NCBI GenBank assembly: GCA_964385945.1 | Contig: CAYLQJ010000002.1 | Span: forward strand, 1-44,603 | Origin: an uncultured Candidatus Saccharibacteria bacterium | GTDB taxonomy: Bacteria; Patescibacteriota; Minisyncoccia; Phycocordibacterales; UBA9973 | Direction of reading: 5' to 3' | Length of the DNA: 44,603 bases | Part shown: positions 1-44,603 of the stretch, one piece after another | How positions within the stretch are numbered: position 1 is the first letter of the stretch | Layout: every line of letters starts with the position of its first letter | Translations under genes and position numbers: made by a program | Notes under the pieces: model-generated | Database searches by the model: none | What the model was told of the DNA's origin: nothing | Seen by the model: the letters and a program-made list of their open reading frames with translations, nothing else

Positions 1-300
1 GCAGCGTTAGCTAAGTAAGCTGCGTTACTGAAATATGAAGCGTTAGTAAGATACGCAGCGTTGGCTAAGTAAGCTGCGTTACTGAAATATGAAGCGTTAG
101 TAAGATACGCAGCGTTAGCTAAGTAAGCGGCGTTTGCCATGTAAGATGCATTTGTAAGATACGCGGCGTTAGCTAAATAAGCGGCGTTGGTCATGTAAGC
201 AGGGTTGGTAAGATAAGCGGCATTGGCAGCGTATGCTCCGTTAGCCATGTATGCAGCGTTGGTAAGATATGCAACATTAGTATAATACGCGGCATTTTGA
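1..300. repeat. 54-bp tandem repeat array (coding), at least 5 units, continuing beyond the window start
   Basis: Units at 1-54, 55-108, 109-162, 163-216 and 217-270, then decaying. Units 1 and 2 differ at a single base (a/g at 9/63). 54 bp = 18 aa = three hexapeptides. Confidence 0.9.
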
Positions 301-650
301 GCATTTGCACCATTAGTGGTATATCCGACAATGGCATTATATGAAGCAATACTAATATGTCCTGCATTTAAATGGAAGCTAGCAACAGCTTTATAATCCG
401 CAGCAGTAAAATTTGCACCTAATGCCTTGTATTGACCAGCAGTAAAAGATCCCCCACTAGCCAAATAGCCAGCTACTGTCGTAAAACTAGCATTACTAGG
501 AACTGAACCAGCAGAGACGTAAGAACCGTTAAAAAGATAGCCTCCGTTAGACAAAGATACATAACAATTGTTACAAGCTAAAACGCTCGTAACCGGCGTA
601 AATAGTATCAAAAATGCTATTAAAATCAGAAAAAAGTCTTTTAATTTCAT
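1..650 (-). CDS. Secreted (possibly lipoprotein) hexapeptide-repeat, beta-solenoid-like protein; N-terminal part only, ORF open at window start
   Basis: ATG at 650-648 on the minus strand. My translation is MKLKDFFLILIAFLILFTPVTSVLACNNCYVSLSNGGYLFNGSYVSAGS..., then repeats such as NAAYLANAAYLTNASYFSNAAYLA. There is no stop before base 1, so it is missing from the ORF track. Hydrophobic signal peptide with a Cys directly after VLA. Confidence 0.75.
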   Translation of the reverse strand, partial: MKLKDFFLILIAFLILFTPVTSVLACNNCYVSLSNGGYLFNGSYVSAGSVPSNASFTTVAGYLASGGSFTAGQYKALGANFTAADYKAVASFHLNAGHISIASYNAIVGYTTNGANAQNAAYYTNVAYLTNAAYMANGAYAANAAYLTNPAYMTNAAYLANAAYLTNASYMANAAYLANAAYLTNASYFSNAAYLANAAYLTNASYFSNAAYLANA

Positions 651-656
651 ACATAG

Positions 657-685
657 AGTATAACATATACTGGACAAAAAGTCAA
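657..685 (-). promoter_or_regulatory. Sigma70-like promoter for the repeat-protein gene (leaderless geometry)
   Basis: The minus strand reads TTGACT (685-680), 17-nt spacer, TATACT (662-657), 6 nt, ATG (650). Confidence 0.45.
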
Positions 686-755
686 GTATATGTTACTTAT
701 TTCTCTATTCTCCAAATCACACAATAAATCTATGAAAATATGCTATATTTACTCT

Positions 756-2687
756 ATGACAAGTAAAAATAAGGATACAAAATCTATAAATAAAGAAGTT
801 GAAGGGATTATATCTATTTCCGGTAAAGGTACTGGATATTTAAGGGTAGAAGGTCAAAAAGAGGACATAGAGATAGACTACAAGCATCTAAATACGGCTC
901 TACATGGCGATAAAGTCAAAGTCGCTATTCTTTCTAAAATTAAAGGTACTACCCATGGTGCCGTCCTAGAAATTTTAAATAGAGTAAAGATGGGATTTTC
1001 TGGAGTCTTAGAAAAAGAAGACGAAGTTTTCTTCTTGAAGCCTGATGACAACAAAATGTACACTGATATTTTGATTCCAGAAAAAATGCTAAATGGAGCA
1101 AAATTAAATGAAAAAGTTTATGTAAAAATAACTTCTTGGAAAGATCACAACAAAGCCCCTATCGGTGAAGTAGTGAAAGTTTTAGGACGACCCGGAGACC
1201 ACAATACTGAAATGCATTCTATCGTCATAGAAAAAGGTTTCGATTTAACTTTGCCTAAGCACGTAGAATCTGATGCAGAAATAATAAAGAAAAAAGGAAT
1301 CACAGAAGAAGATTATAAAGACAGAAAAGATTTTAGAAATACTTTAACTTTCACAATAGATCCATTTGACGCAAAAGACTTTGATGATGCGATATCATTT
1401 AAAGAATTAGGCAAAGACCAATACGAGATAGGTATTCATATTGCCGACGTGAGTTATTATGTTAAACCTGGTACGACGCTCGACGATGAAGCTAAAATGA
1501 GAGGAACTTCTGTTTATCTAGTAGACCGAACAATACCGATGCTACCCGAAATATTATCTAATGATTTATGTTCTCTAGTCCCCTACAAAGACCGACTTGT
1601 TATGAGTGCTGTTTTTGTAATGAATAAAAATGCCGAAGTCTTAAGTGAATGGTACGGTCATAGTGTTATCAACTCTCAAAAAAGATTTACTTATGAAGAA
1701 GCGTATGAAAGTATAAAAAATAAAGATAAAGAATTACATAAAGAATTACATATTTTAAATAATATAGCTCAAAAATTAACTAAAGACCGGTTCGCCAATG
1801 GAGCTGTATCTCTGGATCAAGAAGAAGTGAAGTTCGTACTAGATAAAGACGGCAAGCCTATCAAGGTTATCAAGAAAGAAAGAACTGATTCTTATAAATT
1901 GATTGAGGAGTTCATGCTTTTAGCCAACAGAAAAGTTGCTGAGAAAATGTCTAAAAGTTCTAAAGACAAAGGCGTGTTTATTTATCGTATCCATGATCTA
2001 CCAAACAAAGAAAAAAGTTTTGACTTAGCTACCTTCTTAAAGAGTTTAGGTTATACAGTTAAAATGCAAAATGGAACTATACCCTCTTATGAAATAAATA
2101 GAATACTAGAGAGTCTTAAAAACAAAGACGAGAAAAATACTATTCACAAAGCAGTGATCCGGTCTATGGCTAAAGCAGTTTATTCTACCAAAAATATCGG
2201 CCACTACGGATTAGCTTTTAAACACTATACTCACTTTACTTCTCCAATCAGAAGATACCCTGACGTGATAGTTCACAGATTACTTTCCATGAATCTAAGG
2301 GGCGAGAAAATCACTAAAGATCATATCTCTGAATATGAAGAAATAGCAAAAGTTTCCAGTGAACAAGAAAAGAGAGCTACGGAGGCTGAGAGATCTTCAG
2401 TGAAATACAAACAAGTAGAGTATATGTCGACTAGAGTTGGCGAGACTATGACTGGTATCATAAGTGGTATTAGTGAATGGGGTATCTACGTCGAAGAAAT
2501 AGAAACTAAATGTGAAGGTATGGTCAGAATGAGAGATATGAATGATGACTTTTATGTATTGAATGAAAAGAAAATGGAATTAGTCGGCAAGAAAAAAGGT
2601 AAGAAATTCCGATTTGGTGATAGAATAAAAATTCAAGTTAAGAAAGTAGATTTAGAAAAGAAAATCATAGATTATAGTATTATTTAA
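756..2687 (+). CDS. rnr: Ribonuclease R (RNB-family 3'-5' exoribonuclease with C-terminal S1 domain)
   Basis: RNB motif region TIDPFDAKDFDDAISF and HFTSPIRRYPD. C-terminal S1-like segment GMVRMRDMNDDFY...FRFGDRIKIQVKKVDLEKKIID. The ORF-track start 690 adds a junk-like hydrophobic extension; ATG 756 (or 732) is more plausible. Confidence 0.9.
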   Translation: MTSKNKDTKSINKEVEGIISISGKGTGYLRVEGQKEDIEIDYKHLNTALHGDKVKVAILSKIKGTTHGAVLEILNRVKMGFSGVLEKEDEVFFLKPDDNKMYTDILIPEKMLNGAKLNEKVYVKITSWKDHNKAPIGEVVKVLGRPGDHNTEMHSIVIEKGFDLTLPKHVESDAEIIKKKGITEEDYKDRKDFRNTLTFTIDPFDAKDFDDAISFKELGKDQYEIGIHIADVSYYVKPGTTLDDEAKMRGTSVYLVDRTIPMLPEILSNDLCSLVPYKDRLVMSAVFVMNKNAEVLSEWYGHSVINSQKRFTYEEAYESIKNKDKELHKELHILNNIAQKLTKDRFANGAVSLDQEEVKFVLDKDGKPIKVIKKERTDSYKLIEEFMLLANRKVAEKMSKSSKDKGVFIYRIHDLPNKEKSFDLATFLKSLGYTVKMQNGTIPSYEINRILESLKNKDEKNTIHKAVIRSMAKAVYSTKNIGHYGLAFKHYTHFTSPIRRYPDVIVHRLLSMNLRGEKITKDHISEYEEIAKVSSEQEKRATEAERSSVKYKQVEYMSTRVGETMTGIISGISEWGIYVEEIETKCEGMVRMRDMNDDFYVLNEKKMELVGKKKGKKFRFGDRIKIQVKKVDLEKKIIDYSII

Positions 2688-2689
2688 AA

Positions 2690-4582
2690 ATGAAATTAAA
2701 TGCCAAAATAAAATTTCTTCTCTTTGCTGTATTCCCTATCGTAGGAGGGATATTTTTTGCTTCGTATTTATTTGAGAATTTTCCAAACCAAAAAATACCG
2801 AATAACATAATCGCTCTAAATGAGAGTTTAGAAGCGAGTCCCCTAACGAGTGCAGAAGAAGTTAAAACTGAAAAACAAACATATTTTTATGTTAATAAAG
2901 ATTTAGATCAAAAGATAAACCTTTCATCCAAGAGTTATATCGTTGGAGATTTGAATACTGGCGAGATAATTCTTTCTAAAAATGCCGAAACTAGACTGCC
3001 TATAGCTTCTGTTTCTAAACTCATGACTGCACTCGTGGCTGATGAATTAACCAAAGAAGGCGACGTCGCTAAAGTTAGTAGTAAAGCCTTATCGACTTAT
3101 GGTCAAAATGGAAATTTGAGTAAAGGTGAACAAGTAAAAGCCAAAGACCTTATCTATCCCCTATTATTACAATCTAGTAATGACTCAGCCGAAGTCCTAG
3201 CTGAATTCTGGGGACGTGAATCTTTTATTAAGAAAATGAATCAACAAGCAGAAATCTTGAAAATGATAAATACTTCTTATGAAGATCCGAGTGGTTTATC
3301 CGTCAACAATCAATCGACCGTATCTGATTTATTTAAATTAACCGGATATCTAAATCAAAATAAAAAGAATATTTTAAATATCACCAAGCAAAGAAGTTAT
3401 GCTACCAAAAGACATAACTGGTTTAGTACCAATCAATTCTTGCATAAACCTGAATATCTCGGGGGTAAAAGTGGTTATACTAATCCTGCTAAAGAAACTG
3501 TAATTTCTGTTTTTGATTTACCTCTAGGTAAAGAAACCACTCGCCCTATCGGTATAGTTTTACTTGGTAGTAATGATAGAGTTAAAGACGTAAATACTAT
3601 TCTCAGATATTTAAATAACAACGTTTATTATGGAGGAGAAAAAGATGCCACAGCTGACTGGATCAAAGAGAAATTAAATGTACCTAGTATTCGTGATCCA
3701 GATTTTATCACCTTCTCATTCTTGGGAGATATTATGCTTGATCGTGGAGTTAGAAGTTCTGTGAACAAAAACTTTAATGGAGACTATTCTTCTTTATTTG
3801 AAAAGATGACCGTATTGAAAAAGTCCGATATAGTATTTGCTAACCTAGAAGGACCTGCCTCAGATCAAGGTAAAGATTTGAGAAATTTATATTCTTTTAG
3901 AATGGATCCTTCTACAATACCGGCTTTGAAAGGAGCAGGTTTTAATATCCTTTCTGTAGCCAATAATCACGCCGGAGATTGGGGCCGTGAAGCTTTTATA
4001 GATACCTTAAATAGATTAGATGAGAATGAAATTCGTTATACTGGAGGCGGAGTAAAAAAAGATGCCGAGAGTCCAACTATTATTGAAAAATATGGTATGA
4101 AAATAGGTTTCCTCGGATTCTCAGATGTTGGCCCGCAAAGTCTTGTAGCCAAAGAAGATACTATAGGGATACTCCTAGCGAACAATCCTCGTTATGAAGA
4201 AATAATTAGAAATGCAAAATCCCAAGTGGATTATCTAGTAGTGTCTATTCACTGGGGAGACGAATACAAAACTACAAATAACAAAAGACAAGAAACTCTA
4301 GCTAAAAAAGCTGTCGACGCCGGAGCCAAGTTAGTCATAGGTCACCATCCTCACGTAACGCAAAATACAGAAGTTTATAAAGATAGTCTTATAGTTTACT
4401 CTTTAGGTAACTTTATTTTTGATCAAAAATTCTCTGTAGCCACTATGCAAGGAATGTTACTAGAACTCAAACTTTGGCGCGATGGTAGTATCTACTACAA
4501 AAAGAATACTGTTAAATTAAATAAAGTTTTCCAACCTGATCAAATAATCCAAGGAAAAGAAGAGAAATTAAAAGTACAATAA
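2690..4582 (+). CDS. Fusion protein: N-terminal membrane anchor + S11 D-alanyl-D-alanine carboxypeptidase domain + C-terminal CapA/PGA_cap metallophosphatase-like domain
   Basis: SxxK (ASVSKLMT), SxN (QSSND) and KTG-like (GGKSGYT) motifs in the first ~310 aa. CapA-like blocks follow: FSFLGDIMLDRGV, ANLEGP, SVANNHAGDWG, VSIHWGDEY, IGHHPHV. Confidence 0.7.
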   Translation: MKLNAKIKFLLFAVFPIVGGIFFASYLFENFPNQKIPNNIIALNESLEASPLTSAEEVKTEKQTYFYVNKDLDQKINLSSKSYIVGDLNTGEIILSKNAETRLPIASVSKLMTALVADELTKEGDVAKVSSKALSTYGQNGNLSKGEQVKAKDLIYPLLLQSSNDSAEVLAEFWGRESFIKKMNQQAEILKMINTSYEDPSGLSVNNQSTVSDLFKLTGYLNQNKKNILNITKQRSYATKRHNWFSTNQFLHKPEYLGGKSGYTNPAKETVISVFDLPLGKETTRPIGIVLLGSNDRVKDVNTILRYLNNNVYYGGEKDATADWIKEKLNVPSIRDPDFITFSFLGDIMLDRGVRSSVNKNFNGDYSSLFEKMTVLKKSDIVFANLEGPASDQGKDLRNLYSFRMDPSTIPALKGAGFNILSVANNHAGDWGREAFIDTLNRLDENEIRYTGGGVKKDAESPTIIEKYGMKIGFLGFSDVGPQSLVAKEDTIGILLANNPRYEEIIRNAKSQVDYLVVSIHWGDEYKTTNNKRQETLAKKAVDAGAKLVIGHHPHVTQNTEVYKDSLIVYSLGNFIFDQKFSVATMQGMLLELKLWRDGSIYYKKNTVKLNKVFQPDQIIQGKEEKLKVQ

Positions 4583-4592
4583 AAATAATAAA

Positions 4593-4624
4593 AGGAAGCT
4601 ATAATAACAATAGCTTCCTTTTTG
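4593..4624. terminator. Bidirectional intrinsic terminator between convergent genes
   Basis: Perfect 10-bp stem AGGAAGCTAT / ATAGCTTCCT (4593-4602 / 4610-4619), 7-nt loop, A-run upstream and T-run downstream. Confidence 0.8.
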
Positions 4625-4638
4625 TTTTAACTTATTTT

Positions 4639-5022
4639 TTATTTTGGAGGACCATGATGGGTTTCATTGATTAAATCAAAATATTCTTTGTAATTTTCAC
4701 AAACTCCAGGAACATTACTTTTTTTAAACTCTGAATCATCTTGGTTTTTAAAACTCTCAAGCTCTTTTTGTGCTTTATCTAAATCAGAATAAATTTCTTT
4801 ATCATCTGTTTCAGAAGCAATAATTTCATCTTGCAATGAGATAATTTTTTGATTTTTCTGTACCACAAAATCAAGAACTAAAACAAAAAAGATAACATTC
4901 AGGATTCCTGTAATCCAGGAAACCCAATTTACAATATTAGCTGAAAAAATATTATTTGGATTAATTAAAAAAAAGAAGAAAATCCCAAAATTTAAAAAAC
5001 TTGCTATAACTAAATTTTTCAT
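4639..5022 (-). CDS. Hypothetical membrane protein
   Basis: ORF with two N-terminal hydrophobic segments and an acidic C-terminal half. No motif recognised. Confidence 0.5.
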   Translation of the reverse strand: MKNLVIASFLNFGIFFFFLINPNNIFSANIVNWVSWITGILNVIFFVLVLDFVVQKNQKIISLQDEIIASETDDKEIYSDLDKAQKELESFKNQDDSEFKKSNVPGVCENYKEYFDLINETHHGPPK

Positions 5023-5098
5023 TTCAAAAAATTTAAAAGTGATTAAATAGAACAGTATCTCTTAGAGAGTACAGTAAATAATCCTAAAAATCAAATAT

Positions 5099-7348
5099 TT
5101 ATTTTGCTATAGCTTGAGCTTCGTCGAATTTTACAGACAAGAGCTTGGACGCTCCGTCAGAACCAATAGTAACTCCATAGAGGACTCCCGCACGAGACAT
5201 AGTCTCACGGTTGTGAGTCACTACGATGAGCTGAGAATGACGAGAAAGTTTCTCTAACATATCTCCATATTTACGAGAGTTAGCTTCGTCTAGTGCCGCA
5301 TCGGTTTCATCTAGTATTAGAAATGGCGGTGGATTAACAGAAGACATAGCGAAAAGCAAAGCGATAGAAGTTAAAGAGCGCTCACCTCCAGAGAGAGAAT
5401 GAAGTTCTTTTACTTTTTTATGCGGTAGAGATACATCGATATCTATACCCTCTTCGGTGATAACCTCTTCTTCTATCTCAGGGATAATCTCTTCATCGTC
5501 TATATCAGCAACTTCACTCTTTTTCTTTTTACTCTGAATATATATTACGAGTTCTGCATGACCTCCTCCGAACATAAGAGAGAAAAATTCTTTAAATTCT
5601 TTATTAATCTTTTTGATACCTTCCTTGAATTCAATATCTATTTTTACTTTTAGATCAATTATGAGTTGTTGTAGGGATTCGATACTAGCAGTCAGATCTT
5701 CTATTTCTTTAGCCAAGAATAAATCTCTAGTATTTACTTCTTCGTATTCTTTCAAAATATCTCCCATATTTCCAAGTCCGGAATCCTCAAGTTTGATTTT
5801 GATTCTCTCTATACGTCTCTTTAATTCTTCTTGAGAAACCTTATCAAAAGCTTCAACTATTTCAAATGAAACATAAGAATGAATCTCACTTCCAATCAAA
5901 GCTTCACCTTCTTTGATTTCATTATTAAATGCGTCTATCTCACGGCCAAGATTTTCTAATTTAACTTCACAAATAGATAACTTTGAAGAAAGTTCTTGAT
6001 ATTTTACTTTCAAACTAAACTTTTCTCTCTCCTTGTCGCGTCCTTTATCCATCTCTAATTGCACCGCATCTTTTAAATCTTTAATCACCAATAAAATCTT
6101 TTCTTCTTCAAACTTGATCTTGTTCATCTCATCTAAGACTTGCTTGTGAGCGTTTTCCATCTCCAAGATTTCGCCTTCATCAGAATGCGAATCATGAAGA
6201 TTGCTATTATCTATAGCGTTGAATTTCACAAAAATTCCTTTGATATTACGCAAGATATTTTTTATTTCTGAAATATCTTCTGTCTCCAAAGCAAGATCAA
6301 TAGAAGTATCAACTTCATCTATAATTTGTTTTAATTCGTCTTGATGGAATATCTTTACCTCAGGCATTTTCTCCTTTCTCCATTTGCGAGCTTCTATCAT
6401 ACCTTCAATGCGTCCGAGTTTACGTTCTATCTCGCCCTTAAATCTACGAATATTGGTTATCTCGTGTTCGGCTTTTTTAAGTTCTTCTAGTTTTTGATTC
6501 TCGACGCTATTAACATCATCTAAATCTTCATTGATGAGTATGCTTAATTTGTCTAATTCTATTTTTAAATTCTCGCGCTCTGGAATGAGATTTTTCTTTT
6601 CACTTTCTAAATACACACTTTCTTTTTTCAAAAATTCCACATACAAAGAAGAAAGTTCTACTTTCAACTCTTTCATTTTTTCTAATTTCTCTATTTGCTT
6701 CTTTAGGAATGACAAATGCGGAGCATTTTCTCTTTTGAGTAATACTACTTCTTTGAGATTGTCATTAGAGCGTTCCAGTTTTCTTTCTGATTCTTTTATT
6801 TTATATTGAAATACCTTGAGTCCCAAAGCATCTTCTATCATCTCTCTTTTATCGCGAGCGTTCGCATTCAATATCCTATCAGCCTCTCCCTGAGAAATGA
6901 TATGGTGTCCAGAAGAACCAATATTTACCGAAGCGAGAAGGCTATTAATATCTTTCAATCTAACTTCAGATCCATTTAAAATATATTTATTTAAGCCGTC
7001 CGCATAAACTTCACGAGAAATACTAACCACATCGTAGTTGAGATTTACATCTTCCCCACCGTCGTTTGATAATTTAAATATTCTATCAGTATTATCAAAA
7101 TAAATAGTTGCTGTAGCCTTGGTACCTTTAGGTAAACTCTTGGAACCTTTGAATATTAGATCTACTCCTCCGCGTCCGCGCATGGATTTCATAGATTGTT
7201 CTCCTAACACGAAACGAAAAGCCTCCACGACGTTACTCTTACCTGAACCATTCGGCCCTACAATAGAGACTACTGGTGTATTAAATTCTAAATTAGTTTT
7301 TTTAGAGAAAGACTTGAAACCATTTATTTCTAAATTATTAAGTCTCAT
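5099..7348 (-). CDS. smc: SMC-family chromosome segregation ATPase, unusually short (about 749 aa) with no recognisable hinge
   Basis: N-terminus MRLNNLEINGFKSF...GPNGSGKSNVVEAFRFVLGEQS (Walker A). C-terminus LSGGERSLTSIALLFA (signature) and FLILDETDAALD (Walker B). The ORF-track start 7363 is a TTG; ATG 7348 gives the canonical SMC N-terminus, 2 nt after the rnc stop. Confidence 0.85.
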   Translation of the reverse strand: MRLNNLEINGFKSFSKKTNLEFNTPVVSIVGPNGSGKSNVVEAFRFVLGEQSMKSMRGRGGVDLIFKGSKSLPKGTKATATIYFDNTDRIFKLSNDGGEDVNLNYDVVSISREVYADGLNKYILNGSEVRLKDINSLLASVNIGSSGHHIISQGEADRILNANARDKREMIEDALGLKVFQYKIKESERKLERSNDNLKEVVLLKRENAPHLSFLKKQIEKLEKMKELKVELSSLYVEFLKKESVYLESEKKNLIPERENLKIELDKLSILINEDLDDVNSVENQKLEELKKAEHEITNIRRFKGEIERKLGRIEGMIEARKWRKEKMPEVKIFHQDELKQIIDEVDTSIDLALETEDISEIKNILRNIKGIFVKFNAIDNSNLHDSHSDEGEILEMENAHKQVLDEMNKIKFEEEKILLVIKDLKDAVQLEMDKGRDKEREKFSLKVKYQELSSKLSICEVKLENLGREIDAFNNEIKEGEALIGSEIHSYVSFEIVEAFDKVSQEELKRRIERIKIKLEDSGLGNMGDILKEYEEVNTRDLFLAKEIEDLTASIESLQQLIIDLKVKIDIEFKEGIKKINKEFKEFFSLMFGGGHAELVIYIQSKKKKSEVADIDDEEIIPEIEEEVITEEGIDIDVSLPHKKVKELHSLSGGERSLTSIALLFAMSSVNPPPFLILDETDAALDEANSRKYGDMLEKLSRHSQLIVVTHNRETMSRAGVLYGVTIGSDGASKLLSVKFDEAQAIAK

Positions 7349-7350
7349 AT

Positions 7351-8046
7351 TTAGTCTATCCAATTATTTATTTTTAATGCATTGAGAGCTGCTTGTTGCT
7401 CTGCTTCTTGCTTGGATTGGCCTTTACCTTGCGCTATTAAATCGGCTCCAAAATATATACCAATAGTAAAATGCTTATCATGATCAGGACCTGATTCATT
7501 AATAACTTTATATGAAGGTGTAAAAGCGACATACTCTTGGGCTTTTTCTTGTACTAAACTTTTCGCATCACGCCAAAGTTTTTTCTTTACTATTTCTTCA
7601 GTGTGAATCAAAAGAGTGCTAGCAATAAAATCTTTAGAAACTTCATAACCTTGATCTAAATATACTGCTCCAACATAAGCTTCATAAGTATTCGCTAATA
7701 TATATTGGCGAGCTTTACCGGTATCTTTAGCTTCACCTTTAGACAACAATAAGAAATCGTTCATACCGAGGGTACTTGCTACGTCAGAAATAATCACCGC
7801 ATTTACGAGCGCACTACGAAGAGCAGTCAATTCTCCTTCATCATAATCTTTATATTTTTTATAAAGAAAATCTGTAACGACTAACTCCACCACAGCATCA
7901 CCTAAAAATTCCAATCTTTCATTGTGAGAAAGACCGATATTTGGATTCTCGTTAATATATGAACGATGAATAAAAGCTTGCTTGATAAGATTCTTATCTT
8001 TAAAAATTATTTTTGTTTTTTCTTCAAAATCTGAAAATTGAATCAT
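7351..8046 (-). CDS. rnc: Ribonuclease III
   Basis: RNase III signature ERLEFLGDAVVEL. C-terminal dsRBD-like GPDHDKHFTIGIYFG...GQSKQEAEQQAA. rnc-smc adjacency is a common bacterial synteny. Confidence 0.95.
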   Translation of the reverse strand: MIQFSDFEEKTKIIFKDKNLIKQAFIHRSYINENPNIGLSHNERLEFLGDAVVELVVTDFLYKKYKDYDEGELTALRSALVNAVIISDVASTLGMNDFLLLSKGEAKDTGKARQYILANTYEAYVGAVYLDQGYEVSKDFIASTLLIHTEEIVKKKLWRDAKSLVQEKAQEYVAFTPSYKVINESGPDHDKHFTIGIYFGADLIAQGKGQSKQEAEQQAALNALKINNWID

Positions 8047-8060
8047 ATTATTAAATATTT

Positions 8061-8981
8061 TTATTTCTTTGAAATCACTTCCACAGCTTTAGCAAGTAAT
8101 GGAACGATATCATTATAAATTCTTAATTCTGGTATTTCTCTTAACTCAAACCACCTAGCTCCGTCTAATCCACCAGAGGCTTCTAATACTAATTCTTTGT
8201 ATTCTGATTCAGCAAGGAAATACGCAACGTGCTTTAGAGTCTTGCCCCGTTCTGGATGAGTAGCAACGTATTCATTTTCTCCAAGTTTAGTTATTATTTT
8301 TATATCAAGTCCTATTTCCTCTTTGATTTCTCTGACTGTACCAGCTTCTATATCTTCTGATGCTTCTATTTTACCTTTAGATAAAGTCCAGTATCCGAAC
8401 ACATCATGAACTAAAGCAAAATACACTTTGTCACCTTTTTTAGCATAGACTAGAGCGCCTCCTAATTTCTCTTTTGGTAATTTAGTTATATCTACAGGTT
8501 CATCAGACTTCTTTTTTTTACTAACTTCTTCTTTACCGGGCTCACCTATTTCTTTATACACAGCCCCAAGGACACCGTTTACGAATTTACTAGAATTCTC
8601 TCCACCGAAAGTTTTCGCTAACTCAATAGCTTCATTAATAGCTACTTTTGGAGGTACGTCTTTACGGTCACCAAAAAGAAGCTCGGTTAGACCGATTCTT
8701 AATATATTTCTATCTACCACAGATATCTTCTCTATCGGCCAATCAGGCGCAGCTTTAGTTATGATTTCATCAATCACAGCTTTTTTCTTGAGGATAGAGT
8801 CCACAAGATTATTCACGAAAATATCATCCTCGAGTCCAGGAGCAAATTCTTTTAAATTTCTCTTTAAAGCTTCTTCGATATCTTCTTTAGAAAAAACCTT
8901 AGGATTGTCTTTTGTCGACATAAAATCCCACTCAAAGAGAGTCTGAAGAACTATTGATCTTGAAAGGTGCCTATTTGCCAT
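8061..8981 (-). CDS. nusB: NusB (antitermination factor) fused to a C-terminal Nudix hydrolase domain
   Basis: NusB-like residues 1-145 (RSIVLQTLFEWDF..., DRNILRIGLTELLF, AINEAIELAKTFGGENSSKFVNGVLG), then a Lys-rich linker. Complete Nudix box GKIEASEDIEAGTVREIKEEIGL (G-x5-E-x7-REUxEExGU). Confidence 0.85.
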   Translation of the reverse strand: MANRHLSRSIVLQTLFEWDFMSTKDNPKVFSKEDIEEALKRNLKEFAPGLEDDIFVNNLVDSILKKKAVIDEIITKAAPDWPIEKISVVDRNILRIGLTELLFGDRKDVPPKVAINEAIELAKTFGGENSSKFVNGVLGAVYKEIGEPGKEEVSKKKKSDEPVDITKLPKEKLGGALVYAKKGDKVYFALVHDVFGYWTLSKGKIEASEDIEAGTVREIKEEIGLDIKIITKLGENEYVATHPERGKTLKHVAYFLAESEYKELVLEASGGLDGARWFELREIPELRIYNDIVPLLAKAVEVISKK

Positions 8982-9040
8982 AAATTAATCTAATTAAAAG
9001 TATTAAAACTGCGTAATGCAATATTAAATAAAACCTAAAA

Positions 9041-9259
9041 CTAAGCTTTTTTAGCTTTTGCTTTAGCTTGTTTCTTTTCTACTTTTTTAACAAGATTTAA
9101 AACTTGTCTACCTCTGTACATTCCTGTTGCAGGGTTAACGCGGTGTCTTAAATGCATTGTTCCAGTTTCTGGATCAACTGCTAAAGTTCTATTTTTAAGA
9201 GCATGATGGGAACGTCTGTTCCCTGTATGCCCTTTTGTATGTCTCATTCTTATAACCAT
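9041..9259 (-). CDS. rpmF: 50S ribosomal protein L32 (cysteine-less form)
   Basis: RHTKGHTGNRRSHHALK matches the L32 hallmark (..RRSHHAL..). Small and basic; no Cys residues. Confidence 0.85.
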   Translation of the reverse strand: MVIRMRHTKGHTGNRRSHHALKNRTLAVDPETGTMHLRHRVNPATGMYRGRQVLNLVKKVEKKQAKAKAKKA

Positions 9260-9268
9260 AATGTTTTT

Positions 9269-9297
9269 ATATTAGCAAATAAAATAAAGAATAGCAA
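9269..9297 (-). promoter_or_regulatory. Sigma70-like promoter of rpmF
   Basis: The minus strand reads TTGCTA (9297-9292), 17 nt, TAATAT (9274-9269), 9 nt, ATG 9259. Confidence 0.4.
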
Positions 9298-9356
9298 ATA
9301 AATAATAAAAAAAGCCTCATTATTATAAATAAGACTTTTTGTAGTTTTTTAAAAAA

Positions 9357-10154
9357 TTAAACAAAGAAAGTCGCATTTCCAAATTTGGAGTATCGATTTT
9401 CGATAGAATGAGACGAATAAAAATCACAACTATCATTAGAAGAACCGTTAGAAGAATAAGTAGGAACAGAATTGTCGAATACAAATTTATCTCCAATACA
9501 AGTTACTCCTAAATAATTCCAAGTGTCTGAGGCTAATTTCGGGTGTGTTAATTTAATACACCCAGCAAAAACAGAACTTAAACCATATTCATTTGAAAAG
9601 AGTTTAGTGTTTGCAGGTTCTGCCCTGCGCATAAAACCCAACTGTGAATTTATTATCCAAATGTCGCTTACTCTTTTGTTTTCTCCTTGAAAATAAGAAA
9701 GCTTGGAATAACCATCCACACTTCTTTCTGTTTGAATAAAATATTGAGGGCTCAAAACTCCATTTCTATAATTAATAAAAGCCATTTTTTCTCCTATTAT
9801 TCGAAACAAAAAATACAAGCTTTCGCAATACATGGTCGGGTTAAAAACGTCAGGTTTTGGATACCTTAAAAGCTTTTTAAACCCAAAAGGTGAAATAACT
9901 GCAAACAGGCCGTCATTTTCATGACAACCGTCAGGTAAATCATACTTAGTTCTGCCAGAGTACAAATACTCTAAGGCCATAGATGGATCTAGACTAGGAA
10001 TTGAATCTGGATCTAAACCTGGGTTTAATGAAAAATAAGGCCTTTTATTGAAATCATTTACAGTATCAGTTAGGATTTGAATTTGTGATTCAACACCCTT
10101 TCTACAAAAAGCAGGGTTATAACCATAACCCCCTTTTACAACTTCTATTTCCAT
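9357..10154 (-). CDS. Hypothetical protein (265 aa), no recognisable motif
   Basis: Long uninterrupted ORF with its own terminator-like hairpin downstream (about 9312-9336). No signal peptide or TM segment seen. Confidence 0.6.
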   Translation of the reverse strand: MEIEVVKGGYGYNPAFCRKGVESQIQILTDTVNDFNKRPYFSLNPGLDPDSIPSLDPSMALEYLYSGRTKYDLPDGCHENDGLFAVISPFGFKKLLRYPKPDVFNPTMYCESLYFLFRIIGEKMAFINYRNGVLSPQYFIQTERSVDGYSKLSYFQGENKRVSDIWIINSQLGFMRRAEPANTKLFSNEYGLSSVFAGCIKLTHPKLASDTWNYLGVTCIGDKFVFDNSVPTYSSNGSSNDSCDFYSSHSIENRYSKFGNATFFV

Positions 10155-10230
10155 TTTATATTATTTTTTTATATTAATTAAGAACTTTGTTATTTCAGGC
10201 GTAGTATGTCACAACCAATAAAAAAAATCA

Positions 10231-10270
10231 AAATAAAAAGCCTGACTGTAAAATAAATTACAATCAGACT
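10231..10270 (-). terminator. Intrinsic terminator of the 10280-10867 gene
   Basis: 12-bp stem 10239-10250 / 10259-10270. The two C-A mismatches on the plus strand become G-U pairs on the minus-strand RNA, which is followed by UUUUUAUUU. Confidence 0.7.
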
Positions 10271-10279
10271 TTCCTCTAT

Positions 10280-10867
10280 TCACTCCCAATTAAATTCTGA
10301 AAGTGAGTCAATTTTTATTTGCTCAGATTCTAACCCAAGCTCTAACCCTTGGACAAGTGGTGTTCTGTGTTTTTTGAAAATTTCATTATCTGGAAAATTT
10401 CCTAAAACTTCATCGGGGTAAAAAAATACCAGTTTACTAACATCTTCAGACTCCAGCACTTTTGCTTCGCCAGATTTAAAATATCCCTTAATAAAAAAGA
10501 ATTTTTTGATAATAGTCTTTTTATTTTCAATATCATCTTCTTCTTGCAAATAAACTGGTTTAAGTACTGAGGGATAAACCCCAGTCTCCATAAGGAATTT
10601 TCTGATCAAACTTCTAGCTTGACGGCTTCTTTTAAGTAAACTTTCTTGATGTGACAAGAATTCAACCTCCTTATCAGAAAAACCTGAGGCAGAAAGAAGT
10701 TCTTTAAATTTTTTTAACCACGCATCTAGACTACAATCAATTTTTTCCTGCATTCCTCCAGGGAGTTTAATCAGTTTATTGCCTTGATAATCTTCCTTAG
10801 TTAAAAGAACTTTATCATCAATGATTAAAATTCCCGCATTATAATATAGATATTCAAAATTTTCCAT
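10280..10867 (-). CDS. Hypothetical protein, possibly a divergent (split-box) Nudix fold
   Basis: GILIIDDKVLL...LPGGMQE resembles the Nudix beta-strand/loop. About 45 aa later, RKFLMETGV resembles the REUxEExGU half of the box but lacks two Glu residues. Ends with TGA. Confidence 0.3.
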   Translation of the reverse strand: MENFEYLYYNAGILIIDDKVLLTKEDYQGNKLIKLPGGMQEKIDCSLDAWLKKFKELLSASGFSDKEVEFLSHQESLLKRSRQARSLIRKFLMETGVYPSVLKPVYLQEEDDIENKKTIIKKFFFIKGYFKSGEAKVLESEDVSKLVFFYPDEVLGNFPDNEIFKKHRTPLVQGLELGLESEQIKIDSLSEFNWE

Positions 10868-10930
10868 TTTTACTGTTTTTGGAAATTTAAAAATTTTATT
10901 TTCAAAGACCTAAATCTTTGTATCTATAAT

Positions 10931-10958
10931 ATAGTATCACATTAATATTAAAAGTCAA
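10931..10958 (-). promoter_or_regulatory. Sigma70-like promoter for the 10280-10867 gene
   Basis: The minus strand reads TTGACT (10958-10953), 16 nt, TACTAT (10936-10931). The leader is about 60 nt. Confidence 0.4.
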
Positions 10959-11001
10959 GTATATGAAAAGACTCATAAATTTGATACTATTTAAAGATAC
11001 T

Positions 11002-12744
11002 ATGGAAAACAAAGACTTACAAAACAAAAGACATACTTTAGCCCACTTGCTCGCAAGTGCAGTTTTAGAAATTTATCCTGATACTAAAAACACTATCGGT
11101 CCCGCTATAGACGACGGATTTTATTATGATTTTGAATTTTCTACCCCAATTTCTGATAAAGACTTAGCTCAAATAGAGAACAAGATGAGAAAGATGTTGC
11201 CTAAATGGATAGAATTCTCACATCAAGAAAAGACCAAAGAAGAAGCAAGTGAGTATTTTCAAAATAATCCTTATAAATTAGAACTCATAAATGAGATAGC
11301 CGAAAAAGGTGAAAAAATAACTTTCTATACTTGTGGAGATTTTACTGATCTTTGCCGTGGAGGACATTCTGAAAATCCTAGTAAAGAAATCAATATTGAT
11401 TCATTCAAGCTCGATCGCGTCGCGGGAGCGTATTGGAGAGGAGATGAGAAGAATAAAATGCTAACTCGTATTTACGGACTCGCTTTTGAAACTAAAGAAG
11501 AATTAGAATCCTATTTAAATCAAAGAGAAGAAGCTCGCAAAAGAGATCACAAGAAGCTCGGTCGCGAATTAGACTTATTTACTTTTTCAGAATTAGTAGG
11601 AGCAGGTCTTCCCCTTTTCACTCCCAAAGGGACTCTAGTTAGAGATTTACTGGACGGTTTCGTTTGGGAACTCCGCCAAAAGGTAGGATACGAAAGAGTA
11701 GATATTCCTCATATTACCAAAAAAGAATTGTACGTTACTTCAGGCCACTGGGATAAATTCAAAGATGATTTATTCAGAATAAATACTCGTGAGGAACATG
11801 AATTCGCCATGAAACCAATGAATTGCCCTCACCACACTCAGATATATAACCGTCGTCAATGGAGTTATAAAGAACTTCCTCAAAGATATGCTTCTACAAC
11901 GAAAGTTTATCGCGACGAACAAACTGGTGAACTTGGAGGACTTTCTCGTGTACGTTCTATTACTCAGGACGACGCTCATGTATTCTGTAGACTAATTGAC
12001 GCTGGAATAGAAATGGAAAGAATTTATAATATTATAAAAACTTTTTATGGAGCTTTCGGTTTCGTTTTAACACCTAGACTTTCAATGCATGATCCAGCAA
12101 ATATGACTGCTTATCTAGGTACAGAAGAAACTTGGCAAAATTCAGAAAAAGCTCTTCGTGACATAATATTAAAAAATGGTGAGACTCCCATAGAAGCTCT
12201 CGGTGAAGCTGCTTTCTACGGACCAAAGATAGACTTCTTGGCAAAAGATGCTATTGGAAGAGAACACCAAGTCGCAACTATTCAACTCGATATGAATATG
12301 CCAGATAGATTTGATTTGTATTGTATCAATGAACAAGGAGAACAAGAGCGCATTGTTATGATTCACGCAGCTATTATGGGATCTATAGAGAGATTCATGT
12401 CTGTACTCATTGAACATGTAGGAGGTGCATTCCCTACCTGGCTTTCCCCTGTCCAAGTCTCTATCGTACCGGTCAGAGAGAATCATAATGATAAAGCTAG
12501 AGAAATCTATGAAGCTCTAAAACGCGAAGATATACGAGTAGAATTAGAAGACGACAATAATTCATTAGGTAAAAGAATCAACCATGCTAAAGCTCAAAAA
12601 GTCCCATACGTAGTAGTCTTAGGTGACAAAGAACTCGAGAGTGGAAATCTCACAGTAGAAAGTCGTACCGATAAACAAGAAATAACTCTAGAGAATTTCA
12701 TTCTAAAACTAAAAGAAGAAATTAAAAATAAAACTTTGAATTAA
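11002..12744 (+). CDS. thrS: Threonyl-tRNA synthetase lacking the N-terminal TGS domain
   Basis: Starts directly in the editing/second additional domain (RHTLAHLLASAV..., DLCRGGHSENPS). Class II core follows (FAMKPMNCPHHTQIY, YRDEQTGELGGLSRVRSITQDDAHVF), then the anticodon-binding domain. An alternative ATG at 10963 adds 13 aa. Confidence 0.95.
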   Translation: MENKDLQNKRHTLAHLLASAVLEIYPDTKNTIGPAIDDGFYYDFEFSTPISDKDLAQIENKMRKMLPKWIEFSHQEKTKEEASEYFQNNPYKLELINEIAEKGEKITFYTCGDFTDLCRGGHSENPSKEINIDSFKLDRVAGAYWRGDEKNKMLTRIYGLAFETKEELESYLNQREEARKRDHKKLGRELDLFTFSELVGAGLPLFTPKGTLVRDLLDGFVWELRQKVGYERVDIPHITKKELYVTSGHWDKFKDDLFRINTREEHEFAMKPMNCPHHTQIYNRRQWSYKELPQRYASTTKVYRDEQTGELGGLSRVRSITQDDAHVFCRLIDAGIEMERIYNIIKTFYGAFGFVLTPRLSMHDPANMTAYLGTEETWQNSEKALRDIILKNGETPIEALGEAAFYGPKIDFLAKDAIGREHQVATIQLDMNMPDRFDLYCINEQGEQERIVMIHAAIMGSIERFMSVLIEHVGGAFPTWLSPVQVSIVPVRENHNDKAREIYEALKREDIRVELEDDNNSLGKRINHAKAQKVPYVVVLGDKELESGNLTVESRTDKQEITLENFILKLKEEIKNKTLN

Positions 12745-12782
12745 AAAAACCTTAACTGTATAAATCCACTGTTAAGGTTTTC
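12743..12782. terminator. Bidirectional intrinsic terminator (thrS and the convergent orphan ORF)
   Basis: A-run, stem ACCTTAAC / GTTAAGGT (12749-12756 / 12771-12778), T-run. Confidence 0.7.
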
Positions 12783-12803
12783 AGATTTGCAAAAATCCTT
12801 TAT

Positions 12804-13241
12804 TTATTTTTTATAAACTAATAAAACCTTTACCATTTTAACTAATCTAGCTCCGAAAGATTCCATTAATATTATTTCCTCATCTCTGTCCTTAGGTTTT
12901 TGATTATGTATCTCTAAAACAAAATAATCTGACAACTCTTCGACAGATGAAGTTGAACATTTAACATGATCACCACCCCTTACAACTGAAGATGTGTGGC
13001 GAAATTGTTTCACATTAAAAATCTCTTTTGTTTCGGTAAAAGATAAATCGAAAAGATAAAGATGACAAGATTCATATTCTTCGTCTAACCCATAAGCATA
13101 GAAATCAAAATGCTTGAGGTTTCCAGTAAAAAAATGATCAAAAACCAAAAAGACACTCTGTCCAGTACTAATATTTTCGAACTTCAAAACTTGACCAGGT
13201 AGTAAATTTTGAAACTCTTTGAGAGAATTTAAAACAGTCAT
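12804..13241 (-). CDS. Hypothetical protein (145 aa), cassette ORF 1
   Basis: ORF preceded by conserved promoter block A. No motif recognised. Confidence 0.55.
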   Translation of the reverse strand: MTVLNSLKEFQNLLPGQVLKFENISTGQSVFLVFDHFFTGNLKHFDFYAYGLDEEYESCHLYLFDLSFTETKEIFNVKQFRHTSSVVRGGDHVKCSTSSVEELSDYFVLEIHNQKPKDRDEEIILMESFGARLVKMVKVLLVYKK

Positions 13242-13264
13242 AATGTATTAAATTTAAATGTGAT

Positions 13265-13318
13265 TTAAAAAGAAGTATTCTCCAAAACAATAACATTTTT
13301 AGATAAAATAGCAAGAAA
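13265..13318 (-). promoter_or_regulatory. Conserved promoter/operator block, copy A
   Basis: Minus strand: TTGCTA (13314-13309), 16 nt, TATTGT (13292-13287) with TG one nt upstream. About 90 percent identical to copies B and C. Confidence 0.55.
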
Positions 13319-13345
13319 ACAAAAACCTCTCAGACTTGAGAGGTT
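13316..13345 (-). terminator. Intrinsic terminator of the 13344-13805 gene
   Basis: Stem AACCTCTCA / TGAGAGGTT (13324-13332 / 13337-13345), 4-nt loop. The minus-strand RNA is followed by UUUUUGUUUU. Confidence 0.7.
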
Positions 13346-13805
13346 AATCTATATACTTTATTTCAATACCCAATTCTTCTGCTGTTTCGTGCTCCCAGAT
13401 AGCGCCTTTGGAACTTTGCCAATTGGGTAAAAAATAAAAAGTTTTGACTTTGCCAGACTTAAAAATTGGCAAATAAAAATCATTCATAATACTTTGATAA
13501 ACTTTTTCTTTATCTTGCTCTTCTGCTTTAAATTTTTGAATAGTTTCTTCGAAAGGCATTTGGTCAAAAATATTTATATTTTGTGATTGTAATTTTTTAA
13601 TATTTTGATTAAAAAAATCTAAGTTCTTTTCTATAGAATTAAAACCTCCATTAGTAACAGGTCCGCAAACTTGGCCTACAGGCAAAGGGATCCTATCAAT
13701 AATCCTTTCTGCAATAATAAAAAGATCAGGAATATTTTTAGCATTCGCTAAATCTTCCCAATCTTTTTCTTCCCAATATTTTAAAGTTATTTCACTAAAA
13801 TTCAT
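13344..13805 (-). CDS. Hypothetical protein, possibly DUF4406 / nucleoside 2-deoxyribosyltransferase-like
   Basis: VCGPVTNGG...NIFDQMPFE... and the C-terminal YFLPNWQSSKGAIWEHETAEELGIEI resemble the DUF4406 pattern (ISGPxTG ... LPGWxxSxGAxxExxxAxxLG), recalled from memory. The ORF-track start 13907 would include a terminator hairpin (13861-13879), so ATG 13805 is preferred. Confidence 0.4.
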   Translation of the reverse strand: MNFSEITLKYWEEKDWEDLANAKNIPDLFIIAERIIDRIPLPVGQVCGPVTNGGFNSIEKNLDFFNQNIKKLQSQNINIFDQMPFEETIQKFKAEEQDKEKVYQSIMNDFYLPIFKSGKVKTFYFLPNWQSSKGAIWEHETAEELGIEIKYID

Positions 13806-13832
13806 AATATAAATAAAATGTAACATAAATGC

Positions 13833-13860
13833 AATAAAAATTAAAGTTTGAATTAAAAAA
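13833..13860 (+). pseudogene. Short relic of the thrS 3' end (third copy)
   Basis: AAAGTTTGAATTAAAAAA (13843-13860) is an 18/18 match to the thrS-tail relic at 14950-14967 (..K S L N stop). As in the other two copies, a terminator hairpin follows directly. Confidence 0.4.
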
Positions 13861-13879
13861 CCAGAACTATGAGTTCTGG
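13855..13879 (-). terminator. Intrinsic terminator of the 13918-14193 gene
   Basis: Perfect 8-bp stem CCAGAACT / AGTTCTGG (13861-13868 / 13872-13879), 3-nt loop. The minus-strand RNA is followed by UUUUUU. Confidence 0.7.
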
Positions 13880-13917
13880 CAAAATATTCAACTTTGTATA
13901 TCATCAACTTAGCGAAT

Positions 13918-14193
13918 TTAATTACTCAATTTTTTCCCATTAAGCAATTGGGATATTTCTTCTTTTAGTAAATCTAAGTCTAAAACTCCTAAACGCTTGA
14001 AATCAGTTGAACCTCTTTTACTGTCTTTTGTTTTTTGCTTTTTGTGTAGTTTCCCACATTCATAAATTATATCTGCAATAAGTTGAAAAAATGGGTCCTC
14101 TCCTTCCTTTACCTCATTCAAAGAAGGATGAGCATGAACATCAGCACCTACAAGATACAATTTAAGTAGTTTTTTCTTTTCTTGCTCAGTCAT
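13918..14193 (-). CDS. Small hypothetical protein (91 aa), cassette ORF 2; paralog of 15021-15293
   Basis: YLVGADV...EGEDPFFQLIADIIYECGKLHKK aligns with YLLGIGG...QGKDKYFKIITDLLYDCGTRHKK in the 90-aa ORF. It has its own promoter block B and terminator. Confidence 0.6.
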   Translation of the reverse strand: MTEQEKKKLLKLYLVGADVHAHPSLNEVKEGEDPFFQLIADIIYECGKLHKKQKTKDSKRGSTDFKRLGVLDLDLLKEEISQLLNGKKLSN

Positions 14194-14214
14194 AAGTATT
14201 AAATTTAAAAAGTT

Positions 14215-14268
14215 ATTTAAAAAGAAATATTCCCTAAAACAATAACATTTTTAGGCAAAATAGCAAGA
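14215..14268 (-). promoter_or_regulatory. Conserved promoter/operator block, copy B
   Basis: Minus strand: TTGCTA (14266-14261), 16 nt, TATTGT (14244-14239). The inverted repeat CCTAAAA-N9-TTTTAGG (14233-14255) brackets the -10 box. Confidence 0.55.
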
Positions 14269-14364
14269 TTACTGTTCTAGATAAGACCTGCACCGTAATT
14301 TTACATAATATAAAAAATAAGCTAATATAAAAATGAATATCTTGTAACTCTTAAAAAAATAATT

Positions 14365-14757
14365 ATGTCTTACCAATCTTTAGAAATCAAAGATTTATAC
14401 ATTAAATCTCTTAATGAACAAAATGACACTCTTTTGGTAGCTATCTATCATTTATTAAACACAATTAATGGCTATCATTCTGTCACAGTAAAAGAATTAA
14501 ACGATTATTCTATAATAAAGGAAGAATCATTAAGGGAAAAAATAAAAATAATTCTTAAAACAAACAAACCACTTGATTTATTTAATACACTCTTAGAAAA
14601 TTCACCTAAAGAAGATGCAAAAAAATATCTTCTAAACTTAAAAGAAGAATTTATTCATACTATTTTATCTAGTCCTTATAATCAATCCAGATTCTCAGGA
14701 AGAAGAGCAAAAATGTTCACAAAAACAACAACAGAAAACATCAATCAAATACATTAA
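14365..14757 (+). CDS. Hypothetical protein (130 aa)
   Basis: ORF followed by a strong terminator. No motif recognised. Confidence 0.5.
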   Translation: MSYQSLEIKDLYIKSLNEQNDTLLVAIYHLLNTINGYHSVTVKELNDYSIIKEESLREKIKIILKTNKPLDLFNTLLENSPKEDAKKYLLNLKEEFIHTILSSPYNQSRFSGRRAKMFTKTTTENINQIH

Positions 14758-14761
14758 AATT

Positions 14762-14797
14762 AAAAGAGATAACCTTTATGGGATTATCTCTTTTTTA
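14762..14797. terminator. Bidirectional intrinsic terminator
   Basis: Perfect 8-bp stem AGAGATAA / TTATCTCT (14765-14772 / 14784-14791), A-run before and TTTTTT after. Confidence 0.75.
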
Positions 14798-14798
14798 T

Positions 14799-14840
14799 TT
14801 ATATATCAATCTCAGCAAGCTTCGCGTTAGATTGAACAAA
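14799..14840 (-). pseudogene. Displaced relic of the gyrB 3' end (last 13 codons + stop)
   Basis: Minus-strand translation is FVQSNAKLAEIDI* versus the real gyrB C-terminus FIQSNAKLAEIDI* (15794-15835). 9 of 42 nt differ and 8 of those are synonymous. Confidence 0.75.
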
Positions 14841-14866
14841 TTGTGCAACATCCGATGTTGCACAAT
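14840..14866. repeat. Perfect 12-bp inverted repeat with 3-nt spacer at the gyrB-relic / thrS-relic junction
   Basis: ATTGTGCAACAT-ccg-ATGTTGCACAAT (14840-14851 / 14855-14866). Confidence 0.9.
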
Positions 14867-14876
14867 GCGCAATTAA

Positions 14877-14963
14877 GTAGAAAGTCGTACAGACAAACAA
14901 GAAATGACCCTAGATAATTTCATTCTAAAACTTAAAGAAGAAATAAAAAAAAGTTTGAATTAA
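14877..14963 (+). pseudogene. Displaced relic of the thrS 3' end (28 codons + stop)
   Basis: Translates in frame to VESRTDKQEMTLDNFILKLKEEIKKSLN* versus the real thrS end VESRTDKQEITLENFILKLKEEIKNKTLN* (12655-12744). Most nt differences are synonymous, plus one codon indel. Confidence 0.85.
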
Positions 14964-15000
14964 AAAAGCCTTAACTATATAAATATATAATTAAGACTTT
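14962..15000. terminator. Terminator hairpin homologous to the thrS terminator; better in the minus orientation (serves the 15021-15293 gene)
   Basis: Stem GCCTTAA / TTAAGAC (one mismatch) at 14968-14974 / 14991-14997. The minus-strand RNA is followed by UUUUUU; the plus strand has only TTT. Confidence 0.5.
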
Positions 15001-15020
15001 CAAATGTATTAAAACTAAAA

Positions 15021-15293
15021 TCAACTTTCAAACAAAAGCTCATTCACAGCTGATGTTTGGAGCGTTACTTTAATTGATTTTGGAGCACGACAAGGATTTC
15101 TTAATTTTTTGGCTTTTTCAAGTTCTTCTATGTCTTTTTTATGACGTGTACCACAATCATAAAGTAAATCAGTAATAATTTTAAAATATTTGTCTTTCCC
15201 TTGTTGTAAATAAATCAAGCCGGCTGTATTACCGCCAATTCCAAGAAGATAGGCTCTAAGGATTTGTTTTATAAAAGTAATTTTATCTAACAT
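15021..15293 (-). CDS. Small hypothetical protein (90 aa), cassette ORF 3; paralog of 13918-14193
   Basis: See the paralog alignment above. Preceded by promoter block C. Confidence 0.6.
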   Translation of the reverse strand: MLDKITFIKQILRAYLLGIGGNTAGLIYLQQGKDKYFKIITDLLYDCGTRHKKDIEELEKAKKLRNPCRAPKSIKVTLQTSAVNELLFES

Positions 15294-15315
15294 GTTAAAA
15301 AATTAAGTTGTGAAA

Positions 15316-15368
15316 TAAAAAGAAATATTCCCTAAAACAATAACATTTTTAGGCAAAATAGCAAGAAA
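15316..15368 (-). promoter_or_regulatory. Conserved promoter/operator block, copy C
   Basis: Minus strand: TTGCTA (15364-15359), 16 nt, TATTGT (15342-15337). Nearly identical to copy B over about 50 nt. Confidence 0.55.
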
Positions 15369-15395
15369 GAATTAAAAATTAAAAATGTAGGTTTA

Positions 15396-15788
15396 TTAAC
15401 TTACCCTACTAGTAATAAACAGAGAATCGAACATTTGGAATTTGTACCATACATATAAAATAATAAATAATACAAATAAACTTATTATTAATGATAAAAT
15501 TGAATATTTTTCCGCTCCCTTTTGAGATCTAAAAAATAAATTCAAAGCAAAGAAAATAGATAAAACATTAAAAATTAATATTAAAATTGGTAAAAGAAAG
15601 CCTAACTTTTCTAACCCAGAAGATGATTCACCCTTCATACCTAATCCAAAGCTTATAGCTATCATTATCATAAACAACAAAAAAAATAAAAAATTAAAAC
15701 CAATTTGGAAAAATGGAAGTGCTATTTCCCACTTACTTCTAATTTGTTTTTGATTACTAGGTTCTTGTTTAATATTTATTTCAACCAT
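15396..15788 (-). CDS. Hypothetical integral membrane protein (130 aa)
   Basis: Three to four hydrophobic helices. Starts 5 nt after the gyrB stop, so it is probably co-transcribed. Confidence 0.55.
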   Translation of the reverse strand: MVEINIKQEPSNQKQIRSKWEIALPFFQIGFNFLFFLLFMIMIAISFGLGMKGESSSGLEKLGFLLPILILIFNVLSIFFALNLFFRSQKGAEKYSILSLIISLFVLFIILYVWYKFQMFDSLFITSRVS

Positions 15789-15793
15789 ATTTT

Positions 15794-17887
15794 TTAGATA
15801 TCAATCTCAGCGAGTTTGGCATTACTTTGAATGAATGATTTTCTTGGAGGGACTTCAGAACCCATCAATATATCAAATACTTTATTGGCTTCTTCAGCGT
15901 TAGCTATGTCTACTCTTTTCAAGACTCTCTTCTTTGGATCCATAGTAGTCTCCCAGAGTTCTTCAGGATTCATTTCTCCGAGACCTTTATATCTTTGGAT
16001 GTGGAATTTAGTAGATTTTGCTTTAGTTACTTCTTCACTCTCTTCCCCTTCTTCTTCAATAGTTTGAACTTCTTCATTTTGAATCTCAGAAATATCAACC
16101 TCTTTACCTATGATTTTATTTCTCTCTTCATCAGTATAAGCGTAATGAATCTCTTTACCTCTCTTGATTTTATAAAGTGGTGGTTGAGCGATATATACAT
16201 ACCCCGCTTCTAGAACTGGTCTAAAATATCTATAGAATAAAGTTAGGAGCAATGTACGGATGTGTGATCCGTCGACGTCAGCATCCGTCGCGATTATGAT
16301 TTTGTGATAACGAATTTTTTCAAGATCAAAAGTATCTCCGATAGAAGTTCCCATAGCTATAACTAGGGCACGGACTTCTTTAGAAGCGAGCATCTTATCA
16401 ATACGAGCACGTTCGACGTTCAATATCTTTCCACGGAGTGGGAGAATAGCTTGAGTACGTCTATCACGGCCTTGCTTGCCAGACCCACCCGCAGAATCTC
16501 CCTCCACTATGAATATCTCAGATTCTTCGGCGCTCTTACTCTGGCAGTCAGCAAGCTTACCAGGGAGAGTCATACCTTCAAGCGCACCTTTACGTAATAC
16601 GGAATCTTTCGCGGCTTTGGCTGCTTTACGAGCTTTAAGAGCTAGGATCGATTTGTTGATTATTATCTTTGCTTCATCAGGATTCTCTTCTAAGAAACTA
16701 GCGAAAGCTTCTCCAAAAACAGTAGCTGTGGCTCCTTGAGCTTCCATACTACCAAGTTTAGCTTTAGTTTGACCTTCGAATTGTATTTCACGAAGTTTGA
16801 CTGAAACCACAGCCGTCAAACCTTCGAGGACGTCTTCCCCGGTGAATCCTCCTTCTGCCTCCTTCATCATTTCATTCTTTTTACAATAAGTGTTCAGCGT
16901 ACGAGTGAGTGCAGTTTTAAAACCTGTGATATGAGTACCACCTTGAGGTGTGTGAATGTTGTTAGCAAATCCTACGATACGATCTACGATATCATCTACG
17001 TATTGCAAAGCTATTTCAACTCCCACGCCATCGATTTCTTTTTCAATATAGAAAATATTATTTTGAATTGCTTTTTGGAATTTGTTGTAATATTTAACAA
17101 GAGAGATAAGTCCTCCTTCGAAATAATAACTAATAGAAGGTACTTCGAGACCTAATTCTCTAAAATAATAAACATCCTCAAGATTTAATTTAGAACCTTT
17201 AGAATATACTAGAGTCTCAGCATCCATCTCTCTCGCATCAATCACAGAGATTTTTAATCCCCTGACGAGGTAAGCTTGTTGGCGAATATGGTTTATCACA
17301 GTACTCCAATCAAAAACAATTTTCCCGAAGATTTCTTCGTCTGGAGTAAAAGTAATTATTGTTCCGTGAAGTTTAGAAGTTCCAATTTTCTTTACTGCTC
17401 CCTTTTTCTTTCCTTGAGAATATTCTTGCATGTGCTTGCCTCCGTCTCGGTGAACTTCAGCACGACAGAAAATAGAAAGAGCGTTCACGACGGACGCTCC
17501 CACTCCGTGAAGACCTCCAGAAACTTTATATCCACTTCCGTCCCCACCGAATTTTCCTCCCGCATGCAGAGTAGTCATGACTGTTTCTAATGCAGAAACT
17601 TTAGTCTTGCTGTGAAGATCCACTGGGATTCCACGACCGTTATCCACGACGCGAATAGTATTCCCTGGTAGTAAAGTTATCTCAATATCATCACAAAAAC
17701 CTCCCATAGCTTCATCGCGTGAGTTGTCGAAAATTTCCCAAATAAGGTGATGAAGACCGTCTGGACCTGTTGTACCGATATACATTCCGGGACGCTTACG
17801 AACCGGCTCTAGACCCTCTAAGACGGATATCTGATCCGCTCCATAGCTACCCTCTTTTGATTTTTTAGTTTCTTTTTCCTTTGCCAT
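15794..17887 (-). CDS. gyrB: DNA gyrase subunit B
   Basis: GHKL ATPase motifs (LHHLIWEIFDNSRDEA, DNGRGIPV, GGLHGVGASVVNALS), Toprim (EIFIVEGDSAGGS, IIIATDADVDGSHI) and the C-terminal tail QRYKGLGEMNPEELWETTM. Confidence 0.97.
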   Translation of the reverse strand: MAKEKETKKSKEGSYGADQISVLEGLEPVRKRPGMYIGTTGPDGLHHLIWEIFDNSRDEAMGGFCDDIEITLLPGNTIRVVDNGRGIPVDLHSKTKVSALETVMTTLHAGGKFGGDGSGYKVSGGLHGVGASVVNALSIFCRAEVHRDGGKHMQEYSQGKKKGAVKKIGTSKLHGTIITFTPDEEIFGKIVFDWSTVINHIRQQAYLVRGLKISVIDAREMDAETLVYSKGSKLNLEDVYYFRELGLEVPSISYYFEGGLISLVKYYNKFQKAIQNNIFYIEKEIDGVGVEIALQYVDDIVDRIVGFANNIHTPQGGTHITGFKTALTRTLNTYCKKNEMMKEAEGGFTGEDVLEGLTAVVSVKLREIQFEGQTKAKLGSMEAQGATATVFGEAFASFLEENPDEAKIIINKSILALKARKAAKAAKDSVLRKGALEGMTLPGKLADCQSKSAEESEIFIVEGDSAGGSGKQGRDRRTQAILPLRGKILNVERARIDKMLASKEVRALVIAMGTSIGDTFDLEKIRYHKIIIATDADVDGSHIRTLLLTLFYRYFRPVLEAGYVYIAQPPLYKIKRGKEIHYAYTDEERNKIIGKEVDISEIQNEEVQTIEEEGEESEEVTKAKSTKFHIQRYKGLGEMNPEELWETTMDPKKRVLKRVDIANAEEANKVFDILMGSEVPPRKSFIQSNAKLAEIDI

Positions 17888-17909
17888 ATTGGTTTATTAT
17901 AGCAAAAAT

Positions 17910-19742
17910 TTATCTAACCTGCCAATCAGGGTTTTCCTTTATTTTATTAGTTATAATATCCATAATGCTATTTACTTCTAGGTCTGTTAGGGTCTTTTCA
18001 TAAGACTGAAACACAACACGAAAACCATAGGAAGTTCTACCCTCTTTAGTAAATGAATCAAACATAACAGGACCTTTCACACAAAGCTCTGTTGTATTCT
18101 CTTTAATTAAATTCTCTAAGTTCTGACTACCTTCTGTCTCAGGAACCCAGACGGCGATATCGCGAGTGATGAATGGAAACAAACTCCACATCTCAAAAGC
18201 TTCACCTGTATGCTTTTTATGATGGTCTGGTTGAGGCGAAGACGACCCGAGGATCTCAGAAAAAGTATCAGGTGAAGCTTTTGTTGAGAACTCTTTAATA
18301 AAATCACTTAGGGTCATCTCTGTAATATTTTTACGATCTCCAAAAGCTACATGCAGAACTTCAGCATTATCTTTAAAAACTTTTCCAATTTCAAAAACTT
18401 TAACTTCTTTAATATTTAAAAGTGGTAAATTGTTTTGATTTAATTTTACGCTTTCTTTTAATCCGTCTGTGATATTTGTACGTAAGAATTTTTTATCTGA
18501 CGCACTAGCTAGGACTTCTACTTCTCCAGTAGAAGCAAAAGAATAAGTCATAACTTCGGAATACCCTAATCCAAGCAAGATAGATCGAGCTACCAAAGAA
18601 TTAGAATACACTTCATTCTTTTTAGGTACGAATGCTAACTTTGGAATTTTAGGATTCAATTTATCATAACCAAGAATTCTACCTACTTCTTCAGCCATAT
18701 CTTCTTCTAGATTTAAATCAAGACGCATTGGCGGAACTATGATCGCATAGATAGAATCTTTTATAGTAAATTCAAAATGATATCTTTCTAATATATTTTG
18801 CATCTGTACCGGAGTCACTGTAATACCTAAAATATTTGAAATACGGTTAAGATCAAAAGATAATTTTCTACCTTCTGTTTGGATCTTGTAAACGTCCACC
18901 ACATCTTCAAAATTAGAAAAACCATATTCCATCAAAAGCCCGGAGAGTTCCATCATGGCTAAATCCCCTAAAGATGGAGATAAATCATTCTCAAATCTTT
19001 TCGCCGAATCAGTAAAAATCCCGATTCTGCGAGCGGTCTTGCGGACAGCAACTGGATCAAAGTTCGCTATCTCAAGTAAAATATTCTTAGTATTATTATC
19101 CACCTCAGCCACCTTGCCACCCTTCACTCCCGCAATAGCTAAAACATTGCTATCGTCAGCTATAACTACGTCTGTACTCTCTAATTTTACTTGCTTATTG
19201 TCGAGCGTAGTCATCTCTTCTCCAGGGAGAGCATAACGCACTACGATAGAACCAGTTATTTTATCGAAATCAAAAGCATGAGCGGGTTGACCAAGATTAT
19301 ACATGACTAAATTTGTCGCATCTACGATATTGTTTATACTTCTAGCCCCAATAGATTCTAGATGATTTGTCACCCATCCTGGGCTAGGAGCAACTTTTAT
19401 ATCACGCACAATACATCCCATATAACGACGAACGTTTGGAGCAGTTATTTCTATTTTTAAATTTGTATTTTTAGGTTCAGGTTTCTTATATTTCTCTAAA
19501 GAATGAACGAAAGGGATAGAGAGCAATGAGGCAAGTTCTGAAGCGATACCCATATGAGAAAGTAAATCATGAGCCCGATTCGGTAAAATATTTATATCAA
19601 AAATATAATCTTTATTCTCGCCTTCTCCGATCTCTTCTACTCCTTCAACTTCACAAAGATGATAAGTAAAAACATCCTCCAAGGTTTTATGACTCGGCGC
19701 TTCAGGTATGTACCATTTTAACCAGTTATAAGATATTTTCAT
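17910..19742 (-). CDS. pheT: Phenylalanyl-tRNA synthetase beta subunit, short form (610 aa; the OB-fold tRNA-binding B2 domain appears absent)
   Basis: Typical N-terminus MKISYNWLKWYIP. B3/4 and B5 regions present, and an FDX-ACB-like C-terminus (SYGFRVVFQSYEKTLTDLEVN). Lies directly downstream of pheS. Confidence 0.9.
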   Translation of the reverse strand: MKISYNWLKWYIPEAPSHKTLEDVFTYHLCEVEGVEEIGEGENKDYIFDINILPNRAHDLLSHMGIASELASLLSIPFVHSLEKYKKPEPKNTNLKIEITAPNVRRYMGCIVRDIKVAPSPGWVTNHLESIGARSINNIVDATNLVMYNLGQPAHAFDFDKITGSIVVRYALPGEEMTTLDNKQVKLESTDVVIADDSNVLAIAGVKGGKVAEVDNNTKNILLEIANFDPVAVRKTARRIGIFTDSAKRFENDLSPSLGDLAMMELSGLLMEYGFSNFEDVVDVYKIQTEGRKLSFDLNRISNILGITVTPVQMQNILERYHFEFTIKDSIYAIIVPPMRLDLNLEEDMAEEVGRILGYDKLNPKIPKLAFVPKKNEVYSNSLVARSILLGLGYSEVMTYSFASTGEVEVLASASDKKFLRTNITDGLKESVKLNQNNLPLLNIKEVKVFEIGKVFKDNAEVLHVAFGDRKNITEMTLSDFIKEFSTKASPDTFSEILGSSSPQPDHHKKHTGEAFEMWSLFPFITRDIAVWVPETEGSQNLENLIKENTTELCVKGPVMFDSFTKEGRTSYGFRVVFQSYEKTLTDLEVNSIMDIITNKIKENPDWQVR

Positions 19743-19746
19743 AAAT

Positions 19747-20463
19747 TTAAAATTGATTCAATCTTAGATCTCCTTGATAAAATAATCTCACGTCTGGTAC
19801 GTTCCATTTAATCATAGCAATACGATCGAGTCCGCCACCGAATGCAAAACCTTGAACCTTTTTTGGATCTAAACCTAGATTCTTTATGACATTCGGATGA
19901 AGCATTCCTCCGCCCATCATCTCGAGCCAGCGTCCGCGGAATTTAGCATGCACTTCTATAGAAGGTTCAGTGAAAGGAAAAAAGCTTGGACGGAATTCTA
20001 TTTCGATATCGTCCCCTAGTATTTTTTTATAAAAATAAGTTAATACGCCTTTCAAATCTGACATGGATATATTCTCTCCTACCATGGCTCCGTCTATTTG
20101 ATAAAATTGCATTTCGTGAGTAGCGTCGGTCGCTTCATTTCTGAAAACTTTACCGATAGATATAAAAGCATTCGGTATACGACCCTCTTTACCCGCCTCT
20201 TCTAACGAGCGAGCTGTAGTACTGGTATTGTGAGTACGTAGGACTTTCTGGACTTCATTTTTAATATAAAAAGTATCTTGCATATCACGAGCTGGATGAT
20301 CTTTGGATACATTAAGGGCATCAAAGTTATACCACTCGGATTCAAGCTCAGGTCCATTAGCCACCTCAAAACCAAGATCCATAAAGACTTTGTAAGCTTC
20401 ATTTGCAAGCTTTGACAAAGGGTGCTCTGTGCCTGTTATAGTTAAATCTTTTGCTTCTTCCAT
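19747..20463 (-). CDS. pheS: Phenylalanyl-tRNA synthetase alpha subunit, catalytic core only (238 aa; N-terminal coiled coil missing)
   Basis: Starts just before the ..GTEHPL.. motif. Class II motifs FRNEATDATHEMQFYQIDG and GFAFGGGLDRIAM. Only 53 nt of non-coding sequence lie upstream. Confidence 0.9.
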   Translation of the reverse strand: MEEAKDLTITGTEHPLSKLANEAYKVFMDLGFEVANGPELESEWYNFDALNVSKDHPARDMQDTFYIKNEVQKVLRTHNTSTTARSLEEAGKEGRIPNAFISIGKVFRNEATDATHEMQFYQIDGAMVGENISMSDLKGVLTYFYKKILGDDIEIEFRPSFFPFTEPSIEVHAKFRGRWLEMMGGGMLHPNVIKNLGLDPKKVQGFAFGGGLDRIAMIKWNVPDVRLFYQGDLRLNQF

Positions 20464-20469
20464 AGGGAT

Positions 20470-20478
20470 ATTCTAGCA
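20470..20478 (-). promoter_or_regulatory. Extended -10 box of pheS (leaderless geometry)
   Basis: The minus strand reads TGcTAGAAT, then 6 nt (atccct), then ATG 20463. Confidence 0.35.
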
Positions 20479-20516
20479 AATCCTAAAGAGAGATGCGAGC
20501 GTAGAATTTTGCTCTT

Positions 20517-21536
20517 TTATCTCTTGTAATTTTTCTTAAACTGATTTTTGTGCTTTTGTTTATCTTTACCTACTAAGAATTGATTGATTTTCTTGGGGAA
20601 TTTATCGCAAATATGACAAATCTTACTGCAATATCCTGAGAGTTTAGTCTGGCAATTTTGGCAACAAATAAATAAAACGTGACAAGAAGTGTTCTTGCAA
20701 TGAGTATAGTCGTCGGACTTCACTCTCTCACAAGCCTGACAAGTAGATATAATCTCGTCCCCTATTCTCTCGCCCATACGTTCGTCAAAGACGAAATTCT
20801 TGCCTTTAAATTTATTCTGCAAACCTTTCTCTTTAACTTGATGAGCATAATCAATAATCCCACCTTTGATATGTTTAACATTATTGAAACCATTATGCTT
20901 CATCCAAGCCGAAGCTTTTTCGCAACGAATACCTCCAGTACAATATAGTAAAACTTCTTCGTCTTTTTTATTCTTGAACATATCAGTCACTTTTTGTAAT
21001 TGCTCGCGAAAAGTATCTACGTTCATTAATTTCGCATTTTCAAAATGCCCGATAGCGGCTTCGTAAATATTGCGCATGTCTATCACTGTGACTCCGCGTT
21101 CTATCATATCATTCACGTCTTCAGCTGCAGCGTATGCTCCAGTATTCGCAGGATCAAAAGAAGAATCATCGAGTCCGTCGGCTACTATCTTTGGGCGAAC
21201 TTTTACAATAAGTTTCAAGAAACTAGACTTCCCCTTTTCTTCTACTGCCGTCTTGTAAGGTACGCCAGAGAATTCGGGAGTATTTTGAATAAAATTATCA
21301 AATTTTTCCCAATTATATTCTGGTACATTCATCTGCGCATTTATACCTTCATGCGCTACATAAATACGCCCTAAACATTTTAGTTCTTCGAATTTATCAA
21401 ATAAAAAATCTCTCATCTCACGTGGATTCTCTATTTTAACGTATTTATAAAAAGATAAAGTCTTACGAGCAAAATCCTCATTTTCAATATCTCGCAAAAG
21501 TTCTTCTTTGGATTTGGTATTAACTTTCTTATGCAT
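20517..21536 (-). CDS. trhO: Rhodanese-domain protein of the UPF0176/TrhO (tRNA U34 hydroxylase) family
   Basis: GRIYVAHEGINAQMNVP and the rhodanese active-site loop LLYCTGGIRCEKAS, plus a Cys-rich C-terminus. ATG 21536 is preferred because a TTGCAA-17-TATATT promoter lies inside the longer ORF-track version. Confidence 0.8.
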   Translation of the reverse strand: MHKKVNTKSKEELLRDIENEDFARKTLSFYKYVKIENPREMRDFLFDKFEELKCLGRIYVAHEGINAQMNVPEYNWEKFDNFIQNTPEFSGVPYKTAVEEKGKSSFLKLIVKVRPKIVADGLDDSSFDPANTGAYAAAEDVNDMIERGVTVIDMRNIYEAAIGHFENAKLMNVDTFREQLQKVTDMFKNKKDEEVLLYCTGGIRCEKASAWMKHNGFNNVKHIKGGIIDYAHQVKEKGLQNKFKGKNFVFDERMGERIGDEIISTCQACERVKSDDYTHCKNTSCHVLFICCQNCQTKLSGYCSKICHICDKFPKKINQFLVGKDKQKHKNQFKKNYKR

Positions 21537-21555
21537 AAAATTTTTTAATATATAA

Positions 21556-21584
21556 AATATACTCTCAAAAAAGCATTTTTGCAA
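21556..21584 (-). promoter_or_regulatory. Sigma70-like promoter of trhO
   Basis: Minus strand: TTGCAA (21584-21579), 17 nt, TATATT (21561-21556). Confidence 0.45.
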
Positions 21585-21594
21585 GAAATAATTT

Positions 21595-22113
21595 TTATAA
21601 ATTTTGTAAAAGTAAATCACTATAAGAAACAGAAATATAATCTTCTTTTTTGATAGCTAATTTTTCAATATAAGTTTGACATTGCTCCTCTAATTTTTCT
21701 TTACCAATTGTTCCATCACTATCAATTGCCTCAATTTCCACAAAAGTACCCAAATCTTTTACTGTATCAATATGAAATTTTACATTTTCAATAAAATATA
21801 TTTCTCTAATCTTGTCCACCACAGTAAGTATTCCATTCGCGTTTATTAACACATCTTTTAGATTTGATTGCGGATTAGATTCATATAGTAAAACTTTCGA
21901 TTGTTTTGGTGTTAATGAATTTTCTCTTTCATAATAAACCAAAAAGTTTTCTATATTCCCCTCACGAAGCTTTAGGCGACCATTCGCTACTTTGAAATAA
22001 GTGTCGATTTGATGGTCTGTTCCTTTGAAATCAGCCGCTAATTTAAGTAAGGTATTCCTAATAAGATTATGATCATCACATTTTGCTTTTATCTCTATAT
22101 TTAAATGTTTCAT
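21595..22113 (-). CDS. CYTH-domain protein (class IV adenylate cyclase / triphosphatase family)
   Basis: Size (172 aa) and N-terminal strand HLNIEIKAK (ExExK-like, first Glu replaced by Asn). Alternating beta-strand pattern with conserved acidic/basic residues (RLKLRE, FVEIEA). Confidence 0.6.
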   Translation of the reverse strand: MKHLNIEIKAKCDDHNLIRNTLLKLAADFKGTDHQIDTYFKVANGRLKLREGNIENFLVYYERENSLTPKQSKVLLYESNPQSNLKDVLINANGILTVVDKIREIYFIENVKFHIDTVKDLGTFVEIEAIDSDGTIGKEKLEEQCQTYIEKLAIKKEDYISVSYSDLLLQNL

Positions 22114-22119
22114 GAATGT

Positions 22120-22147
22120 ATTTTATCAGTTTATTAAATTACTGCAA
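22120..22147 (-). promoter_or_regulatory. Sigma70-like promoter of the CYTH gene (leaderless geometry)
   Basis: Minus strand: TTGCAG (22147-22142), 16 nt, TAAAAT (22125-22120), 6 nt, ATG 22113. Confidence 0.4.
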
Positions 22148-22154
22148 ACTAATA

Positions 22155-22179
22155 ACTCTTGAGGCCTTGCCTAAAGAGT
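22155..22179. repeat. REP-like hairpin, copy 1 (overlaps the transposase stop codon)
   Basis: ACTCTTGAGGC-ctt-GCCTAAAGAGT: 11-bp stem with one G/A mismatch. Confidence 0.8.
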
Positions 22180-22833
22180 TTTATCGTAATTAATCCAGTC
22201 AAAAATTTCAGTATTAAAAGCTTTCTTAGTTGGGAAATAGTTTGGAAAATTTTCTAAATTTAATATCTTTTTCTCAGTTCTGTCTATTTCTAAAAAATCA
22301 ACATAACTAGAATATAAATAATTAGAAAGATAATCTAAAGATTGTTTTTTGTTTTTTATACCCCTTTCTTTCCAATCTTTTTGTATCAACTTAACAGGAT
22401 TTAAATGAATATAAGAAAATATATATTTTAAATATTTATCATTCTTTATATATTGAGCTTTAAATTTACCTTCGAATAAACTACCAGTTCTTTTATATTT
22501 AAGATTAAAATACATAACATAAGCAGTAGAAAGTTTTTGCATAAATCGACTAACCCCATTTTCTACAAGAGGTGTTATTAAAATGTGAAAATGATTTGGC
22601 ATTAGACAATATGAACCGACAGCAACTAACGGACTTTGATTTGATCTGTTATAAACAGAAACACCTTTTAAAGAGTCAGAAAAATTAAATTTATCTTCAT
22701 TATTTAAAGCATACAATAAATCTCTAAACCTTAAATAATCATTTTTATCTAAAAATATTTCTTGCTTACTATTTCCTCTGTTGTACAGATGATAAAACTC
22801 TCCAATTTCAAATTTTATATTTCTAATAGACAT
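22171..22833 (-). CDS. REP-associated tyrosine transposase (IS200/IS605-like Y1 HUH family)
   Basis: HUH motif in CLMPNHFHILITP. Catalytic-Tyr region YIFSYIHLNPVK. Size 220 aa. Confidence 0.8.
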   Translation of the reverse strand: MSIRNIKFEIGEFYHLYNRGNSKQEIFLDKNDYLRFRDLLYALNNEDKFNFSDSLKGVSVYNRSNQSPLVAVGSYCLMPNHFHILITPLVENGVSRFMQKLSTAYVMYFNLKYKRTGSLFEGKFKAQYIKNDKYLKYIFSYIHLNPVKLIQKDWKERGIKNKKQSLDYLSNYLYSSYVDFLEIDRTEKKILNLENFPNYFPTKKAFNTEIFDWINYDKTL

Positions 22834-22855
22834 AATTATATTATATACCCAACTT

Positions 22856-22880
22856 ACTCTTGAGGCAAGGCCTAAAGAGT
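22856..22880. repeat. REP-like hairpin, copy 2 (upstream of the transposase)
   Basis: ACTCTTGAGGC-aag-GCCTAAAGAGT: same arms and same mismatch as copy 1, but the loop is reverse-complemented. Confidence 0.8.
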
Positions 22881-22918
22881 AATATTATTCAAAGTCAAAA
22901 TCCCCTTTTGCAAGAAAT

Positions 22919-22957
22919 TAAAAAAAGTCTGAATTGTAAATAAATACAATCCAGACT
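22919..22957 (-). terminator. Intrinsic terminator of the 22973-23884 gene
   Basis: 13-bp stem 22926-22938 / 22945-22957. The single A-C mismatch on the plus strand becomes U-G on the minus-strand RNA, which is followed by UUUUUUU. Confidence 0.7.
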
Positions 22958-22972
22958 TAAATTTGATTAAAA

Positions 22973-23884
22973 TTAATTGGTTTTTAATTTTAAAATTTTT
23001 AAAGAAATTATCCTATAAGATAAAACTCCTATAATTCCCCCAGCAAACATACCAACGAGAACAGAGTCATAACTGTAGCCGACAATTCCCCCTATTAAAC
23101 AATTAATCCCAACTAACAATCTTATATCAGAATGAATTAAGATGAATAAATTTTTGAAAAAATTTATTACTATCCAAAAGTAAGGTGTTGTATTCTTTGC
23201 TAAAAACTTTAAAAATAAAAATATATAGCAAGAAGTCATGACAATAGAAATCAAAGGCAATAATAGATAAAAAATAAAGAGTTTGCTTTCTTTTTTATCA
23301 ATTAAATTAACTATTCTATTCAAACGCCAGAAATTAAATATTTTTTTATCATTAACATCATCTTGGTACGGAAAATAAAAATTCATAGCTACAAGCAAAG
23401 AAATAATTTCTGAGAATATGCCGCAGACTAAAAGAAAAGCAAATAAAAATATTGATATTTTAACAAAAAATGAAAAACTAAAAAAAACTACCCCAACATA
23501 AAGAATCCCAATTAAATTTAAAATAATTCTTAAAATCAAAATCAAATTGGGAAGTTTCAGATTTGCTTTTGATTGTTTCCAAGCTTTTGGTATAGCTTCT
23601 TTTACTTTTTGGTAATCGTAGGTTAGATAACCTGCAAATCCTCCTATTAAAATTCCAACCCACCATAGTAAGCCAAAATTAATAGATAACAATGTACCAA
23701 TACCTGCTCCAATAAAACAAGATAAAAAAATCATTACAGAATTACTAGTTCTCATGTTTATTAAATTTTCAAAGATTAATAAATATATATTCAAAGTCAT
23801 TAAAACACAGATCAGGGCTTTTTGCAATAAATTGACTAACATCATAGAACAAGTTAGACTGAACAAAGTTATTAGTTTTTTCAA
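22973..23884 (-). CDS. Hypothetical polytopic membrane protein with glycine-zipper-like segments
   Basis: Many hydrophobic helices. GAGIGTLLS...GILIGGFAGY near the N-terminus and LIGGIVGY...GMFAGGIIGVLSY near the C-terminus. The ORF-track start 23884 is a TTG and the true start is uncertain. Confidence 0.5.
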   Translation of the reverse strand: MKKLITLFSLTCSMMLVNLLQKALICVLMTLNIYLLIFENLINMRTSNSVMIFLSCFIGAGIGTLLSINFGLLWWVGILIGGFAGYLTYDYQKVKEAIPKAWKQSKANLKLPNLILILRIILNLIGILYVGVVFFSFSFFVKISIFLFAFLLVCGIFSEIISLLVAMNFYFPYQDDVNDKKIFNFWRLNRIVNLIDKKESKLFIFYLLLPLISIVMTSCYIFLFLKFLAKNTTPYFWIVINFFKNLFILIHSDIRLLVGINCLIGGIVGYSYDSVLVGMFAGGIIGVLSYRIISLKILKLKTN

Positions 23885-23967
23885 AAGAGAAAATCCTAAA
23901 ACTAATCTCTTTTAAGAAAAGAGAAAAAGTTCTTTGAGGTTTGGTATTTTCAAAAGTGATATTGTAT

Positions 23968-24086
23968 TGAGTGCTACGAACACTCTACCATTATGAGTTT
24001 TAACTCACCAATATCAAAAAAACAGGAGAACTGAAACATCTAAGTACCCTGGAATCCGTACTTGCTAATATGTACGGATTTTTTAT
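23968..24086 (+). ncRNA. Candidate small RNA: orphan 23S rRNA domain-I-like fragment ending in an intrinsic terminator
   Basis: 24024-24052 reads AGGAGAACTGAAACATCTAAGTACCCTGG. The core matches the highly conserved 23S segment recalled from E. coli (GGGGAACUGAAACAUCUAAGUACCCC). A TGaTATTGT box lies at 23957-23965 and a terminator at 24053-24086. There is no rRNA 5' end or downstream 23S sequence. Confidence 0.4.
24053..24086 (+). terminator. Plus-strand intrinsic terminator
   Basis: Perfect 9-bp stem AATCCGTAC / GTACGGATT (24053-24061 / 24072-24080), 10-nt loop, then TTTTTTATTT. In the minus orientation no U-tract follows the hairpin. Confidence 0.7.
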
Positions 24087-27082
24087 TTCAAAATTAGATT
24101 TTTAGAGAGTTTGCAATATTCACATTCATCTGATTTTCCGCCCCAAGATTTAAAATTACATTTCATATTTACCCATTCCCCACCATCAAGATTATTTACA
24201 TAGTCAGTTATATCTCTTTTTAATAAATCTATTTTCTCTTCATCAATATAAGTAGAATAAATAGCGTTCTTATCCCCGTCTAATGCTTCTAAAAACATAA
24301 GTCTCAAAGACTCCACCTTTTTACCTTTTTCGGCCCCATTGATAAGGTAGGCATACATAGCTAGCTGACGCATATATGAGGAAAGTCTTCCATCTTCGTC
24401 GACTTTCTCTATTTCATTTTTAGTTTTAGGTTTACCAGTTTTAAAATCAGTAACAGAAATATTCCCGCTAACATCTCTTTCTGTTAAGTCCAACTTTCCA
24501 TACATCAACAAATCTGGGAATTCTACATCACGAAATTGCACTGACCGCTCAGATACATAATCAGTCTCTAAATTCTGATAGTACTTTTCTATCCAATTCT
24601 TTACAGCTTTAAACGCAACCTTCTCGATGCGAGCGAATTCCTTTTCGTCATTCACTCCTTCTTTGAGAATCTCTTTTGCGATAATAGATTTGATATCTTC
24701 ATTTTTAGGTAAGGCTTTATTCTTTAAAATGAATTCTATAGTAGAATGCACCGCTGAACCGAGCGCAAGAGAAGTTCCTTTGACTTCAGGTAATTTCAAG
24801 AAATTTCTAAAATACCACTTCCAAGGACATTCATAAAAGTTATTTAGCATCGAGACCGTAATCTTGATATCTTTATAATTCTCTCTGACGAATGATTGAA
24901 CCTCTTCTAGAATATCCCCTTCTACTTTCTCTATCACGTTAGTGAATATTTTTGGTCCGTAAGTTTTGTTATTTAAAATCTCTTCCTCGGTGTCCGCTTT
25001 GTTTTTCTTAATGAAATGCACTTCAGGTAATTCTCTAATAATGTTTGCGATCTCCATTTCGGATCCGTTATAATTTTCATCAGCATAAGACATCACGCAG
25101 TTCTCCCTAGCTCGAGTAATAGCTACGTAGAGTTCTCTTTTAGCGGATTCCACATCGCGTTCTTTGATATGTTCTTTTATTTTCTCAGGTAAGGCAAAAT
25201 TATTTTTCTTTTCACTCATGAGAGTTTCTTCATTCATATGAGCAATCCAAACATTTTTATACTCAAGTCCTTTGGACTTATGAAGAGTCATGACTTGGAT
25301 ACCAGAGTTCCCTCCAAAAGTAGCCAGGCTTAGATGATTGCCGTAGTTCTCAAGTCTTTTAAAGTAATTCAAGAAATCCGAAAGTTTTGCATTTCTATTT
25401 TTCTGTTCAAAAATCAAACTAGTATGAATAAAAGTTCTGACTACTTCTACGTTTTCAAGCAAGATAGTATGAGTCTCAGATTTATCTATTAATAATTCAT
25501 TACCTACATGACTAACAATGCTCGAGATACTCTCTCCTCCCTTCAAGACCCAACTCTCTAAAACCTTACCCCATTTTGCAATATTATTATCTCCACTAAA
25601 AAGACCTCCGTCTTTACCATAAGATACAAGCTCTTCTATGGTTATTTTGTCGGGTTTAGTACTTTTCATAAATTTATGAGCCTCCATAGGATCTATCCCG
25701 CTCGTATAGTCGAGCAAAGATTCAGCGATTAAGACAGAGTTAAATGGATCAGCTATTATATTTAATATTCTCAGGAAACTATAAGATTGTTTTAAATTAA
25801 ACAAAGCTACACTTTTACCAGATGATACCGGCAAGCCCATATCAGAAAGTATATTGATAGCATTACGCACGTGATAATTCTTGGGTACTAAAACGGCGCA
25901 CTCTTTAGGGTCTACTCCTTCTCCTATTCTCTTTGTAAAGTGTAATCCAGCGCCCAATATCTCGTCACGTGGAAAAGAATATTCAAAAAGACCAATCTCT
26001 TCTTCGTTAGTTAATTTATTATTACTATTTAATTTTTCTTTAGAAATAGAACTTTCTAAAAGATCATCAGCCAAAGCTAAGATTTTAGCAGTTGAACGAT
26101 AATTCTCGAGCAAAGTTATAAGTTTGGCATGACCAAAGAAAGTAGCGAATTCTTCAAAATAAGAAAGTCGTGCTCCAGAGAAACCATAAATCAATTGCCG
26201 ATCGTCCCCTACCACAAAAATATTTGGACTATCTTCTCCACCCCAAACTCCTTTCAAGAAATTATTCTGCACACCGCTTGAATCTTGATGCTCGTCGACT
26301 AGTACATACAGATAATTCTCTTTAATTTCTGCCCTGACGTCTTCGTATTCTTCGACTAGCTTAACTACATATTCTAAGACATCATCATAATCCATGAGTG
26401 AAAGAGACTTCTTTTTATTTTCATACATCTCATAGAACAAAACTACCTCTTTGGTTTTCTCTAAAGCTTCTATTTTCTTTTCAATTTCTTTTTTCAATTT
26501 ACCCTTACTCTCTCCGCGAGTCGAGATACTATCCGGATCATTCTCCAAGAATTTAATATCATTCTCAACATAGGAAAGGAATTCTCCCGGGGTGAGTCTC
26601 TCTCTTTTCAAAATAGAAATTAGACTCTTAAGGTCATTAAAATACATGGTCGGGTTACCACGAGGACGCAAATAATTCCATTCCCGTTCCTCTAGAATTT
26701 CATCCACCAAAAAAACAGCTTCATCTTCTTCGAGTAGCTTCGGTATAGTATCAAAATCCAAAAGTGCAAAATTCTTCTCGACTATCTCAATTGCGAAAGA
26801 GTGAAAAGTAGAAATACGGACGTCGTTCGCGACAGGTCCGATATACTGAAGAAGTCTATCTTTCATAGCTTTGACTCCCGAACGAGTAAAAGTCAGACAG
26901 AGTATACCGTCAGCACCGACTTGAGTTTGTTTTAAAATGTTACCAATACGCAGAGCCAAGATCTGCGTCTTGCCTGTACCTGGACCAGCCACTACCATAA
27001 CAGGTCCTTCTAGAGAATCCACTGCATCCTTCTGAGCAGGGTTTAGTTTTTTGTATTCATTTTCAAATGGTAATTGAGACAT
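24083..27082 (-). CDS. UvrD/PcrA-type superfamily 1 helicase fused to a C-terminal PD-(D/E)XK (Cas4/AddB-like) nuclease domain
   Basis: Walker A VVAGPGTGKT, DExx LVDEHQDS, motif VI-like YVAITRARE. Nuclease block GKLDLTERD...VTDFKTGKPK...QLAMYAYL. Cys pattern of one upstream (YECPWKWY) plus C-x11-C-x2-C at the C-terminus. Confidence 0.85.
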   Translation of the reverse strand: MSQLPFENEYKKLNPAQKDAVDSLEGPVMVVAGPGTGKTQILALRIGNILKQTQVGADGILCLTFTRSGVKAMKDRLLQYIGPVANDVRISTFHSFAIEIVEKNFALLDFDTIPKLLEEDEAVFLVDEILEEREWNYLRPRGNPTMYFNDLKSLISILKRERLTPGEFLSYVENDIKFLENDPDSISTRGESKGKLKKEIEKKIEALEKTKEVVLFYEMYENKKKSLSLMDYDDVLEYVVKLVEEYEDVRAEIKENYLYVLVDEHQDSSGVQNNFLKGVWGGEDSPNIFVVGDDRQLIYGFSGARLSYFEEFATFFGHAKLITLLENYRSTAKILALADDLLESSISKEKLNSNNKLTNEEEIGLFEYSFPRDEILGAGLHFTKRIGEGVDPKECAVLVPKNYHVRNAINILSDMGLPVSSGKSVALFNLKQSYSFLRILNIIADPFNSVLIAESLLDYTSGIDPMEAHKFMKSTKPDKITIEELVSYGKDGGLFSGDNNIAKWGKVLESWVLKGGESISSIVSHVGNELLIDKSETHTILLENVEVVRTFIHTSLIFEQKNRNAKLSDFLNYFKRLENYGNHLSLATFGGNSGIQVMTLHKSKGLEYKNVWIAHMNEETLMSEKKNNFALPEKIKEHIKERDVESAKRELYVAITRARENCVMSYADENYNGSEMEIANIIRELPEVHFIKKNKADTEEEILNNKTYGPKIFTNVIEKVEGDILEEVQSFVRENYKDIKITVSMLNNFYECPWKWYFRNFLKLPEVKGTSLALGSAVHSTIEFILKNKALPKNEDIKSIIAKEILKEGVNDEKEFARIEKVAFKAVKNWIEKYYQNLETDYVSERSVQFRDVEFPDLLMYGKLDLTERDVSGNISVTDFKTGKPKTKNEIEKVDEDGRLSSYMRQLAMYAYLINGAEKGKKVESLRLMFLEALDGDKNAIYSTYIDEEKIDLLKRDITDYVNNLDGGEWVNMKCNFKSWGGKSDECEYCKLSKNLILK

Positions 27083-27088
27083 ATCTAT

Positions 27089-27094
27089 ATTATA
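27089..27094 (-). promoter_or_regulatory. -10 box of the helicase-nuclease gene (leaderless geometry)
   Basis: The minus strand reads TATAAT, then 6 nt (atagat), then ATG 27082. Confidence 0.35.
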
Positions 27095-27100
27095 GCGTAA

Positions 27101-27140
27101 AAAATAAAAAGCCCTACTTCGTTAAAAAACGAGTAGGACT
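27101..27140 (-). terminator. Intrinsic terminator of the 27166-27603 gene
   Basis: About 11-bp stem (one mismatch, one bulge) at 27110-27121 / 27130-27140. The minus-strand RNA is followed by UUUUUAUUUU. Confidence 0.6.
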
Positions 27141-27165
27141 TTCAAATTGTTAATAATAAAAACAA

Positions 27166-27603
27166 TTACTTTTCCTGTGGCAACACAGAGGAGTGGTGGC
27201 AAACAATTTTCCATACATTTTTTCTGTTTAGGGCCCAAATGAAAGTGAAACGAGCGGACACGATCTTGGTATGGCCTTCTGGACCTACTGTAAAGTCGTA
27301 AAGACCAGAGTGCTCATATAAAGTGTCAGTCAGAAGTTTTACAACTTCTTCGGTGATTTCCCCGGACGGATTACTTGCTAAAAAATATGCAAAATATTCT
27401 TCGGCTTGTTCCCGAGAAGTTTTCAACTTAGAAGAAAATGTGGGGAGTAGAGTTGCATTTCTAAAATACAATTCAGATACTTTTTTCTTGTCTTTCGTTT
27501 GCAAAGCATCGTTCCATCTTTGGAAATTTACTCTCGCAATCTCGTTAATGTCACTGTCTAAAACAAGTGCATTTAAACTTCCTGAATTTTGTTCTGTTAC
27601 CAT
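27166..27603 (-). CDS. NTF2-like fold protein (SnoaL / DUF4440 / CaMKII-association-domain-like)
   Basis: NFQRWNDALQTKDKKKVSELY...ATLLPT...ARFTFIW...WKIVCHHSS is the pattern I associate with this fold family. ATG 27603 is preferred over 27699, which adds a junk-like extension. Confidence 0.5.
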   Translation of the reverse strand: MVTEQNSGSLNALVLDSDINEIARVNFQRWNDALQTKDKKKVSELYFRNATLLPTFSSKLKTSREQAEEYFAYFLASNPSGEITEEVVKLLTDTLYEHSGLYDFTVGPEGHTKIVSARFTFIWALNRKNVWKIVCHHSSVLPQEK

Positions 27604-27747
27604 CTTATTGGATTTTATTATTATGAAAATATGTACAAAGTCAATTAGTGATGATACTCTTAATTTAAAAAAAAGCAATAGATTGTATTTTTTACACAAA
27701 GTGATATTATGAATCTAACCTTTATTATTAATAATATAAATAAAAAT

Positions 27748-28545
27748 ATGGAATCTATGAATACACACCTCGAGTATAAAATAATTAAAACTATCCCGGA
27801 AAATTATACTTTAGCTAAAGAAACAGGTGTCGAAAGCTTAATAACCAAAGAATGCTTTGGAGACCCTAGTGTTGTTACGTGCATCGATGAAGGATCTAAC
27901 TCTCATTCTGCTAATCACACCAAAGATGCTTATACCTTAAACCTTGCTGGTTCAGGAATATTATTAGGCATAGATAAAACAGTAGAAATTTTTAGAAATA
28001 ATAAAGACTTACAAAAATCCATAAAAACCATCACTTGGCATGAAGGTTGCGGAGCCGCAGCATTAGCACAACAAAGTAATCCAGACATCACCGCTGAAGG
28101 TTTCGTCCTCGAACTCGCTAAGAGATTAAAAGAAGAGCTTGATATGGATTGTGAAGTATTAAAGATTAAAGGAGAAAAAGAGGCAGAAGAAGATGCAGCT
28201 CTGACTAGACCTTTCGAGTACCATAATGCTATGTCTGTATATGTGAACGGAACCACTAAAGCCTTTGACTATTTCAAAAATGATACTTTACCAGCTGGTT
28301 TTACTTTAGACTCTGGATATTTTGGAAAAGAAGTAGCTGAAAAAGAATTAGCTGTGGTATTGAGTATTGCTTTTGGAGGACATGGAATGAATGAATTGAT
28401 AACCAAAGAAGATCCTTTTATTATTAATTATATAAATGAGGAGAATACAAAATCTATTCCTAATTGGATCCTAGATACAGTTAATACTTCAGGAATACCT
28501 ATAGATAAAATCAAAATTAATCTTGTAACAAGTGATACTAATTAA
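27748..28545 (+). CDS. Hypothetical protein with a beta-carbonic-anhydrase-like Cys-x-Asp ... His-x2-Cys arrangement
   Basis: VVTCIDEG (C58, D60 in ORF-track numbering) and TWHEGCGAA (H111, C114), with spacing similar to beta-CA zinc ligands. The ATG at 27709 overlaps a TGaTATTAT -10-like box, so 27748 or 27757 is more likely. Confidence 0.5.
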   Translation: MESMNTHLEYKIIKTIPENYTLAKETGVESLITKECFGDPSVVTCIDEGSNSHSANHTKDAYTLNLAGSGILLGIDKTVEIFRNNKDLQKSIKTITWHEGCGAAALAQQSNPDITAEGFVLELAKRLKEELDMDCEVLKIKGEKEAEEDAALTRPFEYHNAMSVYVNGTTKAFDYFKNDTLPAGFTLDSGYFGKEVAEKELAVVLSIAFGGHGMNELITKEDPFIINYINEENTKSIPNWILDTVNTSGIPIDKIKINLVTSDTN

Positions 28546-29296
28546 TCTCAAACTTCCCTATTTTAGTTCTTTTGATAGTATAGGCTAAACTAGGTATAGA
28601 TATTTTATTTCCTAAATCGTTAGCAATGGTGCGAACGTACGTACCACTAGTAGCTTTGATTTTGAAATTAGCGACGAAAAAATGCTTCGGCATTTTTTCG
28701 TCGCTAAGAAGTTTCCCCCAAATCTTTAATATCTCCTTTTGACGAAAGTCACCTTTAACTTTATTTATTCTAATTTCTATATCCTTCAAAAGTTTCTCCG
28801 AAGATACTTTTTTAAGATTTAAATATTTTAAACTTTTTACATTAACTTCCCTCTCAGGAATCTCAACCTCTGTATTCTCACGCGCATAAGTGAATAACGG
28901 CTTCCCTGCGACAGTCTTTGAAGAATACATGGGATATTTTTGAATTATTTGTCCTTTAAAATATTTCAGATTTTTCTTGATTAATTTTTCTAAATCCTCT
29001 CCAGACAGAGGTTTAGACTCTGTCTCTAACACTTTACCTAAAATATCATATGTGTCAGTTTTGAAACCAAATAACACTGAGAATTCATATTCTTTGTCTA
29101 GATTTAAATACTTTTCTTTATTTTTGCACTCTTCTCCTGAGAGAATAATCAATAATCCTGAAGCCAGAGGATCGAGCCTCCCCGCATAAGTCATAGGTAT
29201 ATCAAGAGGAATCTTATTCTTAATACGAAACACCTCTAGGGATTCTAGAGGTGTTTCGCCTTCTTTTTTATTTACTAGATAAAACTTTTTTTGCAT
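28538..29296 (-). CDS. truB: tRNA pseudouridine synthase, TruB family (no PUA domain)
   Basis: Catalytic motif YAGRLDPLASGLLIIL (compare GTLDPxAxGvL). Also KEYEFSVLFGFKTDTYDILG and TSGTYVRTIANDLG. Confidence 0.8.
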   Translation of the reverse strand: MQKKFYLVNKKEGETPLESLEVFRIKNKIPLDIPMTYAGRLDPLASGLLIILSGEECKNKEKYLNLDKEYEFSVLFGFKTDTYDILGKVLETESKPLSGEDLEKLIKKNLKYFKGQIIQKYPMYSSKTVAGKPLFTYARENTEVEIPEREVNVKSLKYLNLKKVSSEKLLKDIEIRINKVKGDFRQKEILKIWGKLLSDEKMPKHFFVANFKIKATSGTYVRTIANDLGNKISIPSLAYTIKRTKIGKFEIN

Positions 29297-29675
29297 TTTT
29301 CTTTACGGTCTTTACTATTTTCTTAGTATCTTGCTTTATATTTTTTGCTGTACTTTTTGCATCTTTTTTAATATTTTTTACTACAGCTTTCACATCTTTC
29401 TTTACTTCTACAATCTTTTTCTTTACATCTTTTTTTACTTCCTTTTTATCTATTTTATTTATTTCCTTTTTGATTTTTTGGTAAGTAGGCTTTACTACTT
29501 CTTTAACATCTTCATACATATCCATAGCTTCATCTTTTAATTCTTTACCAAGTTTCATAACTTTAGCTCTATTCTTTTTTCCTTCTGGACCCATAAACTC
29601 ATAAGCCAATGCTCCGATAGCACCTGCAACTACACCCTTTTTTAATAAACCACCAGTCTTTTTTTGTTTTTTCAT
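29268..29675 (-). CDS. YtxH-like Lys-rich protein with 11-mer amphipathic repeats
   Basis: N-terminus GGLLKKGVVAGAIGALAYEFMGPEGKKNR (YtxH pattern). C-terminal repeats VKNIKKDAKST / AKNIKQDTKKI / VKTVKKNAKKV. The 3' end overlaps the truB start by 29 nt. Confidence 0.55.
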   Translation of the reverse strand: MKKQKKTGGLLKKGVVAGAIGALAYEFMGPEGKKNRAKVMKLGKELKDEAMDMYEDVKEVVKPTYQKIKKEINKIDKKEVKKDVKKKIVEVKKDVKAVVKNIKKDAKSTAKNIKQDTKKIVKTVKKNAKKVLSSK

Positions 29676-29699
29676 ATTTTTTTAAAATTATATTAATAA

Positions 29700-29960
29700 T
29701 TAATCAGTTTTACTTTTTCGACTTTTTCTTTTTTTACCAAAAATAAATTTATAAAAAGAACTCTCCTCTATGTTTTTAGCTAATTCTTCCATATGATCCC
29801 CCGCATAGTCAGCTCCATTTTTAATCTTACGAGAAATTGATTTAAAATCTTGTAAAATTGAAATTATATATATTACAGCTACACCTAAAAGAATTGTTAA
29901 AATAATAAAAGAAACACTTGATATAAAGAAAAATATTTCTGATTGTATAAGATTTTCCAT
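29700..29960 (-). CDS. Small membrane-anchored protein, DUF948-like
   Basis: Single N-terminal TM segment followed by a helical tail. Adjacent to a YtxH-like gene, as in Firmicutes ytxG/ytxH-type pairs. Confidence 0.45.
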   Translation of the reverse strand: MENLIQSEIFFFISSVSFIILTILLGVAVIYIISILQDFKSISRKIKNGADYAGDHMEELAKNIEESSFYKFIFGKKRKSRKSKTD

Positions 29961-30016
29961 ACCTATATTATACCATTTCTTTCTTTTTTATGAAAATAGT
30001 GTAAATTTAATATATT

Positions 30017-30103
30017 GGAGGGTTCGCATAGTGGTCTAGTGCACCATCTTGGAAAGGTGGCAAGGTGTTAAAACCTTCGAGGGTTCAAATCCCTCACCCT
30101 CCG
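30017..30103 (+). tRNA. tRNA-Ser (anticodon GGA), class II with long variable arm
   Basis: Cloverleaf by hand: acceptor GGAGGGT/ACCCTCC, D-arm with GG, anticodon stem CCATC/GGTGG with loop TTGGAAA. Variable stem AAGGT/ACCTT, T-arm GAGGG-TTCAAAT-CCCTC, discriminator G. CCA is not encoded. Confidence 0.93.
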
Positions 30104-30112
30104 CAAAATATC

Positions 30113-32128
<2,016 letters not shown>

Positions 32129-32131
32129 CTA

Positions 32132-32701
32132 TTAAACATCGTCTTCATAATAAGTTAACTCAATTTCACGTTCTACTTTATTTGGACTAGTAGAAATACA
32201 ATCTGTATTGTCTCCTCCTAAGTTATAACCTTTGGATATAATTTTAGTCTGAATTTGATTTGGTGTTCCAGATATAGGTGTCTTAGTTACTTTAACGATA
32301 GAGCAAGCTTTACCAGAAGGACCTAAGTTATGTAAAATAAATTCCCAAGGTCCAACAGTACTATATCCATCAGTAAAATCAAAAGCGGTACCTGCACATT
32401 GTAAAGTTAAGTCATCTCCACCATTGTAACCAAAAGGATTTTCATAATCCCCAAAAGGAGTTTGAACCCACTTAAAATCATAATACAAAGCACATTCAAT
32501 ACCAGTATCAGAAGCAAAAAATGCATCCCCGGTATTCTTAGCGGAAGTACCAAAACTTATTTCTTTATAAGTAATATCAGCAAGACCTAATGAGACAGAA
32601 AGAATAATACTAGTCAAAACTACAGCAAAAAGAATCACAAATCCTTCATTTTGATTTTCATTTTTTAAAACTATAGGATTTTGTTTTTTAAATAATTTCA
32701 T
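32132..32701 (-). CDS. PilX-like pilus-associated protein (hydrophobic N-terminal helix, no Glu5)
   Basis: N-terminus ...NENQNEGFVILFAVVLTSIILSVSLGL. Last gene of the minor-pilin block. Confidence 0.4.
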   Translation of the reverse strand: MKLFKKQNPIVLKNENQNEGFVILFAVVLTSIILSVSLGLADITYKEISFGTSAKNTGDAFFASDTGIECALYYDFKWVQTPFGDYENPFGYNGGDDLTLQCAGTAFDFTDGYSTVGPWEFILHNLGPSGKACSIVKVTKTPISGTPNQIQTKIISKGYNLGGDNTDCISTSPNKVEREIELTYYEDDV

Positions 32702-32705
32702 ATTA

Positions 32706-33302
32706 TTATTCTGCCCAATTTTTTAAATAATTTGAAAAAGACACGCTGAAAGTCTTATCTCCTTTTTTCCAAAATACAGTAGACTCTATTAAAATTTCTT
32801 TATTATCTAGGACAGCCGCATTTGTTACATCTGTAACTTTTATTTTTCTAATAAAACTAGTAGGTAAACCTCCAACGTCATAATTATATTTATTAGCAGT
32901 CAAAATAGCAGAATCATCATAAAACATAGTGGGGCAATTAGTAGAACAAGCAGTCAAAGTCAAAGATTTCATTGCTTGTTGGGATGGTATAGCATAACTT
33001 AAACCTGCTGGATCAAAATAACAACCTGCTTCCGTCTCGCAAACAGCCAATTTATCCCTAAACCCTGTCCATCCATCAGATTCAAAAAGGATATAAGTAT
33101 CTCTTAAATTTCTCATATATTCTAATCCTTCTTCAGATAAATAAGTAGCTATTAATTTATTCTTGGCATAATTAGTATCCGAAATACTACCCGCCGAAAA
33201 AGAAAGAAGTCCTAAAATAGCTCCAGTAAATATAGAGATAGCAACCAAAGTCTCAACTAAAGTGAAAGCGGTATTTAATTTTTTTTTATTAATAAATTGC
33301 AT
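32706..33302 (-). CDS. Minor (pseudo)pilin with prepilin-type N-terminal signal
   Basis: MQFINKKKLNTA|FTLVETLVAISIF (Phe+1, Glu+5). Confidence 0.7.
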   Translation of the reverse strand: MQFINKKKLNTAFTLVETLVAISIFTGAILGLLSFSAGSISDTNYAKNKLIATYLSEEGLEYMRNLRDTYILFESDGWTGFRDKLAVCETEAGCYFDPAGLSYAIPSQQAMKSLTLTACSTNCPTMFYDDSAILTANKYNYDVGGLPTSFIRKIKVTDVTNAAVLDNKEILIESTVFWKKGDKTFSVSFSNYLKNWAE

Positions 33303-33309
33303 ATTTTAT

Positions 33310-33918
33310 TTAAGGATTATTTGGATCAAAGTTATCTATTGTAGTTTGAGATACGGAATTTTGCAAAGAAAAAGGAGTTACTAAACCTTTGTAATTAATC
33401 TCGCCTATTAATCTTATAGTAACAAAAGGCTGTTGATTGTCCAAAGGAAAATGCTCGGCTCCTAATACAGAAAAAATAGAGAGATTACTAATCTCAATAG
33501 TATCATCATTTAATTGAACCCAATTAACAGGATCTGCATTCACATCAGTAGTTTTATAAATCTTTAAAGGCTGACCGCTTGGAGCTTCAAATTTATAAGC
33601 CCAACGATAACCACTAATAACTTCTTTAAAAGACAACACAGCGCCATCAGTACAACTCTGAGGATCAATATTTGAATGATCTGTACCATAGTAACAACGA
33701 TATTCTGAACCGGTGCGAATATTTCTAGACATGTCTTCCATAATAAAAGAAAGATTATCCATAATAGATCTCATGTCCTTTGATTTATTTAAAAGAACAT
33801 TAGCATTTAAAAGTGCGTTCATGCCAATAGTCATAATAATCAAGAATAAAGAAACTGAAATCATTGTTTCAATAATAGTATAACCCTTATTATTTTTTGG
33901 ATAAAAAAATTTTTTCAT
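33310..33918 (-). CDS. Minor (pseudo)pilin with prepilin-type N-terminal signal
   Basis: MKKFFYPKNNKG|YTIIETMISVSLFLII (Gly-1, Glu+5). Confidence 0.7.
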   Translation of the reverse strand: MKKFFYPKNNKGYTIIETMISVSLFLIIMTIGMNALLNANVLLNKSKDMRSIMDNLSFIMEDMSRNIRTGSEYRCYYGTDHSNIDPQSCTDGAVLSFKEVISGYRWAYKFEAPSGQPLKIYKTTDVNADPVNWVQLNDDTIEISNLSIFSVLGAEHFPLDNQQPFVTIRLIGEINYKGLVTPFSLQNSVSQTTIDNFDPNNP

Positions 33919-33921
33919 ATT

Positions 33922-34542
33922 TTAATATATTTGAACTCTTCCAGAAGGATAAATTTTAATTAAAGCTGTTGTATTATTATTTGCTGAAGAAAGAGCTATT
34001 TCTATATAATCAATACCTAGAAATTGTAAATTGTCTTTATAAAAATCAGCTCCAGAATTTGGACGAGTAAAAGTAATATGCAAAGGTGCATTAAAATCTG
34101 TACCTGTATTTCCTATATAAGACTTAATTGAAGATATATATTTCCCTCTGGTCATATTGATTACGTTTAAACATTCGGTTCCTGGACAAGGCGAAATAGA
34201 ACCAAGACGTTTGTCTGGAGTCGGTGAAGGAAGCAAGTCTGTAAAATAATAAAAAGATTTATTATTGGTAGCTGGGGTTAGTTGTTGAGGGAAATAAATA
34301 CCATATGAAGGTCGCCAACCTAAATAAGCACCGACTGGTAATTTACCCGAGATAGAGGCTTTCTGAGCTTCTGTAATCTTTAAAGCAACATCGTTTGCTA
34401 AAGTTTTCATCTCCACCTTGTCTTGAAATAATTTATAATTAAATAATGAAATTGAAGAGAGAATAGCAGCAATAGACAAAACCACTATAAGCTCGACATA
34501 AGTCATTCCCCTATTCAATTTTATTTTTTTAAAGTTTAACAT
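33922..34542 (-). CDS. Minor (pseudo)pilin with prepilin-type N-terminal signal (FimT/GspH-like position)
   Basis: MLNFKKIKLNRG|MTYVELIVVLSIAAIL (Gly-1, Glu+5). Confidence 0.7.
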   Translation of the reverse strand: MLNFKKIKLNRGMTYVELIVVLSIAAILSSISLFNYKLFQDKVEMKTLANDVALKITEAQKASISGKLPVGAYLGWRPSYGIYFPQQLTPATNNKSFYYFTDLLPSPTPDKRLGSISPCPGTECLNVINMTRGKYISSIKSYIGNTGTDFNAPLHITFTRPNSGADFYKDNLQFLGIDYIEIALSSANNNTTALIKIYPSGRVQIY

Positions 34543-34548
34543 TTAATT

Positions 34549-35334
34549 TTAATTCAAAGAAAACAAATTCAGTTCTAAAATAAAAGAGATAAAAGTTCCC
34601 AAAACTAAAAACGGTGCGAAAGGTATTTCACTTTTCATTCCTTTAATTTTCTGCAAAAGAATCAACAAAATACCTATCACAGCTCCTATCCAGAAAGCGA
34701 GGACTATCGCTGAAAGTCCATAGATAAGCCCTAATAAAAGTCCGAGCCCAAAAGTGAGCTTTGCATCTCCAAAACCCATCCAACGACCCCTAGAGATTAA
34801 CCAGAAGAAAGCAAAAGGTAAAGCTAGTAGTACTCCCGCAAATTCATAAAGACTCGGAATATGAACATTAAACATAAATTCTGAAAAAGTAAAAACTCCA
34901 GCAAAAGCCAAAGTTCCAAATAACAGAGATAATGCATCAGGGATTATTTTATGACGAATGTCATAAACAGTAATCACCATCAATAGAGCAAACATAGTAG
35001 CATAATATCCATAAGTAAAAGCAAAAGCTATCGGGTCTACATAGAAAACATATTCAAATTTTAAAAATAAAAGTAAAAATACTAGACCCATTACAAACTC
35101 GACGAGAGGATACTGCCAAGAGATCTTGGTCTTGCAATGACGACATCTACCAGAAAGAAAACAGAAAGAAAAAACTGGGACTAGGTCATACCAACAAATC
35201 TCTTTTTGACAAGAGAGGCAAATACTTCTCCCCCCAAAAGTCTTTTGGGTGTTTAGACGAAAAATAACTACATTCAAAAAACTTCCGATAACTAAACCAA
35301 GTAGAAAAAATACTAAAAATATAATCATATCCAT
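34549..35334 (-). CDS. pilD: Prepilin peptidase (A24 family)
   Basis: N-terminal CxxC...CxxC (CLSCQKE, CRHCKTK). Polytopic, with the conserved Asp-containing motifs YDIRHKIIPD and GFGDAKL. Confidence 0.9.
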   Translation of the reverse strand: MDMIIFLVFFLLGLVIGSFLNVVIFRLNTQKTFGGRSICLSCQKEICWYDLVPVFSFCFLSGRCRHCKTKISWQYPLVEFVMGLVFLLLFLKFEYVFYVDPIAFAFTYGYYATMFALLMVITVYDIRHKIIPDALSLLFGTLAFAGVFTFSEFMFNVHIPSLYEFAGVLLALPFAFFWLISRGRWMGFGDAKLTFGLGLLLGLIYGLSAIVLAFWIGAVIGILLILLQKIKGMKSEIPFAPFLVLGTFISFILELNLFSLN

Positions 35335-35340
35335 TCTTTT

Positions 35341-35349
35341 ATTATATCA
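35341..35349 (-). promoter_or_regulatory. Extended -10 box TGATATAAT of pilD (leaderless geometry)
   Basis: The minus strand reads TGaTATAAT, then 6 nt (aaaaga), then ATG 35334. Confidence 0.45.
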
Positions 35350-35360
35350 ATATATCTAAA

Positions 35361-35392
35361 TTAAAAACAGCCCCTTTCGAGGCTGTTTTTAA
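35361..35392 (-). terminator. Intrinsic terminator after the second pilin gene
   Basis: Stem AAAAACAGCC / GGCTGTTTTT (35363-35372 / 35381-35390), 8-nt loop. Confidence 0.75.
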
Positions 35393-35393
35393 T

Positions 35394-35954
35394 TTAATTA
35401 CATCTATATCCATTTGCAGCTGTAGCAAGAGGAAAAGCAGTTGTGAACTCTCCGAGAGTTGTTGGAACAGTACCAGTAAATTCTGCTTTCGAACCCCTGT
35501 TGTCATTACAGAAAGCACCAGTTGAAGTAGTGGCTATGAAAAACCATCTCCCAGTAAGATTAACATTGGCTCCATCCCAACCATAATAAATAAGAGTTGT
35601 TCCAGGCAAAGTACTAGCCAAAGAGTACAAACTATTTAAAGAAGTTGTAGTAGCATTAAATAAAGTTCCACTAGCTGCTGTTCCAGCAGGCAAAGCACCA
35701 GTAATACCATCACTTACTAAATAAGGAGCAAGTGGAGCTGGGGCTGTTCCAACTACAGCAGATGTACCTATAGTACCACTAAACAAAAAAGCTTGTGAAG
35801 TCATTTGACCGACCTGAGATCTAACTTTTGCATCATTACTTTTCCCTTTTCCAGAGTTTAATGCTGTTAAAACTATTGCAGCCAAAATACCAATAATAGC
35901 CACAACGACTAATAACTCTATTAATGTAAAACCTTTTTTGAAATTTAATTTCAT
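35394..35954 (-). CDS. pilA: Type IV pilin (186 aa)
   Basis: MKLNFKKG|FTLIELLVVVAIIGILAAIV, and a C-terminal Cys pair (FCNDN...YRCN). Confidence 0.85.
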   Translation of the reverse strand: MKLNFKKGFTLIELLVVVAIIGILAAIVLTALNSGKGKSNDAKVRSQVGQMTSQAFLFSGTIGTSAVVGTAPAPLAPYLVSDGITGALPAGTAASGTLFNATTTSLNSLYSLASTLPGTTLIYYGWDGANVNLTGRWFFIATTSTGAFCNDNRGSKAEFTGTVPTTLGEFTTAFPLATAANGYRCN

Positions 35955-35994
35955 AATTTATTTTTTTTTATTTATAATATAAAAGCTTAATATT

Positions 35995-36003
35995 ATTATA
36001 TCA
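35995..36003 (-). promoter_or_regulatory. Extended -10 box TGATATAAT of the second pilin gene
   Basis: The minus strand reads caTGaTATAAT, about 40 nt upstream of ATG 35954. Confidence 0.45.
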
Positions 36004-36015
36004 TGACTAATATAT

Positions 36016-36044
36016 AAAAAACCACTTTTTTGAAGTGGTTTTTT
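36016..36044 (-). terminator. Intrinsic terminator after the first pilin gene
   Basis: Stem AACCACTT / AAGTGGTT (36020-36027 / 36033-36040), flanked by an A-run and a T-run. Confidence 0.75.
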
Positions 36045-36072
36045 ATATTACATTTATTTTTCTTATGAAAAA

Positions 36073-36528
36073 TTATGCATTATTACAAACGGTATCTGTA
36101 CTTGTTGCACCAGTTTCGATTTCTGTTCCTGGAACAGCAGTACTAACACCAGCATATCCAGTACTATCAACACAGTAATGAGTACCTGTTGGTAAAGTAA
36201 TAGCAGCACCCCATGATGTAGCACCAGTAGCTGAACCACAAGACACAGCTGTACCACCAGCAGCAGTAGCTGCGTTAAGCAAAGTAAGTAATCCTCCTGG
36301 AGTAGTTCCAGCCACAGTACAAAGAGAAGCTAAATATGCTCCGGCACTAGTAACTCCAAGTTCTGCTTGAGCTCTCATAGAAGACATAGAAGCTTGCACA
36401 GAAGCGTCCTTACCTTTGTTTCTAGCTGTGTTCAATGAAGCTAAAACAACAGAAGCTAAGATACCGATAATCGCAACAACCACTAACAATTCGATCAATG
36501 TAAAACCTTTTTTGAAATTTAATTTCAT
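36073..36528 (-). CDS. pilA: Type IV pilin (151 aa)
   Basis: MKLNFKKG|FTLIELLVVVAIIGILASVV, four Cys residues in the globular domain. The first 32 nt are identical to the other pilin gene. Confidence 0.85.
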   Translation of the reverse strand: MKLNFKKGFTLIELLVVVAIIGILASVVLASLNTARNKGKDASVQASMSSMRAQAELGVTSAGAYLASLCTVAGTTPGGLLTLLNAATAAGGTAVSCGSATGATSWGAAITLPTGTHYCVDSTGYAGVSTAVPGTEIETGATSTDTVCNNA

Positions 36529-36602
36529 AATATATATTTGATTAATAATAAAAACTTTTAATAATTTTAATAAAATAATTTCGACTTTATTTTTATACTT
36601 AA

Positions 36603-36611
36603 ATTATATCA
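36603..36611 (-). promoter_or_regulatory. Extended -10 box TGATATAAT of the first pilin gene
   Basis: The minus strand reads TTGCCT...(19 nt)...with TGaTATAAT at 36611-36603. The leader is about 68 nt. Confidence 0.45.
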
Positions 36612-36661
36612 TAACCACGAAATACTAAGGCAAATGAGTTATCCACAGACTAAAATAGAAT

Positions 36662-36691
36662 ACAAAAGCCCCACCATTGGGAAGGGCTTTT
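36662..36691 (-). terminator. Probable intrinsic terminator after pilC
   Basis: Stem AAAGCCC / GGGCTTT (36665-36671 / 36684-36690). Weaker U-tract (UUUUGUA). Confidence 0.45.
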
Positions 36692-36702
36692 TAAAGTCTT
36701 TT

Positions 36703-37911
36703 TTAACCTATTCCTCCAGCTAGGTTATAGATAGGGACGAGTACCGATACAAGCAATATTCCAACTCCTAGACCGAGCACTACAATCATTACAGGCTCTA
36801 TAAGTCCGATCAAGGTATCCACAGCATCATCAACTTCACGTTTATAGAAATCAGCCAAAGTTTTCAATATCTGTCCAAGTGAGCCAGTCTCCTCTCCAAC
36901 TTTGACCATCTGTACCATGATACCTGGTATATATTCACTATATCTTTCAAAAGATTGAGAAAGCGATGCACCCGACTTCACATTCTCCGCTACGTCTTTC
37001 AAAATAGTTTTATAAACACGACTACTGACGACGTCCGCTGTAATATCAATAGAACGAATAATAGGAATACCAGAAACAAGCATAGTATCTAAGTTATCCG
37101 CAATACGCGAAAGAAAAAGCTTCTTATACAAATCCCCTATTAGAGGTATAGATAGACGAGTTTTATCTATGTAGTTTTTACCGGCTTCAGTACGAGAAAG
37201 TTGCCAAATCCAAATACCAAATATAAATAAAAATATAAGAGCAATAAAACCATAATTAACAAAGAAATCAGAAATAGCGATAATTATTTTGGTATATATA
37301 GGTATTTCTTGTCCAGAATCAAGTAGAATAGCAGAAAGTTTTGGAATAACAATAACAAACATCAAAGTCATAACCACAAAAAAAGTAACAATAACAAATA
37401 AAGGATATATTAAAGCATTTTTAGTCTTTGAGGTCAAAGCGTATTGACGATCGAGATATTCAGAGAGGTGCAGAAAAGTTTGGTTTAATTTACCAGTCTC
37501 TTCTCCTGCTTTGACCATGTTTACATAAAACTCTGAGAAAACTTCTGGATGCTTACCCAAGGCTCCAGATATAGATACTCCGGATTGCAAATCATCTCCA
37601 ACTTCTACCAGTTTCTTACCGAGTAATTTATTCTCAGCATTGGCTGCAAGCATACTAAAAGCTTTCAACGCGGAAACTTGAGCTTCAAAAAGAGTTGCTA
37701 TCTGGCGAGAAAGAATCACGATATCTTTGGTAGAAACTTTATCAAAAAAAGACATTTTAAACCTAGACTTTTCTCCTTCTGCCTCGGCAATAGCAATAAT
37801 GATAAGACCTCTTCTCTGAAGTCCACTTATCGCTAGATCACGATTCGGAGCATCTATCTCTCCTTCTTTTTTTATTCCTTTGTCATCTACTGATTTGTAT
37901 TTAAATAGCAT
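36703..37911 (-). CDS. pilC: Type IV pilus platform protein PilC (GspF family)
   Basis: Duplicated GspF-type domain, three TM segments, typical size (402 aa) and position. Confidence 0.9.
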   Translation of the reverse strand: MLFKYKSVDDKGIKKEGEIDAPNRDLAISGLQRRGLIIIAIAEAEGEKSRFKMSFFDKVSTKDIVILSRQIATLFEAQVSALKAFSMLAANAENKLLGKKLVEVGDDLQSGVSISGALGKHPEVFSEFYVNMVKAGEETGKLNQTFLHLSEYLDRQYALTSKTKNALIYPLFVIVTFFVVMTLMFVIVIPKLSAILLDSGQEIPIYTKIIIAISDFFVNYGFIALIFLFIFGIWIWQLSRTEAGKNYIDKTRLSIPLIGDLYKKLFLSRIADNLDTMLVSGIPIIRSIDITADVVSSRVYKTILKDVAENVKSGASLSQSFERYSEYIPGIMVQMVKVGEETGSLGQILKTLADFYKREVDDAVDTLIGLIEPVMIVVLGLGVGILLVSVLVPIYNLAGGIG

Positions 37912-37926
37912 ATTGTTTTTTAATTA

Positions 37927-38985
37927 TTATAGCATACGCTCTAGTCCTTTTGGGTTTAGAGAATATAAATAAGCGTTCTCGATAGATATTTCTCCTTTTC
38001 TAACTAATTCTAATAAAGAATGGTTCAGGTCTATCATACCGGACTCCATACCGGTCTCTATAACTACGTCTATCTCATGAGTTCTCTTCTCACGGATTAA
38101 GTTCGATACGGCATTATTGTTCAATAATAATTCATAAGCTGGTATCAATCCCCCAGTAATTCGAGGTACAAGTCTTTGAGAAAAAATACCGAGCAAAGAA
38201 GAAGATAACTGCACGCGGATTTGGTCTTGTTGACCGCTTGGGAAAGAGTCTATGATTCTATCTATAGTTTGAGAAGCATTGTTAGTATGAAGAGTCGATA
38301 ATACAAGGTGACCAGTCTCAGCCGCGGTCACAGCGGTCGCAATAGTCTCAGGTGTGCGCATTTCCCCGATCATAATTACATTCACATCTTCACGAAAAAC
38401 AGACTGCAAAGCTTTATGAAAATCTTTAGTATCAATACCTACTTCACGTTGATTAATAATAGATTTATCTGGAGTATACATGTATTCTATTGGGTCTTCG
38501 ATGGTTACAATATGACGATTCTGTTCTTGGTTGATGATATTGATCATAGAAGATAAAGTTGTGGACTTACCTTGACCGACAGGACCTACCACTAAAAAGA
38601 ACCCTTGTTTCTTACGAGCAAGTTCGGAAATAATCGGAGGTAGATTTAATTCTTCCATAGGTCTCACTTTTGGAATCAATCTCATAACTACGTTAATAAG
38701 ACCTTTTTGAAAAAAAGCATTACATCGTAATCTAGCTTCCCCTCTAAAATCATAAGAGAAGTCCATTTCTTGATCTGCCAGAAAGACGTCGAGTCTTTTT
38801 TTATCCAATAAAATAGAGAGCATTCCCATCATATCTTCTTTGTTCAAAATAGGATGTTTCACCAAAAAAATAAGCTCTCCATAAACACGAATAGCTGGTA
38901 CCCGGCCACCACCTAAATGCAGGTCTGATCCCCCTTCTCTGATAACCGTTAAGATAAGGTCTTCTAACTCTTTTTTATAATCCAT
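37927..38985 (-). CDS. pilT: Type IV pilus retraction ATPase PilT
   Basis: DLHLGGGRVPAIRVYGEL, Walker A GPVGQGKST, Asp box, GHLVLSTLHTNNA, AIRNLIRE-like VSNLIREKRTHEI. Confidence 0.9.
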   Translation of the reverse strand: MDYKKELEDLILTVIREGGSDLHLGGGRVPAIRVYGELIFLVKHPILNKEDMMGMLSILLDKKRLDVFLADQEMDFSYDFRGEARLRCNAFFQKGLINVVMRLIPKVRPMEELNLPPIISELARKKQGFFLVVGPVGQGKSTTLSSMINIINQEQNRHIVTIEDPIEYMYTPDKSIINQREVGIDTKDFHKALQSVFREDVNVIMIGEMRTPETIATAVTAAETGHLVLSTLHTNNASQTIDRIIDSFPSGQQDQIRVQLSSSLLGIFSQRLVPRITGGLIPAYELLLNNNAVSNLIREKRTHEIDVVIETGMESGMIDLNHSLLELVRKGEISIENAYLYSLNPKGLERML

Positions 38986-39007
38986 TATGTTTTAATGAAA
39001 CTTAATA

Positions 39008-39403
39008 TTAAATATGAACTTTACTTGATAAAATATCCATAACTTTTTTAACCACCTCAGTTGGTACAGAATTTGCTTTTATAATATACCCCGATACTCC
39101 TAGGGCGGTACCTTTATCTATATCGGATTGTTGATTCTTATTAGAGAGAATAATCTTAATCATATCTTTACATAGATTTTCTTTATTAATATTCTCTAAA
39201 GTTTCGAAACCATTCATCTCAGGCATAATAACATCTATCAACATAACGTCAGGATTTAAACCCTCTTTTAATTTCTCTAAAGCTAAAACACCATTGTTAG
39301 CCGTAAATACGTCAAAATTACTTTGACTGAATTTAAAAGCATACATGTCTAATAAGAAACCGTCGTCATCTACTATTAAAATTTTTTTCTTTTCTCCTTC
39401 CAT
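39008..39403 (-). CDS. Stand-alone response-regulator receiver domain (CheY/PilH-like)
   Basis: ILIVDDD, phospho-acceptor context MLIDVIMPEMNG, ILSN and YIIKA (conserved Ser/Thr and Lys). No output domain. Confidence 0.85.
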   Translation of the reverse strand: MEGEKKKILIVDDDGFLLDMYAFKFSQSNFDVFTANNGVLALEKLKEGLNPDVMLIDVIMPEMNGFETLENINKENLCKDMIKIILSNKNQQSDIDKGTALGVSGYIIKANSVPTEVVKKVMDILSSKVHI

Positions 39404-39439
39404 TTATACAATTATACAATAATTAATCAAAAAAATATA

Positions 39440-41197
39440 TTATTCCCCTTCGTTGGCGAAATTGTAAACGTCACTATAAGGAATAACTCCTTCTACAGCT
39501 TTCAACATGGCGTCCTCTTTCATAGTAATCATCCCATTTTTTCTAGCTATTTTATATATTTCATTATAGGTAGGATTCTTTAAAATCATACCTTGTAATT
39601 CTTTATCAATTTTAAACATTTCAAAAATAGCGATACGTCCTTTGGTACCAGAGGCACATTCTGAAGAAGTCACAGTATCATACATCTCAGTTTTTAAAAT
39701 TATTTTTTCTCTAAATTCTAAAGGCAAATCTTTTAATTCTTCTTCTATTTGCATTTTAATACTTGGATCCATTGGGACTTGTTTTCTAGAAGACGGACAA
39801 GTAGTACGAGCTAAACGTTGTGCAATAGATAGGATAAGGGTTGGAGCAATAAGATAAGGATCTACTCCCATGTCTATTAAACGAGGAATAGCACCTATGG
39901 CGTTGTTGGTGTGAAGTGTAGACAAGACTAAGTGACCAGTTAAGGCCGCTTGAATAGCGAGCTGAGCAGTTTCTTTATCGCGTATTTCTCCTACTATTAT
40001 CGTATCTGGGTCTTGACGCAAAATAGAACGAAGTCCTGAGGCAAAAGTATAACCTATCTCAGGTAAGACTTGGGATTGGTTAATATCTGGCATGTGGTAT
40101 TCTACTGGATCTTCTAGGGTTACAATATTACTCTTCTCTTTATCTAATTCATTCATAAAAGAATACAAAGTGGTGGATTTTCCGGAACCAGTAGGACCAG
40201 TCACCAAAATAAGTCCATAAGGTTTAGCGATAGCTTCTTTAATTAAAGAAAGGTTCTTCTCAGAAAGACCTAATTGCGCAAGTGGCTTGACTCCTTTTTC
40301 TGAATCCAAAATACGCATCACGACTTTTTCACCATAATACGAAGGCATAGTAGATACACGAAAATCAATCTTCCTTCCCTCTAGATTAGTACTAAAAGAT
40401 CCATCCTGAGGTTTTCTCTTCTCGTCCAGGCGAAGCTTGGCTAAGATTTTAATACGAGCCACAACTCCGTTGTGAACGTTAGTAGGCAATAAAATAGTAG
40501 TATGAAGAGATCCGTCTACTCGATAACGAACTTTTACTTTCTCTCCCCCGTGCTCTATGTGTATATCGGAGGCCCCTCCTTCAATAGCATTTTTTAAAAT
40601 CACCGCTACAATCTTGATAATAGGAGCGTCTTCTACTATTTTGGCTTCTTTACCAGCAGTGATGTTTTTAATTTCATCATTGAGACTATTATCATCTATT
40701 ACCTTATCTTCCATTTCTTTTGGCGCTTGAGGTTTATCAAAATTATCCAGGGCTTCACCTACTTCTACAGACACTCCTTCATAGGCTGACATAATCTCAT
40801 TGTAGTCTCCTTTAGTTATTAAGAAAATTTTAAAAGGTAAACCAATCTTAGAAGAGATAAATTGAAGCGCATCTATACCTTGGATATTTTCGGGATCAGT
40901 AATACCAACTTCAAGTACACCTTCTTTTAAATCAAAAGGAGCAAAATGATAATATTTCGCTGAGTCTGCTGGTATGTATTTTAAAACACTAAAAGAAATA
41001 TCTTTTTTATTAACTTTACGGGTGGGCATATTGTAATACTCACCTTTAACTATCAAAGACTGATCTTCAGTAACTCCGAATTCATGTAACGCCACGTCAA
41101 TATCCCCCGCGTATTTTTCATTGGCGCGATTCTTTATCTCTACTATTTGGCTTTGATTGATCAAGCCTCTTTTTACTAATTCTTCTAAAAAACTCAT
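39440..41197 (-). CDS. pilB: Type IV pilus assembly ATPase PilB (GspE family)
   Basis: N-terminal GSPII_E_N-like domain, Walker A GPTGSGKSTT, GEIRDKETAQLA, GHLVLSTLHTNNA. Confidence 0.92.
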   Translation of the reverse strand: MSFLEELVKRGLINQSQIVEIKNRANEKYAGDIDVALHEFGVTEDQSLIVKGEYYNMPTRKVNKKDISFSVLKYIPADSAKYYHFAPFDLKEGVLEVGITDPENIQGIDALQFISSKIGLPFKIFLITKGDYNEIMSAYEGVSVEVGEALDNFDKPQAPKEMEDKVIDDNSLNDEIKNITAGKEAKIVEDAPIIKIVAVILKNAIEGGASDIHIEHGGEKVKVRYRVDGSLHTTILLPTNVHNGVVARIKILAKLRLDEKRKPQDGSFSTNLEGRKIDFRVSTMPSYYGEKVVMRILDSEKGVKPLAQLGLSEKNLSLIKEAIAKPYGLILVTGPTGSGKSTTLYSFMNELDKEKSNIVTLEDPVEYHMPDINQSQVLPEIGYTFASGLRSILRQDPDTIIVGEIRDKETAQLAIQAALTGHLVLSTLHTNNAIGAIPRLIDMGVDPYLIAPTLILSIAQRLARTTCPSSRKQVPMDPSIKMQIEEELKDLPLEFREKIILKTEMYDTVTSSECASGTKGRIAIFEMFKIDKELQGMILKNPTYNEIYKIARKNGMITMKEDAMLKAVEGVIPYSDVYNFANEGE

Positions 41198-41201
41198 AAT
41201 T

Positions 41202-41681
41202 TTAATTGTTTATATTACCCTCCAAATTTGTGGTGCCTGAAATAGGTGAAGCATTTGGGTCTAAATCAATAGATGGAGCTTGGAAGGAATTCAAATCAGT
41301 ATTTAAATTTGTATTCACATTTGAACTAGAACCTTCAACCCCAATAGGTGCGAAGGGATTCGGTCTACCTTCATCTTTATCAGGAACTAAAGGAATAGTA
41401 CCGTCTACCAAACTTTTGAAAGCAATAGAAGAAAATATACTGTCTTCTAGTGCAATATTTTTAACATTAGAAAGAGCTGTTAATATTTGCTCTGATAATT
41501 CAATATCAACTAAATTTTCGTTGTCTAAGGCCGTATTAATATCTGTATTTGTAATAGGGATATTACTAGAAGTGGTTAAATTACTTTCTGGTTCGTCTTT
41601 TTTAATAACAAAAACATATACTAAAACTAGTATTACTCCTATTCCTACAAACATTAAGCCATTTTTTAAAGTTGAATTCAT
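41202..41681 (-). CDS. Hypothetical membrane-anchored protein, possibly PilP-like
   Basis: One N-terminal TM segment, a GRPNPFAPIG motif (PilP-type proteins carry R-x-(D/N)-P-F), and an Asn/Ser/Thr-rich tail. Confidence 0.35.
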   Translation of the reverse strand: MNSTLKNGLMFVGIGVILVLVYVFVIKKDEPESNLTTSSNIPITNTDINTALDNENLVDIELSEQILTALSNVKNIALEDSIFSSIAFKSLVDGTIPLVPDKDEGRPNPFAPIGVEGSSSNVNTNLNTDLNSFQAPSIDLDPNASPISGTTNLEGNINN

Positions 41682-41682
41682 A

Positions 41683-42285
41683 TTAATTTTTTAACCAATA
41701 AGTTTTAATCTTAAAAGTGTAAATATAGTTGTCTGTCGTTGATACTGTTGCAGATTTTGAAGCCGGTGCACTAAGTGAAGAGAATTGAACTGAAGAAATA
41801 TCTACTAATCTGAGGTTCTTTTCTATATCTCTCGTAAAATTTATAAAATTAGCATAAGAACCTTCTGTTGTAAATTCTAAATCCCATACACCATAATCTT
41901 CATTTATATTCTCATCGATAGCTCCGGCTTGAACCACTTCAGGTTTCCCTTCTTCAGCTTTTTTCTCGTCATCATATCTAACATCTTTTAAATACATACC
42001 ATAGACAGAAGCTAATTCTTCAATTTCCAAAATAAGTCTAATATTGTCTATACTATCAGGCAACATTTTTTCTATTTTTTCTTTATTTACTTTACTAATA
42101 TCATTAGATTTTTTTATCAATTTATCTCTTTCATCTTCTAAAGACTTGGAATTATTCAAAGCCTTATCATAAGCAGCAACTTGTGCTTTTAGAACCACAA
42201 CTTCTTCGTATTTTGGAGTAATCAAGATGAAAAATCCTGCGATTGATATTCCTATTAATAAAAGTGGTACAATAAATCTCATCAT
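41683..42285 (-). CDS. pilO: PilO-like pilus alignment protein
   Basis: N-terminal TM segment, then a coiled coil, then a ferredoxin-like C-terminal domain. Position after pilN. Confidence 0.5.
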   Translation of the reverse strand: MMRFIVPLLLIGISIAGFFILITPKYEEVVVLKAQVAAYDKALNNSKSLEDERDKLIKKSNDISKVNKEKIEKMLPDSIDNIRLILEIEELASVYGMYLKDVRYDDEKKAEEGKPEVVQAGAIDENINEDYGVWDLEFTTEGSYANFINFTRDIEKNLRLVDISSVQFSSLSAPASKSATVSTTDNYIYTFKIKTYWLKN

Positions 42286-42290
42286 AAAAA

Positions 42291-42938
42291 TTAATTGGTT
42301 TCTCCTGCTTCTACAGGAATTATATTACTCGGAGCCGGAGCAGAAGGTCTTTCTTTCTCTAAGGTTTGCTTATAATTTACTAAACTCGGATCCACAGAAA
42401 ATTCTAAATCAAAAACAACATTACCTTTTTCTTGCAGGGTCAGATTAGAAAAAACAGGATCTATCAACTCTTTACGAGAAGATAACAAATCAGCCTGTAG
42501 GGCTATTGATCTATAACCTTCTGCTTCTCCTGTCATTTTTATTAAAATCTTACCTTTATCTGATATATCATAACTAAACTCAGTGTAACGTACAGATTTC
42601 ATCGTTACGTCTTGCAAAACTTTAAAAACTGGGCTAATAGTCAGATGCTTGGACAGTATTTTACCTGAAGCTATTAATCTCTTGTCTAGTGTTTGCAACT
42701 CTTGAATTGTAGTTACCTCGAAACGTTTATTAGCTTTCTCTAAGCTAGCTTGCATATCTACAATATTTTTAGCTAAGACTGTTTGATAAAAATACAATCC
42801 TCCGAAAGTTAAAGCCATAGTTAAAAATAAAATAATAGTAAAGATAGTCAAAAAACTCATAGATTTTTTAGGTGAGGTTACCACTTCTTCTACGATTGGT
42901 TTTTTTGGTATAAATGATGTTTGAAAATTTTGTTCCAT
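42291..42938 (-). CDS. pilN: PilN-like pilus alignment protein
   Basis: Short cytoplasmic N-terminus, one TM segment, a coiled coil. Position directly after pilM. Confidence 0.5.
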   Translation of the reverse strand: MEQNFQTSFIPKKPIVEEVVTSPKKSMSFLTIFTIILFLTMALTFGGLYFYQTVLAKNIVDMQASLEKANKRFEVTTIQELQTLDKRLIASGKILSKHLTISPVFKVLQDVTMKSVRYTEFSYDISDKGKILIKMTGEAEGYRSIALQADLLSSRKELIDPVFSNLTLQEKGNVVFDLEFSVDPSLVNYKQTLEKERPSAPAPSNIIPVEAGETN

Positions 42939-42969
42939 CTTTTATATAACTAAATATATTATAAACTAT

Positions 42970-44109
42970 TTATTGTAATTTTCGTAGTGCTAATCCAATA
43001 GCGACAGCAAACTCTGGACCAGTTGTATCTAAAACTTTTTCCAAAAATGCTGGAGCACCGACTTTAGCAAAAGGACGCCCTATTTCAACTTCTGCTTTAA
43101 AATTATTTATCGCTTCTTCTTTCAAACCTTTCAGTAAGGACCCACCACCAGTAAAAATTACTTTACTAATCGTGCGACTGTATTTCTTTTCATATCTTAA
43201 TAATACATTATTTGTTTCTGAAAAGATATAGTCTATATGTCCTTTTATAATTTCATTTAGATTTTTCTCCACGTTATTTTCAAAAAGTCCAAATTCTTTT
43301 TTTAACTCCTCTGCTTTTTCGAAAGGAATACTTAAAGACTTGGAAATTGATGAAGTTATATCTGCGCCTCCACGATCAATAGTATGATAATTCTTAATCA
43401 TCCCAAATTCTACAAAAGAAAGTTTAGTACGAGCAGCTCCTACGTCTACTAATAACACCAAAGAAAGTTCATGTTCAAAACAAGACCTGACGGAAGAGAA
43501 TATTTCAACTTCAAAAAAGGAAGCGTTTAATTTAGCGTCGTCTACAATAGAGCGTAATTTAGAAATAGCATCATTTTGAATAGCAACAACCAAGACTTCT
43601 TTTTTGGCTTCTTTCCTGTCGGCTAGCTCAGGATTATTAGCTTCTTCAAAAGACATTTCTTTTTTAGGAATTTCAAAAAAGTCTAAAGAGACTTCACTCA
43701 TTGGTACTGGGATATATTTACGAGCTTCAGTAGCTACGATAGGAGCCATTTCTTTATCATTTATTTGAGCTGGTAAATCCATAGAGAAAATAAGACTGGA
43801 TTGCACAGGCACAGATAGGGCAACGGATTTAGTAGTAGAACCGGATTGCTGTAGTACCTCTTTTAAAGCTTCTACTATTTTTTCTAAAGGTAGGTTTGTG
43901 ACTGCACCCAACTCGAGCCCTGCATAAGGTCCAAGAGCGATAGATCCATAAGTCTCAAGCATAGCCTTACCACCTTTCTTTTTAATTTCCACAACTTTGA
44001 TAGCCGAAGACCCAATATCAATACCTAAAGCACCCTCTCCACCAGAAGCAGAACTGTTGCCTAACATACCTGAAACTCCGTCTAAAATTTTTTGAAAAGG
44101 ATTGTCCAT
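42970..44109 (-). CDS. pilM: PilM, actin-like ATPase of the pilus alignment complex
   Basis: GIDIGSSAIKVVEIKKKGG and DVGAARTKLSFVE (actin-fold phosphate motifs), and FTGGGSLLKGL. ATG 44109 is preferred over 44151. Confidence 0.85.
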   Translation of the reverse strand: MDNPFQKILDGVSGMLGNSSASGGEGALGIDIGSSAIKVVEIKKKGGKAMLETYGSIALGPYAGLELGAVTNLPLEKIVEALKEVLQQSGSTTKSVALSVPVQSSLIFSMDLPAQINDKEMAPIVATEARKYIPVPMSEVSLDFFEIPKKEMSFEEANNPELADRKEAKKEVLVVAIQNDAISKLRSIVDDAKLNASFFEVEIFSSVRSCFEHELSLVLLVDVGAARTKLSFVEFGMIKNYHTIDRGGADITSSISKSLSIPFEKAEELKKEFGLFENNVEKNLNEIIKGHIDYIFSETNNVLLRYEKKYSRTISKVIFTGGGSLLKGLKEEAINNFKAEVEIGRPFAKVGAPAFLEKVLDTTGPEFAVAIGLALRKLQ

Positions 44110-44154
44110 TTGGATAAAAATATATGATAAAATACTACTATAGTATAACATATA

Positions 44155-44603
44155 ATGAAAATTCTAAACACTATCTTAGACATTGTTTTCCCCAATTATT
44201 GTATTATTTGCTCTCAGAAAGGACCCACCCTTTGTATTAATTGCTTGAGCCGGGCCCAACTCTCAGAAAAAGAAGTAGATCCATACATATACCCTATTTA
44301 TGATTATAGAGATATTATCATCAAAAAATCTATTTGGAATTTAAAATACAAAAACAAGAAAGATTTATCTAAAATATTTGCCGATATACTTTATGCGAGA
44401 ATGTTAGAAGAATTAGCCGACCTCGAGATGCTGGAGAATTTCAAAGACCCCATATTAATCCCCATTCCCCTTTCTAAAAAAAGATTAAGGGAACGAGGTT
44501 ATAATCAAAGTCTTCTCATAGCCCTAGAATTAGAAAAAATAAATAAAAATAAAAACCAAAAAATGAGCTACAGATTATTAAAAAATGTTTTGATAAAAAA
44601 TAA
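44155..44603 (+). CDS. comFC: ComF-family protein (ComFC-type phosphoribosyltransferase), N-terminal part; ORF open at window end
   Basis: My translation is MKILNTILDIVFPNYCIICSQKGPTLCINCLS... (CxxC...CxxC) and ...PIPLSKKRLRERGYNQS (typical ComFC block). No stop before base 44603. Confidence 0.75.
   Translation, partial: MKILNTILDIVFPNYCIICSQKGPTLCINCLSRAQLSEKEVDPYIYPIYDYRDIIIKKSIWNLKYKNKKDLSKIFADILYARMLEELADLEMLENFKDPILIPIPLSKKRLRERGYNQSLLIALELEKINKNKNQKMSYRLLKNVLIKN

Follow-up and report, generated by a model that had tools for sequence, protein, structure and literature searches.

The window, the whole analysed stretch of 44,603 nt, comes from an uncultured Paceibacterota bacterium. Within it, two essential, convergent anchor genes, thrS (threonyl-tRNA synthetase; 10963-12744, plus strand; Pfam tRNA_SAD, tRNA-synt_2b and HGTP_anticodon) and gyrB (15794-17887, minus strand), are separated by three head-to-tail versions of one small, fast-evolving gene unit, and each stacked unit retains a scrap of the end of an adjacent gene. 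The array contains three promoter blocks, thrS-tail relics of 29 and 8 codons, three hairpins and three small minus-strand ORFs, all far above chance level, and each unit is equipped with its own promoter block and terminator hairpin. The units are like-oriented and form direct repeats with a regular spacing of 1.1 kb. An earlier note on this DNA had described this anatomy; all of the elements it listed were found, with coordinates within a few nt of its own, but it had overlooked a gyrB-tail relic at 14798-14841 on the minus strand.

Unit I contains the slot gene A145 (12804-13241, minus strand; 145 aa), an ORFan for which a search among 5.8 billion proteins returned only A145 itself, and B153 (13344-13805, minus strand), a DUF4406/nucleoside 2-deoxyribosyltransferase-like protein. 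The terminator hairpin of B153 (13324-13345, minus strand) has a homologue in the hairpin at the end of gyrB in L085/L088, and because a B153 homologue lies directly downstream of gyrB in L005 and L093-97, B153 marks the gyrB-side end of unit I. The slot gene of unit II, C91 (13918-14193, minus strand), belongs to a small helical family with the pattern 'Y..G ... [YF][ED]CG..KK', and is accompanied by the accessory gene D130 (14365-14757, plus strand), which has 96% amino acid identity to its counterpart in the single-unit lineages L099 and L100. In unit III, the slot gene E90 (15021-15293, minus strand) is an ORFan and a paralogue of C91 (37% identity over 46 aa), modeled as four helices with a mean pLDDT of 79; the accessory gene F130 (15396-15788, minus strand), directly downstream of gyrB, probably encodes a small, hydrophobic membrane protein. 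None of the cargo genes matched a toxin, immunity or defence family.

The three array hairpins fold stably, at -13 to -16 kcal/mol with z-scores of -4.3 to -5.3. Hairpin 1 (12745-12782; -14.8 kcal/mol, z -4.3) is a two-way terminator common to thrS and A145; the thrS stop codon and an A-run, read as their complement, give its U-tract on the minus strand. Hairpin 2 (13860-13880; -13.1 kcal/mol, z -4.6) terminates C91, and hairpin 3 (14964-15001; -15.9 kcal/mol, z -5.3), which is homologous to hairpin 1, terminates E90. A further two-way terminator (14762-14794) serves D130 and the gyrB relic.

The promoter blocks share a 33-nt core (13284-13316, 14236-14268 and 15334-15366) with at most two mismatches, where 100 shuffles give an expectation of 0. 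Block 1 (13267-13316, minus strand; 50-nt conserved core) carries TTGCTA, a 16-nt spacer and TGTTATTGT. Blocks 2 (14219-14268, minus strand) and 3 (15317-15366, minus strand) are identical at 51/51 nt, unlike the block orthologues in L100 and L099, which differ at 4-6 positions. The promoter-like hexamers score 8/12 against the sigma-70 hexamers; the block was not called in a consensus promoter scan, and no conserved secondary structure was found in it. As judged by its sequence, the block probably functions as a promoter. It is 88-98% identical across species in which the thrS 3' end is 80-90% identical, is confined to the gyrB-thrS interval in every lineage found, and is absent from viral contigs, the sole metagenome match being once more the thrS-gyrB locus.

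The longer thrS-tail relic, relic 3 (14876-14963, plus strand; 28 codons and a stop), is homologous to the final 91 nt of thrS (12654-12744), with 91% identity over 75 nt, or 84% over the 133 nt that take in the hairpin. It still translates in frame as VESRTDKQEMTLDNFILKLKEEIKKSLN* (asterisk, stop), as had been claimed, but the description of the tail/relic differences as mostly synonymous was overstated: five codon differences are synonymous, four are conservative non-synonymous, and one codon is deleted. The relic variants M, D and KS are each present in functional thrS tails of relatives. Relic 2 (13833-13860, plus strand; about 8 codons, NKN*SLN*) also provides the U-tract of the C91 terminator, and junction J2 lies directly to its left; no gyrB relic is recognisable at J2. 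The short relic withstood the shuffling control: AAAGTTTGAATTAAAAAA occurs exactly at 13843-13860 and 14950-14967 and with one mismatch at 12731-12748, where 0.08 matches with up to two mismatches are expected and none of 100 shuffles reached three.

The gyrB-tail relic comprises 13 codons and a stop (FVQSNAKLAEIDI, vs FIQSNAKLAEIDI for the real gyrB tail of the window), with seven synonymous differences and one non-synonymous. It matches the gyrB tail of L085 at 40/42 positions vs 33/42 for the window's own tail, and in L099 and L100 the sequence of the relic runs on into an intact gyrB. From these comparisons, both relics resemble functional alleles of other lineages. A 34-nt filler (14842-14875) separates the gyrB relic from thrS relic 3 at junction J3, and forms most of a palindrome with 12-bp arms, ATTGTGCAACAT-CCG-ATGTTGCACAAT (14840-14866), of which there is no second copy in the window or in the 102 loci fetched. 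Because the gyrB relic stands back-to-back with the long thrS relic, we describe the array as three whole thrS-gyrB intervals arranged head to tail; this junction is expected if one thrS-tail-to-gyrB-tail segment is put before another.

Exactly one unit is present at the thrS-gyrB locus in seven related lineages (L085/L088-92, L087, L093-97, L099, L100/101, L086 and L102, where the contigs of L086 and L102 stop short of gyrB). In L099 and L100, unit II is the sole interval, 95-96% identical (window 14218/14191-14840, including the gyrB relic) and followed by full gyrB. The homology to L100 begins exactly at the ATG of the slot gene, and the slot gene has therefore been swapped between the block and the thrS tail. 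The L093 lineage has the order gyrB-B153-block-gene-thrS, which is the architecture of unit I. Among the sampled relatives there were no single-unit counterparts with the slot genes of units I and III, and none of the strains found had two units as an intermediate stage; both points weigh against the explanation favoured below. L098 represents an independent event with different cargo and a thrS relic of 22 codons, such that the thrS-tail breakpoints vary (8 and 29 codons here, 22 codons in L098), and the junctions compared share no common motif. All three known illegitimate joins fall within the last 30 codons of thrS, tighter than random joining predicts; a preference for local sites may be the cause, or selection for preserving the terminator of the old unit.

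All assemblies agree at every position of the array and its edges (12640-15958; 100% identity). The thrS flank has 41 SNPs in 487 nt, stopping 15 nt before the tail homology, and the gyrB flank has 15 SNPs within 121 nt, a mosaic of the kind that short-tract homologous recombination with relatives of 8-12% divergence typically leaves; the dense SNP patches in the flanking genes are imported. In favour of the explanation given below, the window also contains a type IV pilus cluster. In Saccharibacteria, natural transformation that depends on Com and proceeds by homologous recombination has been demonstrated, and conservation of the com genes extends across CPR phyla (PMC10633639); the demonstration does not extend beyond Saccharibacteria (PMC10633639), which counts against that explanation.

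The array anatomy with its relics, the relatives with a single unit, the breakpoints that vary and the mosaic of recombination in the flanks were all directly observed, and on this basis we consider it likely that a hypervariable slot normally swapped by homologous recombination has here been stacked by means of one homologous and one illegitimate join. The thrS-gyrB gap would be such a slot in this Paceibacterota genus, its basic content being a single transcription unit (a block of about 50 nt, a small fast-evolving gene and a hairpin terminator with a U-tract overlapping the thrS stop codon), sometimes with an accessory gene on the gyrB side. Lineages would usually exchange slot alleles through homologous recombination with the conserved flanks as anchors, namely the 3' ends of thrS and gyrB together with the promoter block. 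In the lineage of the window, two exchanges would have proceeded imprecisely. Incoming DNA from a relative would recombine homologously inside thrS, supplying a new thrS tail, while at its far end, in place of a crossover in gyrB, an illegitimate join would form within the thrS tail of the resident, and the incoming interval would therefore be placed before the resident one rather than replace it. One event would have produced J3, where 29 codons from the old thrS tail, 14 from the donor gyrB and the 34-nt filler remain, and the other J2, where 8 codons from the old thrS tail remain; the outcome would be a head-to-tail stack of three allelic intervals, in which gene conversion would later have rendered blocks 2 and 3 identical. 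No stacking event was directly observed, and we infer from the junction anatomy that the process is homology-facilitated illegitimate recombination after DNA uptake; the roles of donor and resident are putative assignments of the same kind, as would be any benefit from retaining the old units. Two proposals of the earlier note agree with this reading: that insertions bringing a new tail displaced the former thrS 3' ends, which persist as the relics, and that the copies derive from related lineages rather than from in-situ duplication and decay, which is supported by the foreign matches of unit II, of the gyrB relic and of the amino acid variants in thrS relic 3. Uniform in-situ divergence is excluded on sequence grounds, since the identity between C91 and E90 is as low as 37% over 46 aa whereas that between the live tail and the non-coding relic reaches 91%.

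An assembler that threaded co-occurring strain variants of a single-unit locus in tandem might mimic such an array, and single-unit relatives having common repeats do exist, but we regard an artefact as extremely improbable. The same arrangement, free of indels, was obtained in four independent assemblies from different pipelines (JGI 3300032333, ENA ERZ21930279, ENA ERZ28594864 and Logan SRR12712853), and Logan contig L004 crosses the central junction J3 at 100% identity. The longest exact repeat, 51 nt, is shorter than k for one of the assemblies (87, according to its contig names), and mis-threading cannot make J3, because truncated gyrB, unique filler and truncated thrS constitute novel sequence. 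Tandem duplication in situ, by which unequal or illegitimate sister-chromosome exchange would have duplicated the thrS-tail-to-gyrB-tail segment twice, followed by allele replacement and gene conversion through homologous recombination with relatives, shares the gyrB-tail/thrS-tail junction as a signature, and is in keeping with the frequent homologous imports in the flanks and with the identity of blocks 2 and 3, which indicates gene conversion inside the array. We nevertheless find it unlikely: it takes more steps, since a foreign allele would have had to replace every unit, even the non-functional gyrB relic and thrS relic 3; C91 and E90 are strongly diverged while the relics are young; and unit II resembles a foreign single-unit locus along its whole right part.

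Dedicated mobile cassettes, in which units of about 1.1 kb would be excised and inserted at the thrS 3' end or the block by a recombinase encoded elsewhere, seem less probable still. The like-oriented, regularly spaced direct repeats, the repeated strikes on the thrS tail (three events including L098), the conservation of the block beyond that of the thrS 3' end, the perfect palindrome at J3 and a Y1_Tnp-like gene inside the window all speak for them. However, what was inserted is another allele of this very interval, a piece of gyrB included. Together with the variable breakpoints without a junction motif, the lack of conserved structure in the block and the promoter block and terminator of each unit, this leaves the integron-like, trans-mobilised cassette targeting thrS that had been proposed earlier without support. 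The palindrome is unique among the sequences compared (the window and the 102 loci fetched), the block does not occur outside the gyrB-thrS interval in any lineage found or in viral contigs, and the array shows no presence/absence variation across the four assemblies. The earlier statement that the window lacks a recombinase holds for tyrosine/serine recombinases, with no integrase, resolvase or tyrosine/serine recombinase among the window ORFs of at least 120 aa scanned, but it missed an IS200-like Y1/HUH protein at 22171-22833 (32 bits vs a cut-off of 23). Under integron-like or gene-3'-end-island logic, this protein would be a possible candidate; L088 has the unit without the Y1 gene.

The stacked array has partial counterparts in several known systems. 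As in integron cassette arrays, small like-oriented units of about 1 kb are displaced by newer ones, but IntI, attI and attC-type structured sites are lacking here, the units carry a promoter block and terminator, and the junction site is not fixed. As in tRNA/tmRNA 3'-end islands, the 3' end of the target gene is present in duplicate, with the incoming copy serving the live gene and the former end pushed aside, although here there is no integrase or identical att core and the insert is an allele of the same chromosomal interval. Homology-facilitated illegitimate recombination in transformation (PMC3240628; and, as cited in PMC5361080, de Vries & Wackernagel 2002, PMC122324; Prudhomme et al. 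2002, PMC122325; Meier & Wackernagel 2003) likewise combines one homologous anchor with one illegitimate join and gives variable junctions, where filler or microhomology is possible; it was defined experimentally with selectable markers, whereas here it is deduced from junction anatomy, and the 34-nt palindromic filler is unusual. In orphan Rhs and CdiA-CT/immunity modules (Poole et al. 2011, PMC3150448; Koskiniemi et al. 2014, PMC3967940; both as cited in PMC5361080), displaced 3' ends are also stacked downstream of the live gene, and each keeps homology that permits further recombination; those ends are themselves the variable toxin domains, whereas the displaced thrS tail, 8-29 codons long, is conserved and a by-product, with the variable genes encoded on the other strand. 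[quoted passage not shown] 2017, PMC5361080). The array described here differs from the V. cholerae arrays in its anchor, a housekeeping aminoacyl-tRNA synthetase gene, in the relic left by the second anchor gyrB, in cargo without a toxin, immunity or defence family match, in the conserved promoter block of each unit and in its CPR host. In both, horizontally acquired modules are inserted successively with a homology anchor in a conserved upstream gene, older units are shifted downstream and retained, and the array units correspond to the primary module of other strains (PMC5361080).

A gap of 3.05 kb lies between the stop codons of the convergent genes thrS (12744) and gyrB (15794), and all of the elements that the earlier note had described there are present: three copies of a promoter-like block, displaced 3' ends (relics) of thrS, three stable hairpins and three small minus-strand ORFs, here termed A145 (12804-13241), C91 (13918-14193) and E90 (15021-15293). 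The 33-nt core of the block lies at 13284-13316, 14236-14268 and 15334-15366, with no occurrence expected as judged by 100 shuffles. Over 75 nt, the long thrS relic (14876-14963) shares 91% of its positions with the live tail; extending the comparison through the hairpin, to 133 nt, gives 84%. The short relic (13833-13860) contains an 18-mer, AAAGTTTGAATTAAAAAA, that is found exactly at 13843-13860 and 14950-14967 and with one mismatch in the live tail; allowing up to two mismatches, 0.08 matches are expected, and three were obtained in no shuffle. The relic matches, for which the earlier note had called for a shuffling check, are thus beyond chance. To these elements we add a gyrB-tail relic at 14798-14841 (minus strand), directly left of the long thrS relic, encoding FVQSNAKLAEIDI up to its stop codon as compared with FIQSNAKLAEIDI at the real GyrB C-terminus. 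The two relics are separated by a 34-nt filler (14842-14875), which includes most of a palindrome (14840-14866, 12-bp arms). The palindrome is unique within the window and across all loci fetched, and the filler has no match in the window or in loci L001-L099. Rfam (gathering thresholds) and tRNA scans returned nothing in the array, the sole match in the window being a tRNA-Ser at 30017.

Tandem misassembly, a concern raised at the outset, is ruled out: the same arrangement is found colinear, without indels and at 99.1-100% identity, in four independent assemblies (JGI 3300032333, ENA ERZ21930279, ENA ERZ28594864 and Logan SRR12712853), and the central junction is spanned by the Logan SRR12712853 contig.

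A truncated gyrB 3' end adjoining a truncated thrS 3' end is the expected outcome when one segment running from thrS tail to gyrB tail precedes another. Based on this observation, the array is better described as three whole thrS-gyrB intervals arranged head to tail. Unit I (12745 to ~13832) consists of a hairpin, A145, block 1, a hairpin and the accessory gene B153 (13344-13805, minus strand). Unit II (13833-14841) consists of the 8-codon thrS relic, a hairpin, C91, block 2, the accessory gene D130 (14365-14757, plus strand), a terminator and the 14-codon gyrB relic. Unit III (14876-15793) consists of the 29-codon thrS relic, a hairpin, E90, block 3 and the accessory gene F130 (15396-15788, minus strand), and is followed by live gyrB. 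Hairpins 1, 2 and 3 are all ordinary terminators; the second has a sequence unrelated to that of the other two. Every terminator of a slot gene (the minus-strand gene between block and thrS tail) takes its U-tract from the complement of the thrS stop codon and an A-run, which explains why at least the last few thrS codons travel with each unit and survive.

Among species-representative genomes, those closest to the window are Paceibacterota (Patescibacteria/CPR) MAGs, whose ThrRS is 76% and 74% identical. Exact searches with the ThrRS sequence of the window matched the protein collection but no contig encoding it. Convergent thrS/gyrB is common in this group; across 21 measured loci the gap ranges from none (ORF overlap, L015) to ~7 kb, and its content is unrelated between species. 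In 21 other Patescibacteria species, neither the block nor any tail relic occurs at thrS-gyrB. It follows that the locus is a general accessory-gene hot spot, and that block and relics belong to one genus-level clade. Family searches with C91 and E90 returned a handful of homologues, every one at the thrS-gyrB locus; the block gave a single match in a JGI metagenome scan, again at thrS-gyrB, and none in viral contigs. What emerges is a hypervariable slot, not described before, in a single genus of Paceibacterota, combining a conserved promoter-like block with fast-evolving ORFans, some of which carry a treble-clef zinc finger.

Within this clade, single units are seen. Six contigs from five samples (L085 and L088-L092, ~93% nucleotide identity to the window) read gyrB, hairpin, block, 115-aa gene, hairpin, thrS, and L087 (91% nucleotide identity at the thrS 3' end) reads gyrB, 276-aa ORF, block, 73-aa gene, thrS. 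Loci L093-L097 (ThrRS ~65% identical) read gyrB, B153 homologue (88% aa identity), hairpin, block, 130-aa gene, thrS, which is the architecture of unit I; L086 (ThrRS 71%) has block, 128-aa gene, thrS. In L099 and L100/L101 the order is thrS, hairpin, slot gene, block, D130 (96% aa identity), terminator and intact gyrB. L099 and L100 align to the window at 95-96% identity over 14218-14840 and 14191-14840, respectively; the aligned stretch takes in the gyrB relic, after which these contigs enter complete gyrB. Unit II therefore corresponds to a whole L100-like interval, cut 14 codons into gyrB. Thus, units of the array occur as the sole unit elsewhere, with unit II equal to the whole L099/L100 interval and single units in L085/L088 and L087; units I and III have no exact counterparts among the sampled loci. 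The homology to L100 starts exactly at the slot-gene ATG (14191-14193), and the gene at this position encodes 131 aa in L100 and, in L099, a zinc-finger protein of 55 aa, from which it follows that slot genes are also swapped between block and thrS tail. B153, a DUF4406/nucleoside deoxyribosyltransferase-like protein, is 88% identical between the window (13344-13805) and L093 (177-638), a lineage with only ~65% ThrRS identity, which suggests that B153 may move horizontally together with the slot.

In gene orientation the block reads TCTTGCTATTTTGCCTAAAAATGTTATTGTTTTAGGGAATATTTCTTTTT, with TTGCTA, a 16-nt spacer and an extended -10-like TGTTATTGT, and start codons lie 35-40 nt downstream of its core. 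Since the upstream gene's terminator lies directly against the block, no other promoter fits. Its identity is 88-98% among lineages in which the last 300 nt of thrS are 80-90% identical. The block was missed by a sigma-70 consensus scan because only 8/12 hexamer positions match. Based on position, hexamers and conservation, the block is probably a promoter. A structured RNA or attC-like site was considered and rejected, as the consensus fold amounts to -2.4 kcal/mol and has no supporting covariation.

The slot proteins are small and have no match in Pfam, PHROGs or PADLOC, toxin and immunity families included. A145 has no homologue (ORFan). The AlphaFold model of E90 has four helices (pLDDT 79) and no neighbor in the PDB, the best Foldseek E-value being 0.76. 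The slot alleles of L099 (351-517, minus strand) and L100 (146-541, minus strand) carry a treble-clef zinc finger, CxxC...YCSxxCCxxH, with a VATC match of 28 bits and a weak zf-FCS match; in L100 it is fused to a C91/E90-type N-terminal domain. A zinc-finger slot gene beside gyrB is reminiscent of YacG, a small gyrase inhibitor with a zinc finger.

The relics look like foreign working alleles, as judged by the nature of their differences. At 9/42 positions the gyrB relic departs from the live gyrB tail of the window (seven synonymous codon changes and one conservative), and it matches the L085 tail at 40/42. In the long thrS relic, five codons are synonymous and four conservative non-synonymous relative to the live tail, and one codon is deleted; its variants M, D and KS are each found in functional tails of relatives (L086, L087 and L098). 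The proposal that the tails were imported is supported by both relics, whereas the description of the differences between thrS tail and relic as mostly synonymous is overstated. Simple in-situ duplication with uniform decay is excluded: C91 and E90 share only 37% identity over 46 aa, yet the non-coding relics are young, with relics at 91% to the live tail, blocks at 100% and unit II at 95-96% to a foreign locus.

The flanks record similar exchanges. A segment comprising the array, 105 nt of thrS and 165 nt of gyrB (12640-15958) is 100% identical between the window and the other assemblies of the array (L001-L004). Immediately outside, 41 SNPs (8.4%) fall in thrS 12153-12639, a patch that ends 15 nt ahead of the tail/relic homology; there are 16 SNPs in 11118-11307 and 15 in gyrB 16544-16664, and more patches at 7771-8175, at 17928-17990 and in pheT, with a local divergence of 8-12%. 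This mosaic points to frequent exchange of short tracts, by homologous recombination, with relatives that differ by 8-12%, a divergence similar to that between thrS relic and live tail. Blocks 2 and 3 (14219-14268 and 15317-15366) are identical at 51/51 positions, and the orthologous L099/L100 block differs at 4-6 positions; gene conversion inside the array after stacking is likely. Being direct repeats, blocks 2 and 3 might equally allow the intervening 1098 bp to be deleted or excised.

We compared the junctions in the window with each other and with a related case. The best local alignment between the junction left of the short thrS relic and that with the filler scores 14, a value attained by 258/2000 shuffles and 55/391 native controls, and a motif common to both is rejected. 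No gyrB remnant is recognizable at the former, and comparison with the gyrB-B153 joint of L093 is not convincing. In L098 (ThrRS 98% aa identity; 2948-4489), live thrS is succeeded by a DoxX/MauE-like membrane-protein gene, a 219-aa ORF and then a 22-codon thrS relic, so that thrS relics of 8, 22 and 29 codons are now known, 84-91% identical to the live tail. The L098 relic is nearest to the L099 tail (63/66, versus 57/66 for L098's own tail) and is followed by the hairpin that terminates gyrB in L085; it represents a third, independent event with different cargo. Tyrosine and serine recombinases are absent from the Pfam-scanned or Pfam-annotated ORFs of at least 120 aa in the 44.6-kb window, in agreement with the earlier note for these types. 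Within 12745-15793, 0/6 ORFs match a recombinase family in Pfam, and PHROGs and PADLOC gave no relevant match. The only transposase-like protein in the window is of the IS200-type Y1/HUH kind (22171-22833, 32 bits, HFH motif). Its gene lies in a 2.5-kb stretch missing from L088, which nevertheless has a unit. That stretch (21590-24077, GC 0.25-0.26; L088 is 93% identical) is a second indel between core genes, has no visible relics, and codes for a CYTH protein, the Y1/HUH protein and a 303-aa membrane-protein-like ORF with no Pfam match.

On the most economical reading, replacement of slot alleles would normally be homologous, and alleles would occasionally be stacked by a combination of homologous and illegitimate joins. 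Replacement would rely on homologous recombination in the flanks formed by thrS, block and gyrB. On two occasions in the window lineage and on one in that of L098, incoming DNA would have crossed over homologously in thrS, with its far end joined illegitimately within the resident thrS tail, such that the incoming interval was added rather than substituted. Such homology-facilitated illegitimate recombination is known from naturally transformable bacteria (PMC3240628, PMC5361080). DNA uptake is plausible, given a type IV pilus cluster in the window (32132-44151; PilM, PilO-like, two T2SSE ATPases, PilC, prepilin peptidase and several N-methyl pilins) and the conservation of com genes across CPR phyla; transformation that depends on com and proceeds with homologous recombination has been demonstrated for Saccharibacteria, not yet beyond (PMC10633639). 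A 143-nt repeat of 78% identity (35856-35998 and 36430-36569) is common to two of the pilin genes.

A less likely route, in which a tandem duplication came first and all alleles were replaced later, needs more steps than stacking by homologous plus illegitimate joins. Alternatively, block and thrS-tail/terminator could be the two ends of a circulating cassette, released as ~1.1-kb circles that re-enter the block or thrS tail of other genomes in an integron-like, integrase-free manner. Candidate repeats for release exist in blocks 2/3 and in the tails (84% over 133 nt), and Paceibacterota would then collect hypervariable small genes without an integrase; nothing found here requires a dedicated cassette recombinase, and we regard circulation as quite improbable. 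On this cassette reading, old units might be kept since each still protects against something, like orphan immunity genes.

The array offers a clean, fully resolved natural case of gene gain in the absence of mobile-element machinery by a CPR bacterium that is streamlined and uncultured: exchange with relatives would be anchored, through recombination, in essential genes, and imprecise joins would now and then stack alleles instead of replacing them. The slot is a candidate locus for conflict between strains or for interactions with a host. Around ~4000-5000, ~8 kb from the array, the GC skew changes sign and gene orientation is convergent (plus left, minus right), possibly marking the replication terminus; at the start of the window, 1-188 and 109-296 form overlapping direct repeats (1-296) of 74% identity by self-comparison.

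Displaced 3' ends left behind by insertions were correctly recognized in the earlier note, with thrS relics behind live thrS as imported alleles, and they carry a warning, as 3'-end relics of a gene do not alone prove site-specific integrating elements. Its integron-like mobile-cassette reading is not supported. In integrons, the tyrosine recombinase IntI adjoins the array, and here no Pfam-scanned or Pfam-annotated ORF of at least 120 aa in the window matches Phage_integrase or resolvase families. Integron cassettes each end in attC, whose imperfect inverted repeat folds up when single-stranded, whereas the block lacks conserved structure and the hairpins are terminators; and promoterless cassettes are read from a common Pc, whereas each unit here has its own promoter-like block and terminator. 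Islands at tRNA/tmRNA 3' ends carry an integrase inside the element, whereas none of the six array ORFs matches a recombinase family in Pfam, and they have an identical att core with a fixed crossover, in contrast to relics of variable length and identity with no common junction motif. Their insert is foreign to the locus, whereas here it is an allele of the same interval, gyrB tail included. The closest parallels are the orphan arrays of Rhs/CDI and T6SS immunity loci, where 3' fragments of the anchor gene likewise lie downstream of the live gene, units are likewise sole or primary in other strains (as unit II is in L099/L100), and junctions are likewise variable without a recombinase site, with filler in addition here. 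[quoted passage not shown] Those arrays carry toxin/immunity cargo; the slot genes here have no match in Pfam, PHROGs or PADLOC. The thrS-gyrB array is unusual among displacement and orphan arrays in having two housekeeping anchors, relics of both, and a CPR host.

Follow-up and report, generated by a model that had tools for sequence, protein, structure and literature searches.

A REP-like hairpin of a CPR-wide family lies at the seam between displaced gyrB and thrS tails

The REPtrons of Proteobacteria combine REP/BIME sequences with RAYT (TnpA_REP) genes (PMC3333891, PMC3116915, PMC6006769; structure 4ER8). Canonical REPs have a conserved 5′ GT[AG]G at the foot of the hairpin, which the atypical subclasses 2.6 and 3 lack (PMC6006769). 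TnpA_REP of E. coli cleaves at a distance from the REP and performs strand transfer, and the authors argue that the unit can sequester gene fragments (PMC3333891). Nearly all work on REP/RAYT systems has been done in Proteobacteria, and their cellular role is still debated; a literature search returned no paper linking RAYT or TnpA_REP with the CPR. Here we describe an arrangement of the REP/RAYT kind in a new form, in which the hairpin occupies a seam flanked by displaced essential-gene tails. It lies between thrS and gyrB in the window (the whole 44.6-kb stretch of DNA that was analysed), and its features are collected in Table 1.

Table 1. Features of the thrS–gyrB interval and of the Y1 unit in the window
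Feature	Position	Strand	Description
Intact thrS	10963..12744	+	From the ORF list; last 29 codons (12654–12744) are the counterpart of thrS′; the identical gene in L001 has the Pfam domains tRNA_SAD, tRNA-synt_2b and HGTP_anticodon
Unit A cargo	12804..13907	-	ORF145 12804–13241; promoter-like block copy 1 13235–13316; terminator 13324–13345; ORF187 with DUF4406 tail 13344–13907
Third, short thrS-tail relic (thrS″)	~13832..13870	+	Last few codons, stop and start of the terminator hairpin; seam of units A and B
Unit B	13918..14794	.	ORF91 13918–14193 (-); promoter-like block copy 2 14187–14268; ORF130 14365–14757 (+); bidirectional terminator 14762–14794
gyrB′ relic	14799..14840	-	13 codons and stop; equals the tail of intact gyrB in strains with the single-unit allele
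PAL	14840..14866	.	Perfect palindrome ATTGTGCAACAT-CCG-ATGTTGCACAAT; REP-like hairpin of the type flanking RAYT-like Y1 genes in CPR
Linker between PAL and thrS′	14867..14876	.	10 nt, GCGCAATTAA; read from the sequence
thrS′ relic with its own terminator region	14877..15005	+	28 codons and stop at 14877–14963
Unit C cargo	15021..15788	-	ORF90 15021–15293 (orphan, paralogue of ORF91); promoter-like block copy 3 15285–15366; membrane ORF130 15396–15788
Intact gyrB	15794..17887	-	Last 13 codons (15794–15835) are the counterpart of gyrB′
REPtron-like unit	22155..22880	-	Y1 HUH gene 22171–22833 with 25-nt hairpins at 22155–22179 and 22856–22880

We analysed the displaced tails by translation and alignment. 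The gyrB′ relic translates to FVQSNAKLAEIDI* and the tail of the real gyrB to FIQSNAKLAEIDI*; they are identical at 33 of 42 nt, and the nine differences comprise eight synonymous ones, including a TCT/AGT switch for serine, and one Val/Ile, as the first-pass annotation had read this copy. Its claim that a thrS relic is joined to the gyrB′ tail was borne out by translation and BLAST: thrS′ translates to VESRTDKQEMTLDNFILKLKEEIKKSLN*, is ~88% identical to the real thrS tail, and its homology continues beyond the stop into the terminator (14876–15005 versus 12654–12786; BLAST E ~1e-34 to 1e-36). The arrangement thrS – X – gyrB′ / thrS′ – Y – gyrB does exist, with whole inter-gene intervals stacked in it. 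X and Y do contain paralogous small ORFs (ORF91 and ORF90) and the same promoter-like block, of which there are three copies, two of them 100% identical over 51 nt. The stack consists of three units rather than two, because a third thrS-tail relic, thrS″ (87% identical to 14942–14978 over 39 nt in a local alignment), is present; each unit starts with such a relic. A homologue search with ORF90 returned none, and the cargo ORFs had no convincing match among PADLOC defence families.

Four independent assemblies (JGI, ENA megahit k87, ENA scaffold and Logan), made by different pipelines from different samples, have the same junction without a difference. Their overall identity to the window is 99.1–100%, and across 12640–15958 it is 100%. 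The junction is also present in Logan contigs from three wastewater runs. The source is metagenomic, and some chimeric joints are marked by palindromic linkers, so that a joint formed during assembly or library preparation, carrying an adapter-like palindrome, had to be considered. Apart from the recurrence of the junction, the assemblers' k exceeds the length of the palindrome, whose motif is restricted to Patescibacteria across unrelated studies. We regard an artefact as extremely improbable, and the earlier suspicion of an artefact signature is refuted.

In this Patescibacterium of wastewater, the thrS–gyrB spacer is a hypervariable hotspot. Relatives have an empty site, thrS – 32-nt terminator – gyrB (depth 259 in run X4), a single-unit allele (run X6; joint 14831→15827) or a different 2.4-kb filling. 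Contigs L038 and L034 have only the ORF130(+) unit, next to intact gyrB. L038 is 95.3% identical to window positions 14218–14840, the homology ending at the first base of PAL, and thrS and gyrB of its lineage are only ~85% identical to those of the window. Because unit B is thus much closer to this lineage than the flanking genes are, and because X and Y differ in gene content, DNA from different lineages was combined. The tandem duplication or unequal exchange proposed at first reading therefore stands as regards the stacking of whole intervals, but a simple intrachromosomal duplication does not fit. Strains of 99.1–99.8% identity differ almost only in dense SNP tracts in thrS (12153–12639) and gyrB (16544–16664), with the island (12640–15958) invariant among them; such a pattern is the mark of recombination imports at the flanks. 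A search for a unit-C-only allele by means of the exact membrane ORF130 returned only the same composite contigs.

Strains would swap alleles of the thrS–gyrB spacer through homologous recombination in both flanking essential genes, and in the lineage of the window three alleles would have been added successively and not replaced. Each addition would bring in a fresh gene tail and leave the old one as a relic (thrS″, thrS′, gyrB′), giving an accretion geometry of gene body / new tail / cargo / seam / old tail. The donor piece would be the interval of a neighbour strain with 28 codons of thrS and 13 codons of gyrB. It may have closed into a circle and then entered through one crossover within the short homology of the tails; alternatively, incoming DNA may have been joined illegitimately, anchored by homology. 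No circular or excised form was seen in the contigs, which were searched in place of raw reads.

Exactly between the ends of the gyrB′ and thrS′ relics lies the palindrome TTGTGCAACAT-CCG-ATGTTGCACAA (PAL), which is perfect (12+3+12) and sits at the junction as first described. PAL is single-copy in the window even with up to 3 mismatches (0 matches in 100 shuffles), and is open in three of three frames on both strands. Its foot is TTGTG...CACAA, with neither GTAG nor GTGG. The 10-nt linker that follows may be a degenerate extra half-arm, as suggested by comparison of ATGCGCAAT with ATGTTGCACAAT; at no fewer than eight other loci (L009, L014, L018, L019, L028, L030, L032 and L033) an extra arm adjoins PAL.

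Several readings of PAL were tried and rejected. It is not an intrinsic terminator: the terminator scan passes over PAL, which has no T-run, and calls its neighbours at 13324–13345, 13860–13880 and 14762–14794, which speaks against the terminator-type repeat that the first-pass annotation had allowed for. Rfam contained no relevant RNA family for PAL. A transcription-factor operator cannot account for the in-frame genic copies or for the co-variation with Y1 described below. Abutted terminal inverted repeats of a DDE element are at odds with the rarity of lone arms and the lack of a DDE transposase, and a CRISPR repeat with irregular spacings of 350–1300 nt and genes in between. The nearby gyrB and the extra half-arms beside PAL had prompted readings as an oriC/DnaA-box cluster or a replication terminus/dif; GC skew, however, tracks gene orientation with no switch at 14.8 kb, and PAL flanks Y1 genes instead.

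As single-stranded DNA, PAL folds into a perfect, stable hairpin (−12.4 kcal/mol, z = −4.9), and palindromes are known fragile sites. The hairpin could thus have acted as structure only, with cruciform or hairpin cutting or stalled replication (SbcCD-type cleavage, template switching) producing an illegitimate joint and no dedicated HUH enzyme involved. This leaves unexplained why the same sequence and loop are conserved across CPR classes and flank Y1 genes, and it would still require PAL to be present beforehand at a breakpoint inside a gene; we consider it quite improbable.

PAL is a member of a CPR-wide family of REP-like hairpins linked to Y1 genes. The search of other genomes that had been advised returned 24 distinct exact sites in public genomes and metagenomes, 16 of them with a CCG/CGG loop. 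GTDB genomes contained 11 PAL stretches (<1 expected by chance), 10 of the 11 in Patescibacteria, and metagenomes contained 18; viral contigs gave no match. The same 25-nt sequence is kept across CPR lineages with GC contents from 29 to 49%. The uniqueness initially noted holds within the window but not outside it, and the palindrome is not a one-off product of the junction but belongs to a dispersed, conserved repeat family. Exact matches number only 1–3 per genome; most of the 24 sites are away from any Y1 gene, and two contigs have several copies. An in-frame PAL inside mnmA of L005 changes the length by only one residue, and the Y1 genes of L041 and L043 have palindrome copies in frame inside them. 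Among 31 oriented PAL sites there was no conserved cleavage or target motif and no flank consensus.

Small PAL arrays bound cargo genes at spacings of 350–700 nt (L010, L023, L009 and L014). Together with the symmetry of the site and its 11–12-bp arms, these arrays would suit a core site, dif/Xer-like or attC-like, at which a site-specific recombinase of the tyrosine or serine type moves the units as cassettes. There is, however, no recombinase gene in or near the island or beside PAL arrays, where Y1 is the neighbour, and no integrase family is represented among the genes called from 7.7 to 24.8 kb or beside the arrays. In addition, the 3-nt centre misfits overlap regions of 6–8 bp, the lack of a skew switch argues against a terminus/dif position, and PAL copies also occur in frame inside genes. 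Such a recombinase site is very improbable.

PAL lies directly on both sides of the Y1 genes of L010, L023 and L039, and a variant of it does so in L031. More distant Y1 genes (L041, L043 and L045) are flanked by TTGTnnAACAY-nnn-RTGTTnnACAA palindromes, and those of the window and of L011 by palindromes unrelated to PAL; two Y1/hairpin types coexist in L011 and L031. The Y1 proteins form at least 668 clusters at 90% identity with HUH and Tyr motifs, each cluster on essentially one contig context, and NHFH and SYIHxNP are invariant in alignments of 7 and of 30 members. Y1 proteins score 32.2–32.8 bits against Pfam Y1_Tnp (cut-off 23) and 33–44 bits against the NCBIfam RAYT equivalog, below its cut-off of 80. 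Because PAL flanks RAYT-like Y1 genes on both sides in several CPR genomes, a substrate of a Y1 HUH enzyme is the option that we favour among the three initially put forward for the palindrome.

The Y1 protein of the window scores 32.2 bits for Pfam Y1_Tnp and 40 bits for NCBIfam REP_Tyr_transpos (cut-offs 23 and 80, respectively), and is 35% identical to the PAL-flanked Y1 of L010 (E = 2e-33). In fold, its structural model comes closest to 4ER8, the complex of the E. coli RAYT with a REP hairpin (TM 0.64 on the target); further fold matches, shared with the IS200/IS605 family (PF01797), are 2XM3, 2A6O and 2VJU. A CYTH gene neighbours Y1 in the window as well as in L045, a synteny that points to vertical inheritance of Y1. 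The hairpin of the window's Y1, ACTCTTGAGGC-CTT/AAG-GCCTAAAGAGT (25 nt), differs from PAL, and this Y1 is not the cognate of PAL. That the one Y1 gene seen in the window goes with another hairpin than PAL speaks against a causal role; two types can coexist, as L011 and L031 show.

The same geometry of relics is found at other loci. L023 reads tig – PAL – Y1 – PAL – 8 nt – tig′ relic – PAL – carbamoyltransferase gene (named pyrB), and its seam PAL is the boundary of the inserted REPtron itself. L028 consists of the tail of an unnamed gene, a REP cluster, HicA-containing cargo and a tail relic, with no palindrome at the cargo/relic seam. In the window, the seam of units A and B (13807–13832) has no palindrome either: a PAL-like remnant at 13817–13834 is not significant, as 29% of random segments score equally. 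Both L023 and L028 show a displaced tail next to such palindromes. Because the A/B seam and the L028 seam lack a palindrome, stacking does not strictly need one.

These two seams are also what would be expected if ordinary recombination (a circle and a single crossover, or homology-facilitated illegitimate recombination in transformation) had made the main seam, and a mobile PAL had later transposed into dead DNA. PAL-type elements insert at many unrelated places, genes included, and a relic junction is among the few truly neutral spots of a compact genome. Chance placement is nevertheless unlikely, because the sole PAL in 44.6 kb sits exactly between two relic ends; we estimate the probability of its landing within a few bases of the relic–relic boundary at well below 1% if noncoding sites are equally likely. 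Furthermore, the seam PAL of L023 bounds the inserted REPtron, and neither a target duplication nor a preferred target motif is visible. A later arrival of PAL is possible, but rather unlikely.

Enzymes of the Y1 kind recognise such hairpins in single-stranded DNA, cut close by or further away, and rejoin strands. The most likely course is that the joint of the gyrB interior to the thrS interior was made or closed either by a Y1 enzyme acting on the PAL hairpin or by the end of that hairpin; a joint made at the hairpin would capture both gene fragments. That PAL or Y1 made the seam, as opposed to PAL arriving later, we infer with about even confidence. As an enzyme cannot create a 27-nt sequence, PAL must either have been captured or have been there already at one of the partners. 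No allele with PAL pre-existing at one partner was found, and a search for any protein, GyrB or other, with in-frame CATSDVAQ followed by FVQSNAKLAEIDI gave only a spurious leucine-rich-repeat match in a library of 50% representatives, which could easily miss one. Taken as a whole, it is rather probable that alleles were stacked at a hotspot and that a REP-like HUH substrate marks, and probably helped to make, the main seam.

A broader scheme, which we put forward only tentatively and think unlikely to hold in full, is a hairpin-guided, integrase-free way of building islands in CPR. Y1 would act on PAL-type ssDNA hairpins at forks or on incoming transforming strands and cut at a distance inside genes; segments with cargo and essential-gene 3′ tails would be closed or transferred, and would home to other strains via tail homology. 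Stacked cassettes between convergent essential genes would result, with the tails as scars.

Our results point to a large RAYT-like gene family in ultra-small CPR bacteria, in which each of at least 668 protein clusters has a palindrome of its own at its flanks and one 25-nt palindrome is kept across widely different lineages. The window presents a concrete genomic outcome, a hairpin exactly at the place where two essential genes became joined, interior to interior, during the stacking of strain-specific cassettes. If the link is causal, it would suggest a way, open to test, for streamlined genomes that depend on transformation to acquire and reshuffle small accessory genes in the absence of integrases, and would provide a natural substrate–enzyme pair for the study of HUH strand transfer. 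If it is not, the locus still illustrates cleanly how alleles accrete at a recombination hotspot.

The CPR loci resemble REP/RAYT systems in having a single-copy Y1 HUH gene with a short hairpin repeat on both sides; further copies may likewise be dispersed in the genome, PAL being mostly away from Y1 with 1–3 exact matches per genome. The hairpin sequence co-varies with the Y1 protein, two types per genome are possible, copies are found in frame in genes (the Y1 gene included), and the fold of the window's Y1 is closest to 4ER8. Unlike canonical REPs, PAL has no 5′ GT[AG]G foot, and its arms are perfect, making a fully symmetric 'double-foot'. Its copy number is very low (1–3 per locus), the same 25-nt sequence recurs across CPR lineages, whereas REPs are species-specific, and the CPR Y1 proteins stay below the NCBIfam RAYT cut-off (33–44 versus 80 bits). 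The position of the window's PAL, at a seam between displaced essential-gene tails, is a further difference.

With the IS200/IS605 elements (IS608 and ISDra2; Y1 transposons with subterminal hairpins, moving by peel-and-paste), the CPR loci appear to share the catalytic domain and hairpin recognition, judging by PF01797 and the predicted fold. The circular single-stranded intermediate of this enzyme class would be a natural way to close a segment. Unlike these elements, the CPR Y1 gene is not multi-copy and comes without tnpB, both flanks have the same symmetric hairpin instead of distinct left and right ends, and the 31 PAL sites show no conserved 4–5-nt target or cleavage motif. Xer/dif sites span 28 nt, have a 6-nt centre between two 11-nt arms, and lie at the replication terminus or flank modules on plasmids; PAL has a 3-nt centre, no skew switch at 14.8 kb and no adjacent Xer gene. 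Integron attC sites are imperfect hairpins that work with IntI and attI, whereas PAL sites are perfect palindromes of 25–27 nt.

Rickettsia palindromic elements, which Ogata et al. reportedly described in 2000, are said to lie in frame in protein-coding genes without breaking them, as PAL does in mnmA of L005; they are 100–150 bp long with no known dedicated enzyme, whereas PAL has 25–27 nt and is linked to Y1. Genomic islands accrete at the 3′ ends of genes through integrase att duplications, and homology-facilitated illegitimate recombination is said to have been described in naturally transformable bacteria by de Vries and Wackernagel in 2002. In both, as in the window, successive insertions leave partial duplicates of the target gene's 3′ end, with one side anchored by homology. 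Unlike accreted islands, the window has no integrase, its units are only 1–2 kb long, and the two convergent flanking genes have each left a relic, the relics meeting head to head with an HUH-type hairpin at the joint. Finally, Shyamala, Schneider and Ames reportedly found (EMBO J, 1990) REP sequences where tandemly duplicated chromosomal segments of Salmonella are joined, and here too a tandem arrangement has a REP-type palindrome precisely at its novel joint. In Salmonella two pre-existing intergenic REPs recombine and the copies are identical, whereas in the window the breakpoints lie inside two genes, there is a single palindrome, and the two units stem from different lineages.

We analysed the copies of the gyrB and thrS tails (gyrB' and thrS') that lie displaced on either side of a perfect 27-nt palindrome (PAL) in the thrS–gyrB spacer. 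Their presence, reported by the first-pass annotation, was confirmed by the translations and by nucleotide comparison. gyrB' is identical to the tail of the real gyrB at 33 of 42 nt, with eight of the nine differences synonymous, a TCT/AGT serine switch among them, while the DNA homology of thrS' to thrS extends beyond the stop codon into the terminator (12654-12786 and 14876-15005). Both relics are oriented away from PAL, which therefore joins internal gyrB sequence to internal thrS sequence; the 36 nt between them consist of PAL plus 10 nt. As a DNA hairpin PAL is stable (−12.4 kcal/mol, z = −4.9), and, as had been noticed earlier, it occurs only once in the window, even at 3 mismatches (0 in 100 shuffles).

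Features of the window
Feature	Coordinates	Strand	Description
gyrB' relic	14799-14840	-	translates to FVQSNAKLAEIDI*
Real gyrB tail	15794-15835	-	translates to FIQSNAKLAEIDI*
PAL	14840-14866		between gyrB' and thrS'; ATTGTGCAACAT-CCG-ATGTTGCACAAT
thrS' relic	14877-14963	+	translates to VESRTDKQEMTLDNFILKLKEEIKKSLN*; copy of the thrS tail minus one codon
Third thrS-tail relic	~13832-13870		shorter
Promoter-like block, three copies	13235-13316, 14187-14268, 15285-15366	-	TTGCTA...TATTGT
SNP tracts of four strains, thrS	12153-12639		island between thrS and gyrB tracts invariant
SNP tracts of four strains, gyrB	15959-15998, 16544-16664
Y1 homologue	22171-22833		35% identity to the Y1 protein of L010, E = 2e-33

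The junction is real, which refutes the earlier suggestion that the palindrome might be the signature of an artefact. The exact protein of ORF130(+), the gene of the cargo block next to gyrB', was found on contigs of four assemblies (a JGI metagenome, an ENA megahit assembly that is also in NCBI, a second ENA scaffold and Logan), all with the gene order and palindrome of the window at 99.1–100% identity, and with zero base differences across 12640-15958. One Logan contig crosses the junction without mismatch, and three wastewater runs contain 96% of the region's sampled words. Nearly all differences between the window and four near-identical strains (99.1–99.8%) fall into dense SNP tracts, of which the one in thrS ends 15 nt short of the duplicated tail. 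These tracts look like traces of segments imported by homologous recombination on either side of the island.

The third thrS-tail relic means that three units (A, B and C) are stacked in the region. In each, the thrS tail and terminator are followed by a small minus-strand ORF (ORF145, ORF91 and ORF90) and a common promoter-like block, 51 nt of which units B and C share at 100% identity (14218-14268 and 15316-15366). The third copy was matched at 13250-13316, and L038, a related genome, also has the block, at 90%. The ORFs behind the blocks of units B and C are only ~30% identical despite the identical block; this identity may come from gene conversion or from strong constraint on a regulatory or 5'-UTR element. 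The end of ORF187 in unit A (13344-13907) matches DUF4406 (nucleoside deoxyribosyltransferase-like), its likely start being the ATG at 13806 instead of the listed TTG.

The spacer is a hypervariable hotspot whose alleles can be exchanged. Related strains from other wastewater runs include some with an empty site, where thrS is joined to gyrB via a 32-nt terminator (depth 259 in run X4); the window's terminator at 13324-13345, AACCTCTCAAGTCTGAGAGGTT, resembles this filler (AACCTCTCAATGGAGAGGTT...), but on the opposite strand. Single-unit contigs of related strains read thrS, short piece, promoter, ORF130(+) and intact gyrB (joint 14831 to 15827), and further contigs carry a different filling of 2.4 kb. 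Recovered contigs have the order thrS–ORF130(+)–gyrB in L034, a related species, and thrS–small ORF–promoter–ORF130(+)–gyrB in L038. The latter matches the window at 95.3% over 14218-14840, stopping at the first base of the palindrome; unit B with its 13-codon gyrB' tail therefore represents, in the window, an allele found elsewhere directly next to intact gyrB. Since thrS and gyrB of L038 match the window at only ~85%, the unit B allele has moved recently between lineages. The serine codon in the gyrB tails of L038 and L034 is TCN, as in the relic, and AGT in the window's working gyrB, and when the dominant strain of X4 was aligned, its gyrB tail fell on the relic instead of the working tail. 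Sequence comparison suggests that the working tail arrived together with unit C. Plain intrachromosomal duplication does not account for the allele, identity and SNP-tract observations, and thus DNA of different lineages was combined. The tandem duplication or unequal exchange proposed earlier was right in outline as to structure, with accretion of alleles from different lineages taking the place of duplication. As read from the relics, each addition supplied a working tail and pushed the old one aside.

We searched for PAL (TTGTGCAACAT-N1-9-ATGTTGCACAA) in GTDB, one genome per species. Ten of the 11 stretches found are in Patescibacteria (Nomurabacteria, Saccharibacteria, 'Patescibacteria group'), with GC contents of 31–49% and unrelated flanks; we calculate about 0.3–0.7 matches expected by chance in 596 Gb. 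Metagenome contigs yielded 18 further stretches, and the viral contigs scanned gave no match. After duplicate removal there are 24 distinct sites, 16 with a CCG/CGG loop, often with an additional half-arm alongside, and sometimes in small arrays: L010 (1189, 1850, 2556), L023 (10026, 10737, 10860), L009, L014 and L008. In mnmA of L005 PAL (6518-6542) is in frame (CATSDVAQ) in an otherwise normal gene, taking the place of a beta-hairpin loop and adding only one residue relative to solved MnmA structures; gyrB' and PAL are fused in that same reading frame. Also clustered beside PAL are palindromes of a second type, TGTCAAACATCGGGTGTTTGACA with GTGTTTGACA arms in tandem (L009 7276-7313, L028 864-945), a mixture reminiscent of the different REP types within E. 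coli BIMEs. Unrelated perfect palindromic repeats occur twice each in two PAL-bearing CPR (Patescibacteria) contigs (42 nt, L012 3713-3754 and 6678-6719; 39 nt, L007 3667-3705 and 4955-4993). The window itself has two long perfect palindromes (28668-28707 and 29226-29258; 18-bp and 14-bp stems) inside a listed ORF (28538-29296, minus strand), being either palindromes within the gene or terminators, the latter implying an erroneous ORF call. It also has tandem repeats at its very start (1-296; periods 108 and 162 nt) and a 143-nt segment repeated 574 nt apart (35856-36569; 78% identity) over two adjacent minus-strand genes.

The PAL array of L010 brackets a 216-aa gene between tig and clpP, PAL directly adjoining its stop codon and preceding its start by 28 nt. 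The gene encodes a Y1 HUH transposase-like protein, and the same arrangement was found in L023, L031 and L039. This association supports the first-pass proposal of an HUH-enzyme substrate. At the tig–clpP locus of three related genomes (L010 1189-2580, L039 1377-3180, L023 10026-10884) the cargo between PAL copies differs, being a pair of small membrane ORFs, one ORF of 327 aa or a tig relic; PAL thus marks variable-region boundaries there too. The window's own Y1 homologue scores 32.2 bits on Pfam Y1_Tnp (cut-off 23); its best NCBIfam match, 'REP-associated tyrosine transposase', is under that model's cut-off, and its structural model (pLDDT 78) best matches the E. coli RAYT–REP complex 4ER8, with the ISDra2 and IS608 transposases next. 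It is flanked by its own hairpin, unlike PAL, ACTCTTGAGGC-CTT/AAG-GCCTAAAGAGT. A CYTH-domain gene adjoins it (21595-22880) and also its 34%-identical homologue in another CPR genome, L045 (1894-3185), a conserved synteny that points to vertical inheritance and domestication of the gene. The Y1 family comprises at least 668 clusters at 90% identity (E < 1e-10), from sources named Parcubacteria, Nealsonbacteria, Levybacteria and Minisyncoccia. Among members sampled at 52–74% identity, L039 carries PAL on both flanks, while the flanks have TGTTAAACACCGAGTGTTTAACA in L041, TTGTTTAACACCGAGTGTTGAACAA in L043 and TTGTCTAACACCCAGTGTTTGACAA in L045. The L011 contig combines a Y1 gene of the type found in the window, flanked on each side by CTTGGCGGTTTAACCGCCAAG, with one PAL 5.8 kb away; in L031, a related contig, the corresponding PAL adjoins a PAL-type Y1. 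The hairpin therefore co-varies with the Y1 protein, and two types are possible in one genome. The Y1 genes of L041 and L043 also contain their flanking palindrome in frame (1777-1799 and 2671-2693, respectively), at a variable loop that precedes the HUH motif; earlier reports of this concern one proteobacterial RAYT subclass only (PMC6006769).

Displaced tails also lie beside such repeats elsewhere. L023 has the order tig (...MHAENVLTNEKIFQFLENQ*), 3 nt, PAL, Y1, PAL, 8 nt, a tig relic (MHASNILTNEKIFQFLESQ*; 62 nt, 85% identity), 30 nt, PAL and a carbamoyltransferase gene, called pyrB (Pfam OTCace_N and OTCace). The geometry of gene body, new tail, cargo, PAL and old tail is common to L023 and the window, where it can be read from either flanking gene. 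Downstream of an L028 gene that ends ...SQDPKLVVTYTLPVNPKQDVIWFD* come, in order, a terminator, one arm of PAL, several palindromes of the second type, a cargo of two genes and a relic of 72 nt of the same gene's tail (90% identity), with a full PAL 200 nt beyond. The second cargo ORF matches the HicA toxin family just under the Pfam cut-off (26.4 versus 27 bits) and the first has no match. In L028 the palindromes are at the opposite end of the insert. No palindrome was found at the A/B seam of the window, and self-comparison of all fetched loci (~260 kb; a weak control) revealed no further gene-tail relics.

It is possible that the interval of a neighbouring strain, extending at both ends into the flanking genes, was copied as a circle and entered by a single crossover in the short tail homology, which would give exactly thrS–X–gyrB' | closure | thrS'–Y–gyrB. 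Alternatively, incoming DNA, anchored by homology, may have been joined illegitimately. Under either route the 36 nt between the relics would be closure or filler. No circular form was seen among the contigs. Single-stranded DNA is the substrate of Y1 enzymes. E. coli TnpA_REP binds its own hairpin, cuts upstream or downstream of it, even far away, and transfers strands; by this activity, its discoverers argued, the unit can sequester flanking gene fragments (PMC3333891). We give an even chance to a role of the hairpin and its enzyme in making the gyrB'|thrS' joint, favoured because the only PAL in 44.6 kb sits exactly between two relic ends and because the L023 seam is the REPtron's own boundary (a Y1 gene flanked by hairpin repeats). 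The main alternative, that a mobile PAL inserted later into neutral DNA, is consistent with the two seams without a palindrome, and we consider it rather unlikely. As to the role of hairpin and enzyme, comparison of 31 sites found no cleavage motif beside PAL, the only Y1 gene visible in the window is not of the PAL type, and a search for GyrB or another protein with the in-frame PAL peptide found no pre-event allele with PAL at the breakpoint.

According to these results, CPR bacteria have a REP/RAYT-like system, seen in this window at a recombination seam; our literature search for RAYT or TnpA_REP linked with these bacteria found no such paper. The PAL/Y1 loci differ from REPtrons in the missing GT[AG]G foot, the low copy number and one sequence common to distant lineages. 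Their flanking hairpins, the co-variation of hairpin and protein, the possibility of two types in one genome and the in-gene copies, however, match the published description of REPtrons (PMC6006769).

Follow-up and report, generated by a model that had tools for sequence, protein, structure and literature searches.

The locus and its genomic context

In the window, i.e., the whole 44,603-nucleotide stretch of DNA that was analyzed, the genes neighboring the element described here are those of a helicase-nuclease, a membrane ORF, RayT, CYTH and rhodanese, and no rRNA-related gene adjoins it. The constant neighbor of the element is a UvrD-type helicase with a PD-(D/E)XK nuclease domain (24083–27082, minus strand; recognized by Pfam and synteny), which is convergent with the element and whose 3' end is all that lies downstream on the plus strand; the element therefore lacks the position of a cis-acting leader, which would precede the gene of an rRNA-binding protein. 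The minus-strand gene beyond the other end varies by lineage and can be a membrane ORF, a rhodanese or a RayT gene. A RayT/Y1 transposase cassette is found at 22155–22880 on the minus strand (gene 22171–22833, REP-like palindromes 22155–22179 and 22856–22880). The first-pass annotation had raised a connection between RayT and the element as well as an intron-homing event. Neither idea was borne out: the REP-like palindromes differ, no hairpin of the element recurs in the window, the related locus L004 carries the element and lacks RayT, and no link to intron homing was found. The transposase cassette is separate and lies outside the element. The contig passed a check for chimerism: two independent metagenome assemblies (L001 at ENA and L002 at JGI) contain the sequence unchanged, at 100% identity, and its occurrence in three independent assemblies in all rules out a chimeric contig.

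The whole element is ~250 bases long, is derived from the start of the large-subunit rRNA operon, and has a terminator at its end. It extends on the plus strand from approximately 23832 to 24088 and consists, in this order, of a promoter-like site, a leader hairpin, a boxB-like hairpin, a boxA motif, two small hairpins (1 and 2), a copy of helix 11 (H11) of 23S rRNA, and the terminator. A plus-strand unit with its own terminator had been proposed at first, with a length of ~110 nt; the unit and the terminator stand and are kept in L004 and in another related locus, L005, whereas the unit proved to be about twice as long. The plus strand folds better than its shuffled versions (z = -3.75; 0/200 shuffles equal).

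Promoter-like site, leader and boxA

The promoter-like site (23832–23860) was found by a consensus scan and comprises a -35 hexamer TTGACT (23832–23837), a spacer of 17 nt and a -10 hexamer TAGACT (23855–23860). The hexamers are conserved in the relatives (TTGACT/TAGACT in L004, TTGACT/TACACT in L005) and the spacer is variable, from which we infer that the site acts as a promoter; its -35 hexamer and the minus-strand -35 (TTGCAA) of the adjacent gene are arranged back to back. A more proximal extended -10 candidate, TGaTATTGT (TGATATTGT, 23957–23965), is indeed present, as had been noted, and reads TGATAGTGT in L004. It is not conserved in L005, unlike the upstream TTGACT-17-TAGACT, and a promoter at this place would leave the perfectly conserved boxA outside the RNA; it may serve as an alternative proximal promoter and is less likely to be the real one.

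The leader (23867–23906) contains a conserved hairpin detected by RNAalifold on the window, L004 and L005, in which AGUUAUU (23867–23873) pairs with a 3' partner strand ending at 23903; by eye, a pairing of TTAGTTTT (23872–23879) with AAAACTAA (23898–23905) is also possible. In the RNAalifold structure of the three sequences, the hairpin has 13 pairs, three of them changed on both sides, and it includes a U·G pair that is workable on the plus strand only. Between the promoter and boxA, L004 and L005 are identical at 100/124 positions. The leader is followed by the hairpin CTCTTTT-aag-AAAAGAG (23907–23923), read from the sequence and separated by five A's from the boxA downstream, which we call boxB-like on account of its position. 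Its stem corresponds to GTCTTT/AAAGAC in L004 and to GTCTT/AAGGC, with a U·G pair, in L005, and the G·U pairs of the leader and boxB-like stems together fit the plus strand only.

The boxA-type rrn antitermination motif GTTCTTTGAGG, followed by TTGGTAT, occupies 23929–23947 and was recognized by motif and spacer comparison. It forms part of a block (23929–23961) in which the window and L004 are identical at 33/33 positions. Real 16S-23S spacers, from the rRNA loci that were fetched, contain GTTCTTTGACATATTGGTAT or GCTCTTTAACAATTTGGAAA at 212–560 nt upstream of H11, and GTTCTTTGAGG with the subsequent TTGG resembles the GTTCTTTGACATATTGG or GCTCTTTAACAATTTGG of these spacers. The motif occurs once in the window compared to 0.02 occurrences expected; the nhmmer match to boxA is weak (E 0.064) and collinear with that to H11. 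Of the boxA positions, G2, C5 and U6 matter for NusB-NusE binding (PMC3177189). All three are present here, in a motif located between the promoter-like site and the rRNA-derived part, so both the core sequence and the placement correspond to an rrn antitermination leader, and the motif may be a NusB-S10 loading site.

The 23S-derived part and the terminator

Hairpin 1, GAGTG-ctacgaa-CACTC (23969–23985; arms 23969–23973 and 23981–23985), and hairpin 2, TGAGT-ttta-ACTCA (23994–24007; arms 23994–23998 and 24003–24007), are predicted by folding at the places of 23S helices 9 and 10, respectively. For hairpin 1, homology to helix 9 is suggested by position. In L004 it reads GAGTTG/CAACTC, i.e., with an extra T:A pair that involves both strands, and hairpin 2 has one compensatory change from G-C to A-U. 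A 13-codon plus-strand ORF starting at 23994 is unconserved (L004 reads ATG TGA) and was discarded.

An A7 linker and the H11 copy follow at 24014–24053, a block that is identical to L004 at 40/40 positions. The stretch 24024–24052 reads AGGAGAACTGAAACATCTAAGTACCCTGG and is a faithful copy of 23S rRNA H11, with a stem formed by C24023–G24026 and C24048–G24051 and the loop GAACUGAAACAUCUAAGUAC; the H11 sequence and the hairpin fold of the LSU rRNA (RF02541) are both present. Its likeness to 23S rRNA, which the first-pass annotation had pointed out, is confirmed by a match to 23S in all 5426 complete E. coli genomes (31 nt, 93.5% identity, 29/31 nt in agreement) and by an HMM built from 103 real 23S 5' regions (E ~4e-9 in the window, with H11 alone aligned). 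A 21-mer from H11 occurs once in the window compared to 0.00 occurrences expected from shuffles. The H11 hairpin is predicted in the window, L004, L005 and a further locus, L130; in L005 the fold is the same, CUGG/CCAG replaces CAGG/CCUG, and there are two changes at unpaired positions.

The conserved 23S boxes upstream had been described as absent, and the nhmmer alignments of the window and L004, confined to H11, bear this out: both lack the 5'-domain motifs GAUGAAGGACG and CCGAAUGGGG upstream of H11. The element is not an rRNA gene, as had been concluded before. The LSU covariance search suggested at that time gave no match to RF02541 at the gathering score in the whole window and none at E <= 10 in 23800–24200, while the positive controls L138, L130 and L153 scored 476, 54.6 and 2673 bits, respectively.

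The intrinsic terminator (24053–24088) folds into a 9-bp stem of AATCCGTAC (24053–24061) and GTACGGATT (24072–24080) around a 10-nt loop, followed by TTTTTTATTT in a U6AUUU tail that shares bases with the stop codon (24083–24085) of the convergent helicase gene. This hairpin and the two small hairpins upstream lie where the first reading had placed them. A terminator scan missed the site since it allowed loops of up to 8 nt. Two pairs of the stem differ from L004 in a fully compensatory manner, and L005 has a different strong hairpin with U7. In terms of sequence signals, the element thus has a promoter and a terminator of its own, kept on the plus strand in three lineages, as a stand-alone small RNA gene would.

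Conservation and loss among relatives

Across the element the window and L004 agree at 207/252 positions (82%), compared to 51% at the four-fold sites of the adjacent helicase gene. The conservation is uneven, with perfect runs of 33 and 40 nt at boxA and H11 and 69% identity in the hairpins between them. Other short intergenic regions in the clade are 85–98% identical, which makes the 82% of the element unexceptional for non-coding DNA. The number of distinct element sequences is three (window, L004 and L005), so the covariation has little statistical power, and 57/500 shuffles score as well in the control.

L005 retains an additional 23S segment. Besides H11 it matches 23S nt ~46–110 collinearly (nhmmer E 5e-6), and BLAST matches it to positions 46–110 of a Sphingomonas 23S gene (E 4e-6); the distance from boxA to H4 is 105 nt compared to ~115 nt in native operons. 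L005 is without H8–H10, and the window and L004 are without H1–H8. The universal motif GAUGAAGGACG has drifted to GAUAACGAGCG in L005. Losses of parts that differ by lineage, together with this drift, look like decay.

Retention in relatives with compensatory changes had been suggested as a test. Such changes are seen in L004 and L005; the element is absent in L003, L146/147, L150 and L151, four close lineages with 92–95% helicase nucleotide identity to the carriers, and it must consequently be dispensable. The clean deletions among close relatives amount to at least two independent events. There is good support that the ancestor of a narrow clade, in which the helicases are at least 82% identical, already carried the element and that different lineages then lost different internal parts of it. 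Relatives at ~70% helicase identity have no copies.

Run over 166 kb of related loci, a covariance model of the window and L004 detected no additional copy and misaligned L005. A scan of genome contigs for AGAACTGAAANATNNAAGTACCC, a variant that is ordinary 23S in Flavobacteria and Gammaproteobacteria, returned at least 120 loci among the matches listed, which are real rRNA, include no Patescibacteria and served as the 23S and spacer reference set. In metagenomes, H11 followed by a T-run gave 15 matches, of which just two, L144 (on the contig of L005) and L130, are orphan fragments; the others come from genuine 23S genes that carry insertions or arose by chance. The pattern gave no matches in viral contigs, and BLAST against phage and plasmid collections yielded short H11 matches to rRNA and the 23S nt 46–110 segment of L005. 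L130 is an unrelated contig with a fragment of 23S nt 46–232 and a terminator at its end; a search for its lineage through the neighboring hydrolase found as the only relative a contig that ends before the site.

Origin and possible function

L005, in which boxA is natively spaced from 23S nt ~46–110 and H11 follows, identifies the family as a degenerate 3'-truncated copy of the 23S 5' end. There is accordingly good support for reading the element as a paralogue, degenerate and truncated at its 3' end, of the front part of the 23S gene in a Paceibacteria-like CPR bacterium, and the derivation from 23S domain I proposed from H11 is strengthened by L005. What is left of the 23S 5' domain has shrunk, and the H11 copy has stayed faithful.

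Plain debris is the less likely nature of the element, which probably encodes a small RNA that mimics rRNA. Our best reading, which we put forward tentatively and with confidence a little short of even, is that of a small, accessory RNA that descends from the rRNA operon and imitates rrn signals, perhaps as a decoy. Transcription of the plus strand would give a stand-alone RNA of ~220 nt outside the ribosome. The parts under selection would be the two perfectly kept signals of the rRNA operon, namely boxA as a loading site for NusB-S10 and the H11 hairpin, and the RNA could act as a molecular mimic or decoy that binds or titrates factors recognizing nascent pre-23S rRNA. Such titration might tune rRNA synthesis or 50S assembly in a host with a single rRNA operon, in an accessory, non-essential role. 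A more specific version, which we consider quite unlikely as it stands, is a trans-acting 'mini-rrn' decoy whose boxA and H11 would sequester NusB-S10 together with a protein that acts early in 50S assembly or binds H11, and would set a threshold for rRNA antitermination or 50S assembly. Among the 50S proteins, bL28 probably contacts H11.

The strongest rival, though in our judgment a rather unlikely one, is a non-functional relic, i.e., a decaying partial duplicate of the 23S 5' end. The similarity would then result from gene conversion with the real rrn copy (promoter, leader and boxA) or from recent recombinational spread by way of the conserved flanks, and the promoter and terminator would survive only because transcription running unchecked into the helicase gene would do harm. 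Much of the distribution fits a relic: the parts lost differ between L005 and the window with L004, a universal 23S motif has drifted in L005, close relatives have deleted the element cleanly at least twice, copies are confined to a narrow clade, the covariation is based on two or three sequences, and intergenic DNA of the clade is conserved in general. Drift, however, would not be expected to leave 40/40 identical positions at H11 and 33/33 at boxA when neutral identity is 51%. Conversion is also an awkward explanation for H11, which is an isolated stretch of 30 nt with no homology on its flanks, too short to be converted efficiently, and which in L005 departs from the universal sequence at two unpaired positions and has a compensatory stem change from A-U to U-A. 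As for recombinational spread, third-codon-position identity over the last 60 helicase codons is 63% (38/60) to L004 and 70% (42/60) to L005, compared to ~0.56–0.65 and 0.52–0.70, respectively, elsewhere in the gene; the 3' end is thus at most slightly more similar than the rest, which argues against a recent recombination tract. The idea of debris from an rrn rearrangement, already raised in the first-pass annotation, fits the origin seen from L005 and does not account for the pattern of conservation.

Improbable in our view is a role confined to DNA or transcription, in which the promoter and terminator insulate convergent or divergent neighboring genes from each other or read-through mediated by boxA produces a helicase antisense transcript coupled to growth rate. 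The back-to-back -35 hexamers, the terminator tail lying over the helicase stop codon and the constancy of the helicase as one neighbor would suit such a role, as would the normal function of boxA, which renders RNA polymerase resistant to termination (PMC3177189, PMC10250234). The faithful H11 copy would be left unexplained, however, the strong terminator kept by compensatory changes suggests that transcription is meant to stop, and relatives without the element retain the same flanking genes and promoter.

A functional minus strand, as a 3' UTR or terminator of the helicase gene or a 5' UTR of the next gene with 22 nt of anti-23S sequence, is very improbable. The reverse-complemented H11 hairpin is followed by U7 in the window and L004, and this strand also folds below shuffles (z = -2.64). 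Against this, the U-tract is missing in L005, whose loop changes would lessen antisense pairing with 23S, the downstream minus-strand gene changes with lineage, and the G·U pairs of the leader and boxB-like stems become A·C; the anti-23S proposal is not supported. A split 23S gene, with this locus supplying a 5' rRNA fragment in trans as a piece of the ribosome, is scarcely credible: L005 has 23S-like nt ~46–110 and H11 at near-native spacing from boxA, insertions often interrupt CPR 23S genes (PMC9297842), and the unrelated L130 likewise has a terminator-ended fragment of 23S nt 46–232, but the window and L004 lack every conserved 5'-domain motif except H11, L005 is altered at universally conserved positions, and an essential rRNA piece would not be lost at 92–95% helicase nucleotide identity.

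Bacteria classically balance their ribosome components by rRNA mimicry, and the mimics known so far are leaders that act in cis and resemble rRNA in structure. The element, by contrast, is genuinely paralogous to the front part of the rRNA operon, antitermination signal included, and is kept as a separate terminated transcription unit in organisms that have one rRNA operon and hardly any DNA to spare. If functional, the small rRNA-mimicking RNA would represent a new mode of regulating ribosome synthesis and offer a handle on ribosome biogenesis in CPR bacteria, which to our knowledge is not yet open to genetic study. If the element is only a relic, it shows that partial copies of the rRNA operon arise in CPR genomes, and that such copies can appear conserved and mislead rRNA-based binning and annotation.

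Comparison with known systems

The sole Rfam family near the site, RsaJ (RF01822), scored 17.1 bits compared to a gathering score of 100 (E 0.072) and was rejected; the local likeness, UGAACAUCUAAAUAC followed by a terminator, is weak and was judged to be chance, and RsaJ is specific to S. aureus, with unknown function (PMC2790875).

Pseudogenes of rRNA such as L130 are, like the element, partial rRNA copies outside an operon. The element differs from plain pseudogenes in that its promoter, boxA, H11 and terminator are conserved well above the neutral level and its stems have compensatory changes. The 23S 5' fragments generated by IVS in some bacteria and the eukaryotic 5.8S rRNA are also short, separate molecules from the 23S 5' end; they are excised from one continuous gene, retain every conserved motif and are indispensable parts of the ribosome. 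The element, in contrast, occupies a locus of its own, has degenerated and is not essential: a split 23S gene would be indispensable and keep its conserved core, whereas the element is absent in close lineages and its core motifs are missing.

With the 5' end of the 23S gene and the antitermination leader (boxB-boxA-boxC) of rrn operons, the element shares the order of parts from the promoter through helix 11, the sequence and fold of H11, and the boxA core with TTGG found in real spacers. The difference is that the element ends at nt ~215 by an intrinsic terminator, so that >90% of the rRNA is missing.

Leaders of ribosomal-protein genes and the 23S-methyl motif (Weinberg 2007, PMC1950547) are a precedent for mimicry of an rRNA substrate by small structured RNAs. 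Like the element, they are compact folded RNAs closed by a terminator hairpin, and they presumably imitate an rRNA site that an rRNA-binding protein recognizes. They act in cis, ahead of the gene that encodes the binding protein, and their resemblance to rRNA is structural only, whereas the element has no downstream gene on its own strand, is a sequence homologue of rRNA and carries boxA. The 'mini-rrn' decoy would be the rRNA-level counterpart of the mimicry by ribosomal-protein mRNAs, with the distinction that it would be a true rRNA paralogue acting in trans.

Results

Sequence signals and extent of the element

The stretch AGGAGAACTGAAACATCTAAGTACCCTGG at 24024-24052 is a copy of helix 11 (H11) of 23S rRNA. 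It matches the 23S gene in 5426/5426 complete E. coli genomes (31 nt, 93.5% identity), and an HMM built from 103 real 23S 5' regions aligns 24023-24051 with E ~4e-9, the sole aligned part of the window version; these matches bear out the 23S identity proposed in the first-pass annotation. The H11 21-mer occurs once in the window against 0.00 expected. The element is not an rRNA gene, as had been stated, since Rfam gives no LSU rRNA match there even with E <= 10. The sole RNA gene recognised in the window by Rfam or ARAGORN is tRNA-Ser(GGA) at 30017-30104 (+). The contig is not chimeric across the element, the region being 100% identical in two independent metagenome assemblies (L001 from ENA and L002 from JGI).

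Upstream of H11 on the plus strand lie two small hairpins (23969-23985 and 23994-24007) and the box TGATATTGT (23957-23965), and 3' of H11 a 9-bp hairpin followed by TTTTTTATTT forms an intrinsic terminator (24053-24088); all of these, like H11, were placed correctly in the first-pass annotation. The terminated plus-strand unit it described stands, with a larger extent than claimed: in an alignment of the window with two relatives, L004 and L005, conservation begins ~190 nt 5' of H11. A promoter scan places a promoter-like TTGACT-17-TAGACT at 23832-23860 (+), with hexamers kept and spacer variable in the three-way alignment. On its 3' side is a leader hairpin in which both bases have changed in three pairs and one pair is U·G, and then a conserved second, boxB-like hairpin immediately 5' of an A-run, after which comes a conserved boxA-type motif, GTTCTTTGAGG followed by TTGGTAT.

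In real rRNA operons that we retrieved, the 16S-23S spacer immediately 5' of 23S carries GTTCTTTGACATATTGGTAT in Bacteroidota and GCTCTTTAACAATTTGGAAA in Gammaproteobacteria, 212-560 nt 5' of H11. By its sequence, the conserved GTTCTTTGAGG..TTGG motif appears to be boxA, the antitermination signal at which NusB-S10 loads. Positions G2, C5 and U6, critical in boxA (PMC3177189), are all present. The 44.6-kb window has a single copy of the motif (0.02 expected), which a profile search places collinear with H11 (boxA alone, E 0.064).

The box TGaTATTGT had been taken as a -10 element. It is not conserved in L005, and its use would leave the perfectly conserved boxA outside the RNA, so the distal promoter is favoured. 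We accordingly favour an RNA of ~220 nt (~330 nt in L005), whose 5' end we infer from that promoter.

Origin from the front end of a 23S gene

In L005, part of the interval between boxA and H11 corresponds to 23S helices 4-7 by nhmmer (E 5e-6) and, by BLAST against 7.3 Gb, to nt 46-110 of the 23S gene of a Sphingomonas (E 4e-6), a position confirmed by Rfam. BoxA lies 105 nt from H4 there, versus ~115 in real operons, and H7 lies 13 nt from H11 versus ~60, which indicates that H8-H10 were lost. In the window and L004, where H1 to H8 are absent, only ~79 nt separate boxA from H11, and the two hairpins in this interval occupy the place of helices 9 and 10. The L005 helices, the boxA-H4 spacing and the lineage-specific losses together argue well for a degenerate, terminator-capped copy of promoter, leader, boxB, boxA and 23S nt 1 to ~215, a different internal part having been deleted in each lineage. 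The comparison thus gives good support to a 3'-truncated paralogue of the front end of the 23S gene.

Conservation and compensatory change

Between the window and L004, identity is 51% at four-fold degenerate sites of the neighbouring helicase gene (random expectation 32%) and 82% (207/252) over the element. Conservation along it is strongly uneven: the boxA block (23929-23961, 33/33) and the A-run with H11 (24014-24053, 40/40) are invariant, compared with 69% for the two hairpins and 76% for the terminator. Hairpin 2 has a G-C to A-U change on both sides, the terminator has two pairs altered on both sides, and hairpin 1 has gained one T:A pair by insertion on both strands. The H11 stem is CAGG/CCUG in the window and CUGG/CCAG in L005, whose remaining H11 differences are two unpaired bases only; the L005 terminator is an unrelated strong hairpin with U7. 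Compensatory change, which the first-pass annotation had named as a check, is therefore seen in both relatives, where the stems appear to be held by coordinated changes; in the formal covariation test 57/500 shuffles were as good, two or three sequences giving it little power.

The short intergenic regions 27083-27165, 20464-20516 and 17888-17909 are 85-98% identical to L004 and L005, lineages whose four-fold sites are only ~50% identical, and non-coding DNA of the clade thus appears to be generally strongly constrained. The element accordingly matches other functional non-coding DNA of the clade in conservation and does not exceed it.

Distribution and neighbourhood

Relatives were found via helicase homology. 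The closest helicase homologues are annotated Candidatus Paceibacterota, Nomurabacteria or Patescibacteria, which places the genome in the Candidate Phyla Radiation, a group whose 23S genes are often interrupted by insertions (Tsurumaki et al., PMC9297842). L004 and L005 (NCBI MAG GCA_041675085.1), with helicases 87% and 82% identical in amino acids, carry a homologous element at the same site, 3' of the helicase and convergent with it; where helicases are ~70% identical, other genes follow directly and no copy of the element was found. Retention at the locus is partial even within the clade: the window lineage, L004 and L005/L148 have the element, and L003, L146/147 and L150 (helicase 92-95% identical in nucleotides to the window) and L151 (94% to L005) do not. 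The empty sites read GCAAGAAAT-gaatagtgg-ATTTTTTATTTC, with a filler similar to the 3' arm and loop of the window terminator (AATATGTACGGATTTTTT); we therefore interpret them as deletions that begin at the -35 box and reach into the terminator, in at least two independent events. Such losses in close relatives make the element dispensable.

When metagenome contigs were searched by pattern, one more orphan emerged, on an unrelated AT-rich contig (L130, UPTN01050612.1, minus strand ~373-523). This fragment covers LSU model positions 46-232 (54.6 bits), keeps GAUGAAGGACG intact, lacks H8 and H10, lies directly 3' of a 115-aa ORF and has an intrinsic terminator after it. Because the pattern demanded H11 and then a T-run, the 3' boundary that it shares with the element partly reflects ascertainment. 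The search also returned a real 23S gene (L138, 1-861, minus strand, and L131) that is interrupted twice, by 80 nt within helix 10 and by 99 nt immediately past helix 13, both insertions adjoining the point where the orphan fragments end; a promoter-like TTGACA-17-TATTAT lies ~420 nt upstream of this gene, after an ORF, with tRNA-Ala farther up. Three gut metagenome contigs (L133, L134, L141) were rejected as chance matches, being a non-rRNA, long perfect palindrome centred on GAACTGAAATAAGAAAGTACC...GGTACTTTCTTATTTCAGTTC.

The element is flanked by two minus-strand genes, a UvrD-type helicase with a PD-(D/E)XK nuclease domain (24083-27082) and a hypothetical membrane ORF that ends at 22973. 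About 1.1 kb away, the gene of an IS200/Y1 (RayT-type) transposase (22171-22833, minus strand) is bracketed by REP-like palindromes ACTCTTGAGGC(NN)GGCCTAAAGAGT at 22155-22179 and 22856-22880; the same palindrome adjoins RayT in L005/L148 (L005 ~13375-13400), and the arrangement forms a REPtron-like unit in a Patescibacteria genome. TTTTGCAAGAAAT has only three copies in the 44.6-kb window (21577-21589, 22906-22918 and 23820-23832), each supplying the -35 (TTGCAA, minus strand) of the rhodanese/UPF0176 gene, RayT or the membrane ORF, and this promoter seems to have been duplicated along with each inserted cassette. The gap between helicase and rhodanese is an insertion hot spot whose cargo differs per lineage. 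In L004 the element is present and all of these cassettes are missing, which separates the element from the RayT unit.

Discussion

We propose that the element encodes a stand-alone plus-strand RNA whose selected parts would be boxA and H11. Such an RNA could act as a mimic or decoy of nascent pre-23S rRNA for its recognition factors: boxA would draw NusB-S10, and H11 an assembly factor or a protein that binds this helix. In a bacterium that has only one rRNA operon, this RNA might be an accessory regulator. Transcription, factor binding and any effect of the RNA are predicted from the conserved signals.

The main rival reading, a decaying relic, is less likely. Conversion by the real rrn leader would then have kept its 5' half alike, or recombination would have spread the element in recent times. 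Against this, efficient gene conversion would need more than the 30-nt island of H11, and in L005 H11 deviates from the universal sequence yet retains its fold. Third positions of the last 60 helicase codons are identical to the window at 63% (38/60) in L004 and 70% (42/60) in L005, at most slightly above the gene-wide range, so that a recent recombination tract is unlikely. An insulator or antisense role at the level of transcription we consider unlikely. Function on the minus strand is very improbable. A U7 does follow the reverse-complemented H11 in the window and L004; its absence in L005, the G·U pairs of the leader hairpin and the L005 boxB-like stem, which become A·C on that strand, and a downstream gene that varies by lineage (membrane ORF, rhodanese or RayT) leave the earlier anti-23S and UTR readings unsupported, and the promoter-like site and the hairpin with U-tract terminator are both kept on the plus strand. 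A trans-encoded piece of the ribosome is hardly credible for a dispensable element in which core motifs are missing.

The interpretation in the first-pass annotation is partly supported, and we read the element as a terminated mini-rrn stub, the source of a proposed RNA that derives from rRNA and mimics it. Its anatomy and conservation are intriguing and the proposal is testable; the clade is narrow, the element dispensable and the role deduced from sequence. Precedents for rRNA mimicry are the leaders of r-protein genes and the 23S-methyl motif (PMC1950547). Both act in cis, and neither is a true rRNA paralogue, an origin that is well supported for the element described here.
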